DNA of 64,000 nucleotides from Dudresnaya verticillata (Eukaryota), in contig OZ374559.1 in assembly GCA_977862235.1 (NCBI GenBank), forward strand, positions 310,001-374,000, read 5' to 3'. The notes under the pieces were generated by a model. That model was given only the letters and a program-made list of their open reading frames with translations, ran no database searches and was not told the origin of the DNA. Positions 1 through 64,000 of this stretch are shown piece after piece. Numbering within the stretch: position 1 is the first letter of the stretch; every line of letters begins with the position of its first letter. A program made the translations under genes and the position numbers.

Positions 1-20
1 ACGTACATCGCGACCGAAGT

Positions 21-305
21 ATGAGTCTTGACCCCATGACCATGTTGCGTGAAATTCAGAATCTTCGAACTGAGGTTCGTGACATGAGGGAATTCATTGA
101 TTACGCACGAGTGTGCCTGGATGCAATTTATAGCGATGTATTCAACCGCGTCGGAAGGGTGGTTGTACAGGTAATGGGGTTTGCAAAGCAGGCCCTAAAC
201 ATACTACGTTCAATTGAAAGAAAGTTGGGAATTGAACACAGAGAAGAGGTGGACATCGAGTTGAATTCAGATCCGGAATCACATTTTCCTGCCCCTCCAG
301 TGTGA
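21..305 (+). CDS. Small hypothetical coiled-coil protein (94 aa), probable paralog of 380-664
   Basis: ATG-started uninterrupted ORF; amphipathic heptad pattern (LREIQNLRTEVRDMREFIDY) aligns with the next ORF. Confidence 0.45.
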   Translation: MSLDPMTMLREIQNLRTEVRDMREFIDYARVCLDAIYSDVFNRVGRVVVQVMGFAKQALNILRSIERKLGIEHREEVDIELNSDPESHFPAPPV

Positions 306-379
306 GCACCACTGCACTGCACACCCAAGTGTGCAGTGAGTTGGATGTGCAGTGAGAAGGGGCTGCACGACAAATCAGA

Positions 380-664
380 ATGACGCGTCAAACGATTCAG
401 AAGCTGACGGGTGAGATTATCGAACTCCGTGTGCAGATTCGACAACTGCAAGTGAGAGTAAACTATCTCGATGAGCAACTTTGGGCGGTTTCACAAGCGG
501 TGAGGGATATTGTGTATAGTGAAGGCAGGAGAGCTGTGGATGGGCTGAAGAGCATTAGAGGGATAATTAGGGCCTTATTCAGGGTTTTTACGAGAATCTA
601 CGGACCCGCACAGAACGAACAGAACCTCGCCTCGAATGGGGAGGGAGATCCTGGAAATGTTTAG
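380..664 (+). CDS. Small hypothetical coiled-coil protein (94 aa), probable paralog of 21-305
   Basis: ATG-started ORF of identical length; EIIELRVQIRQLQVRVNY resembles EIQNLRTEVRDMREFIDY. Confidence 0.45.
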   Translation: MTRQTIQKLTGEIIELRVQIRQLQVRVNYLDEQLWAVSQAVRDIVYSEGRRAVDGLKSIRGIIRALFRVFTRIYGPAQNEQNLASNGEGDPGNV

Positions 665-745
665 GCATCGGCAATCGTTAGAGCAATCCTGCGTCTCGGG
701 AGAAACAGCAGTTAGTACTTGTTCTGAAATGTAGACTACGGTCTG

Positions 746-1450
746 AATACTACTTTCGTAGGTTTCAGAAGAAATTTTGGCAAACAGTCTAGCACGACCC
801 CCATGGAATAAATCAATCTTTAGCTCTTTAGAAAGGGGAGCTGAAATGGAGAAGAGTGGTGAAATCCGTTTTGGGATGGCACCTATACAACGGAAGTTAC
901 GGCTCTCTACATATGGCGTCTATACAGCGCGAAACTTTCGCGAAAGTTCTGATTTATTTCGAAACATCCTTTAAATTTTATTTCCAAATTTTGCCGTGGC
1001 CCAGCGCCGCTGCCGCCGCGCTCGCCCCGCGGTGTGCTGTGCTGTGTCCCACTAGGTGGCGGTACTCTTGCCAGTCTGGTGCTCGTCAGGCGCAGGCTCT
1101 GCCGCAATTTCGAAGTTACTTAGCTCCGTCAACATTTACTGCGCGCCTCCCACCCCTGAACCGTGTCCCGCCGCGCTCGCGCACTCCCGCGCCCCCTCTC
1201 TTCGTGCCACCAACGCACGCTCTGCGGTCGCAACACAACTGCTTTATCGCGCTTGCTTCGCTGCGACACCTCCGCATTACCCCTTACCCACTATCGTCCT
1301 GCATACTCCTCTCCGCACGCTAGCGTTGCCGCCCCCTGATTTTTCGCTACAACTGCCTCGCTTGGTGCGGGCCTTTGCAACACAACCACCTTGCTACGCG
1401 TCCGCTGCTGCCGCCTTGTATGTCCATTGCCATGCGCGCTGACCCAACAC
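746..1450 (+). repeat. Left long TIR of element A
   Basis: tttcagaagaaattttggcaaacagtcta...ggaagttacggctctctacatat...cctttaaattttatttcca recurs inverted at 21424-21636 and 12130-12172; identity decays inward. Confidence 0.8.
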
Positions 1451-2311
1451 ACCTGCAAGGGTACCGCTGCAGCCATATGTGCATGACTCCGCTCGCACGC
1501 CATCGTTTGTGCACAATTGTGCACAATTGTTCGCAGTTGACTACCTATACCAGCCCCCTGCCGCGTTACTCCTGACCCCGTGCAGGCTCGCCATCTCGGC
1601 AGCCGACAGCACGCAGGCAGCATCAGGAAATATTTTCACCACGCGGTCGTTGCCATTAATCGTTGCTGTAGTTGTACGTATAATGCAGATGGCGACGCGG
1701 TCGAGTTCTGTAGCATGCAGTTCCCCCACAAACAATTTTCGCCTCCCCAGCCGCACTGATTAAGTATTATGCTTTCTTCGCAAACTTTGTCCGAACATGC
1801 AGGTTTATGAACCAGGATCGAGGAGTCCAAAATCACAGGCCTGCTGCCTCGGTCGCTACCGCAGCATCAGCACACAGCATATTCATCAGCTCCTCGTGGT
1901 ATTCCATCTCTACCTTCGAACCATATGGTTATCCCATTATACCAAGAAAAAAAGACTTAAGCTTAGCCTGTTGCTTCACATCATTAATATACCGTTAATA
2001 GTTCTCCAAGAGCCGCCCAATTCACGTCACATGAGAAAGAATGGAGCTCCTGGCTACCAACCGCCGCGATAATACTTAAGAGCATCTGATTGGCAAACCC
2101 ATCCCATTGCCTTCTAGTGCTCCAGAACTGCGAGCGAAGTCTTTTGTGAGATGCTGGGGCCCAACCTCTCGAGAAAAGTAACCTCTGTTGAGCGGCATTT
2201 TTCATCAACTCGGCCAGTACTGTCATATACCCCTGGAACCACCTATATCTGTTCACTCGTGAAGGACTGGAGGTACTGTGGTGTAAATATCCATCGGCTG
2301 TCCGAAAAGTC

Positions 2312-3545
2312 ATGCTTGACATTCTTTGTCAATTTGATATCCTCATGCGCCTTCAGGCTGTGGAAGGAGCGGACGGTGAACAGAACGAGCTAATAGGGAT
2401 ACCTTCACTGCTGCCAAAGGGTTGGGAAGGGTTCTCGTGTGACACAAAGGACGGAGAGAGTGAACTAATTTTGCGAACAGAGTTTGTTGATATCATTCCG
2501 CCAAGTCTGACAGGGTCACTGATCGCGTACCTTCACCGAACCATTGGAAGAGAGGGGACAAAACCGCCCGAGCTTCGTCAAGATGCCGTCATTCTGACCC
2601 TTGCGGGAGCATGCAGAGTTGCGGTTCGCTTTATTCCAGAAAAGATATGGATCGACTGGACTATAAGGGCGGATGCCGATGAAGCGGTGCAGGTTGCGTA
2701 CCAGTGTTTGCGGGCAGGGAAAGTTTTTTGAAGGGGCCACTGCATAGGAGCAATGTAAGCTGGAAAGATTATCTGATCACCGACTGCCCTAAGGAATTGC
2801 GCGGGGGGTGTGGAAGTTCCAGTAGCGTGCGGTTGAGTATACGTCGGAATTGGGTAACAAGTACGCAGTGCCAGCCACTGGATCTAGCGGATGGTACTTG
2901 CTTTTGCGAGCAGCTTCGGACTTTCAAGCGATTGAAGCCGCACATCCTCAAAGGTGCAAGTGTTGGCTCAGGTCCCTGTCCTGTTGACGTGCGACTAGCT
3001 GCAAGACCTTTCGATGTATTTATCAGCCACGCAGGGATCGAGAAGGGGTGCCTCGCCTTGCCGGTAATGAATGCAATGGGCACAAAGGTCAGTTGTTTCT
3101 TAGATGAGAAAAGCCTCGAGGTATCCACAAAGACGAATAAGGACCAAATTATGGCTGCAATTCGAGGGAGCAGGGCTGCAATATTCATACTGTCACCAGA
3201 GTTCCTGGCTCGCAAGTGGCCTATGCTAGAGTTGGAAGAATTCTTCAAACGGATAGATGAGGAGGTTGGAAGAGGCGAGAAACGTGCGTTGATTTTCCCG
3301 TTGTTCTACAAACTCTCGGTCGAAGAGTGTCAGAAGGCGATGGATGTTCTCCGTGGAGAGAATAATGATCTTTTCAGGGGAAGAGGGTTTTCGCGTACGA
3401 ACGACAGAGTCAATCGCCATCAACGAAAATTCCTGACTTAGTCGGGCGTTTAAGCTCGTTTGTTGGTATTCGGAATGACCCCGAAGAGTCAAGCGAGGAC
3501 TTTGCTCAACGAGCCGCCATCAAGCTACTTCAGCAATTGGAAAGT
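2312..3545 (+). pseudogene. Captured COR-like + TIR-domain gene fragment (frameshifted)
   Basis: TIR motifs PFDVFISHAG, CFLDEKSL, AIFILSPEFLARKWPMLEL, IFPLFY in ORF 2704-3441; upstream LCQFDI..GIPSLLP..FVDIIPPSLTGSLIAYL resembles a ROCO COR domain. Confidence 0.7.
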
Positions 3546-4439
3546 CACTAATTGAGTTTGTCCATAGCATACGTTGTCGTTATCGTTGTAAATCTCATCG
3601 TTTACTGCCGGAAACAATCATTATCCTTACGCCGCCTTCTCTTCTCAATGGCCCTTCGGCCATCCTTGCGACCGGCTGCTTCTTCCAAGATGCACCTTCT
3701 TCATTGCTCAACGGACACAAAGCTCTTGCTAGACCGGAACTGGGTAGGGATGCACCTTGTAGTGCCGTGCCTGCAAGATGCTTAAAATGGGGAGCTGCGA
3801 GGGGCGTCTGGTGTGGTAGCATAACCCAGAAGTGGTAGGTCACGCCTGGGGCGACCGGATGTCCGGCAACGGTACTAGCTAGTGCAGGAAAAGGCCCGGT
3901 CGCAATGCCAACGAAGCCGGCAGCAGCGATTCGCGCGGATTCTTGGGTCATCCGCCGTCATTGCGCTTCGGTTATACAGCTCTTCTACTCGCCGATCGGC
4001 GTGGATGGCGGGGCAGTTAATCGCTCCACGCAGGCTGGCGAAGGTGTGGAAGAAGCGCCGCGTTTTGCTTTAAGTCGATGTCCTGCAGTCCTGCGTTGGT
4101 GGTGTTGCGCGTTTTCATCCGAGGGGTGAACGTGAATCAGCGCATGGTGAGCCAGTGTGCGTGACTGGTGGCGTAGACGGGAGACCAGCGAGCTCGTCTA
4201 GTTGTAGTCTAGGTCCTATGTATCACACAGGGAAGGGACTATGGAGAAGAGCGGGAGAGTCTACTGCCTTGTGCACTGAATACCGGCGATGGCGACAAAT
4301 GCCAACGGGACGCGAATGGTTTCAGAGGCACTTGAGAATGGGGCTCGAGTTGAATGGGACAAGCGGTCGGAGGAACCAGTCGTAAGGGACCTACTGATAA
4401 TGGAGTAACTAAGGGTATTGTAGACAACGTACACGGCTC

Positions 4440-4560
4440 CCGAGTGATGAAAGGCACGGACAGCTCAGTTAGTGTGTGGGATTCGGAAACTTGGAATGTC
4501 GCGTTCAGGGCTCTCACGGGGCACCGACGCAATGCGGAAAGTGCATCAGCTGAATACTGA
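4440..4560 (+). pseudogene. Single WD40-repeat fragment
   Basis: GTDSSVSVWDSETWNVAFRALTGH. Confidence 0.45.
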
Positions 4561-7371
4561 AGGAACACTTTTGTTCTGTCTGTGGTAGCTGGAATGATTC
4601 AACTAGAGATGGGGGGAGATGGGGGAACTTTATGGTAGGGTTCGAAGGGCGCTAAGTCGCCCCGTATACACAAGGACCTACCTGAGACCCTTGAGAAGTT
4701 TCGAAGAAAATTCCACGGCACGTACCACTGTTGCCATTGGTACACGTCGCTTGAAAAACTTCGACTGTAGACACCTCTATCGCATTACAGCAGCATACGA
4801 CGACGGCGGCGGGCGGACTCTTGACCTCTCCATCGACCGGCGGAGCAGCTTGGCTTGCGACTAAGGGATACTGAAAGAAATATGTTCGAGTCTGAATACT
4901 GGGTCATGAGTGAAATGTTTGCTGAATTCTGAGCGCAGGAGCAGCAGTCTTCAGTTGTAGCCGTTCGCCTAGATAGGGCGCGTGTAGTGGAGTGCAGAGA
5001 CTGGATAGGAAACGTTCTACCTGATTGTGATAGGAAGCATTGCTCATCTTACCTTTCAGTAATTGCTTCTCATCGCTGTAGACCTACTGTGATTCCTCTT
5101 GCGTGCATTACTGTATCTCTGCCCTAAGATTTACGTATGCTATTATTGCCGTCTCCCTTAAGTTTATCCTAGTGTACTATTAGTACCGTGCGCACCGAGC
5201 CTGAAGAGCTGGAAGGCTCAGAGAGGGGAGGCCCAATGGAGAGATGGAAACGAACCCCGGGCATCGTGAGCAAAGCAGTGAGACCCGTGACGACGCAATA
5301 TTGTGATTGTCGGCGAAAGCAATCGTCAGTCAGCTTTCATGGGCTGTTGCGGGGAGGCCAATCCAGTCGGGGTGGTGGTGGTGGGAAGGTCTCGTGCGAT
5401 CAGATCGTCGTGGTTGCTTCTCTCGGTGGTGGATGAATGTGTGGATGAGTTGGGCTCCTAGCCCGGCAGCAGCGTGCAAGCGCGGAGTGTCAGACGAGCA
5501 TGGCTATCTGGGACGCAGCGAACTCGCTGTGGACGTGCATGTAGCACGTTGAGATAAGCATTGATGCATGGGGACACACTACAGTCGCGTTGGCACATAA
5601 TATGTTTTTGGCTAGCCTGGGGCTGTGTCCAGATGTGGCAAACTAGAGACGTAGGAGGACGAGAAGGCATGTGCGATCGGAGGAAGAAAGTGCGGGTCTA
5701 TTGTGTGCAGGTAGGCGGGAGTAGGTGGGCATCTTGGCATGCATATAGCGTGGGTCGGGTTGCGAAGTCGGCGGTGACAGGCGTTGAGAGATGGGACATT
5801 CTAAGAATGCGATGACGTGGGCGAGACTTGTTCTTGGTTACCAGTCGACGCGTTTCGAGGATGGCGCAGAACATGGGATCAGACGCGTCTGGTCCCCGGA
5901 TGAGCCACCACCCTGCGGCCAGCCCCGCCGCACCAGTCGTGACTGATTTCACATAGAGAAAGGCGTAGGATGGGCACCGGCGCATTGCGCTATGTGTGCA
6001 AGTGAATGAACGGAGAGGCCAGGCTGGGGAAGAGTCGTGAGCCGTGAATTATTTTGTTGTGTTTCCACTGTTGTGGAAAAGTTCTGTACACGTTCCACAA
6101 TTGGGCCTAGCAGCGCGTGGTTTCATCGGCATTTCGCGAACTGCAGCTCCAAATCCGCGCAGCTGTTCAGTCCTGTTGGCAGATAACTAGACCTTCGCTA
6201 TCAAACCTGCGAACAAGTTTTTCGCCAGTTGTTGGCCAGTTGAACTGGGAATGAATAAGAGCGGTGGTCTGGGATATTTCTTTGCAAACAACAAAGTACA
6301 GAGACGAGTTGTTTTGTGGCCACTCAAGCTAATCATGAATGTGCTACAGTGATGCGGTTTGCTTCGCGTGTTTTTCTCCCAACCTCCCCTGGCGGCTTGT
6401 TCACCGGCACAGTTCGCCTGCGCCTTTCGTGCCGGCCCTCACCCTCTCCACTTATAGCCTGAAAGAGATATTGTAGCTGGGAGGAAGTCAGGAGCGAGCC
6501 TTTCCCGCCGGCCATGTTCCCGACCAGCAGCCTTTCTGGTGATCTTGACCCACACGTCTGGGGGGAAAGATTTCCTTTCCACGCCTTGATGGAAACCTGT
6601 ATTGTGTTATTGATAATATTTTCCTGCTCTGAACAGACACGCGAGAACAATGTCTGTTTGGAAGCTGGCACGAGATCTGCGGCATGCGTACCTGTAAAGC
6701 TCTACCGATTCCGTGCGCCTGAAAAAGTGTTACAAAGCCGGGATAATCGGCGTGCCCCGAAAACATTTATTGGTTGGCGCCCTCGCTCATCTAAAATATC
6801 TCCAGAGAAGATGTTACCCAATCCCTGCTGCGCGAATGGGTTATGCGTTACTGATAATATTTTTAGTTTTGTGGATGCAGCATCTGCCCAGACCTATATC
6901 TCTCCATCACTGGCCTGGGGCCAGGTCAGAGCAGTAAACGCGAGCTTCACGACAACGGGCTTCTGCCAGCTCTCGAAACAACCTCCGAAACGCACACGAC
7001 TGCACACGCTGCGCCGCATCCGCCCACAACCACGTGCGTCACCTTAAGGTAATTGCCGGTGCCCTCGCGAAGCATCGCGGGCTCGCCGACTGCCACATCG
7101 AACAGCGCCGCTTCTCCCACAGCGCTCATCACACGCAGCGCGGCAAAGACCGCAGAATCCACCGCTGCGTCCTGCTTTCACACTTACACACACTTCCTGG
7201 TAAGCGCGCCCCGTCCCTCCCACTCGAACGCATCCACCAAGAACCACGCCCCCGCCATGTTTTGCACAATCAGTCGTGCGGGAATTGGCAGGTGAGCTTT
7301 CGATCTAGATTGTTATGCGGGCATTCTGCTTCAAAGAAGATAGCATTTTCTACGGTTGCTTCGTTTACAAA

Positions 7372-8020
7372 CTAAGTACGAGCCTTCTCGGCCATACTGG
7401 CGGTATCCCAAGCGAAGAATCCCTTCAGGTCCTGAAGAAGTTTTGGTTCCTCGCCATCCACGGGTGAGTAGAAACTGTAGGGATATGGTATCGTCCCGCA
7501 CCCAGCAACTTCCGCAAAGCTATACGCAGATACTAAATTCTGGTCGTCCATCTGGAACTGCGCCAAGTCTTTCCCGTGAATCGCCATTCGAAATAGGCCG
7601 CTGTCGGAAACAGGGAGCTGCAGCTTGGTATGTCCGACTTCCTTCCCTTGAATCAGCAGCACCACCTCGCTGCCCTGCCGCGGGAGTATTTTCCGCTTCT
7701 TCGCTTCCCTGGGTCCATCTTCAAGTCTCACATCTGTTCCAGGAACAGGACTTGGGGAGGGGTCCCTGTTATCCTGGGTCTCATTCTCCTGCGGAGAATA
7801 TCTGGACAGGTCTGCTGCGGCAGCCACTCGATGGAGGCGCTCTCGCGCAAGTTTGAAGGTATCCGGGTTCTTCTCAACAACAGTGCATCGGCGTGCCGAC
7901 ATTAAACAGGCGATAGCCGTGGTCATGGTCCCGGCGTAGACGTCCAAAACTGACCACTGATCTGGGTAGAATGTCGTTAGGAGTTCCACGAGAAGGCAGA
8001 CATTCTTCTCCTCTGTTACC
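7372..8020 (-). pseudogene. 5'-truncated DNA amino-methyltransferase (motif I region) plus C-terminal TNP1/DUF8039-like domain; paralog of 47480-50581
   Basis: VTEEKNVCLLVELLTTFYPDQWSVLDVYAGTMTTAIACLMSARRCTVVEKN aligns with VLTEEKNVDLLAEVLTTFCVEQGHVLDTYAGTMTIGIACLATDRRCTCI; shared tail IHG..L/YPYS/FAWD. Confidence 0.75.
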
Positions 8021-10048
8021 GCAATCTATTTAGCATTCCAGATGGAAGGTATACGGATATTTGCCGAGCAACGACTCTGACAGAGGTAACTCTCCGAAAG
8101 GTGTACAAAGAGTTAAATCGAGAGCATTCCTCGCTGATTCCAGAGTATTATCAGCATGAAGAAAAAGGTCAGGCCAGTCGTCCTGATGGTAAGGGAAAGT
8201 TTTCGCGGTATTTATCTCGACCGTCCTCGCAGGAAGAACCCAAGCCGGGAGGAGACGTATCATAAGGGGGCGCTCCGGTGGGCGGTAGGCACCCGAGCAG
8301 GGAGCAAAAAGAAATGGAAGTGCCGCTCGAACCTTCTCCTCTCCCCAGATCGAGAAGTGTACCATGGAGCTAATGTAAATTCGTGCAAAGCGCTGTGCAA
8401 GCTATCCAACTAAGGAACAGGGCCGGACTCCTTTGGTTTCAACGCCTCTTCCCTGGACTGGGGTATATCATCACCTGCGAGCTAAAGTCAGCCTCCTGAC
8501 TGCTGAACATCATGACAAACGGATCGGAAAATCACGCATTGGTTCCTTCTCAAACGCGCTCCCACACGTCACGATTTCTGCTTCCTCAATTGTGATGTGT
8601 TGCCTCCTGCTGTGATAAGAAAAGACATCCGGTTTTCTGCACCCTATCTCCGTCGGATGTGTAGTATAGACGTCGGGTCGATCCGACGTCTGATACTTGC
8701 TGGTCCTAAGCCGCCACACAGACCCGTCGATGGGTAGCTGTTGGGGTTGGTAGAGCGGTGTCGGCCGCGTGCGCCCCGCAGGTGCGGATCAACGGCGTCG
8801 ATGCCGGAGCGCGCACGGGGCGTACCGTACGCGGGTAGGCACCGGCCGGACCCCAGCGTCCCTGTCGAAGGGCGGCAAGAAGCCGACGGAAAGGAAAAGG
8901 AAAGGGGAAAGTCTAGCGAGGCAAGGGGAAAAAAGGAAACCGCCCGCTGGCGTAAGGCAAACGGATCGAACCCGAAAAGGCTGGCGGCAAGCTTCAGCGC
9001 GAGCTGTTGCTTGCCCGGTTTACTGAGCCGTCGATGGCCGACGGTCTTAAATACCCTACACTATGTGCACTACGACTACTTCTACAGTAGGTGCGCCCCA
9101 CAACACCAACGCGGGAGGTGTGCGAGCGCGCGCCCATACACGTGTCGATACGTCCGGGTAACGGTTAGCCGTGGGCGCGCGGGGCGTAACGGGCAGCGGC
9201 ACTCTCAACGGCTCGATGCCGGAGAGCGTCACAGGGGCGCGCCGTGTGCGGCACGGCGCGCGGCCGCTGCCGGCAGCAATGCGGTCGACCGCTACTAATT
9301 CAACGAAAAAACTAAGGGCACGCTGCCCAACCACGACTCGCCAGCGGGCGTCATCGTGTGCACCATTGCAGTGCGGCGCTGCCAGCATACCTTACAGCCG
9401 CTGCTGATAGTGTGCTGACAGCTATACTACAAGATGTTCCGCAGAGTCCGCAGTGCCCACTCTGCACGTCAACTGTGCTTTGACCTAACAGCAATCAGTG
9501 CCCTCAAAAGCCAAAGACTTCTCTTTCCCTCGCGGGAAGACAGTTCATAATCTGTCTGTACTTTGGAGCTGGGAATTGTAAATGTGTTTTTGTGAAGTCA
9601 ACACTGCCAGAACCGCGGCGCTTGGTTTTATCGAAAGATCTGAGCGTAACCTGCTAACTCTGGGCAGGGGCGCACAGCCAAGCAATCAGGATGCTCTACT
9701 ATGGAAGGCAATTTTCGTCCTGACGGCAAAGGCTAGCCCAAGATCAGGAGAAAGTGCAGAACTGTCTATCGAGTGGGCACGCACGCGGATCTCTGCCAGA
9801 CAAAGAAGAGCGCCTGATGTGGACGATGAGACCGGCACTTGCGCGTGGGAACCACACCTTTTCGTAGCTTGGTGGAGTCTGATCGTCCCCGAGCTTGAAG
9901 TTTTGTGCATGACCAGGCTTATGTGCGACGACAAGGCATTCATATCCTGGGCCGAATGGCTTCGGAATCCCCCGACGTTTCCTCATCTCGTCCGACAACG
10001 TGAATGTCGTCAACATTCCGGGGGAGAGTGAAGCCATTGGATAAGTGA

Positions 10049-11094
10049 GTGTGGGAAGATGTATCGGAGTATTTCCAGGGTGCAAGGGACGAAATGGAGG
10101 TCGGACAGTTGCTGGACCTGGAATCATTTAACTTGCATGTCGCGATGTCTGCTATCGAACGGATGGACCCTAAGATGGATATTGACTTCGGCGAAGTCCG
10201 GAACGCTTCCGAGACCGTGCTTCCCTCACACTTATCGGACTTTGAAGTGATCAATATTATGGACGAGTTGCTGGCATGCGAGATGAGTTGGCTCGACGCC
10301 CACACATTGCCCCAAACCGTGTTCTCTTGCGTTTACATAAACGTGTACACGCAGTGTATGTATGAAATACCGCGGTTTGAGCTTTTCTCGTTTGTTCGTG
10401 TGCAGTTGGCGACGATGGACAGCATTCTTGACCTGGTCCTGGACGAGAAAAAGTGGCAGAAGATGAAGACTTCGTCGCTTCTACATACGGCTTCAATCTG
10501 CGACCGCTTTGTTCAGACCCACCCGAAGACGACCATACGATTCTAAGAAAGATTCTGCAGAAAATTGATTATCGTCCAGTCGAGGAAGCGAAGGACGCAA
10601 TTTCTTTGGCGGATGCAATCACCCTGCACGTACACATACAAGCGGAGATCTACAAGGCAATACAGTGCATGTCTGGGATTTCTTTCGAGTACCCTTTGCA
10701 AGAAGCAACCCAGCTGTTATCTTCTTTACAAGATTTGGTATCAAAGTTGGAAGCCTGTCCTCACAGGCTAGATGTGGATAAATAATTGATCCAAAGAATC
10801 TTCGATCCGTCTATTAACAGGCATTTGATGACATCCTCACCTCCTCGAACTGCTCCGCCCTTCGATAGTGCGGCATCTGTCCGGTATCTCCAGCGTCTTC
10901 TTTCTGAGTGGAAAGAATTGGTTAGTCTTGAAGACATCACGTTACCAAGAGATATGAAGCAGACCTCAGAATCTGCCTCACGAAGTTGTTCTCGTATTGA
11001 TCGACCTTCCATGATGCTCATGGATAACTACTCTGTCGAAGAGGTGTTGCTGTTCCCTGGAATGAAGCCTAAGGGTTACATAGAGTTACATTAA
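10049..11094 (+). pseudogene. NAA35: Captured N-terminal fragment of the NatC auxiliary subunit (NAA35/Mak10)
   Basis: WEDVS..GQLL..ESFNL..AMSAIERMDPKMD..IMDELLACEMSWL..HTLPQTVFSCVY is the Mak10 N-terminal signature; frameshift near 10450 and stop at 10783-10785. Confidence 0.8.
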
Positions 11095-11544
11095 TTGCAA
11101 TACCCTCAACGGGTGATTAAGGAGCTCAGCTGACCTAGGTCTGTAAAGCTACGTTCGCAGGAAGGGCTAGGTCGCTCTATGTAGACCTCGGGATGGGACT
11201 CTTCGCTCCTGGTTCAGGTTCGGACAAGGTCTTGGAGGGAATGATTGCGGCTGGGAATCGGGAAAATTTTACGTGTAAGAGGGAGCGCACGGGAAGAGCT
11301 AGGCATGGGCCAGTATGTGCGGTACTGCATACTAGAGCACGTGATACCGTTGCCAGTTGCGTTGCGCGGAAAAACGTAACCCTTACTGGTAAGTATCACT
11401 TTTCTGATGCGGGCTACGTGCCATCCTCTGCTGCAACACGCGCGCGCGTTGGGTCAGGTGTAACGTGGCACCGCTACGGTTGCAGGCCGATGTCGGATGC
11501 GCGGCAATGCGGTAGAGGAGCGACGGCCGACGCGAGGAAAAGCA

Positions 11545-12172
11545 GTTGTGTTAAGTCGGCGCGTGCGCGGCAATTGCCATTAATGAACATGCATGGCGGC
11601 AGTAGTCGGGAGGCAAGGTGGTTGTGCTGCGACAACGCGCCCGTGGTGACGCAGTTGCAGCACGGGAACAGGGGAGCGGCAAGGCAAGCGCGCAGTGAGG
11701 CAGGTGTACGGCGACGGGAGGGTGCGCGGAAAATTGTGGCGCAGCGAAGTGCGCGCGGGTTGTAGCACGGGAACAGGGGAGCGGCAAGGCAAGCACACAG
11801 TGAGGAAGGTGTCGGACGACGGGAGGGCGCAAAGAAAATTGTGGCGCAGGGAAATGTTCGTGTCTGGGAGTTGCAGTGGGTGTCGTTGCGCGGCTTCTGG
11901 TGCACCAGAGCCGCCACTGAATGGGCTTGGAGCAATTCGGGGAGCTTGTAAGGAGGGAGCCGGGTGCACGGCGGCACCACTAGGCCACGGCAAAATCTGA
12001 ACGTCCCCGGGCGAGCCGCGGCGCCAGCATCTGCTGGCGCTCCGGTGCCGCCACTGAGTGGGGCAGAGTGCAGTGCGGGGCCCACCTGAGCGGGGCGCCG
12101 GGCGCGCGCGGCCGCGCGGTGCGCACCACTGGGCCAGGGCGAAATATGGAAATAAAATTTAAAGGAAGTTTC
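11545..12172 (-). repeat. Inner part of the right TIR of element A, including a ~105-bp tandem duplication (11656-11849)
   Basis: Inverted similarity to ~960-1450; cacgggaacaggggagcggcaaggcaagc...aaaattgtggcgcag occurs twice. Confidence 0.7.
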
Positions 12173-12348
12173 GGCGGTGTACCGTGGCACCCAGGGTGCG
12201 GTGGGTGTCAATCAACATGTCGGAGCCAATGACCACCGTCTATACTCAACCGAAAAGTAGGGCCACGTCGCATATACTCAGTTGCTGATTGGTGGGGCTC
12301 TAGCCAATACATTTACTCTATACTCAACTAACAAACCCTTGGCACGCA
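12173..12348 (+). repeat. Left TIR of MULE-1
   Basis: Inverted match to 21238-21414; internal TATACTCA repeats. Confidence 0.85.
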
Positions 12349-12623
12349 GGGGCTGGTCAGGGGCCTTTCCGTGACCGATGTCTGTGTGACAGTGACGAAT
12401 TTCAAATCGCAACGACCGGAAAGCTCGCGGATCATGTGCAGCCGCAGCTGTGGATCCCACCCACGCCCACCCACCCCCTCGCCGCCATCGCCGCCATCCG
12501 TCCCCGCCCGCAGCCATCATGATTGCCTCTCTCTTCCACGTGCATTGCGTCCATCTCTAGCGTGCTTACCGGTCTGCCTCCTAACGGGCTCAACTCTTCC
12601 TGTGGCCGGCGTTCCTCCCTACA

Positions 12624-15600
12624 ATGTCACCATTGGCGGAATGGCGCTCCCCGCATGACGAGCGCATGACATTCGTTTCCCGCCTGCTTTCCGCCGGCTG
12701 CTTTTCTAACGATGCGCAAAAAGCCCGTGTCGGCCTACTTTTCAGTCTTTTGACTCGCATAGAAGCACGAGGCCCCCACAATACCCTATGGATTCATTTT
12801 GTAAGGTCTTCTGATATGTTGCCAAGTTTAATTCTCGAGTACGCGCTGTCTGACATCGATCTACACAGGACAGTCGCAGTTGCGACATGTGAATTCTCTG
12901 AGCAATTGCGACATTCAGCAATGCAGTCCAAGAAATGTGGAGATAAAGAGCCCGTTTCCTCGTGGATGATACAATACCTGAGAGATCTCGTCCTCTACGG
13001 TGGTGAATCGACGAGCAAAGTTATCCTACCATTGTGTAAAAACCTGCATTGGGGGCTTGTGCTCATTCAGGTGGTTTCTGAGAGCTGTCCCGTGTCTGCA
13101 ACCGGTCGTTTCGCTTTGGGAAAGGGTACGTTACACTGGGCTGATAGCTTTGGTGCTTCCCCTCGGCGAGGAGAGGAAAACCAGCTGTTGTGTTTTACTC
13201 GCAAGTGCCTGCAGGCGGCATTAGAAAACGTGCGTTGGACCTGCTGTGAAGAGAATTGGATGCTTCACAAGAACGGTATGCACTTTGCAAGGCAGAGGGA
13301 CGGCTATAGCTGTGGGTTTTATGTCATTGCTTCGGTATTGCAATGTTCGTCTGCTGGCAATCGTGGCGAGTTCGAACGGGTTCCTAAACACCCATACAGA
13401 CCGCATTACTCGCCCGGGGCGAGCAATACAATTAGAGATGCGTGCATCCGTGTAATGTGCAAGCATACCCTACGGATAATGTCGGGGAAAGGCCGTGACC
13501 CCGATGCCATTCGAAAATGCTACGAGCGGAAACTGTACGGCCTTCTGAGACAAATATGGAAATACCCGAACAGAACCCAGCCGCTCTCACGGGAACCGGT
13601 TCGAGTTGATTCCGCCAGTTCTGATCGCATTAGTGCACTGGAATTGGAACCTCTGCAATCGTCGGCACAGCGGAGCCAGGAAGTTCGTGAGCTGCCTTCG
13701 TTGAGCGAAATACTCTCTCTACCTAATCTGACGCCCAGCCATCCAACAACGGGACTGCACTCTGTGGTCACACGGTCTACCGCAGAAGATGTAGCCACAG
13801 AAGAGGATGCGAAACGCCATGGGAAAGGTGGTTATACCTACCCTGCCCGTCCAAAAGGCCCTGCGAGCGGCCTGGATTGCGGCCTGGATTGCGGCGCAGC
13901 AGCCCGTCCTGCGAAACCCGGAATCCTTCCGCCCAGAAATGTCGTGCATCCCACTCCGATTGCGCTACCTAATCTTTTTGGCAGCTCTGATGACGACGAC
14001 GACGACTTCATGGAATTAATTCATCCCCGCAAGCCTACCACGGCTGCTGCTGCGACTGTGAGTTCTAGCTCGTCAAACACGTCGTCGTCTTTGAGCGGTG
14101 GTAGCAGCGTTGCGGAAATCCCGCGCTCGAAAGTACCGTCCTCTGAACATCTCGAGATGTTGATCAACATTCCGGTTGTTCCGCCACTCGGAGCTGGCGG
14201 TTCGAAAGCAGAGAGGTTCTTCCTCTGTACTACAGCCAACGCCACGGAATAAGCAGCGTCATTCGCGCATTCTGGATTCTTCTTCACGAAGAACTACGTG
14301 CGAAGGACTGGCAACGGAGAAAATCTTGACTGGAAGGTTCGTTTCCGCTGCTTGAGACAGGGAACCCCCCTCGGCCACAGGGAGCCGTGCAAAGTGTCAT
14401 TCGTTTGTCATCGCCGAGTCGACGAAAATGGTTGGGATGTGTGGGCTGCTTCAGAGGATATTCATGTATCCCACAATCACCCAGCGGAACGGAAGCATCC
14501 GAGGTACAACTTCTCGGTAAAGCTCAGGGAGTACTACAGAGATAAGCACTTCGCAAGGATTCTCCCCCGGATGGAAGGAAGCTCCCAGGCCGATCCTGTA
14601 CCCATTCGTGATGCATTGTGGCCGACCAGTATCACGTTGAGGCCAATTCGTGCTAATCGTGCAGGCGTCTCATCATCCAGTGGTGGGTGTGAAGACCGCT
14701 CAACCACGTGGACCGGCACAGGGAGTGAAATCGCAATCGAAGGCGCAGGTGCGAGTCGGAGAGGTACGACTGAAGCATTGCCTGCGATGTCGGACGGTGA
14801 GAATGAGGAAGTGATAGACCTCTACAGTAGGAGAGACAGCGATACTGAGCGGGTGGCTGCTGTATCCAGTCCTATTCGGCGAAAGAGAACTGAAGCCCAA
14901 GGAACTGCGCCAATTGAGGTTACAGTCGTAGAATCGCCGACGGCAGATCTCAAGATGACACTGCAGTCTTTCGTGGAAAATATCGACGCTCAATGCGCTG
15001 GACGCGATGTCAAGCAGGGAATCATCGTGATATGCGAGAGTTTTGGTCTCGATGCAGTAGTGCTGAGGTCTGAATACGAGAAGGATAGGGATGGGATACG
15101 GGGAGGATTAAAGCGCTCAACATTTTCATGCGTGAGAGACGGGTGCGCTTTTGGAATGAAGGTCACAAACGCATTGGTAGCGCATAGCATTGACGATGGG
15201 CACGAGAACGGTTTAACATCGAAAGTCCGAACGTACTACATTTCTTTCTCCGAGAGGGAGCACAACCACGCGCCCGAGACTCGCAAACTGCGTTCTAGAT
15301 TTCCACCGCATATATTTGAGGAGGCAGACGATATGCACAACAAGTGCTTTCTTGCTTTCGCGGACGTCGTACGCTTCCTGGAGCGCAAGTACGGTTTCGT
15401 ATGTGACAACCGCACTCTGCAACGGCAGCTGACGAGACATAAATCACTGGGCAACCCAAAAGACCTCGCCGCACAGCGTTTAGTTCACAATCTCATGAAT
15501 ATGCGCAATGAGGATGCAGGTAGCTTCTGCCAACTCGTGCAAGGGTAGGAAGATGGTGCTCTACTTTCGATTTTGTGGTGCTCGTCTGAATGGAGAGCTG

Positions 15601-17960
15601 ACTACTACAGGTTCGGGGTGCTTCTCGGTGTTTGTGTGGACTGCAAGGCGAATGGGAACGAGTATATGATGAATCGGATCACTGTTAATGGTCGTACAAA
15701 CTGTGGGAGAGTATTTACTGCCATGATGGGTTTCCTAAGCGACGAAACTATGGAGTCCTTCCAGTGGTTCTTTCGAAAGTTCAAAGAGTGTTATGATGTC
15801 TTGCCCGCCATGATCGCGATGGATCAGAGCGCCGCATGTATGTCAGCTTGTCGTTCCGTCCTGCGAAGCACGTATGTCACATTGGACGAGTGGCACCTAA
15901 ACCAGAACCAGAAGAGAAACGCCATGTCTTATCTACAACGCATTCGAAGTCCGCATTTGTACAATGAAATGGCGGCGGAATTGTTTCTCTTGAGGAAGTC
16001 TTCGACGGTTCAACGATTTGTGGAAAGACGGACAGCTTTTGACAATACTTATTTCGTACAATATGGGATGCCACCGCCGAGATGGTTTAACTACCTGTAC
16101 TACAATGCGTCAAGAGCGCTCATTGACTGCTTCAATAAGAGAGGTTGCGAGCCTCGGTTCCTTTTACAAGGCAGCGGGTACACAGAAGCTTCCAACTCTG
16201 AGTACCGCGAGGTTGTGGCCGGGAAGAAGGTCGCAATGTAAATCGTTACGGAGGTTATGGCGAGGGTGACGGCGAAGAGAAGGGCAGCCAGAATTGCTGA
16301 TAAGCTCAAGTCGCGTTCGGCTTCGTATTGCTCGAAGTTCTCTACATCGTGCGGCATGAGTGCGGAAAGGGTTCAAAGGCTTTGCAGCCGGTATACGGAG
16401 TACTCACTTGATATGTTATACAAACGCAGTGTGTTGAAGTCGACTGAGTTCACTGTTTTGGAGTGTGGAGTAGAAACCCGTGATATCACTTCTTTGACTC
16501 TGAATCCTCGAAGCCGGTCTGATTCTCCAACCGGTACGCATGAAGTAGTCGTTTTCCGCGTCGGTTGGAACAGAACTGAACAGGCAGGGTCAGCAGTAAA
16601 TACCCTGCCTGTACAGCACACGGAGGCAGATGCAGCTGCTGGGGATGAAAACACTCAGACCCAAATAGATGAGGTAACCCCGATTGAAGAGGGGTTGCCA
16701 TCGGGACCTGCAGTTCCGAATGTGTGTAGGGTGCAGGGGACGGGAGAAGGGGAGGTTCAAACAACTGGAATGAGCTTCTTCTCATCTCTCATCAATATCA
16801 GTAACAGATTCGATTCTCGGCAGTCTGGAGCGGGACGAAATGGCGGCGGTCAATCAACCTCCGCGGCGGCGGCTCATGAATCAGATCCCCACGTGCAGGT
16901 GTGGCAGGAAAATCCAGCCCGTGCTTGACGATGTAGCAGAGTTGGCTGCAGCGCTGGCAACTATTGAAGAAGACCATCCACTTGTGTCATTCAACATAAC
17001 ATATGAGGTAGTGGTTGTTCATGTCGAAGATTTTGGATTGCGTTATACGTGCAGCTGCAGGTTATCCAGCAGTGCAGGGTTCCCTTGCGCTCATGTAGTG
17101 CGCGTCGCGGTTGTATATGATGAAGTGTGGGTTCTGCGTCCGACTGTGACCCGGACGATAGGACCCGTGATTCCATTAGAGAATCTCTTCCATAATTGCT
17201 GGGAGCTCGATGCAAGCAAGCGCACCCAGGAGGATATTCAACGCGAGCGAAACGAGCTATATCAGAGGTGGGCGAGGGAAAATGGCTTGGACAACGATGT
17301 TGGTGCATGCTGATTGCCGTCCAGGAGGACATCGTTACCCGGCAAGACGGAACGGCCGTTGTTTCCCGAGAGGTTGTTGGTGCGAGCGCGGATGACGCGG
17401 AAGATGAGGAAGCCAGACGCGAAAGAGAAGTTCGAGTTGAAACCAGCCGACATGTGTTATGGGCTGGAGCAACAAGTCTGACCACAGAGATTCACAGGGT
17501 TGCTTCAAACGCAGGGGAACGTCGCGTTCGTGAGTTGATGTTATATCTCCGCCAAGGTCTCACAATGCTCCGTGGGGGACATTCACCCTTTTCGTTAGAC
17601 GTATGCGGTCAGACAGTTGCTCCTTCGATGAACCCTCTACAAAATACTGTACAAGGCCGTGCCCCCGCGGCCGCAGGAACAAGTCGGCAAGCTCGGGGCT
17701 CACAAAGCAGGCCACGCCAATCTGTTGGTAGGCGATACAATCAGAACCACCGCCCTGGGTTCCAGCCCGTTATGATGAGAGAAGTTAATGTCCAGGGACC
17801 AGGAGAGCTACAAATACCTATCAGCAACCCGGCGAGGATAGCAGGCAGGAGAGGTCTTGGGCAGAAGAGAATCCGTTCCGCAGCTGAAGGATGGGGACCA
17901 AGTCGCAGGCAACGCCGCGGCTCAGGATCCTCCCAGCAGTTTAGTAACCCGGAACAGTAA
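12624..17960 (+). pseudogene. Ulp1/C48 protease + two WRKY/FAR1-type Zn fingers + MULE DDE transposase + SWIM finger fusion
   Basis: NLHWGLVLI..WADS..RQRDGYSCG (Ulp1); C..C..HNH fingers; GFLSDETMESFQWFFRKF..IAMDQSAA..LDEWHLNQN (MULE); CSC..GFPCAH (SWIM). ORFs 12624, 14298, 15573 and 16257 share one frame, separated by single stops. Confidence 0.9.
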
Positions 17961-17963
17961 ACG

Positions 17964-20861
17964 CTACTTCCTACTCTTGCTCCTCGTGTTACGGCGTTCC
18001 TGCGAAGGAGCATCTCGCGAAGTAGACCGGTCGCGCGGGCCCTCGCGATCCTGTGAATCTTCCGCGTCCGCGGCATTCTGCATTATGACATCATTACCGG
18101 AAGCTGCAAGTTCAGTCTGTTTCTCGGCAACCTTTGCAGTGGGCTTTGCCGCACGCGGTACCTCAATGGCGTCAACCTCGGCGACGTTTGCATCTTTTGA
18201 AATAGGCTTCACGCTTGAAGCATCCACGGCGGGTTCATCCGCAGCCGTGTCCTTTTCAGCAGCAGAGGACGGTGTTGGGGCTGCATCCGGCGGTCCTGAT
18301 GGCTTGTCGATTTGATTCTCGACATCCTGACCCCCTGTAGAGCTGGGTTTGCCCGCAGCAACAGCATCGCCTTTCAGCGCTTCACAGGCGCCCGCTGCAC
18401 CAGGATTGTCTGCAGGAACGCTTCTAATTACCGTGGAGGTGGGCTTGGCCGCAACCTCGGGCTGTGGGGGACGAGAGGCATCGTTGAAGCGCCTTGGCCG
18501 GTTACGTCCCAAATTCGCCGCCGTGCTCGGGGCAAGGCCGGAGCCTACTGCAGGGCCAGCTTCTGTAGGTGAGACCGAGCCCTGTACACCCCTTGTCCCA
18601 TGTGCACCTGTAACTATGGCTGGTCTCATAACGGCATCATTGAAGCGATCTGGGGCTTGGTCGTAGTTTGAATCACCGTTTTCGCCCTGGCCGCCGTTGT
18701 TTCTCCCACCGCCATTCCTCCCGCCGCTGCCACCGCCGTTGTTGCCACCTCCATAGACACTGCCGCGCGTGGCGGCGCAATTGTCGCTCCCACCGCCATT
18801 TGTTCCTCCACCGTTGTCACCGCCGTTGCCACCTCCATTGCCGCGTCCGCGGTTGTCGTTCCCTCCACGATTGTTGTACCCTCCACCGCGGTTGTCGTTG
18901 AAACCATTTCCGCGATACCCTCCGCGGTTGCCATTGTAGCCGCCCCGATTTTTGTATCCGTCTCGATTGTCGTTGTACCCGCGGTTGTCGTAGCCGTCGC
19001 GGTTGTCGCTGCACCCGCGGTTGTCGTAGCCGTCGCGGTTGTCGTTGTAACCGACGCGGTTCCTGAACCCACGGTTGTTGTTCTACCCTCCGCGGTTGCT
19101 GTAGCCACCGCGATAGTCATCATAGCTATCGCGGTTATTGTAGCCACCACGATTTTCATCATAGCCACCGCGGTTGTTGTAGCCGCCGCGGTTGATGTAG
19201 CCACCGCGGTTGAGGTAGCCACCGCGGTTGTTGTTGTTGTTGTTGTACGCGCCGTGGTTATCGTTGTGACCGCCACGATAGTCGTTGTGGCCCCCACTGT
19301 TGTCATTGTAGCCACCTCGGTTGTCGTCGTTGTAGACGCCGCGATCGTCCTTATACCCGCCGTTGTTCTGCCTGGTGAGGTCCGGGAAAGGCCCATGGCT
19401 ATACGGCCGATCGCGATCATCTCCGAAATAGCCCTGCTTGAGCGGGACGATCCTTCCATTCACAATACCTTCCATCAGAACGGCTTCCTCATGTGCAAGC
19501 GGGGCAATGCACCGCTGCGTCTCCTCTGCGTTGATGAATTGAATGATCGTGTTGCGCTGATTCTTGTAGGCGTCGACATTATGCCGACAATGAATGACTG
19601 CCGGGTCGCTAGGATCTTCAGACGCGCACTGCTGCCTGACGAAAGTGAGAATGCGACAGTGCCGATTGCAATCCGTTGAGCGAAGGCGCTGATCTTGGTC
19701 GAGGAAATCAAATCGCCACCTTCCATCCTCTGTCTTATCCATGTGCTCGAGGAAGTCCTGCCACCATGCGCCAAACTTATCAGTACAAAGACGCTCCATA
19801 GCGTGAATAATGTCTAGCCCTGGCTCCATGTCTTCCTTCCCTGGTCCCCAAACCCTCTGGCGCTTGATAATGTTGCTCACCTGCTCCCTAAACCACTTTC
19901 GCTGCCTCTCAGATGCAGACTTGAGGCAAGCCCGCTCCTTCCTGCGTTCCGTTTCGCGCTCTGCCGGAGACATATCCTGGAAGCGGGCATTTCGCTCATC
20001 CCTCGAACGTCCACTACTGAAAAGTCTTGAAACTTCTCCGCGGCCCCTCCCACGGCCGCGACTACGTGAAGCACCACGTTCGCGACCACGTCCGCGACCC
20101 CGACCTCCTCCTCGAGCAAAACATTCCTGCTTGTCGATACGCCTACTGGTCGTCGTCCGCATGTCCTGGAAAGGGAAAGCGTTGTAGTCCACGATTTGCT
20201 TGAATTCGGTAGGGCGACCGTTACCGACGAAGAGCGAAGCAGCATTGCGACACGAATTATGTACAGCAGGCGGCGGCACTGTGTTCCCATGGTCAACTGC
20301 AGCTGGAACACGCGCAGTAATCGGTATGTTTCCTAGCCCAGGATGGTTGTAGGGAAGGAAAGGTCCCGGGTTGGATGGCACGTACCCCAGAGCGGGAAGG
20401 CCGATGTTGTTACCCAAAGCCGGCGGCGGCGTCGGATTGTAGATGTGGGCGGCCGCTGCGCCTTGCTGCGAGGTTGCAGCCATCAATGCGGCAGCACGAA
20501 GCGCGTTGACTTGTTCTTCTGTTCGTGACGCCATTGTTTGGCGCATGTCGGCAGCACCGGTACGGTAGGCTTGCTGAATACTCGCTTGAAGTGATGGTTC
20601 GTGAATTGCAGAGAGGGGAGCCATAGCTGGAAGTTTCATGGCGGCGGCATGCACAGCTCCGCCGAAAGCGCTTGGCGTCGCCGGAATCATGGCGCCGATG
20701 GTGCTCGGCGCAGTCGGAACCAAGGCACCATTTGCGGAACGTGCGAGGCTCCCGGGAGCTACGATGAAATGCTGGTTGGTGTGTGCGACGCTGCTCCCGG
20801 GGTGAGCACCTTGGCTCGCCGGCGTGGGCGCAAGGACAAAGTTGGGGTGCACCGGCTGCAT
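17964..20861 (-). pseudogene. Second, convergent MULE-1 gene: ~966-codon low-complexity protein with an RGRG box and an N/D-N-R-G-G-Y repeat domain (one in-frame TAG)
   Basis: ATG at 20861 (MQPVHPNF); frame continues through TAG at 19083-19085 into ORF 17964-18629. Confidence 0.65.
18690..19367 (-). repeat. Coding minisatellite: repeated aaccgcggtggctac-type units followed by a Gly/Asn-rich tract
   Basis: Repeated gtagccaccgcggttg / ccgcggttgtcg on the + strand; translates as NNRGGY/DNRDGY repeats. Confidence 0.85.
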
Positions 20862-21237
20862 CGCGGTAATGGATGCGGGAGAGGGAAGCGCGTAAGAGAA
20901 GGAAGGACGGGTAAAGAGAGCGCAGTGTCCAGAAGCAGAGCGTGAAGCGCGCGAGCGGGGGCGCAGTCGTCGCCGTCGGTAGGTAGGCTGCTGTTCGATG
21001 GGCTCGTGGGTGGGGTGGTGGGCGCGGGTGGGCGGTGAACAGCGGCACGGGACAGCTGAAATGTTTTTTCGCACACAACACAATGGCGCGGCGATGACGC
21101 CGGTCGGATCCGGCGCGTTTTGTTCTGCGCGCGCGCGCGCGCTCCGCTCGGCGTGACCGTCACATCGCCACCCCGCGCCAGCCGCCGCACCCACTAGTGG
21201 GTGCGAAGTTCCACGCCTCAGTGCGGGTGACCATTGT

Positions 21238-21414
21238 GCATGCACCAAGTACTTGTTTTTGAGTATAGAGTAAATGTATTGGCCGAGACACCCGCCAATC
21301 AGCAGTTGAGTATGCGCGACGTGGCCCGAATTCTAGCTGAGTATACAATGCCACCATTGGCTGAGTATAAGTTGATTGACACCCGCCGCACCCCGGGTGC
21401 CACGTTACAGGGCC
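21238..21414 (-). repeat. Right TIR of MULE-1
   Basis: Reverse complement of 12173-12348. Confidence 0.85.
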
Positions 21415-21423
21415 GGAAGTTTC

Positions 21424-21636
21424 GGAATAAATCAGAACTTTCACGAAAGTTTCGGGCGGTATAGACGCTATATGTAGAGAGCCATAACTTCCGTTGTATA
21501 GGTGCAATCGCAAAACGGATTTCACCCCTCTTCTCCATTTCAGCTCCCCTTTCCAAAGAGCTGAAGAATTATCTATTCCATGGGGGGTCGTGTTAGACTG
21601 TTTGCCAAAATTTCTTCTGAAACTTACGATAGTGTT
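21424..21636 (-). repeat. Outer part of the right TIR of element A
   Basis: High-identity reverse complement of 746-~960; ends ...atagtgtt, followed by TSD tctg. Confidence 0.85.
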
Positions 21637-22301
21637 TCTGTCACATCATGTTATGTCGTCTCATGTTCGAAAATCACGACACGCGCCCGTATTCATGCTT
21701 GAAATGACATTAGTACGAACTCTCTCACTATTTCTATAGCCATCAAAATAGGAAAGGGAACAGACAGTGCAATCGAGGGTAATGCGCCTGCGAACGGCTC
21801 CCTGCGCTGTGCGCTGTGCGCAGGGAATTTAGACTTGTGAGAGCGTTTCTGCTTCACGTGGGCGCTGCATCGCAGGTGCCAAGTAATATGGAGGTGGAAC
21901 TATTGAAGTTGGAGGGGACGAAATGAAAAGGGAATGTTGCGAATGGGGGTTGTATAGGCCGACGAACGGTTTCTGATAACGCTTGTAAAAGTAAACCGAA
22001 AAACTAACATTTAATGTTTAGTCCCCCCAAGCACCTCGCGCGCCCTGGGGACGTGCCCCCCTCAGGTTCCTTCTCAGAGCCCCACACACTCTGATGGCGT
22101 GTCCATCTCCCCGGCCTATTGCCGGACGGCGGCCTTGCATCCAAACGCCTCTGCGGCATTACAGCTAGTGAGACTTTACGCGTTATGCGTTATGCTTTCG
22201 TGGGTGGCATGTGACGGCACCGCACGACGGCGACCCACCCCCTTTAGTGGTACTACCACAGAGGAGCCTTCCTCTTTCTGTATTCATGGCCCCCCTGACC
22301 C

Positions 22302-22466
22302 TGAAAAAATATTTTTAGTCTGCCGAAACACAACAGCTTGTAAATGTTTCGTCCCCTGTTGCCCGCATTTGCCTACTTAATTACGGCTAATTGAAAGCAG
22401 GGGACGAAACAAATTGGCAAACGAATTATAGCCGTTATGTTTCGGCGGCCTAAGAATATTTTTTCA
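22302..22466. repeat. Nested inverted repeat (double-stem hairpin)
   Basis: 22302-22330 pairs with 22438-22466 (3 mismatches); 22345-22358 pairs perfectly with 22398-22411. Confidence 0.8.
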
Positions 22467-22473
22467 TGGGCCG

Positions 22474-23312
22474 TGTGGTGCAAGGCCCCGGGGGAAACCC
22501 CCGTTTTATATCGCTACACCCGCTCGCGCGGTGAGAGGACGACGGTACAAGCGGAGCACCCGCGACTATAACATACGCCGATTACCGGCAGCTTGGATGG
22601 GCCTGTGCGCGGATGCCGCGCGTGCGAGATCCGGCCAATGGGGAACGCGCTCTTGGCACGGTGCGCGCGCGCCCGTACAGCACGCGCCAACAGCACACAC
22701 GGGCGACACGTCTCCACGTTTACACGCGTAACACGCGCGCCGAATATATCCGAGGGAATCCTCGGTCGGGTGCGCACCAGCAATGCGCACCCTTAGATTA
22801 CACTGATTTATAGTGCGGTAGTAGTATTTCTACGCTAGGTATTTTTGCGCGATATTTTAGTGATCTCGCGGTGCGCGCGCATGCCAACTGTCAAGCGCAC
22901 GGCGCCACACACGCGCGCGCATCTCCCGCGGGGGATACTTAGTATGCGGGGTGAACCCCCCTCACAGTAAAGCGCCAAGCAGGCCTAGGAACTCGAGGAT
23001 ACCCCCACCTTCGCACCCGGTGACGACACCGTGCGCGACTTGGGCTTACGTACCCCGTTCTACTCCCTGGCTTCAACGGCACTCACCGGCGTAATCGCCT
23101 TCATCGTTCTACGTGCACTACAGCACTCCTAAGTGGGCCGGGGGTTTACAGTCGACCCCGCCCACGTTTCAACCATCCCGGGCACACCCCGTGTCCCTAG
23201 CTCTACCACCCAACCGGCGTCGGCCTCACCGCCGTCGCCTGCTACCAACCCGTGGGAGGACCACTCGGACTCTGGTTCTGGGGTTGCGCCCTTGTTCGGG
23301 CGTTGCACCACA
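22474..23312. mobile_element. Solo LTR, 5-bp TSD GGCCG
   Basis: TGTGGTGCAA...TTGCACCACA termini; GGCCG at 22469-22473 and 23313-23317. Confidence 0.88.
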
Positions 23313-24316
23313 GGCCGAAACATTCTCTTGGCCAACTGGCATACTGTCGATTCGTTTCGGCAGCCAAGAAATTATTTATTTTCATGGGCCAATATTCTGG
23401 CCTTTTGTTTCGGCGGCCTATGGGAACCCCAAACATCGATTCTATAAATGAATTTCAGAGGCGTGAATGGCTGTAACTCGAATTCCTGGGCCATTCGGTA
23501 CTATGAATTATGTTTTACGGTATACGTTCTCAACCTTGCGTTTTCTCTACATGCATCTACTATCTATATTACAGTGCTCTACAGAATGTCGGGGAACCTA
23601 AATATATACTTCGTATATACCTTTTCAACTATGTTTGGATTCCGACTTTGTCGTGAAACGCAAGTATTATTATCTAATCTTTCTCAGATGGTTCTTAACT
23701 ATCCCCTGCAGGTTATAACTATGTTAATATTTGGGTTTGTGCCCGTACTGTACTTAATTCCTGTACCATTTACATATATAATTAACTACATAACTATTTA
23801 TATATATTCATGCCTGTGAATCGCACTTCACAGCCATTGTGTTTGTGAAACCATGTTTACAAGCAATACAGTCTGTGAAATACGATTCTACGATTAGATT
23901 GTCTCAAAACATTGTTTCGAAACCATAATTCCTGGAAATTCTATTTCACGGGTTCTACGTCTAGAAAATATGTTCCACAGACGTATTGTCTGTGCATTAT
24001 TTTTCCCAGACTCGGAAAAAATATTCATCGCTCGAGCGATGAATGCAGATCTTCACACACACATTCAGGATGTTTCATGTCTTATGAAATTGTACTTAAG
24101 CCTACGTCGATTACGTTAACGTCCTTTATCGCTTCTAGCATTATTATTTAGCAAACTACCTTATCAGTTCTACACCTCATCTAACGCAGTTGCTGTGGAT
24201 GACGTCGCTTCGAGGCTCTCATGACATTAGGGTCCATGTCCTCCTTTCTCGAGCCACGGTATCCGCTGTCTGTTCTTCTTCTCTTCACACCTCCTCAGCA
24301 TGGTACTTGGTCGGTT

Positions 24317-25883
24317 TCATCGTTCTCGTCTCCCCCGCTTATTGTAGCTTGTCCTCCGAGTCGACTCGATCGTGCATTTGCACTCACTAATATCCGGAAT
24401 GTACTGTTTTAACGCTTTCTCTCCAAAACATCGTTGCGGATAGCCCTTGGCAAAGCAAATTATGCCCGACATTGCCACCTTAGCTCTTTCACTTACTCTG
24501 ACATGGTCTCCAGACAGCCCTTTTGCCCACGAAGCATCCTTTCTAATGCATCTTGAGAGTGCGACATACACCATTCCATTAGGCCTCCATGCTCTCATTC
24601 CAGAAAAGTCAACCGCTACGCTATCGAGAGTCATTCCTTGACTTCGATGGATCATCATCGCATACGCGACAAGAAAGGGAAGTTTTACCATGGTTCCAGC
24701 AACGCTAGTATCCTAGTTGTGCACCGTGAAGCTCATCGGTTGCACGCAGATAGACTGTGTACCCATCAAACGAGAAGTTTGCGAAAATGAGCTAGGGAGT
24801 GGCAATAGGGTGACGGATAAATGCTTCGCGTCGAGCTGTCTTCTACTATCACGTCCGTATATAGGTGAGCTCGCCGCAATTCTGACGATATCCGTGACAA
24901 GGAATCGAGGTCCTGGGTTTTTAAGTCGCCACATTTTCGAGTCAGCACGACTAAACAATTCTTCCTTGTTACCAATCTTACCGGGGCAACGTCTTCCAAA
25001 CGCTTCGTCACTGAGTCTGATGGTTGCCTGTCGTATGAGGCCGCACCAATGCAAACAAAATCAGGGCCTTCTAGATTCTTCAGCTCTCTTCCATTGACAC
25101 CGGCAACCTCTACCTTCTTTAGGCATAGACGCGTGGAACCGTTAGGCAGAGCATTGCATGACGCGGCGTTTGTTGCATTTAGCTGAACAATATCAGATTA
25201 ATGCGGTGAGCCGTACCGAAATCTCTGTAGCACAGAGTAGAATATACTTTCCTCGCTCTGGCGATGGTTATGGTCTAGCCACACAATAGCTCCATTTCCA
25301 TACCATGTGAATAGTAGAAACCAAGCCCGAGATTGGAAGAATGTTTGAAAGTAACACTTTGTGTGTTCAACACCAGAGGGTTCCAGCCGAAAGGGATCAC
25401 CAGCGGTTATGAGTTGTCTTCCACCCATTGGCAATGCGGCGTCCTCCTCCCGCGATGTAAGTCTACGAAGCACATATAGTCAATTGCTTCAATTTCGTTC
25501 CCTTTAATGAGAGACTCATCACTGATTAAGCACTTGATCTCCCTCAAAATACCGCATAGTCGTCGATTTGCAGATACCTTCTCCCAAAGATGTATCTTTG
25601 ACCATTCCCAGGAACAATGACCGGAAAATAGGGAGTGAATTGTACATCCATTGAGATTGGACGCAGTAACATTGCTCAGTGCACACACCGCAACTTGCAT
25701 GTGACGACTGGTGCTTGACCGTGCGCGTCTCACAATTTCTTTCAAAGCATGAGTCTTTCCAGACCCCGCCCTGCTCAGAATAGCCACACTCCTTCCCTTG
25801 TGAAAGGCCCTGATAGCGTTGGTCTGCGAGCGATCAAGTGCTATCCCGCTGCTTTGCTTTGACTGTACCGGATAAACCTCCAT
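24317..25883 (-). pseudogene. PIF1: PIF1-family SF1B DNA helicase
   Basis: SRAGSGKT, ASNLNGCTIHSLF, CLISDE, GGRQLITAGDPFRLEP, HNHRQ, LVAYAMMIHRSQGMTLD, VYVALSRC; frameshifts present. Confidence 0.88.
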
Positions 25884-26989
25884 GATACTGAAGTATGAGC
25901 CGAGGATATCCTAATATTGGTTGCGGCTGCCGCCTGGTCTGGACTGGGCTCAAGCTCAAAACAGATCTGTAGGGGGGCCAAGTTACAAGCAGTCCAGGAG
26001 ACGGGTATCCGGGTAGCTCAGGCCGTCTCGAAAAGACTCCTTCCCGCGGAAAGCACGGCGCGAAATTGCGCAAATTTTCAGTTGTAAATATCACCATCTT
26101 CAGCACTGGTGGGTGCCTCTAATCTAAGCTGCTTGAGGATGACATATGACGGCACAGCAGATTTGATATCACATCTGTTGTAAGCTAGGCGGTATTTATG
26201 TTGGAGCTGCCACACAGTCTGGTATCAACCAATCCCCTAATTTTTTAAACCGTCCGATAAACGTTTGACGCTTTGTAAGAAGCTCCAAGTTCACGAACCA
26301 ATCCTAAGCTTAGGATGAGCTTATGCAAGTAGCTGCTCAAATTTTGTAATGGTATTGGTCCACAAGTAGTCAAGGATTGTTTGCCGCTGCTGCACGCGCA
26401 AACGCAAAAGACAACTTCTAGTCCAGCAATGCCACAAATCGAGCGCGAGCTCACGCTAGTGTGAAATAAATGCATTCCTGGTACCTTAAACTTCTTTCAT
26501 CGCAAATCTGTCGCGGAGTACCGCACAGCGCATATCGAAAAGTATCGCAAAGAATATGTACCTCAAGTCATATGACTGTGGTCCGTACCCCTTTCACACA
26601 TAATAGTGCACCAAACCAGATAGAGCACTCTCATATCATTTCTAGAGACATCACAGGGCACTTGCCTGTGTACATTGTGTGTTTTCCAGTGTGGCGGAGA
26701 AAAGCGGACCGACTTGTTGATAGCACAATTTATCCGTATACTTCGGCCGCAAATACGCGCTTGTTGTGTTCACATATCCCGTCATGAGCAAGAATTGCTT
26801 GTAGGCAACCTTGGTTTCAATATGATGCGGAATAGCGTATCATTTCCTGGGTATGTTGGCCGCGCGGCGCCTTCCGAAGCAGCCTGTCTCCAAAATATAT
26901 TTCCATGACCGACACAACTGTTGAATATCAATTCACAGACAACAGGTCTGAGACATACTATTGTAGGTTACCAAGTCTGTGAGTAACAG

Positions 26990-27054
26990 TTTCACAGCCA
27001 TAGTGACCTCGAACACAATTTCACAGCCATAGTGACCTCGAGCACAATTTCACA
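26990..27054 (+). repeat. 29-bp tandem repeat x2.2 containing TTTCACAG
   Basis: tttcacagccatagtgacctcga(a/g)cacaa twice. Confidence 0.9.
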
Positions 27055-27305
27055 TACAATAGAGCTGCGTAATTAGGTGCATGCGAATGAATGCCTGCAT
27101 ATTCTTTCCCGTGTTGAAAACCGTCTGTGAACCATGCATTTTCCAGAAAACGATACTGCCAGTACCTTCGAAGCCACGGCCAAGATGATTGAAAAGGGTA
27201 AGCCTTCTACCGTCTCCTTCCGTCACCATTGATTAAGGGTCTTCACTGTCTGAGATCTGGCCAACGTCCCAAATAAACTGAACAAATGTTGAAGCTGAAA
27301 CACTT

Positions 27306-29368
27306 CTACAAAAAGTGATGGCCAAGTAAATTCTGGCAGGAGGGAAGCTCATACCAATCCGAATACGGGTAGTGAAAAGTGGCACCTCCAGGCCTTTCTG
27401 GATTCATTCTAAAATCACACAGAGTTACTGCCCTCGCAATGTTCATCTCAGATTTCCGACCAGCGCTGGATCTTCTTTTCTTCCGCCCGAGTGCAAAACT
27501 TTCAACATCAGGTTCTTCCCAAGGTCTATCATCCACCATAATAGATGTTGCTATGAAACTGGAAGCCGTACCAGATTCTTCCATGTACGCGAATGGACCT
27601 TTACCTAAGGCCCTTTTGATGGCATCTTTCTTCCATAAAACGACCTCAGATTCACAGTCGTGTAGGGAGTCAGGAGCCGCATCCATGGCCACCTGCGATA
27701 CAGTTGAGAACCTAGTAGCAATGTCGCCTTCCCCGACCTTCCTTGCTTTGAAGAATCGATTTTCTGGGTGGACGGATCCTTCACCAACCTCAATTTCCCT
27801 GCCATCCACCTTCTAAATGAATCAACAGTCCCGTCGTTGGTCTAACGCGCACCTCTTTGGACCTCTGCATACACATGTCATGTCACTGGTTTCCATCTCC
27901 CCGTGATTCGCCTTCTTCTTTACCTTCCGAGCACCACCATTACTCCTTCTCTTTGAATCCTTCGGTATCCCCTTTTGCTTTCCCCTTGGCCGCTTTGTGT
28001 AAATCCTCTAAATCCGGCAGGAATTCTGGAAGGCAATTCCTTGCTTTGCTATCTCAAGCAACGCCCTGCCAGCACTTCCCTCCATTCTGTGGTGCAGTGC
28101 CCCGGGACCGTGTTTTCGCGCGGCCGCCCGCTGGAGTACACGCGAACACGTGCACGTTTACACGCGCACACGCGCCCCGACAATATCCGAGGGAGTCCTC
28201 GATCGGGTGCGCGCCAGCAATGCGCACCCTTGTATTACACTGATTTACAGTGCGAGCGTAGTAATTCTACGCAGATAGTTTAGCCTGTCACATAGCGCGA
28301 TATTTTAGCGAGCTCGCGGGCGTGCGCCCGACAAGTGGCAGGCGCGTAGCGCCTGACATGCTCGCGCACCTCCCCGCGAGAGTACTTAGTATACGGGGCA
28401 AATCCCCCCCTCAGTAAATCGCCAAATGGGTGCTTGAATTCTGGGTACCCCCATCCTCGCTACCGGTGACGACACCGCTTGAGGCTTGGGCTACGTAAAC
28501 CGCTTCACACCGGCACGCACCGCGTTTGCTACTGGACGCTCTTGTTTGGCGGTTTTTGTACGTACATGGTGAACCACTCCAGCTCGGTCGGGGCTGTACA
28601 GTCGACCCGACCGTGCTCTACCTACCATCCGGGGAACACCCCGTGTACCACATCTCTACCACCCCCGGTGCCGGTCTCACCGCCGGCGCCAGCTACCACC
28701 CGTGGGAGGACCACTTCGGACACCGGTCAGGGCAACCCCTGCTGCTCGGGCGTTGCACTACACATTCCAGGTGTCATCAGATTCGTGCAAAGGGCAGCAA
28801 AAGTCTGGGTTTTGGTATTCCTGTCCGGTTTCTTGATGTCCATCTTCACGTAGAGCGTTTCAAGTTCCTCACAGTCTCCTATTTCCCCGTCACTTCCAAT
28901 CCAAGGTGCGAAAGAAGCGGTCGTAACTTTAAGTACTTTTCCACGAACGCTCTCTGGAATTAGGGAGTTGTAAACAAGCTCACCACCCGTATTGATTTCC
29001 TCTGGCGCAACAATCGTATCGCCTGAGTCAGTCCCTGTAACTTTCTGAGCTACGTGCCTCACTTCTATGTCACGTAACTTTTGCACAGCCCAAACCAACT
29101 CATTAACATGCAGGTCCTTGTAGCTGTAGTACTTAGTCCGAATCGGGTGTGTGATGTGACGTCCACCATCTAGTAACAGAGATGTACACTGGGCAGAAAA
29201 CTCTATCGCAACCTCCACATCAAACCCAGATTGTTGATATACCTCCTTTTCCTCTGTAACTTTTACCGAAGTAAGCTTCTCAAAATGGTTTCCAAGCGAA
29301 GCTGAAGAAGGCAAACGCTGTCCATGGCCCGTGGTTACACGCGAGTTCGAAGTACTTCCGGCCTCCAC
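27306..29368 (-). pseudogene. Unknown gene split by a solo LTR; C-terminus weakly TNP1/DUF8039-like
   Basis: Removing the LTR and one TSD rejoins ...NLMTPGM to EGSAGRALLEIAKQG... in the frame of ORF 27306-27809 (EVGEGSVHP..YPYS). Confidence 0.45.
28088..28762. mobile_element. Solo LTR, 5-bp TSD CATTC; same family as 22474-23312
   Basis: TGTGGTGCA...TGCACTACA termini; CATTC at 28083-28087 and 28763-28767; collinear similarity to the first solo LTR. Confidence 0.88.
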
Positions 29369-31694
29369 ACTCGTACTGGACCCTTCTTTCCTTGAGCGTT
29401 TCGTGGGATGTAGAGGTGTTTTTTGGACTCTGCACTACGCAAATTGCGTATATGTACATCTGAAGGTCCATCTTGGAAACTGTTGCCACGGCGGGAGTTC
29501 CCGATCGGCAGTTGCGTTCTCCCAGGTTGGCTCCGTTCATCTTCATTGGGACTTGTTACGTTATGATCTTCAAGCCTATTCGCACTGTACTCACCTTGTA
29601 CAAGGCGCACTTGCAGCCGCCGGTACATAGGGAGCAGCAGAACCAGGTACTCCCCATATGCGGAAGATCTTCCCTAATGCTGCTTCAGGGCTACGTCCCA
29701 TCTCGAACTCACCGCCATCAGTTGGACTATATGCCTTTAAACATACCAGAACCTTCAGTTTTCCGATTCCTGCCTTGTCCTTACTGACATTTTCCACCCA
29801 TCTTGCACACTCAATTATCATTGTTAATGTCGACACAAATGGCGATAAACTAGCAGGAACCCCGTTGCTGCAATCATGTCCACACATCCGCCGTAGACAT
29901 GGCACTAATATTTCCAGTACATTCATACCCGGGCGGCCGTAGGTACAAACCTTAATCTTCGAATTTGTATACGAAGGTCCGGTTACAACCAATGTGCAGC
30001 CGAACTGCACATGGAAGAAAGGAGGTAAGAAAATCCAGGGGTGTTTGCCGTGGGAGCGCGCGCAAGACGCAAACAAATCAGTAGTGTTAGCAACAAAGTG
30101 AAATACAAGGAGCAGTCAGTTTGGACAGAAATATCTCGTGCGTGAGATACTGCAGATGCAAAAGCAGTAACGCAATCTTGTTTGGTGGACAGAATCTGTA
30201 GCGTCAAAACCGATCGCTTGTTTCGAAACAAGCATGCGGATACCTCTAGATTGGCAATATCAGGGTACAATCGGCACGTCACGCATATGCAATTCCTGCG
30301 CGTAGACGTCTGGAACATCAATATGCTACCCTTTTCTGCAACAAGACTTCTTGAAAACGGTGATCACCGTACGGCAGCAATACTGAGGACTGCTATGAGG
30401 GTGGGGATGAAGAAAGGTTGCAACACCGGGGGCGTAGTATCAGGTTTTCCAGACGTCTTCTCTGACCACGCGACATTCGAGGAAACAAAGTAGACCCCTG
30501 CCCCTTGATTTGCGCAACTGAGCCGTGTTTCAAAATTGCATTTTCGCAAAGTTTTAGAACCATGGGTATCATGCTCACCGTGCACGGCTGCAGTGAGCCC
30601 AGAAATTGATTTCCTGAACCAAGTGCAAAAATGAAGATATTTCTCATCTGAACAGCACTGGGAACGTTGTTTCTCAAGCACATGCGCAATCTACAGATTT
30701 GCACAATAAAAGATCCCACAATACATATTGTACTACGTGCTGTAGTACTACAACCATCCCATTAGTTGCCAAAAGGCCATTCATGAGGTCCTCGAGGCAC
30801 GCGGATCTGCGGGGCCCCGCAGGGCATGCGTGTGACCGCATGTTCCATTTCGGCGCGATTCGCATTTCATAATTAAGGAAGAAGCTTCTTCCTACACAGA
30901 TCCTTCCTAGCACAGAGTAGCAGAAGCCAAAAGTTTCATAGGGGATCCCCTCAAGCTGAAGCGTATACATTACAGCATACGGTTCTCGGATTGAGGCGCG
31001 AAGCGTGTGCCGCAATGCGCCGTACATCCAGCGTAAGCATTTATGAACAGTCACTAGGTTTGAAGGTGCAGAGTTCAGTCTAACACAGAGTGAATAATTA
31101 TGAGACTGCACTCCTGTGCTCTTAGCAACCCGAGTTATTTATTACTGAAGCATATGGCCCTATATCATAACCCTGATTTCTGAAACAATAAGTCTGATGT
31201 ACATTCTTTTGTAAAGCAGTAAATCTGAAAATATTATTTTCAGAAGCCCAAAGTCAGAACATGTTCCTTTCTGAAGCTAAAGGTTTTTGGAATAGGTTTT
31301 TGGCCAACAAGGGCTCTGAATTGAATTCCTGAGCCCCAGGGTCGCCGAAGCAGTTTTCCGATCCAAAACGCCCTGTAAACATAAGATCGCAGACATTTCG
31401 TTACGACAATCGACTGTATTTCACATATGAAATCACAAAGCGAACGAAACTGCTTTATTGGTCATGTACGCACGCTCCCACGGATAACTACTCTGTACAA
31501 CACGGACATGTCAGTTGGAGGGAACAGAAGTACGCTCAGTGAATATCAGGTTCAGAAACATCCAGTGGTCTACCATTGCACAGTGGAGATGGTTTCGCTT
31601 TGGCTTTCAAGCTTAGAATGCAGACTTTATATGCCAGTGAAGCTATGTAGAACTCCTGGGAACAATAGCGGAGACTCATTTCGATTTCCGAAAT

Positions 31695-34600
31695 TCATAG
31701 ATTCCTCTGCTCATGGGCGACCATATTATACATGTTCATGTTATCGTGCGATGTAGGGACGTAACTGGGCGAGCAATTGTGATTGAGAGCATGAATGGAA
31801 TCGGACGTTATGGTTGTGTCCTCTATGGCCCACCAAAGAGTATGCGCTGCGATATCGTATAATCCGCAAGCAAAGTCGTAGATAATATGTCGAAGTAGAT
31901 GTGGAAACCGTGAAACGATGACATCCAATACAGACCTGGGCCCTTCATTCTTCTCAAGCACCTTGAACCCCATGATAATAAGAGATGAACAAGAGCAGCA
32001 GAATGTCAACGCGCTGGGCGTGTAACTCTTATTCTTCTGAAAGTAACTTTTGGCGCAGACACCAAAGAAATCCTCTTGAGATATACCCTTTAACTCGTCA
32101 TTAAACGGCATCGGACGCACTTGAGGGGGGACAGGAAAGAAAACTCCTCTTCTACATGCTGATGCATACTGATTGTCAATATTGGCTTCAAGCCTATTGG
32201 CAAGGTTAATTCCCAAGTATTTGGCCCTCAGTGGCTCAAATTCAGCGCTTAGCCAGTCTGTTGCGAAACTGGAAGCTTTGCAGGCTCCCGGTGGCAATGC
32301 AATATAGAATTGATAAAATTCCCTTACCCGTCTCGCTACGTCATGAAGCGATTTCCCTACATGTTTCAACAGAAATTTGGACACGTTTTCAAACAACAAA
32401 GCCGCGGAGACACCGCCGCGCAGTATACGTAAAAACCTTAGCACATTATCATCTTTGGCCTGACTCCTCTGTGCAATCGGAACGGTTGCCCCCTTCAGAT
32501 TTTCTTTCACTGTTTCTATTCCTCCAATGCAAGCGTTGGCTACAGTAGATAGACTTTGCAGCTGCTTCTTCGTCAAAAGCTGAGTACATGGGGCCTGCAC
32601 TAATGCCTTAAAAATATGAACAAGTCATGTCGGCAGTCCCTTAGGACTTCTTCTTCCTCGCCTCGATCTGATGTGAAGCAGTTCTTCCACGGCAAACCTT
32701 GAGTATCAGAACCATTAGCAACGCTATCCCTTGAAATACACACAGTGACAGTTTCCTTAACCGCTTCATGCGCAGCTGTCATCGCATTCCTGTTATTGCG
32801 CTGGCATACCCTCATGAGGTACTTCAGAAGCACCCTGCACAGACGTAGAAGCATCATCTCTCCAGCAAAAATAGAAGTTGTGAGCTCTCGAATCCTTTTC
32901 AGTACGCACTCTGCAATGTCATCGCTACAGTCACCGCCGTTTCTACCACATATGGACTCCTGGTAGCAGCTGCTTGGAAGAACAGAGGGGTCAATTAGAC
33001 GAACTACTGACACACATGCCGATACAGTTTGCCCAGTAATGGAAATTGAGGAGCCCTCTATAGCGGAGACAAGTAAGAGCGCGGTCCGTTGCCGGCGAAG
33101 CAGTCCGGGAAGCGGACGTTTTCTCGTAGCATTTCGACAGACTGCCGGAGACACGTGTAGTGCCTCGCAAGGTTGGGACGCATTTGTAAACTTCCTCTGC
33201 AACCTTTTCTGATACCCACTCCAAGTGCCATCTGCGCAAATTGCGTGCATCCGTCCAGGTGCCTCACATGTGTTGCACTGAAACAAACTTCGCGGTGGGG
33301 CAACAACACTCAACTTGCACACCACGCAAAGTTTCTGAATCAACCTTGCACAACGCCACCCGTGCTGGCTTTCCAACAATCCCGCCTCATCAGACATCTT
33401 TCTCTGAGTCCTTTCGCACGAGACATTTCTAACAAGAGGTGGTACATGCTGCCGTGCAGCCCCGGGTGGTTGTGATGAATCATTATGAGCATCCTGCATC
33501 GAACGGGAGGCGGGTGCATCATATACTTCTAAAACAAAAAGCCCATCTCGGGCATTCCTGTCAACTTGTTTCTTGAATTGCAGCTCTGGTGTCAACGTAG
33601 AGTCACGCTGCAACCAAATACCTGGTATTAAATCCGCACTTATGGCAGAGAGCATTGTGGAGTGACACTGATGTATGCGCCCGTTAACAGTTCCATTCGT
33701 CAAAGACACACTTGTCCGTATGTCTCGGAGTACCACATGTGTAGCTGCAGAAGATAACGTCAGAAGCAATATGCCATGGTCCCGCCACTCGGAATGAATC
33801 TTAGAATTGCAAGACAGGCTGCTGCACTAAAACAACTCTGTATGCATTCGGCAAGATCTGGCCGAGAATAAAGAATGCCTTCCTGAAGTTTCCTGCTGCT
33901 TTCAGAAGGTAGACTGTTGCATGCCATACATATCTTTGGAGCCTTGACGAGAAATGCGGCACACTTCTGTGACAGCTGCAACACTTCCCTGTCAACTCGA
34001 ATGCTCCTTGCAAGTTGACATTTGAAACTGGAAAGTGGAATATCAAGTGTAGGTCGAGCATGGGATTCCAATCCGGGCCGTGTTGCAAAGCTCTCGGACG
34101 CTATTGTGGTCCGTCCCTTTCACTGCCGTTCACCGGTCCTCCATGAGTATCTAACGAATGGAATAAAGTGACATGCTGACAACTAGTCGTCTTCGACAAA
34201 TTGCAGAAAGCACATATCCTGTGCTCCCCATTCCGCATCGTGCGCCTTATCGGAATATATACAAGCTCATCTGGTGATAGTGGATCCGCTCTAGCAATAA
34301 CAGATATCGCTGCTCAATGTTGGTTCCACAGATGAGGACGGTCGACCATGAATACAGCGCATTCCACATCGACAAACGTACTCTTGCATATTTCATTTAA
34401 CGCCAATGCGCATTCCGTTCGTGTAGTAGGCAGATAGCCTGATAAACAGGTTGATATCTCGTCCAGAAGAGATGCAAATGCTCTGGCACGATGACAGCAC
34501 GGATCTTTGAAGGCGTCCAGATTCGTTCGAATACGATAATCGGTATATCCAATGCAAGACAGCGAATGACCCCGCCTTGTCTATCCATATACAGCAGGTG

Positions 34601-34740
34601 TGGCTTTTTCTAGACTTGGATACAACTCCTCGACCGCCTGCTGTATGGTAGGGCAGAGGTGTCACGGTAGGCACTGCGCGCGTGAGATCCGCTATCCTCA
34701 CCGGAAACAGACTCTCCAACAAACGAGAGAACATAGTCAC
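31695..34740 (-). pseudogene. KDZ (Kyakuja-Dileera-Zisupton)-type transposase with Cys-rich N-terminal clusters
   Basis: ICADGTWSGY; FCCSC..GFKVLEKNEGP; IIYDFACGL; DSIHALNHNCS; NMVAHEQRN; upstream CxxC clusters; several stops and frameshifts. Confidence 0.75.
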
Positions 34741-37267
34741 AATACGAGCCTGACGAATCGGTACAGGACATAGCCATGACCTAGGTACCGATTCGACACC
34801 TAGATGTGAATAGGATTTCGGGAGTGTTTGCCGCTCGCACGCATGTTCGGGTCGGGTTGTCTACGAAAGGTCACGACACAGAACTGAAAGAAACAGACAG
34901 GAAGTGAGGGCCACCAGCATACTAGATCGCAGGACAGGGAGAGAAGAGATGTGTTAGCAATGAGGACTCGGGGAGCAAGCGGGTGCGTGAGGATTGACAG
35001 TACCAACTTGGGGGCTCTAGCAAGATTTCAAGTTCTGTTGCCGGAGAGCTCTTCTGAGAAATACTGTAGGAGATATTTCCTCTCCTCCCTGGACCTGACT
35101 CGAGTGTGAAGGGGGGGAAGCCTCGAGGGGTGAGATCAGATCTCTCTCTGAATGCCTACAGGTGTGAACATACGAACAACATACACATGCGCATGGAGCG
35201 CATCTGGCTGCGACATGATGAGGGCCTGCAATAATACTCGTCAGTAATTTCTGATAATAGCAGTTCGGATTTAATTTGCATCAATGTGCTATTCTTGCGC
35301 ACAGATGGACGCCTTCGGGCGGTAAGAGAACCGTCCCTGACACCCTAAAAAGGCCACTTTAGCCGCATGTTTGTCGTTGTTCCTCCGGCGAGCCCCAACT
35401 AGAGACGCTAATTTGTTTCCGTCTACATCGACATCATCGAAAGGATGTACTGCTTCCAATAGAGCAAGACAAGGTCGGTTAGAAAGCCGAGGTTGGCCTT
35501 AATGTTTCGTAGACGTGATTATACACGCTTTCTTTAAAGAATACGTAGCATTTCGTCTCATATCTCTGTACTTAGATCCTTAATCTTAAAACAAATCGCA
35601 TTTAGACAACCTAGAACTATCCCTACAATGTTATTGTGGTGTTAGTTTTGAAATATCTCCGAAGTCGAAAGTACAATACCCTGTTGTCAATGTTTAGCAA
35701 ACTGCTATAGTTAGCTACATCTTTCTGAACAACAAACTTGGATTTTAACTTTGGGAATTAGATGCCATCCATCCTTTCAGTAGGTCTCAATGAATGTGAA
35801 ATTCATGAATATGAAATACTTTTATTTTGGAATAAAAACCGTTTTCTCCCCGTCGTTCGACTCCGAATATCATTTTGGGTGCTATCCCGATGTTCAGCAT
35901 GCTACAAATTCTCAATTATTCAATAAACGAGTATGAATCGAAATGCAGTACTAAATATTGTATATTTCTGTGTACTAGCGTGGTAAGAGCTGGATTTGGT
36001 GTCCATTCATTTGAGATATCTTAAAAAGTCTCAGAGGTCTGCAAAGAATGATTTGACAGGCCGTAAAACTGAAAAGACTATTTGAACAGACTTTTGAATT
36101 GAGAGAGTAAATTTCACAGTTTTATTGTCTACGAAATTGCATTTCACAGGTTTGGAACGATTACAATCTCCGATCCCACAATTTAGTTTAAGCGCTACTG
36201 CAGCTACAATGTTTACGGGCTTTCATGTAGGCTCTTTCGCGCTTGCAGCATGACCATGATCCCGGAATTGAGCAGCACGAGAGAGGAAATCTAATTACAT
36301 TCAATTAGTACGAACAAAACTATTGTTACAAATGCAACCACGGTCTTTAGACCGTACAACCATGGTCTTTACACCGTATCGGAAACCTAGAAACGGGTGT
36401 TCACAGGTCATAAGTCTGGAAAGGTCAGAAACCCACTGATTTTGGTTTCATTCATTTTATTTCGGTTTTACTTGAAAATCCGCTTAGTTTTTTGATCCAA
36501 TACGATGAGCGCCCCTGGGTGTGTGATGGCCCGGGCCAAGCCCAAACAATACAAGGATCAACTTCAGTGGGCATGTGGATCTAATTTGCCCGACGGGCCT
36601 GCGTGCCGCCGCATTATTTTGGCTGGTGCACTCGCGGCCGGTTCGTGGGCTCGGGTCATACCGGCGACCATGGTGGTCGTCCACGCAAAAGCTTCGTCGA
36701 CCGATGTCGCCCGCGGGCATTCAACAGCAACCGACCCGGCTTCAGAACCAGTAACCTGTACTCTTATTCCCTGTGTGCGCGCGACCAGTCGTATCCTGCA
36801 TCCACATCCCTACTCCCACGCCCACCCCAAACGCCTCACTTTTGTCAGAACTTCTTGCTTCTGCGAGCGTTGGCAAGCACTCACGCTGCAGCGAAAGGTA
36901 AGGCTTGCGTTGGCTGAGCCCGCGCGCGGCCAGCCCCCCGCTGTGTTCACAACAGCAGAGGCTTTCCGCCCAGTCACAGACGCATCACTCTCTTCCCTGC
37001 TCAGTGGCTATTCTGTTTATGCTTTTGCATACGTGCGGCAAACACCCCCGTAATTTCGATACACCTTGTTCCTTGTGGACGTCCACACATCGTACGCTTC
37101 TACAGTGCGCGAGTCATGGACGTATCAGGGTTACGAGAAGATGTGGATGACTCTGTCACACCCATCATCGCGAAGACTGGCCGGCTCAACTCGGAAAAGA
37201 TGGAAGTTCTGCGCAAGAGAAGTGTGCAGGTGACTCACGAGCTACGGGATATCGAGCGAGAAATTGA

Positions 37268-37530
37268 GAAGGAGACTGAGCACCTGAATGTCGCGGACCC
37301 ACCGGCAGACGCAGTGATCGCTTCGAAGCCCGCTGCGCGTTCCACGTAAGCGCAGCTGACGGACTTAGAAGAGGCCCGCAGACAACGGTCTAAGTATCCT
37401 GCTACGCAGAAGGATACTGAGCTCCTGAATGTCGCGGACCCACAGGCAGATGTAGCCAAGCCCGCTGCGTAGTCATCGTTCGCGCAGCTGGCGGAAATAG
37501 AAGAAGCCCGCAGACCGCGGTCCAAGTATC
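37268..37530 (+). repeat. ~140-bp diverged tandem duplication in the putative helicase N-terminus
   Basis: gaagga.actgagc.cctgaatgtcgcggaccca...aagcccgctgcg...gcgcagctg...aagtatc twice. Confidence 0.8.
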
Positions 37531-40500
37531 ACCCTACAGATAATGTGAGGCAGGAAGGTAACGGCTTCGGTAACCAGAGGATAAGGACGGATCTAATGGG
37601 TCCCAGCCCCTCAATAGGACACGCTGCAAGTGCCCGCACGCTGTCAGAAGTCCCTGCTTAAGTGGCCCCTCGTACGCAGACTACAGCTTTTCAAGTTCAC
37701 TGCGCGTCGTCGAGCTACGACCAGGCCCAATCCACAGGTCCTGATGGAGAAACCCAACCTGGCTGTCGCGTGGGAGGGGAAGCGGCCCGGTAACACGCAG
37801 GAAGAAGGCCTTACAGATGTTTGGCGATTTTCCTGCTTGGACAGGGCTTAACCCCAAGCATAATGAGGATAATCCTGATGACCCTGCGAACCCGTCACAT
37901 CCCGGGCACAGTGATTATCTAAAGGGATTAATGGAGGAGGCTAGGAAACCTCTTCCCAAATTTTCGCTTTCTACGGACAAGCCTAGGCGCACTCGCTCCA
38001 AGCGTAATCCTGCTTCTCTCCAGGAATAGTTCCTTGGAAATCTCCAGGAGATGCGCAACGGAGTATTAGGCTACGAAGATGGACATCAGGGTTTCGATGT
38101 TGAAGTGCCATAGTCCGATAACGAGGATATGGTTTTGGAAGTTGCTGAAGGTAAAGAAGGAGACCGAGCTGATCAGGACAAGAAAATGGAAGATGAAGAC
38201 AGCAATTGTGGTTTAATCGCCAATTACAGAACGCATACGCGTGAGGAACGCGCAATGTTGAAGGTGGCACGGGTGAAGAACAAGGTAGAAGACAGGAAGC
38301 TTGATGTTGACTTGGAACTTCTGCATGCCGCCATCACGTTCCCGGTTATTGACCCTTGGCCAGATACGGCTTTCAACAGAAAGATTTGGAGTGTAACTCT
38401 TGACGATGACTACTGGCTTGAGCACTTCCTTTCGGTCAACAAGCCGTTTATGCTCCCTGAGGCGTCTTACGCAGAAGATATCTCTTCGTACAGTGATAAT
38501 TTGAAAGTGTTCCTGTACATTGAGCTGAACTTCCTTATCCGCCACGCGCTCGATAAAAAAATCCACTGATTCGAGATACGCTCGAAGGGAAGTGATCGAG
38601 AGAGAAGTTCTTGTATACCCTAGTGCAGAAGGAATCCACAATGTTTAAGTTTCGCATCAACAAGGCACAACCGTCAAGTCTACTCTACAATTTCAAATGC
38701 AAAAGCCAGAATCTCACTCTTAGCGGGAAGCTAGTTGACGACGTCGGGAATGACTATGTGCATAGGCTTTATAAGAAACACTGCTAAGGAGAACATCCGA
38801 AGGCCAGACTCGCCGTTGATGATATTCCTGTGCCGCAGTCTCTCGTATGACAGAGAGTCCATGGACAACATGGGGATCTAGAAGCGAATCGAGACTGTGA
38901 ATGGGCGTATGTGTGGGAACCGGCGTCATCTCGATAGGTGGCGTCCGGATGTGGGCGATACGGTTTTCTTCGAACCGTTGGAGTCCTTCGTCGCATGCAG
39001 GGCCCCACAGAGACTCCTATAGTACCTCTTCGACAATAGGCTACCGAAAGGCTCTCGATCCAAGCCTGGAACTGGCTCTTCTGCTCGGCGCCCGGCGCTC
39101 CGCTCGAGCGTTATTGAAAAGGAGCTGAGTACTGGTGTTGACAGTGCCTGTCGGGCGTTTTTGGATGGCTTGGGGGAGGCGGAATGTATCCCTTCTCCGA
39201 AAAATGCTGTGAGCATGGTTCTGCGGGAAATGGGGGATATGGGGAGGGGATCCTCATCCTTCTGTGAGATCTTTGGTCCTCCCGGAACGCGAAAGACGCC
39301 TACAATTTCAACTCTCCTGGCTTCCTTACTGCATCATTCTACTGCAGGGCATTTGTGTTTAGGCGTTTTAAAGCGCAACCATCTGAAGAAGGAAGATGGT
39401 CGGACGCGTTGCAGTAATAACCCCCAAGGCCTGCGTATTTTGGTGTGCTGCAGTTCCAACCGAGCTGTAGATAACGTCTCTCGCAAGCTCAAGATGGGAT
39501 TCGCGGATGGAAAGGGTGGAAAGAGCATAGCAGATATAGTCAGGATCGGTCGCCAGCGCTACAAGCTCGAGAATTTGCTGGACATTTCTCTGAACGAGAA
39601 GGCATTGGTATTCGATAGAGACATCTTCGACAAGGAGAAGGAGGAATCGGAGAATTTCCAGCCAAGCAACTTCGCGTCTACCAAGGCAAGAAAGGCGATG
39701 GCACTCGAATGCATTGTGTTCTTGTCAACGCTTTCAACTGCATAGAGTGCTGTCCTGCAGTAGTTGAATGTATCCATTGATGTCGTTGTTGTGGATGAGG
39801 GTGCAAATTCTACAGAAGTGGAGTGTCTCATCTCTATCGCTGCAGCCGCCAAGACCACTAAGAAGGGGACTGGTCGCTTGCATGTCTTCATATGAGAAGA
39901 CCACAAGCAGTTACCCCCTGTGTTGCTGTTGCAGTTTGCTGTTGGGTCCTTCCTTGCAAGGATAAGGCATTTAAACTACAGTATGCCTTACAAGATGCAA
40001 ATTCGGTCCCTATTTGAGCGCATGGTAGACCGTTATCATTGTCCAGTAGCATGGCTTTGTCTGCAATACCTTACATATTCTGCTATTGCCAGAATCCAAA
40101 GCAGAATGGTTTATGGTGACCCATTCTTCACCCGTCTTTGGTTGACCGGTACGAATGTCCCTACAATTCTGGTCCCTATGGCTTTACTCCATTCACGTTT
40201 ATGGATACCTCCAAGAGTTTGGACCGATTCCAGGTGCCTGCTGGAGGTGGGAAGTTCACGAACAACTTCGAGGTCAAGCAAATCAATCGGATTCTATGTA
40301 GATTGAAGAACATCATGTCTAGTTCTAGGGATTCCGGTGGGCGTGGTTACGAGGAGCTGTGTAGCGAAATCATTTTCACCGCACCGTATCGATCACAAGT
40401 TCAGAATATCAGGGACCATCTATACTATGGAGACGAGCTTCTTTCCGACAAGAGGATGAGGAAGGATTTCGATGTGCTCATCGATTCTGTTGATGCACTA

Positions 40501-40753
40501 CAAGGTCTTGAGCGCAGCATCGTCATCATATCTTTGACTCGAAGCAACCCAAGCAGAAACATAGGGTTTCTAAAAGACTTCCGCCGTATCAACGTCGCAA
40601 CAAGTCGCGCAAAGAAGCTGCTGATTTTGGTGGGCCATACCACTACATTCTGTGGCAAGAGTCGCATGTTGCATGGGTTCTGGGTTGCCTGACTGCAAAA
40701 GGCAAATGGGACTGCCATCGAATTCTTTGCTTCTGAACCAGGAAGAAGGGACG

Positions 40754-40815
40754 TGCGGCGCTGGAAAGATATTGAGGACATGCAGCGCTGGAAAGATATT
40801 GAGGACATGCAGCGC
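40754..40815 (+). repeat. 27-bp tandem repeat x2.3
   Basis: tgc(g/a)gcgctggaaagatattgaggaca. Confidence 0.9.
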
Positions 40816-43800
40816 CCAATGCGAACCCGCGGAGGATACAGCTTGCGTTCTCAAGACAATCAATCCAATGGGCAAAGGTAGTGAGATTCGCAAGTGTGAG
40901 TATCCCTATTTGCAGGAGTCCTTGTCTATGTGAAAGCATCTCGGAAATAATCCGCATGCAAGCGTAAGCATGCCTACTTCTGTCAATTCAATAGACTTGT
41001 GGTTGTTGTACATATATCTCTTCCGATAAAAGTCCATACTTTGGGCGCTTCCATATACATATGCGTAGCATACATCGCACAGGTATGCTAGAAATGAAAA
41101 CGCACTTCTGCAATAGTGGTTCAATAGTTCGAGCACGCAGCTGCGCGCATGCATTACTGAAGATGTTTGTTTCCATGCCCTTGGACATGTCCTGTAGTTA
41201 CTAATAAACTAAGTGTCTTCCCACTTTTGTAAAGAGAAATCCACAGCCACATCTGCTCGTAGAAATGGTTTCACAGGTGCATTTGTCTGTAGAATGTGTT
41301 TAGCAGGTATAGGTGGCAATTAACAGCTATTGACAGGCACATATGACTATGAAACGCAATTCACGCGATTTACAGTCGATGAAAATGTATCTTAACAACG
41401 CTGATTCCCAGTGCCCATGAAATAGATTTCACAGACCAGAGGGCCTTAGAAGTTCATAAGCAGTCTAATAGTCCCAGAAACATATTTCACAGACATCTCG
41501 ATCTTAGTAGAATGAAATATGGGATACTATGGATCCTAGAAAGGATAATTCTTTCGGAAAGAATGATCACATTTTCAAGCTTTAGATTTAAAAATGATGT
41601 TTTCGATTGTGGGGGACAGAATGGTCACCGCTGAGTGGAATCAACGACGGCCCCATCTCGGCCATTTCCGATCAATTACAATAGCCTCAAATATTCGCGC
41701 GCGGCCGCGGTTGATCGTCCTGTGCACGTTTTCTGGCAACTCCCCGCAATCCCCAAACCGTTGCCTTTTGGTGTGTGCTGTGTGTCCCTTTGTTATGTAC
41801 TATCCCTGTTCGTACAGGCTCTGTCGAGCGATACGTCGTGGCATCTCGTGAAGGTATTCCTTGATTGACCTCCGCGCAAGCGACGACGAGCGCGACTTGT
41901 CGATCGACTGTCGCAGCGTGTCACTCAAACGCTCGAGCGACACGCCCGGTCGTGTACCTGTAAATCGTACCTGCATCAAATGACGCGCTGAGTTTAACCT
42001 CGTTGCGGTACTGTACTCTATTGCGAGCGAATCGCCTTTATTCTCCTGCGTTTCTCAACGTTGCGTGCGAGCGGCAATCAACCCCGGAACTGTATGTCTC
42101 GCGCAAGCGGGTGGCAATGAATCCCAGATATCTTTCGAATCCCGCATCGTTTTGCAAGGGGGTATTGAGATATGGTGTCAAGCAAGAAGGTCAGGTCAGG
42201 AAGGGGATCTATGGATCGCATTAGTAATATATGCTTAGAAAGAAGGCAGTACCCAAACTATAAGGATGTAACGCGGCGAAAGAGGGCCTGGAAGATGTAC
42301 CGGTTCAACCAGAAGGGGTTGTTCATGTTTTACTTTATTTCGACGATGGTTTCAAGGTTTCCCAGCTACGCCAAAAAGGCGATCTACAAATTCGACAAGA
42401 AGATTGAACACTAGTTCCTATTACTAAACATTTCTACCTCTATTGAATTCCACTTTGAAGAAGCTTAGCATAACTTTTTAACTGTGCAGTACACCGTCGT
42501 CTTCAATAGGAATCTTATAGACTGCAGATATGTAATTCGGAAGTGGAGAGCTCCACATGGGAATTGAACGAAGCGAGGGCTGTGAAAACTATTTCTAGGA
42601 GGTACAAATATGATATTTACGAAACGAATCCGCTTGTGAAATGAATATGCAGCATTCCTTTGCCTGTGAAATGTATTTTAAGACCCTAACATATGGATAT
42701 TGAACCTTAATTAAATAGCAGTATGGATTCTGAGGCATATTTCTCAGGCCGATTGACCTTTGAAACACTTTTCACGTACCTCACGTCTGTAGACATTTCG
42801 TTCCTGGCTCGATGCCTCAGAATCCACATTTCGAGGACTGCAGTCAGATAAAATGATTAGTTTAGGGCATCAGATCTATTCAGCTCGCGTTATGAACTGA
42901 CTATCGGCAGTGTATACATTTACATTCCTCCATACTAAGTGTATGCGAAAACATTCTCACAGACAAAGATGGCTGTTAAATGCATTTTACAGACACATGT
43001 GTCCGTTAAATTCATTTAACAGACACAGATGGCAGCGAATTTGTTTTCAGGGTCGGCCAGCATGGGCCTGTTAATTCTCTTTTTGCATGACTGCTGCTTG
43101 AGAAATTAGGTTATTGATAAAGATTGCCTTTGATAGTCATTTCTGAGTCCAAATTGCTAGTAAAGATTAATTCACAGAAAAAATGTCTGTATAATAGGAT
43201 ACATGAGCAAGATGCCCGTGAAGTAATGTTTCAAGTGCGAGAAAATAAAAATAATGGAACCAGTTAGAAGGAACGGTACATAAGAGACAACAGGACTACA
43301 GCCTTCGCAATGAATGGATGTAGAACACGGTTTACAGACGCTTGGTCTGTGGAATTAATTTAACAGTCATTGAATCTGTAAAGACAGAAATTAGGGTCTC
43401 TACAACTGTGAAACGTATTTTACTAGTCTTATGTCGCCAATGTGACGTTCGGATTCGCATTTCTCACGAGCAGTTTTATCGGTTAGCAAACTTTCGAAGT
43501 GAGGCTTCGTAGCCAACTGGACTGTGAAATTATATCCAAGGGAAGCGCTGTCTGTGAAATGAAATTCGGAGACGTCCTACCTAGGTGTTGAAAACATTTT
43601 CGAGAACAGATTTGCTCAAAAAGTAATATTACAGGCAACGTGCGGGGCGGTACCATCTCACCCTGGGTGAGAGGGGTGAGACGTTCTGGCATCTGATTGG
43701 TCCTCAGCGCCGGTCTCCACCCCTCCGGCCGGGCCAACGGCGCATCGGTCCCCACCCACCTCTCCACCAATAGAAATTCGTTGTTGCCATCGGTCTCCAC

Positions 43801-43876
43801 CTCTCAATTACTTGGCACCTTCTCATTAGCCCCCTCACCGGTCTCCTCCGTCGCCGTTCGGCCGGCGCTCGCCGTT

Positions 43877-44190
43877 AACACTACTTTAGAGATATTCAGA
43901 ATCAACTTTGCAAAACAGTACCAAATTGTACCCCGGTTTCTTTAGCTCTGTGGAACCGGGAGCGGGCGCTGAGAACAACGGTGGAATCCGTTTGTCTGTA
44001 GCGTAACTAGTTCAGAAGTTACGGCGCACTAAACACAGTCTGTACACCCCCAAACGTTTCCGAAAGTTTCACACTTTTCAGAATTTCTGTAAAACAATTT
44101 TAATTAGATTTTCCCTCGCCCTGCGCTCGCCCAGGGCCGCCAGCGCACTCGCCACACCACTGCTCTCGCCCCTGCCAGCCGCTCCTAACC
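43877..44190 (+). repeat. Left TIR of element B
   Basis: aacactactttagagatattcagaatcaactttgcaaaacagtacc... recurs inverted, ending at 52929. Confidence 0.9.
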
Positions 44191-44999
44191 ACCGCTCCTG
44201 CTCGCCGACCTAATTTCCGCGCGTGTGCTTGTCGCTCCAGCATATCAACCTTCCATCTTAGATGACCGAGCGCCATGGATCGGGAAGATTCCAACTGGCT
44301 CGGTGCTTGTGGAATTTAGTGGCTTAACAAGCACTTCGCGTACCCCCGTCAATGTACAGAAGAAGATTCGCGAGAGTCTTCACCAAAACTAGTGCGCAAT
44401 GATTGCATACCTGCATTGAGTAATTTCCCAATAAAGACCACACCATTGAGTTGTAGCGTTAGTCCGCAAGTATCCAGCACGGCTTAAGACAGACGGTAGG
44501 TCATTCTGATATTGGCTCCCAAGAGCGGGAAAGGTCTGTGGCAGCCATTTTAGGGCTTGCCCGCGAAAATCATGACAGTTCGAACATCGCAGCGGCGAGG
44601 AGCCTGCGGTCGACGGCGCCGACAGCCTGAAGAACGGGTGACAGAGCAGCCAGTATGTTTTGGCTTTGACCGCTTCATCAATTACTACAAGATAGCCCAC
44701 TGAGCGGTACTTCAACGTACGCAGTAACAAAATCTTGCTTGGTTGTAGTCGTAGCAGTAGTCTGAATATGAATATCTGAGTCGCCTTCGCTATTCGTAAG
44801 ATTATATCGCTGATACGCGGCGCGCTCATCAACTTCTTCTATCCTTCCCAGGGCGCTATCGAGGTTAGTTGATTCAGTTAACTTGTGCTTGGGAGTAAGC
44901 TCTCCTGCTTCCACATCATCAAACGAGCCCTTTCCGGTTGTGCCGATTAGAAGGGAAGTTGAATAGCATCCACCACAGGTCTTCCTCCACGTCGCAGTC

Positions 45000-46353
45000 A
45001 CAATCTGCCAAGGTGCAACGGCAAAAGTAAGCCGAGTGGCCGCCTTCTCTCGACGACTGTCGTCTGTTGACACTGATATTAACAGCCAGAGCATGTTCAT
45101 ACGCATCTTGCTCTTCTTTTCGAGCATTCATGATTCGCTGTGCACCCCTTGCTCTTTCTTCATAGTCCTGGAAAAGTTCGTCGATAACCCGAGCTATCGG
45201 TAGAGGTGGGTCTCCAGCACCAGTTATTGTGCTTGACGTCTCAACCTTTCGAACTGCGAAACCCTCCCATCCAGGGCCGGCGATCCCGGACTTATATGAC
45301 CAACCGAGGAAAGCGTTTCAGGAGGGATCTCCAACATAACTCTCTCCATTTGCGGGCCAAAGTTTCCGCCCTCTCGCTCCCCTAGTTTTCTAAGCGCAGT
45401 CTGCACTGCAGCAACGCTTCGCATTTCCTGTTCACGGTTCTCCGATACACGGAGCACGGCTGTTCAAACAGTTGATAGCGATACACCCAGCCCCTGAACG
45501 TAGTTATGCAATCGTTCAAGTCGTGCTTCCGGCGAATCCTGTTGCCTATCTCCTTCAGGCTGGGAAACGCGTTCCAAGAACCAGACTAGCCCCTTGACCA
45601 CCTTCCTTCCAGCTTGCCACAATATTTTCTCTCCCCAGTGCCCCAATCTCTCAAGGGCATTCGAGTTCCTACTTCACCAAAGAGTGCAGTTGTCATAGAG
45701 CTCTCTTGACTTATTGGTTCTCGTCGCACCTTCCGCCATGCTTCTTTGCCTGTCGCACCGAGGAATAAGAGTTCCTCACCACCAGTTGAGAGAACGGCAT
45801 GAGTCGCAACTCTTCGTAGAAAGCGCTCGAGGCCGCGAAGGCGCTCCGTATCATACGCGTAGCCATGCCGTAGCCGGCCCGCAAGCGCCATCGGTGGGAG
45901 AGGCGGTACGATAACACGGAATCGGAGTCGCTATTCCAACCACGCAAAGTCCGCAATGGAGCGTCATACAAGGTAGTATTCGGGTTCTGCAGATGGGCTC
46001 CGGACAAGCCCATGCGTCCCCGGCAGCGGTGAAAAGGATTGCGCCGTCCCAAAGGGCCATTTTCTTCTTTAACGCACAACGTAGATTCCAGATGCGGCGA
46101 CCTTCTCCCCAGGTGAAACGAACAGGGAGTCGTCAGATCGATCCACGACCCCAACAACTAGTGGCGGTGGATTGGAGTCACGCTCCCTCGGGTCATCAAT
46201 AACGACCAGTATGGCGTGAATATCCGTAGCGAATGCGTTCCCGGCAGGTGACGAAGGGGGCGGTCGCGAGCGCTCTGCAACGGCTTCAAGCAAAGGGTCA
46301 TTTCCGCGATTCGAGCGCAGCAACTTCCGGGCCTGCTCTTCGAAGCCGCGCAT
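45000..46353 (-). pseudogene. Captured sorting nexin (PX-BAR) gene
   Basis: PX: RSIADFAWLE.RLR..IVPPLPP..ERLRGLERFLRRVATHAVLS; BAR-like helices (LERLHNYVQGL; DELFQDYEERARGAQRIMNAR); multiple stops. Confidence 0.75.
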
Positions 46354-47479
46354 GTCAGCGTTACGCAAGCGTGGTGGATCGCGGTGGCGCGGAGCAGCAA
46401 GGGCGGAATTGAGCACTTGTAGATCGCGCGGGCGTGGCCGGCGCGGCACTGACACCGCGTCCGGTAGCGTGTGGCCAGGCGACGGCCCGTCGGAGAAACA
46501 CGAACGGAGTAGCAGGTCGCGACACGAAACTTTAGGTTTTGCAAAGGGCGAGCTCCGCGAAACTGTAGGTGTAGTATGGATAGTACAACATAGCTTTTCC
46601 TGTAAATGATCTGTCAAATACTTCTGATTGGGTATTGATACGGCCAGAGCCGGAATATCTAAAAAGCTTTCGTATTTCATACGAAAGTAAAGCTTTTCAA
46701 CAGATATTTTCCTTGCGGGCCCTGGGACAACGAAACAGCTGCTCTTTCAGAGCAGAAAGGGAAGCTTTCAGAAACCTTTTCGTCTTTTCCAAGCAATTAG
46801 GACTGTCATCGTATTATCAATAATACGGAATAGCTTCTCCCGCACGAGACAAGCACATAGCTATCGGAGCTTTTTCGTTCCTGCTGCGCGAGGAGCCCCG
46901 CGAGCGGCCTTCTCGCCCGCACACCCATCACGCCGTTTTGGCACCGCGGTGCACAGCTTGTTGGACGGGACGGCACATGTCCACCCGTGCCGCTCGCACG
47001 CCGCAATCACCCGCCTTCTCACCACTGCGTTGGCCGCCGCACCGGCGGCTGCCCGACACAACCAGCGTGCGCGCCCCTGTCTTGTGTGCAGCGCAAATCT
47101 GGAGGGCCCCCCCGCGTGCTGCTCCAGATTTCGCTCCTGCCATTTCTTGGAAGCTCGCGGCTACGTCAACCATTAACCGCTCTTCGTTGCCCATTCCCAA
47201 GATTACCTTCTCATCAGGCGATGAATTGCCTCCCAGCTTCTTGACTACGACGCGGACCGAATTTGTCAGCCCCGCAAACGAAACGTTGCAGTCTGGTCGA
47301 TTCTGTTCTTATGACAAACACTGCAGGGGCGGTGACGTCTGTGCGGAAGGAATCTGTATCTGTAGAGCGCCAGCAGGCTGGTGTCGGTTTATTGTAAGGC
47401 GGCCTTGCGAACCGTCGCGCGCTAATCTCAGGAAACTCGCCCAATTCGACGATTACCATCAAAAGCTCGTCCCGTGAGT

Positions 47480-50400
47480 TCATGTCAATGCCATCTGATT
47501 GACGTCCCAAGCAAACACGCTTTGGATCTCACTCACAGTTGTCGGTATCTCACCGTCTACCTCCCGGTATGAGTACGGGTATCGCAAATGGGAGCTTTGC
47601 GTCGCCGCTTTGAATGCATAGACTGCGACGAGGTGCTGACCTTCTCTTTGAAAGGAGGATAACGCAGTACCATGGATGCTATCCCGAAATCGCGCCCCGT
47701 CCACCCCGAACTGAACCTTGCAAGTTCCTACAGCCTTCTTTTCAATGAAGAGAGTGACTTCATCTCCCCCATTGATTTCTCGGCGTTGGGTCACATCTTC
47801 CCCTTCTTCCTGGTTCTCATTCCGTCCCCTGACTTTTGCAGGCACTGCTCCTGTCTCGACGTTTTGCCGCTTTCCCAACGGTTCCATCTGTTCAGGCGCC
47901 CCTTCGGAACACAATCGTTTACGCTCTGAGCTACCCGCCTCCCAGGCCGCTTGTTCTGGGCCCGGTGCATATTCTTTTTCAGACGCCTGTTCGGGAGCAG
48001 TACATATTTCCTTCAAAGGGGCTACCTTGGTTACATGTTGTGCCTCTTGCACCAGTCGCGATAGCCTTGCGTGTGCATGTCTGAACGTGTCAGCATTTTG
48101 CTAGATGCATGTGCATCTCCTATCAGTGGCAAGACACGCTATGCCGATCGTCATCGTGCCAGCGTACGTATCCAGAACATGCCCTTGCTCTACACAGAAC
48201 GTCGTCAGAACTTCCGCGAGCAAGTCAACATTCTTTTCTTCGGTCAGCACCGGGGATCTTTTCTGAGGTCTCAACAGTTTCTTCTTGGAGACTGGAACAG
48301 ACGACATGCATGCGAACTTCTTTTTCTCTTGGCATTTCGATAGGTGATAGGGGCTCTTCAAGTCTACCTTTGAACCGGATGGGTGTATACCCGGTGCTTT
48401 CCCAAAAACGGCTATGTCTGCGCCATTTTGTGGCCTTTCGTTGCCCCTGGATTCCTGAACAGTACCGGTATCCTTCAGAATCACGAATGCATACGTTGGG
48501 CAGTCGAAACCATTCTTTGAAAGTGCCTGCCTCATGGGCTCAAAGGTCTGAAATGACACAAACAGGAACACCCAATCACCCGGGGCGATTGTCTGCCTGC
48601 AAAACGCAGCCAACTCGTTCATTTCTGAAGTGCTGAGGTAGTTGTCATACCCTTTCCCAGCTCGAGACTGTGAGGCAGGGGTGCCATAAGGGGTGTCCGA
48701 CAGAATGAAGTCAAACAGTTTGCTCTCATTTTTCCTGTACTTTTGGTTGTAGTCCTGCCAGCGCATTTGGTGACACCCAAGGCCTTCCGATGTCAGTATC
48801 TCGTCCGGTGTTGCGACATCGTCTCTATTATCCTTTTTCAGCTTCTTAACAGTACCCAATCTTTCCGATCTTATCGTAGTGGCCGTTGAGGGCAAAGGGA
48901 TAGGTGTGACAGCGTCTCCTTCATCCCCGTTGATCACAGGAAGGGACTCATCCGGAGTTGTGCTTCTCGCAGTGGAGCCCAGGTGGTCGGGATCACTGCG
49001 GTTGTCGTCGATCTCCTTCTCCGTATCTGTCTGTGGGGCACATTGTGAAGCAGTTTTGTTCAAGAGCACTCCAGACGGTACATGTTTCATGTGACTATCA
49101 GGGCTCTTCTCTTCTTCAGGATGTTTTGGATCTGTGCTAGACGATACTCGTGCCTGCGCAACTTCTAATCTGCGGTTGTATTTCTCTATTTTCTGTGGGA
49201 CCTCCCCTGGGCAACTGTCTCGGTACATTGTAAGAATCGACTTCAGTATGTGATTGTTTCCACGATTCGACATAACGTCCAGGTCCAGTTTGCGCGTGTG
49301 CAACAGATTGGTCCTCAGAACGGACATAGCTGAAGACCAATTCGGGGATTCCCTCAGGCTCTCGAAGTTCCTAACTTCTACCAACGCGTCTCTTGCTCTC
49401 TCCAATTCCTCGACTGTGACCTTGTACGGTGCAGGTCTGAAATTATGCATTCTGGCCCTTTCCCGCAGCCTGTTCAAGGTACATATTTGAGCCTCTACCC
49501 CGTCTGGCGACCGGCCGGCATTCATAAACACTGTAGCAGACTTCAGTGACGATATATGGATAAAATCCCGATAGACTCGGCAGTCTACCGAGGACCTTAC
49601 GAGCTGCCTGGAAATTCCAGCCCCTGCACTTCCAAGGGAAGTCGAGGCCGCCAATTCTGCATCCTCCTGTGTTTCAATCTCCCCGATAGTATCTAGAACC
49701 GATCTATGCAATCGAAGAACAACCTGGGCTGTTTGCCTGATTATGTTCTCGTGAAGATGAGAAGCACCATAAAACGCCGCGGCAACTGCTTTCGCTGTCG
49801 GCTCTTTTCCATTGGCTCCAGCCTGCAGACGGTCGACTTCTTCGCGCAGACCTTTCAGTGTGTCAAAGGACGTATTTTCTACATAACAAGCAGACTGATT
49901 TTTGCGGTTCTGGTGCCTTGCAAACTGTTTCAGAACCTGCAGAGACGCCCCGCCCTTGACATGCATAACCGGCCACGAGAATGTCTTCCATATCTCGTAG
50001 TGTATGTCCATGAGCTCAATACTTTCAACCAGCCGGTGCATGCCATCTACAACGCCGTATCACACTCCTCTAGAACTGGTGATTTCCTTTATCTCCTTCT
50101 CCGTACGGTACGCTCCCTCCTCATTCCGAGTACTTCGAAAATAGTCTCCTACATGCTTGCGAAGGGCTCCCGTGAGCTCGATAATCACTGGCATATCGCT
50201 CCCTGCAACATATCCTATCGACTCGGGAGCATGTGGCATCCCCTGATTTGTACCCCCTCCTAGTCCGATAAAAATACGCTTGAGCCGTTCGACGCCGGAC
50301 CTAGATATCGGCCTGACCTTGGTGAGGGGTACACAAGCCCGGGGATCGACACGCTTCAGCATGGAACCGTCAAGCAGATCAGCGAACAGAATCTGTTGCT

Positions 50401-50581
50401 GGTGCAGACCGACTTCATTACGGTCATTTGTAACGGCGTCTTCTTCCTTCTGTTGGACTTTTTGCCCATGGCCACATGCAGGTGGTCTGTCGCAAGTGCA
50501 GAGAGATGCTCGTGATGAACAACTTGACTTCGGACTTAGGGAAAGTGCAGTAACTAGGTCGGAGATATCGGCTGGATCCAA
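47480..50581 (-). pseudogene. ParB/Srx-like domain + beta-class N6A/N4C DNA methyltransferase + TNP1/DUF8039-like domain (~1030 codons, 2 in-frame stops)
   Basis: ORFs 50060-50581, 48101-50041 and 47480-48052 share one frame; VRPISRSGVERL..YGVVDGMHR; FDFILSDTPYG (motif IV, 48686-48697); EEKNVDLL..VLDTYAGTMT (motif I). Confidence 0.82.
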
Positions 50582-51322
50582 CTCCTACACTGTTACTGCT
50601 TCAAAACCATTCTAGCAGTGAAAACGAAGCCATTTTACTGTACCGGAAACCAGTCTTCGGGGCCTGCGGGCGCAGGAGTATGTGCAGTCACTACAACTCA
50701 CTTTTGCCCAGACAGGAAGAGCTAGAGGCACCATAGTGATGACCATACAGAGTTGAAAAGCGCGCATTCTCGCGGGAATCACAAGGCAAGTATAGCTCGC
50801 GGCATATCTCACGGTAGGAATGTTTCCAACGCATATGCGTATGAAGTCGCACCAGAATTATTGGTAATGCCCTCGTCGTACTCAATCCTTCCCCCATATG
50901 TTTCAGACCGGGAGCAGAAACGCTCCTACTGAGAACTTCGTTGATCCCGTTGCCGGTAATAGCACTGTACAGAGGCCGGTATGTCCATCAGTTTCAGAAC
51001 TGTGAACCACGTCATGGGAATCTGAAGGAGGTTTCCTGACAATGTGCAGACACATGTCATGTGTCCTCCGTTTCCGCGATGTTTTATGGCTATAAAAAAG
51101 TCGTGAAAAGTGTGGACACGCCCTTTCCGTGTCACAACCCGGTTATAGCACTTTAATACTGTGCTTCCACATACGTGAAAAAATTAAAGTCTGCTGCGGG
51201 AGACTTGTACGGCATTCCGAACTCTCCAGATCTTACAAGATGGCACATGTCGAAGGCCCCTAGCCCACGAATTGGTCGCGTTCTGGCCAGCACGAGGAAA
51301 GTGACCTTGGTGCACGTTAGAG

Positions 51323-52193
51323 ATGGGCGACATCACACAGGCCATCGAAGTGGACGAGGCGATAGAAATCAGCAGTGATGAAGAAGAGAGTGACCCCGAA
51401 CACTCAGCAGGGAGTCCTGATTCGAGGACAGGCGCAGGTCAGGAAACAGAATGTAACAAAGAGGAATCTGCAACGTCTGGGAAGGGCAGAATGCATATTC
51501 TCGACCTTCATAAGTACTGCCAGCCTGGGGAGACACTTGAGGAGGCTGTGCAGTGAATCGGAGAGTATGTCATTGTTCGAGAAGTGAGCAGTGCCATCGA
51601 GGAGAAGAAGGAGGTACTCGGCCTTGCCGACCTCGGTGTGCGCCTCTACGACAGAAGTAATTTCAAAGAGCTCTACGAACGTGTGTACGGGGCAGAATCA
51701 ACACAGTCAGGACCAAAATCATGTTCAGAGCGTTTCTTCAGGGGGGAATACAAGTTCGCGTACAACGGGCGGGAATGGCAGGAGTTCAAGAGGCGCAGTA
51801 AGAAAGTAAACTCTGCGACACGTGGATCGATCCGCACTGCGGTTGCATGGATGAGGTTAAGAATGGAGAACAGAAAGAACCACCAAGGCTGGCAAAAATC
51901 ATCCGCAGGCGATACAATTGCTGCAGGCATGCAGCAAAGATGAGAGAAAGCATCAAGGACATTGGGACTATCCCGTACGAGTACTACAGAAGGTGAAGTT
52001 TAGATACGATAAAGGTGACGTTTTCGCAGCAGCGTGCAATGGCGACGGACGGTGTGCATTGCGATACCGCTGGTTCGAGACAGAAGGTGAGCACAGGAGC
52101 AGAGTGGGAGCGAATTACGGGGTCTTGGGTGTACACCCACGTGGGACGGCAGCGATAAGGGGAAGTGGCGCGAGGCGGACTGAGGAGGGATGA
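51323..52193 (+). pseudogene. Unknown gene divergent from the methyltransferase gene
   Basis: ORFs 51323-51556 and 51584-51943 are in frame across one TGA; acidic N-terminus; no family recognised. Confidence 0.35.
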
Positions 52194-52514
52194 AGCGAGG
52201 GTACTGTTAAAGTCTGTCAGTGCATGTCCTGACTGCAGTGCTTGTGCGCAGGATTGACACATGGAGGTAGAGCGACCATGCGCAGTGAGCAGGGACGCCT
52301 AGCAAGGACGTCAAGTGGCTGTTGGGCAAGCACGGTCGCCGCGCAGGGACGCCCTTCAGGTACCTGACGTCATGTACAGGGGCGACGCGGGCAGGCCGGG
52401 TGCGCGGATGCGCGAAGGGCTGGCACTTTGGGCAGGGGAGGGGAGCAGGGGCGACGACAATTGTGCGCGCGGCATTGTACAGGGGCGGCGAGCGGGGGTG
52501 ACGGCAATAGTTCG

Positions 52515-52628
52515 CGAGGCGTGGTGTGCGTGGCGTGGTGCAGGGGCGGCGTGGTGCGCGCCGCGTGGTGCGGGGACGGCGCGGTGCATGGACGGCGCGG
52601 TGCAGGGACGGCGCGGTGCAGGGGCGGC
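52515..52628 (+). repeat. GC-rich ~15-bp subterminal minisatellite
   Basis: ggcg(c/t)ggtgcaggg(a/g)c-like units in tandem next to the right TIR. Confidence 0.75.
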
Positions 52629-52929
52629 GGGCGGGGGCAACAGCGGTGGTGCAGCGAGTGCGCTGGCGTCCCTGCTGCCGCACAGGGCGAGGGAAAATCT
52701 AATTAAAATTGTTTACAGAAATTCGGAAAAGTGTGAAACTTTCGGAAACGTTTGGGGGGTGTACAGACTGTGTTTAGTGCGCCGCAACTTCTGAACTAGT
52801 TACGCTACAGACAAACGGATGCCACCGTTGTTCTTAGCGCACGCTCCCGGTTCCATAGAGCGAAAGAAACCGGGGTACAATTTGGTACTGTTTTGCAAAG
52901 TTGATTCTGAATATCTCGAAAGTAGTGGT
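52610..52929 (-). repeat. Right TIR of element B
   Basis: Reverse complement of 43877-44190. Confidence 0.9.
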
Positions 52930-53252
52930 CGTTGCGGACAGGGTGGCAAGTAACGTTACAGTGTGACCAAAGGTAAACGACCGTTACAATTTTCGAATCG
53001 AAATGGTTTCCCGCCCGGGGGCTGTCGATGGGGACGAGATCATCATGGTCCCCATCATCGCCCATCGCCCCTCCCCGCCATCGCCTATCGCACCTCACTC
53101 ATCGCGGGCATCCCACCGACGTCCTACCCTCCCACCCGCTCGCCGCTACTGCTCACCGCTAGCTCCACCCGCTCACCGCTCAATCGATTGACAGCTGGGT
53201 GGTTCCACTCACGTGCCGCTCACGAGGTCACGAGGCCCCAGCCACAGAGACG

Positions 53253-56200
53253 ATGGAGGCTCGCAGAGCCACGTGGCAGTCCGAAGCTCAACACAGACGT
53301 AAAACCCTTCGACGGGTCACTGAAGCTGGATGTCTGAGGAGGGAGACTGACCGGCAGCTCTTTCTGTCATAATATGATCTATTTAAGAAGAAGGGGCTCC
53401 CACTGGACAGGCATCATTGGATAAGCCTAGTATTCGAGGACAGAATGCTGAGTACATTTCTACTGGAGGCATCACTACTCCAGCTCGAATTTGAGGGTTC
53501 TGTGGTTATCCCGAGACAAGGATTCTCGATAATGCTCCGCATTCAAGCCACAAACAGGCCTTGTGAGCTACATGAAGCCCTTTCAAGCTTCTCTGGGGCT
53601 CCAGTTCTCGCCAGTAGCACACAACACACTCGGATTGTCATTCCAACATGCAATGTTACTCATTGGGGTGTTTTAATCGTAGAGGTCACTTCAAGAATCA
53701 ACGCGAGTGTGATTCCTCGGGAAAATCTCATGGAAACGGCACCGTAATGTGGAGCGATGGATTGGGTTATTCACGCAGGCTGGGGGAGCAAAAGATGCTG
53801 CTATCCATCCTTCTATTGCTTCTGCGAAAGGAATTTCCGTGTATCACGTGGGATGCATCGCCACACAACTGGATCACGCATCGCAAAGAACTAGGTTACG
53901 CAACACTGGAAGATGGATACAGCTGTGGATTCTATACCCTGGCTGCAATATGCTCTTTGGCATTGAAGAACGGCAGAGAGCACTTTTCCCACATACAGCA
54001 AACATTCTACAAGCCGTATTACAGCGCGACTATTTCGAAATCGATTCGCGACGCTTGTTTGCTCTCTGCATTTCAGGCTCTCAAGTCGGGAACCGGCCAA
54101 TCGTGTACCGGGGCTGAAACACGCCCGGATATGTATGCGGACAGGAAAATGATGGCATATATCCGCAGTACTTGTAAATGGCCCCAGAAGACTATTCTAC
54201 CTCCCTATACAAGGCCCATTCTCGTGGACAGCGGCAATGAGAAGCGCACGGATGAACTGAGCAAAACTGATCACTGCGAGAAGCAACTTAGCAGGCATAA
54301 ATCCCGGCATTCCGCCAAGGCACCTGCGGCAGACTTGCCCGAGCCGGCTCGCCCAACATCGCCTGCGGAAACTGAGCATATTTCGCCTGCGGCAACGAAG
54401 CCCGGTGCCATTAATGGCAATGAGAAATGCACGTCGTCGATATCTCTTGGCACGGGAACTAGAAAATCGCCACCGCGGATGTCTCAAGACTGCATCCCCG
54501 GTACTAGTACGCTCTTGCGACAATTCAGCCCGGCACCAGGGCATACATTGCAACCCTCTCCTGAAATGGCTCTGACATGGATTTCAAAGGCCGTCTACCG
54601 CAACACGCTGACCAAGGGAACGCTCCATGATTTGAGAGCATTAGTTTCCTCCTGGGACAGCGACCACGAGGCGAAACCGCGTCCGAGGCACCTCTTGCCG
54701 AAGCCATGCACACACGTCGTCGCGACACTGTCAGCCCTTCCCTTTCCGAAAATTCGGTAGCGGCAGCGGCATCATCTCTGCTCTGTGGAAAAGAGGCTTC
54801 GCCCGCCATTCCGCAGCATTCGGGCCAGCTAGCGCTAGCGGCAGCGGCATCACCTCTACTCCATGCAGAAGAGCTCTTGGCTTCGCCCCCCGTTCCGCAG
54901 CAGTCGAGCCAGCTAGCCCCTAGCCTCCTCCCACCCATGGAAGGCTCAGCGCGGCAAAGACAGAGAAGAAGGCCGTATTACACCTACTAGATCGCACAAT
55001 GAACTGTGCAGAGTACGCCGCGGCATTTGCCAGAACCGGCTTCTATTTTGTGAAGACTTACATTCGCCCTGGTAAGGATGGTATTCATGATTGGAATGTT
55101 CGATTTCAATTTCGATTTCGATGGAAATCGATGAGGCGTTTGGGCCGGGTGCAAAAACATTCACGATGAGCACATTCATCCCGCAGAGCCTCATAATGAA
55201 ATACATTCGTATGAGAAGAGGTTGGAGGCAGTTTACAAGAGCAAAACACTCCGGGAGCTTCATGGAGTTCATAGCAGTGGTAATCCGATACCTTTTCAGA
55301 TTGAGACACGGGGGGCAGACCCCCCTCGAAGCCGAACCGAGCATATATTCTGCCAATCCCACCCAGTCCTTCTTCGGGGGCCGTTAGCGGGAGTATAATG
55401 CCATCTGCAACCCCAGAACCCAAACGGATACTGATTTATAGTACTAATTCTGTCGAAATTGTCGGCCAGGAGGACTCTGAGAGCTTGGGCATGAATTTAT
55501 TAGGCCCAATACAATCCCAGGCCCCAGGTTCCGGAGGCTCTAACCCGGGACTTATTGCCGAACGTGAGGAGTTGTGCTCACCTTCCCTGGTTTTCGAGTC
55601 CCGTTCAAGCCCAACCGAGGATCTCAAAGCGTGTATTCAGACATTAATGTTATATTGTAAGCCTGGTAAACGGGGTTCAGAGTTGCGAAGGGACCTCGAG
55701 TTCATTTGCATTAGTTTTGGTCTGGACATGAAGTTGAAGCGCTCTCACTGGGATGAGATTGATGGATCAAAAGAGATTGACCGTTGTTTCTACACTTTCG
55801 CCCGAGAACATGTGGACAACTGTCCTTTCTGGTTCCGTTTGAATAGCTCATGGGTAATGCCTGATGATGTCGACTCACCGGGCGGCGATATTTCAATGCG
55901 ACAAGTTCGCAAATACAACATCAGTCTCCATGACATCAATCACTCGCACCAACCTATTGCGTCCCCCAAGCTCAAATATGTTCTACCTAGCTCTATATTC
56001 AAAGAAGCGGAGGATATGCACAACGCAGCTTTTGTGAGCTTTTCCGACGTTGTTCGATTTCTGGAGCACAAATACGGCTTTATGGTGGACAGTCGCCGTC
56101 TACAGAGAAATCTTTCAAGACAAGTTTCGATTGCAAACCCGAAGGAGCTATCTGCAATGCGGTTAGTTCAAAACTTCATGAACATCTGCAATGAGGATCA

Positions 56201-58176
56201 AGGGTCTTACTGCCGTCTTTCACGCATTGACGAGTCCGGTAGGCTGCAAGCAGTCGTTTGGGCCTTCTCTGAGTGGAGAGCAGATTATTTCCAGTTCGGG
56301 GTTGTCCCTGGGATATCCTTTGAGCAGCATCGCAATGCGTTTGAGCAAACATAATTTACTGCTTTGGGAGCAGAAGGAGTGCCGAGGTGGTATTTGACGT
56401 TATATAATAAGAACGCTAGCGCTCTGCTGGATTGCTACAACAAAAGTGCTTGTGAACTGCGATTCCTGTTCCAGGGAAGCGGGTATACGGAGTCTTCAAA
56501 CTCTGAGTATCGTTCGGCAATATGTGGCAGGAAGGTATCAATGGATTTGATTCCATCCGTTCTGTGTCAGATCAACCGGAAGCGGCGAGAAATGCCCCTA
56601 AGCGAAAGTATGAAGAATAGATCTTCCACATAATGTCTCAAGATCTCAGCCGCATTAGGTCTTGAAGGTGCAGCTATTGAATCATTCTGCAACCGTTTCA
56701 CGACGTACGCGTTGGATATGTTTCAGAGACACAGAGTAACGCAAATGGGGAGGTATTCCGTCCTTGAATCTTTTATAAAGTTGAGAGACCTTTCAAACAC
56801 TCCTTTGCATCCACCTGGAGCAAGCATATCCGGTGGGCATGAAGTGACAGTTTTCAAAGTGGGCTGGAGATATATCACTCAGACGTTTGCCGCACACGTT
56901 ACCGCACAAACCCCAACCCTCCCCTACTGCAGTAAGGTCTGCTGCCGTAGGTTCCCAAACCACACGACCCACAACAAAATGGGCATAACACTGCAGGAGG
57001 ACTTGCGATTCTAGAGAGCCTTCCATTGATGCCGCAGCGAAGTGCCGACTATCTTGAAGCGATAGTGGGATTTAGTGAACGCCTCTCCAGAAGTCAACAG
57101 CGATTTATAGAATCTTGGGAAGTACTGAACTACCTTAAGAGAGGGAAGATCATGGTTTTCAGTCGGCAGATATTCAGTCGGCAGTAGGCCGCGGCAACAA
57201 CACCGATGAAAATGACTTCCCGCGAGACACGCGTGCTGAATTCGACATTGCGTCGGAGAACCACACTCCAGAGGACTTCATAGCCGCACTGGTACAGCTG
57301 GACGAACGCCATCCCCTTCTTGACTACGACAGAACGTACGAGGTTGTTCTGCTTCGCACTGAAACAGGAATGAAGTACAGCTGTTCATGCAAAATGTCGA
57401 CCAGTACCGGGTTTCCATGCCCACATCTTCTTCGCATCACAGATGTGTTTGATGAGCTTAGAAGCCGTCGTGGAGGCTCAGAACTTGGTCGCATATTAGG
57501 ATGTGTCATTGATTTTCCCGCGTTGTTCTACCATTACTGTGAAGAGGACATGAATAAGTGGACAGAGGAAGATGTGCAGCGCCAACGCATGCGAATAACA
57601 GAAGACTGGAGAAGGCGCAATCCAGCGGCGGTGTCGGGTGTGGAGCTGGGAAAAGTCGCGCGATCAGTTCTCGACGAGGCGGCAGAGTGTCAGGGTCGCG
57701 TTTTTGTTACACCTGCTGAACAACAGGAAATACCAGACCGTGATGATGCCGATATGGACCCCGCGACACTGACCAGACTGTTCAGGAGAGAAAACGATTA
57801 CCAGGAATCGTATGCAGGAGCAACCAGCCTCGTCAGAGAAATGCTGAAGATGGCGGAAAATAGAGGAGGAAACATGAGGACTGAGTTGTTCTTCTTCCTC
57901 CAACGCGAGTGCCAGGCAATGAGGGATGGGCAATCAACACTGAAGAATTATTCGTGCGCTCAACCAAGGAGGGCCCCTACAGCGCTTACTGACTTTGAAG
58001 CACGAGGGGATGAGGGGGATACTGTGCAGAACCCCAATGAAATTCGGGGTCGGCGGGGCAGTAGCCAGCGCAGGCATAGGAGTTCACTTGAGGCACCGCG
58101 TAGACGAAGGTGCGTGGATAACCGAGCGGGCGCGCAAGCAGCACAGCAGTCACAAACGTCACAGCGTCAAACTTAA
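53253..58176 (+). pseudogene. Ulp1-MULE transposase fusion, paralog of 12624-17960, lacking the DDE core
   Basis: VTHWGVLIV, EDGYSCGFY, EAEDMHN..FSDVVRFLEHKYGF, QGSGYTESSNSEYR, YSCSC..GFPCPH align with MULE-1. Confidence 0.88.
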
Positions 58177-59208
58177 CAATCTTAAACGAAATATGCGATC
58201 CTCGTACACGCTTACGTACGCGCACGAACGCGACAGAAGCTTCTGGTAGGTGGAGACGAGGTGGAGACAGAGACCCATCTTGGGGCATCATTGCAAGGCT
58301 TTCTTAGGATTACTATAGTACGCACATGGGATAAAGTATGGTCTTCACATTATGCCCACTTAGTCTCCACTGACGTGAAAATGTATGCATCTCGTCCTTA
58401 CTTGCGTTCTCGCAATTGCACGAAAGAGCCATGGATTCCATCGTCCCCACGCCAGTTCTGAACTGGCATGGGGACGTCTCCACCTCGTCTCCAAGTCTAG
58501 CTGCACAGACTACATAGAGCTGCGAGGTCCTCCAGGGCTACCATTACTTCTTGCCTGGACAAGGTTTTCCATTTACAAGCGGTGATCACCTCTTCATGTC
58601 GACATGCAAGCACTGTAGTGGGCCTTATCCCCAAAGGCGGTCTCTACCGCATCCACGTCTACATTGAAACGATCTACTTACGATATTACTGGTTTGTAGT
58701 GGAGGACGCTTTCGCCTTAGAGCCACGGGTGCGACCGTGTCGCGGACACAAAGACTTTCCAACAGAATTCGAGGCTCTTTCGTCATCACGAGATCGCGTA
58801 TCATCCTGTTTCGAGCCTCTCGCAATGTGAAGGCCATCCTCCTTATCCCTATGCGAAGAGTCTTCCTTTGCTGTCTTAACAGCACTGTTTCGAATCGGCT
58901 TTTTCAGCACTTTGACCGGGACGGAGAGCAGCACAGGAAACTTACGTTTGATAACTTCTGCCTTTTCTCCCATGTCCGCAGTTGTCTTTGCAGTGCCCTT
59001 GCCATCGGGACGGGCTGGAGCTCTCTTGGCCCCATCATCTGCCTTTCCCGAGCCATCATTATTACCATTGACTTCATGAAGCGAGGGAGTTCCATAGAAT
59101 GCCTGTGCCTCGCTCGCCCCAGCTTGGGATCGCAGCCCAGGGGCGGAATGGCCCTTACAAGTGGGCTCGGGCGTTTTGCGTTCCAGCGCAGAGGCCTGCA
59201 CCATTACA

Positions 59209-60473
59209 CTAGTCAACACAGAACCGCATGGTGCCGTCCTTTTTTGGAACGGAAAACACGGGGCTGGCCCATTCCGATGAGGCTGGCTCAATTACCTTAG
59301 CGGAAAGCATGCAATCGATCTCTGTCTTTTCGAGATCTCGCTGCTTATGTCCGGCACGGTATGGGGCTTGATATACTGGCTTAGCTCCGGGAGTTAACTC
59401 GATGCGGTGCTTGGCAGCTGTAATGTTGCCAAGATCGCCACTCCACATCGACTTGTATTCCTCGAGTAGGGTTGAAATCCGTTTACGGAGCAATGCTTCT
59501 TCTGTACCGATCTGGACTTGATCCTTCCAGTCGGTAGTATTTGTAGTTTCCGTTACGGGTTTGCTTACTTCATTGTCGTGAGGGGAGAGGCTGCTGGCCT
59601 TTTCGGAGGTAAGGTTAGAATTAAATGATTGAATAATTCCTCCCCCTCCTTAAATGGAGGTATACCGTCAACGGTAAAAATAGCAGAAGGGGCAACAGTA
59701 GCGAGGCCCACGACAGTAGATTTGGGCAACCGTACCGGCTTGTTAGAAACATTAGAGACCCAGATCCGAAACGGTTTGTTAGGTACAACATCCATAATAC
59801 CATTAGCCATTAACGTAAGGTGCTTAAAAGCCGGCTTACGATGATTTTGTAGAAAGCATAACCCACCCGTGGGTATTAACCGTTACGGAGGTTTGAGTCA
59901 TAGGGGGAATAAGGGTAGATCTTGCTAAACGAAATTTCTGAGAAACAGTAGCGGTGGATAAGGATGAGGGCTGTAGGGTTGCGGCGGACCCGTCTTCGGA
60001 ATTTTGGCTAGACCAACAAGGGATACCGGGGGGTAATGGTGAAAAACAACTTTCCGTAACGGGGGAAGGACGGCCTTCACATAGCGGTCGATGAAGGTAG
60101 TCCCCAAGATACACGGAGCAGCTAAGTTCGCGACCACGAGGAAGTGGACGCGAGCGCGGAGCTCTCCGATACGGACAAAAAGTTGTATCTGAGCAAGGGG
60201 GCGGATAGTGCGATTAGATGCATCCCGTAGCGGAGGACTGGTGGCGGGGCGAATGAGGGGTAGCCATTGACGGGGAAGTCGCCTGGCACTAATGAGATTT
60301 GGCCCCGCGCCAGAGTCCAATACGGAGATTATAGGAAGCATCATTCTATCTGTCCGTCCCACGGTAATTTGAAGCTTATAATTTTGTTGTTGCATAACAC
60401 ATATAGGATCATTGGTCTGAAAAGCCAATGGGAGTTCCGTAACGGTATCTCGCCGATCCCCGGGCGAGTCCAC
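59209..60473 (-). pseudogene. pol: pol fragment: aspartic protease, linker and RT N-terminus
   Basis: SVLDSGAGPNLIS..ILGTTF; PYR..EIDCML..IEPASSEWASP; frameshifted; ends at FCVD*. Confidence 0.9.
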
Positions 60474-60783
60474 ACTAACGATAGGTGGAACGCCGTGAGG
60501 CGGGGATGGCGGCGCCCTTACGCGCCCCCCCTTGAGTTTTCCGAAATCAAGGGTGCACCAGTCGGATCCGCCTCCATCGGCTCGCGCAATTCGGCGTATT
60601 CCACTCCGTCATGGTCCTCCACCGATAATATCGGGCCATTCCGTTGCGGAGGGGGCGTTTGTGGCTTGCCCGGATTCCCTTGCGGATTCGAACTGGTTCC
60701 CACGAGAAACCTGCGGCCTACAGGGTAGTGCCTCTGGAAGTTGCTCTCAAGCTCTTCCATGAGCTTAACCCGATCGGCGTCGT

Positions 60784-63001
60784 TTATCCATGGGCAAACG
60801 ACATGTTCGGCGGAAAGACAGATGCGGCAATTGCCACTTCCGTAAAGGCGTCGGACCCGAGGATCCGACTCATCCCGTAGCGGAGGTGCTGGTTGCTGCT
60901 GTCCTCGCCCATCGTGGGCATTATTTCCGTAACGGTGACTCGGCTGCTGTTGGGGGCTAGGAGCCGGGCGAGGTACACCATAGGGGGGCCTTGCGCGCGT
61001 GGCATCCTGGGCGGCGTAGGGTGGACGCTTTGCGGGGGTGAAGAGTACGGGGTTGAAAAGGTAACCCCCGTACTTGTTCCCGTAGCGACACCGTGACCTC
61101 CCTCGACTGCTAGCACTTGATTATCCGTAGCGGAAAGATTCCCTTGCGACTCGTAGTGTACATTCGATACGGAATCCAGCGATAACACCTTAGACGGGCG
61201 TTCTTTAGTGCGCCCATCAAAGACGTGAGCCGGAACGGTTTTGCGTCGAGCTGCCCGATGGGACTGACCCAGGCCAGTCGCATAGCGAGTGATGGCCTGG
61301 TAATCCAGCTGTGAATGCGTTGCAAGATATTTTCGCATCTGTTGACGCGTCCCAGGTAGGAACCCCTCGACGAACAGTGACTTCAATGCCCGATCGGAAA
61401 ATACAGCACCGCAGCGGAGAGCCATTACCCAGAGTTGGTTATAGAACTGCTCTTCCGTCATGGCGGATGTTTGCCTGAAATTGCTGACATCCATATAGGC
61501 TTCAGCGATTACTTCATCCGTAGCGTACGTCCTCAGTAGGAAATTCACCACCGCGGAGTGAAAGCAGAGCATCTCAGCCTGCTCCACATCAACCGCCATG
61601 GTACCTCCAGCAAGCCTAGCCTGTAGAAGGGCTTCGGCTTGTTCTTTTAGGAAAAACTGGAAATACCAGACGGCAATCCCTTCGGGGATGCCATCGATAT
61701 TACAACTGTCACGGAACTTGGCGAGAAATCCCAAGACGGTAATAGGGTCCGTCCCATCGAATGTATGGGACGACATCTGGACGTTGAGTTTCTTCCGTAT
61801 ACGGCTCATGTTCTGAGAGAACTTAGAGCCGTACGTCTTACTCCTCTTATCCAATCGGTAGGTGCGGTAGTCCAGCGCCTTGACAAACTTGTCATGTAGC
61901 GGCCGGATTACCTTCACCTTTCCGGATTTGGTACCGTGTTTTCTGGCCCAGTGCCTGTTCTCTCTATCCGTTACGGAAGAACTCTCTGGGTCTGAATCCG
62001 TAGAGGAAGAGGAGTCATGTCTTTTATCGCGTTTCCGCGATTTTCTGTTTCTCCTCTTTCGGCGGCGGTGTTGGCTGTCCTCTGAGCTGCCCTCATTAGA
62101 TTCCGTACCGGATTGATTGCGTCGTCGCTGGGTGTGGGCGCCCATGTGCGACCGACGGGGCGGGTCAGAGCGGGGTTTCGGGCATCTCGATTATGCCGAC
62201 CTCGACCGGTCCTCCGGCTCCGATGGGGTGAGCTGGACGCATCGCTGAGATGGTCGCTGCCTCCACCTGATCGAACAGGAACGGCATAGCGCTCTTGCTG
62301 ATAGCGCCCTGGCGTAGGAACATCTACGTGTCCAGGAGAATACCGTGATGGTGGCTGAGTGTGTGTTGGTCCCGTAGGGGCGTATTGATGGTGCGAATCC
62401 GTTACGGGAGCCGGTGGTAGTTGCCCTGAGGGTACTGTACCCAGCTAAAATCCAATAACGGGGGTTTTTGCGGCTGCTGCGTTCTTCCCTCGACCGGGAA
62501 GTCATTCCGTAACGGTGGTTGCTCAGTAAAAGCTTCCGTAGCGGGAGGCCTTGCCATGCCGGGAGCAATCTGGCTCTCGAGCTCGGCGGCCACCTTTTCC
62601 TGTAGGATCAAAGCTTGCACTATCCGAGGAAGGTGCTGCTCCAGATAGGAATTAACCAAAGACGGAACAGTTTCCGGGAGGGATATCTCCACCTCTTTTA
62701 CCATTCCAGGTTGTACTTCCAATCGGAGATGCTCTAACACAAACACCCTAGGAAGGACCTCCGACCGGACCCAGTGGACCCGATGGGATTCCGGCTTGGG
62801 TTGCGGAGCTGCCTTCTTCGAGGCGTCTGATCCGATACGGGAACGGGGAGCTTTACCAGCAGCACCCTTAAGGATGTCTTCTGGGTTCTCCACTCCGGAA
62901 CGGATTTCACCTCCTTCACTGCGCAGACTTCGTGCAGCGGGGGTAGTGTCACCCACTTTAGGTTCCGTAACGGGAGGGCCTGCGTGTTCTTCGTTCTGCA
63001 T
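60784..63001 (-). pseudogene. gag: gag-like region
   Basis: ORFs 62402-63001 and 60784-62145 upstream of the protease; FDGTDPITVLGFLAKF..FRQ..E..FY..L..LFVEG resembles a retrotransposon capsid. Confidence 0.7.
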
Positions 63002-63128
63002 GATACCTTAACGGAACACAACGGTTGTTCTCGCTTGTCTATCCAATATTCCGTAACGGGTTGTCGGTACAGCCGAGTTCCTACCGTAGCGGATTTCGAC
63101 GGCTGTTTCTTCCAACCGTGACGGTGTT

Positions 63129-63144
63129 CTAGGTCGGGAGACCA
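63129..63144 (-). promoter_or_regulatory. Putative primer-binding site
   Basis: Minus strand TGGTCTCCCGACCTAG, 5 nt after the LTR end ...ACACCACA. Confidence 0.6.
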
Positions 63145-63149
63145 AAAGA

Positions 63150-64000
63150 TGTGGTGTAGTGAAAACCCACGAACTCCGTAACGGACAGCTGGCCTAACTT
63201 TCCTACACGGGACGAGAGCGACACTACCTCCACGGGGTGGTAGAGCAGTTCGCACCGAGATGGGAGAACAGCGAGCGGCTAACCGAGACGGATATTGGGA
63301 AGCAACAGACAAGGGGGTGGTACAAGTGCCGGGTCGGACTCCGTAACGGTGGTGGTGGTAGACCGCAACGGACTCGGCGCGGGGAAAACCGTAAAGGAAA
63401 GAGCTACAGTGGGATTGAGGCTCAAGGGTTGCTTGCCCGTTTACCCTAGGAGCCGCTGCGGTGCCGCCCTGATATACAAGTCAGGGTGGCACTGAGCGGT
63501 CCGGTCCATGGGGGCCAGACCCTAGTGGTCTGGTCCTATGGTGGAATTGGCCCTGCTGGTCCCAACCTCCGACACGGACATGCGCAGCATTCTCATTGGC
63601 TGGCGCGCTACTCTACATACTGTACCGATACTCACTAAAAATAAAGAATAAATACTACAAATACTCCGCTACGGTTGGTGCTCTCCGCTTACAGTACAGC
63701 GATGCGTACCAGTGCACAGTAATGCGCACACACCCGACACGGCTACGCACGTTGCCAGATCATCAGCGTGGCGTATTGCCACATCACCCGTTACGGTTGG
63801 CTCGCCATCGGCGTGCGGCATGCGCGCCACGGCTCACTTCACCACAGCGGGGAGTCCTCCCGACAACGTCGAATGCTGACGGATACACCGGCGCCGCCGA
63901 AGGCGCAGCCACTTGCCGGCCGTTCCAAAGTTGAGTCAATTACGCCCAAGGCGGAAACAAACAAATACACGTCAACTACGTTGGACCGATTACGCCAAAG
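63150..64000 (-). repeat. 5' LTR of the Gypsy element (far boundary unresolved)
   Basis: TGTGGTG terminus at 63150, like the solo LTRs; adjacent PBS; CCGTWACGG motif continues to 63796. Confidence 0.55.

Follow-up and report, generated by a model that had tools for sequence, protein, structure and literature searches.

Transposon-borne methyltransferases in algae

The presence of a ParB-methyltransferase gene on an algal DNA transposon, together with the idea that such an element marks its own DNA, is already part of the 2025 literature (PMC12477816; bioRxiv 10.1101/2025.02.11.637652). In the brown alga Ectocarpus, the 21.5-kb element Sola1-1_Ec32 is described as encoding its own transposase and an intact, transcribed gene for a 1104-aa protein with ParB-like and N4C/N6A methyltransferase (MTase) domains, for which self-modification was proposed; the element has AACCG termini, a 282-bp imperfect terminal inverted repeat (TIR) and a 4-bp target-site duplication (Dinatale et al. 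2025, PMC12477816). In red seaweeds, the accessory genes of Plavaka transposons include PAG2, which combines PF01555 with a SET domain, and PAG3, which combines a ParB-like domain with a 2OG oxygenase; both are reported from Bostrychia, and the MTase gene PAG2 is described as mobile between transposable element (TE) superfamilies (Petroll et al., bioRxiv 10.1101/2025.02.11.637652). The algal cases of self-marking were proposed from domain calls alone.

The locus described here lies in a 64,000-nt stretch of DNA from Dudresnaya verticillata, hereafter the window. An earlier note on it implied that a transposon-borne methyltransferase was new, a view overtaken by the algal precedent (PMC12477816). 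The favoured reading, to which a probability of about 0.55 is given, is that a transposon accessory gene survives in the window as a dead copy, and that the intact protein, predicted to be a SAM-dependent N6-adenine DNA methyltransferase, would bind to its own element and mark it. The observations beneath this reading are the domain order, the beta-class fold, the decay of the copy, the TIRs and their 4-bp duplications, the presence of a copy in each of two TIR elements, and a large intact family.

Element E1 and its ends

The gene sits inside an element termed E1, whose features are as follows.

43873..43876: left target-site duplication CGTT (flank repeat)
43877..52929: E1, a non-autonomous TIR DNA transposon, likely Sola1-type, 9,053 bp (TIRs and 4-bp flanking repeat)
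43877..44198, plus strand: left TIR, beginning AACACTACTT (inverted-repeat comparison)
45781..45984, minus strand: PX domain from a sorting-nexin-like host gene that was captured as cargo and has decayed (PF00787, 31.7 bits, cut-off 21.6)
47480..50581, minus strand: ParB-like/HTH/beta-class predicted N6-MTase/tail fusion pseudogene of 1033 codons, interrupted by two nonsense codons
51323..51943, plus strand: interrupted ORF, with no Pfam match and no match elsewhere in the window
52610..52929, minus strand: right TIR, beginning ACCACTACTT on the minus strand (inverted-repeat comparison)
52930..52933: right target-site duplication CGTT (flank repeat)

The two TIRs are 91% identical over 321 nt and, with the CGTT duplications, bear out the claim that the gene is carried inside a TIR element. 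The superfamily is a different matter: the ends are of the AA(C/T)AC type with a 4-bp duplication, and E1 is therefore likely a Sola1-type element, its end sequences fitting Sola1 better than the EnSpm label first attached to it. The combination that characterizes Sola1 (4-bp duplication, long imperfect TIR, AAC-type termini) was found with CGTT in E1 and with TCTG in a sister element, E2. EnSpm/CACTA was dropped for E1 as CACTA occupies TIR bases 3-7, where the flanks read TAA and GTC and form no 3-bp duplication; Mutator/MULE was dropped as the ends have neither a G-starting TIR nor a 9-bp duplication. Pfam scans of the E1 interior detected no transposase, Plavaka included, and no PAG1 or PAG3, two genes that have no Pfam family; no Sola transposase was found in E1 or in the scanned parts of E2. 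For its mobilization E1 would depend on a transposase supplied in trans from another locus.

Likened by description only, E1 shares with Sola1-1_Ec32 a ParB-MTase fusion of ~1.1 kaa, imperfect TIRs of ~280-300 bp, AAC termini and a 4-bp duplication, but E1 measures 9 kb, has no detected transposase and holds a dead copy, and the available text on Sola1-1_Ec32 makes no mention of the tail domain described below (PMC12477816). Compared again by description, the gene resembles PAG2 as a red-algal TE accessory N6-MTase; it differs from PAG2 and PAG3, as these are described, in having a tail instead of SET after the MTase, in uniting ParB and MTase on one chain and in lying where no Plavaka transposase was detected (bioRxiv 10.1101/2025.02.11.637652).

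The sister element

746..21636: E2, with TIRs homologous to those of E1 and the 4-bp duplication TCTG (TIR/TSD comparison)
7390..8019, minus strand: paralog fragment, C-terminal part of the MTase plus tail (homology to the fusion frame)
12173-21414: unrelated Mutator insertion splitting the right TIR of E2, with its own 9-bp duplication

The TIRs of E1 and E2 agree at 31 of their first 45 bases and can be aligned over ~240 nt, and the E2 paralog (8019-7390, minus strand) is 36% identical to the fusion frame over 257 columns. A member of the MTase family is thus present in each of two elements with homologous TIRs, the link to transposons being drawn from two copies in one 64-kb window. An Ulp1-MULE-SWIM transposase at 12585-17960 was considered as the transposase of the E1/E2 family and rejected, because it belongs to the nested insertion, which is flanked by a 9-bp duplication of its own. 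Among the other contents of E1 and E2 are captured host genes (PX, MAK10 and a TIR-domain gene). The flanks within the window are made up of eukaryotic TEs of the MULE, Zisupton-like and gag-like kinds.

Reading frame and decay

The fusion frame runs on the minus strand from 50581 to 47480 and translates into 1033 codons, while the plus strand is closed over 47480-50581. The proposal that three in-frame ORFs form one read-through protein is borne out, and every motif quoted for it is present: VRPI..GVERL, VVDGMHR (residues 177-183), ILSDTPYG with DTPY at 629-632, EEKNVDLL (781), VLDTYAGTMT (D804) and the tail motif IHG..YPYS..FAWD. There is no ATG upstream of residue 74 in this frame, and residues 1-61 display barely any conservation among homologues.

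Two stops interrupt the frame, a TGA at residue 174 (50060-50062) and a TAG at residue 827 (48101-48103). As the earlier note had guessed, they stand for W and E: among aligned full-length homologues residue 174 is W in 13 out of 13 and residue 827 is E in 12 out of 12, and E is also found at the latter position in the E2 paralog. The suspicion that DTPY is a decayed DPPY is equally well founded, residue 630 being P in all 13 aligned full-length homologues and the codon ACC differing from CCC by one base. Since intact relatives carry these two residues where the frame is interrupted, and DPPY is found in 17 of 26 against DTPY here, the window copy is, judged by its sequence, a dead pseudogene. 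Its sole importance is that it ties the gene family to the ends of the element. Among homologues the domains are 41-49% identical and the linkers 12-16%; such conserved domains between divergent linkers show selection on the whole fusion.

Domains of the fusion protein

All of the following lie on the minus strand.

49877..50398: ParB/sulfiredoxin-like domain, residues 62-235, broken by TGA 50060-50062
50033-50047: DGMHR motif, residues 179-183, in the ParB-like domain
49667..49876: predicted helix-turn-helix (HTH) DNA-binding region, residues 236-305 (model fold matches)
49157..49666: conserved all-helical domain, residues 306-475
48047..48802: beta-class amino-methyltransferase domain, residues 594-845 (PF01555, fold matches, Foldseek)
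48686-48697: motif IV DTPY, within the MTase domain
48155-48172: motif I DTYAGT, within the MTase domain
48101-48103: TAG in place of a conserved Glu, within the MTase domain
47483..47779: ~100-aa beta-rich tail domain, common to the N-termini of DUF7869 proteins and ParB-2OG-oxygenase-like proteins

Assignment of the central domain to the beta-class amino-MTases, the class originally named, is supported by both profile and fold. The window copy scores 30.2-31.7 bits against the Pfam N6_N4_Mtase family (PF01555; cut-off 26.7) and homologues score 35.6-63.5 bits, with fragment P0030 at 15.4; motif IV (DTPY 629) precedes motif I (DTYAGT 804), the permuted Rossmann arrangement. Foldseek and fold comparison of a homologue model retrieved Rossmann amino-MTases, with M.MboIIA (Z 17.4), M1.HpyAVI (17.3) and M.BceJIV (16.7) among the matches; against 1g60 the values were Z 17.4 and rmsd 4.3 over 192 aligned residues. 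With these bacterial and phage N6A enzymes, and with CcrM, the family has in common the permuted fold, the motif order and DPPY, whereas identity is 17-22%, the family motif I is altered and those enzymes are devoid of ParB, HTH and tail. PvuII and the bdelloid N4CMT (Z 14.7) are also among the fold matches. Like the present family, N4CMT is described as a beta-class MTase that a eukaryote gained by horizontal transfer and that is linked to TE control, but it has SPPY, writes 4mC and is host-domesticated instead of transposon-carried (PMC8885841).

Motif IV is intact in 18 of 26 family members (DPPY in 17, DPPF in one) and degenerate in the other eight, which have long ORFs and read DPGx, DLPF, DPPS, QAPV, QVPR, DPPC, EPPS and DPAY; the window copy, with DTPY and two stops, has no intact (D/N/S)PP(Y/F). 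A Glu follows motif I in all 26 non-window family rows that cover the position. Motif I itself is atypical throughout the family (DxYA/GGTxT, the third Gly missing). MTase domain conservation among homologues is 47%, equal to the level of the ParB domain. DPPY is given as the mark of bacterial N6A enzymes and SPPY as that of N4C enzymes (PMC8885841). Of the two products suggested for the writer, 6mA and 4mC, DPPY favours the former as the predicted one.

There is moderate evidence that the N-terminus is ParB/sulfiredoxin-like, in line with the initial proposal. The D, G, H and R of DGxHR are invariant in 9/9 aligned rows, with degeneration in some distant members; the domain reaches 0.90-0.92 with Atlas phage ParB clusters, and a profile match links it to the ParB region of ParB-2OG-like proteins. 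The sulfiredoxin 6ky4, at rank 24 the sole top-50 fold row over this region, aligns at 85/89 positions (Z 4.6, rmsd 4.7) to a low-confidence model (pLDDT 46), for which Foldseek gave no match. DndB/DGQHR profiles match weakly (DndB E 0.008-0.14), and a Pfam scan found no ParB_N. The low-confidence model of the HTH region matches HTH proteins at Z 4.3-5.4, mean identity of this region among homologues being 49%. No parS-like repeat array was found in E1, where the commonest 10-mers occur just 3 times.

The tail forms the N-terminal start of six DUF7869 proteins among 46 tail matches scanned, proteins which we take from their motifs to be predicted Sola-type transposases and which connect the family indirectly with a Sola transposase. 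Its suspected association with transposons is thereby upheld, but its TNP1/DUF8039 label is not: neither 11 tails nor 46 tail relatives matched Transposase_23 or DUF8039 in a Pfam set that may lack DUF8039. The tail had no PDB sequence match and no Atlas match, and a literature search found no paper on DUF8039. Eight of 22 tail-only proteins have DGxHR, and five of those eight an HxD oxygenase-like motif in a domain with no Pfam or PDB match; on these HxD motifs and the description of PAG3, the tail-ParB proteins may be called oxygenase-like. Its occurrence on predicted transposases and ParB-2OG-like proteins suggests that the tail is a shared targeting module, and hints how specificity could arise. 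No account of the tail or of the red-algal fusion was found in the literature, although one may exist in Repbase Reports, in Iyer 2011, in the Petroll supplements or in subscription papers.

Relatives

The phylogeny that had been called for places the family in a clade of its own (support 99/98), apart from the phage and bacterial MTases tested. Together with P0031, an MTase-SET protein placed as its sister, it falls on one side of a long branch with weak support (75/95). Of the outside relatives tested, P0031 scores best (83 bits, against at most 62.5 for 11 phage and bacterial MTases) and is the only one with SET, being PAG2-like by architecture alone; its N-terminus scores 21.05 with the family ParB profile, a weak result given a best of 20.46 in 60 shuffles. 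SET was absent from 19 family members (E up to 0.5-1) and 46 tail matches (E 0.01). No family member occurred among 167 and 140 pattern matches in metagenome scans, 50 in a viral scan or 27 in a GTDB contig scan.

Function and alternative explanations

An intact protein might work as follows. The ParB-like domain, together with the HTH that follows it, would load onto DNA, and the tail would make the protein element-specific, either because it binds the ends or because it docks onto the transposase. The DPPY enzyme would then flip an adenine and write 6mA close to the bound site, a mark that could keep the element open or time its transposition.

Catalysis might instead be dispensable. An accessory factor could act mainly through DNA binding, as an anti-silencing or transpososome scaffold in the manner of VANDAL/VANC, its MTase domain at most reading DNA. 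The eight members with a degenerate catalytic motif yet long ORFs, the atypical motif I and the recurrence of ParB and tail modules beside other enzymes would suit such a role, for which the DIRS1 MTase domains are described as a precedent of inactive TE-borne MTases (PMC4738411); retention of DPPY/F in 18/26 members, the Glu in 26/26 covering rows and an MTase conservation matching that of the ParB domain make it unlikely. It is less probable still that an active enzyme marks DNA broadly, in the host genome or at insertion targets, or writes 4mC: DPPY stands where SPPY would be expected, the nearest folds are N6A enzymes and the tail is common to predicted transposases, against which can be set the N4C writers of the beta class among the fold matches and the missing parS-like array.

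The captured host genes in E1 and E2 mean that the MTase gene, too, could be cargo, a horizontally acquired and domesticated host gene taken up in Pack-type fashion like the sorting-nexin and MAK10 fragments, and no transposase was detected in E1. This origin is improbable: two TIR-related elements hold copies that diverged separately (36% identity), the family has dozens of divergent members, 66 PF01555 genes are reported from one seaweed (PMC12115072), the tail is shared with DUF7869 proteins and similar genes are described on published algal transposons. An insert or contaminant derived from bacteria, phages or giant viruses, which the prokaryote-type domains and the Pandoravirus and phage MTases leading a viral fold search might bring to mind, is highly improbable: phage matches reach ~24-27% identity in the MTase part only, the scans described above yielded no family member, the family is its own clade, and the TIR and duplication structure lies in eukaryotic DNA flanked by eukaryotic TEs.

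A family expanded in Asparagopsis

Under the favoured reading of a self-marking accessory gene, self-marking is directly testable in this family, which has numerous intact members with DPPY, catalytic variants that arose naturally and, in the TIR element, a defined target. A broader and rather doubtful proposition is that seaweed transposons possess a DNA-modification system of their own, in which a swappable ~100-aa module is found on a transposase, a ParB-adenine MTase and a ParB-2OG oxygenase. In that case the element ends would receive both a writer and an eraser or hypermodifier, and 6mA or a base derived from it would be a self-mark escaping silencing.

Asparagopsis taxiformis is reported to have 66 PF01555 genes, mostly intronless, and the available text of that paper does not link the expansion to transposons, ParB or the tail (PMC12115072). 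A transposon-borne family is the likely explanation. The Asparagopsis genes belong to the same family by their motifs, as do, by eye, 8/8 of the PF01555 genes among the rows listed in the supplement (PMC12115072), and Ata00660 matches, again by eye, the C-terminal part of the family member P0025 at >90% identity.

Reconstruction and decay of the gene

The reading frame from 50581 to 47480 on the minus strand spans 1033 codons and is broken twice, by a TGA (residue 174) and a TAG (residue 827), which bears out the single-frame reconstruction of an earlier note; Pfam N6_N4_Mtase matches the middle part of the translation above the Pfam cut-off, and there is no ATG upstream of residue 74. In an alignment with 13 full-length relatives the TGA column is tryptophan in 13/13 and the TAG column glutamate in 12/12, the residues that the note had suggested. 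Its suggestion that DTPY is a DPPY decayed by one base also agrees with the alignment: residue 630 is proline in all 13 relatives, ACC lying one base from CCC. The window copy breaks 21 of 135 near-invariant columns; among the relatives, 2–12 of about 140 are broken in ten close ones and 22–50 in three distant ones. Judged by its sequence, the copy is a pseudogene belonging to an intact family. The fusion gene is real and transposon-borne, and dead in this copy.

Five full-length relatives, 38–44% identical, were recovered (query residues 60–860; 7,998 candidates scored), together with six fragments among 1,730 in a search aimed at shorter proteins. A profile of the methyltransferase (MTase) domain found 18 proteins of 7,994, 16 of them in the fusion family. 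Identity among relatives is 41–49% in the structured domains, 26% in the tail and 12–16% in the linkers.

The carrier elements

43877–52929: E1, the TIR element holding the window copy
746–21636: E2, its sister TIR element
8019–7390, minus strand: paralog fragment inside E2
2683–3441: piece of a TIR-domain gene (PF13676, PF01582), captured by E2
9940–10900: MAK10/NAA35 fragment without introns (PF04112), likewise captured by E2
12173–21414: Mutator element inserted in the right TIR of E2, with G termini, a ~170-bp TIR and a 9-bp duplication, GGAAGTTTC
12585–17960, plus strand: Ulp1-MULE-SWIM transposase within the Mutator element
21332–17964, minus strand: long convergent ORF with NRGGY-type repeats in the Mutator element, no Pfam match

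The TIRs flanking the window copy are 91% identical across 321 nt. CACTA stands at TIR bases 3–7, and CACTA-type ends were rejected because the flanks at that offset, TAA and GTC, differ. Ends two bases further out (43877–52929) are flanked by CGTT/CGTT, the sole match for E1 among 17 offsets scanned. The TIRs of E2 align with those of E1 over about 240 nt (31/45 identical in the first 45 bases), and E2 is flanked by TCTG/TCTG at the offset of E1, its right end having been set after the E1 duplication was known and with a 3-base deletion allowed. Since the TIRs align and E2 holds the paralog, the gene is carried by each of two diverged elements from one TIR lineage.

Pfam detected no transposase in E1, nor in the scanned parts of E2. 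The MULE transposase was dismissed as theirs because it belongs to a separate G-ended element, bounded by a 9-bp duplication, whose insertion divides the right TIR of E2. E1 has also captured a PX-domain gene. Another accessory gene may be represented by an interrupted ORF in E1 (51323–51943), which runs divergently to the MTase gene. In the available part of its listing, the Ectocarpus transposon Sola1-1_Ec32 has ends of the AAC type, a 4-bp target duplication and TIRs that are long but imperfect. E1 and E2 share these features and are probably Sola1-type elements.

Domain architecture

The amino-MTase of the beta class proposed in the note is supported. Motif IV precedes motif I, and the AlphaFold model of the relative P0004 (mean pLDDT 51, mostly 65–91 across the MTase core) matches M.MboIIA (Z 17.4), M1.HpyAVI (17.3), M.BceJIV (16.7) and CcrM (16.5), ahead of bdelloid N4CMT (14.7) and M.PvuII (14.0); Foldseek agrees with the beta-class matches. 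Motif I is atypical family-wide (DxYA/GGTxT). Among 26 aligned members motif IV is DPPY in 17, DPPF in one and degenerate in eight, all from the more distant set of relatives. Because DPPY marks bacterial N6A enzymes and SPPY N4C enzymes in the available part of PMC8885841, the motif points to adenine as the target. The eight degenerate members (P0056, P0063, P0066, P0070, P0075, P0081, P0085, P0136) are open-frame and full-length, and possibly represent pseudo-enzyme lineages.

Several weak but agreeing lines place the N-terminus, as the note had it, with ParB/sulfiredoxin-like domains: the DGxHR motif, Atlas neighbours in phage ParB clusters (0.90–0.92), sub-threshold DndB and DGQHR matches, and a low-confidence model (pLDDT 46) whose residues 16–166 align to Arabidopsis sulfiredoxin (Z 4.6, 85/89 residues) and residues 176–240 to HTH proteins. 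Foldseek with this model returned no match.

The tail has no Pfam family, PDB sequence match or Atlas match. Its profile gave 199 matches at E 0.001 in 1.84 billion representatives. Among the 150 matches listed, at least 42 were new and no shorter than 350 aa. In 16 of these an MTase precedes the tail (eight with the full architecture), 22 have the tail alone and four are repeat artefacts. Pfam scans of 46 listed matches found PF01555 in 16, DUF7869 in six and SET in none. The DUF7869 proteins have the tail at the N-terminus, followed by DNCxRENK and GHTHxDID motifs, which we take to be a Sola transposase signature. Because the tail recurs on these putative Sola proteins, the note was right to see a transposon domain in it; the name TNP1/DUF8039 is unconfirmed, Pfam finding Transposase_23 or DUF8039 in 0/11 tails. 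In eight of the 22 listed tail-alone proteins the tail precedes a DGxHR domain, and five of the eight also have an HxD motif towards the C-terminus; the ParB region of these proteins matches the fusion-family ParB profile over a 23-column stretch (probability 88%, score 43.6; best of 25 shuffles, 18.3). This tail-DGxHR-HxD layout is that described for PAG3 in the available part of Petroll et al., and Pfam and PDB searches left the oxygenase unconfirmed. The tail is common to predicted transposases, putative writers and oxygenase-like proteins; a tentative, rather unlikely reading is that seaweed transposons use it as one swappable module to direct a DNA-modification system of their own.

Published systems

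The concept of a transposon-borne ParB-MTase kind is already published, reported in 2025. The available part of Petroll et al. (bioRxiv) places PAG2 (PF01555 + SET) and PAG3 (ParB + 2OG) on red-seaweed Plavaka, Mutator, Zisupton and Fanzor elements; both were compared with the fusion family by description. Excerpts of other sources give Plavaka ends a 2–3-bp TSD (PMC12730594), giant EnSpm elements in Chondrus (PMC6431247) and eukaryotic ParB-HTH-Dam fusions with a different MTase group (Iyer 2016). The available part of PMC12115072 counts 66 N6_N4_Mtase genes in Asparagopsis taxiformis against 4–6 in three other red algae, and its table lists an intronless Ulp1-MULE-SWIM gene like that of the window. 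The expansion points to a red seaweed as the likely host. Compared by eye, at least eight Asparagopsis PF01555 entries in its supplement (8/8) have fusion-family motifs and lack SET; about 27/397 residues, again by eye, separate Ata00660 from the C-terminal part of the relative P0025. In the literature searched, no description was found of a ParB-MTase-tail protein without SET in connection with the Asparagopsis expansion, or of the shared tail module.

Of the outside relatives tested, the PAG2-like P0031 comes nearest (83 bits, against at most 62.5 for 11 phage and bacterial MTases), with a weakly supported sister position to the family (75/95, long branch). Residues 1–130 of this MTase + SET protein include an INGAHR motif, with weak ParB profile support; given this motif, the N-terminus of PAG2-type proteins may be a ParB domain as well.

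Proposed role and alternatives

The intact protein is most likely an element-made, tail-directed 6mA writer acting on family elements. Produced from an element, it would be loaded on DNA by ParB-HTH and directed by the tail to family elements, which it would reach either by binding their ends or by docking onto the transposase; the 6mA written would keep the element active or regulate transposition. Counted against this are the lack of a parS-like array in E1, where the commonest 10-mers occur three times, the degenerate motif IV in 8/26, and the linkage to a transposon, observed in this window alone, since scans of metagenome, viral and GTDB contigs yielded no family member. Rival readings are an accessory factor acting by binding only, broader or 4mC marking, and captured host cargo. 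A prokaryotic insert is disfavoured: the phage matches are MTase-only at 24–27%, and the fusion family forms its own clade (99/98).

Other elements in the window

Immediately right of E1, 53400–58500 holds a second decayed Ulp1-MULE-SWIM-like transposase gene. A decayed gene at 31698–34119, with no Pfam match at E 0.01, has CxC and YDFAC..H..C..EQRN motifs, presumably of a Zisupton/KDZ-type transposase. Two ~600-bp direct repeats, 72% identical and 5.4 kb apart (22715–28762), enclose a decayed PIF1-like helicase, and 60787–63480 is a gag-like ORF with a frameshift, from an LTR retrotransposon; helicase and gag were both read by eye.
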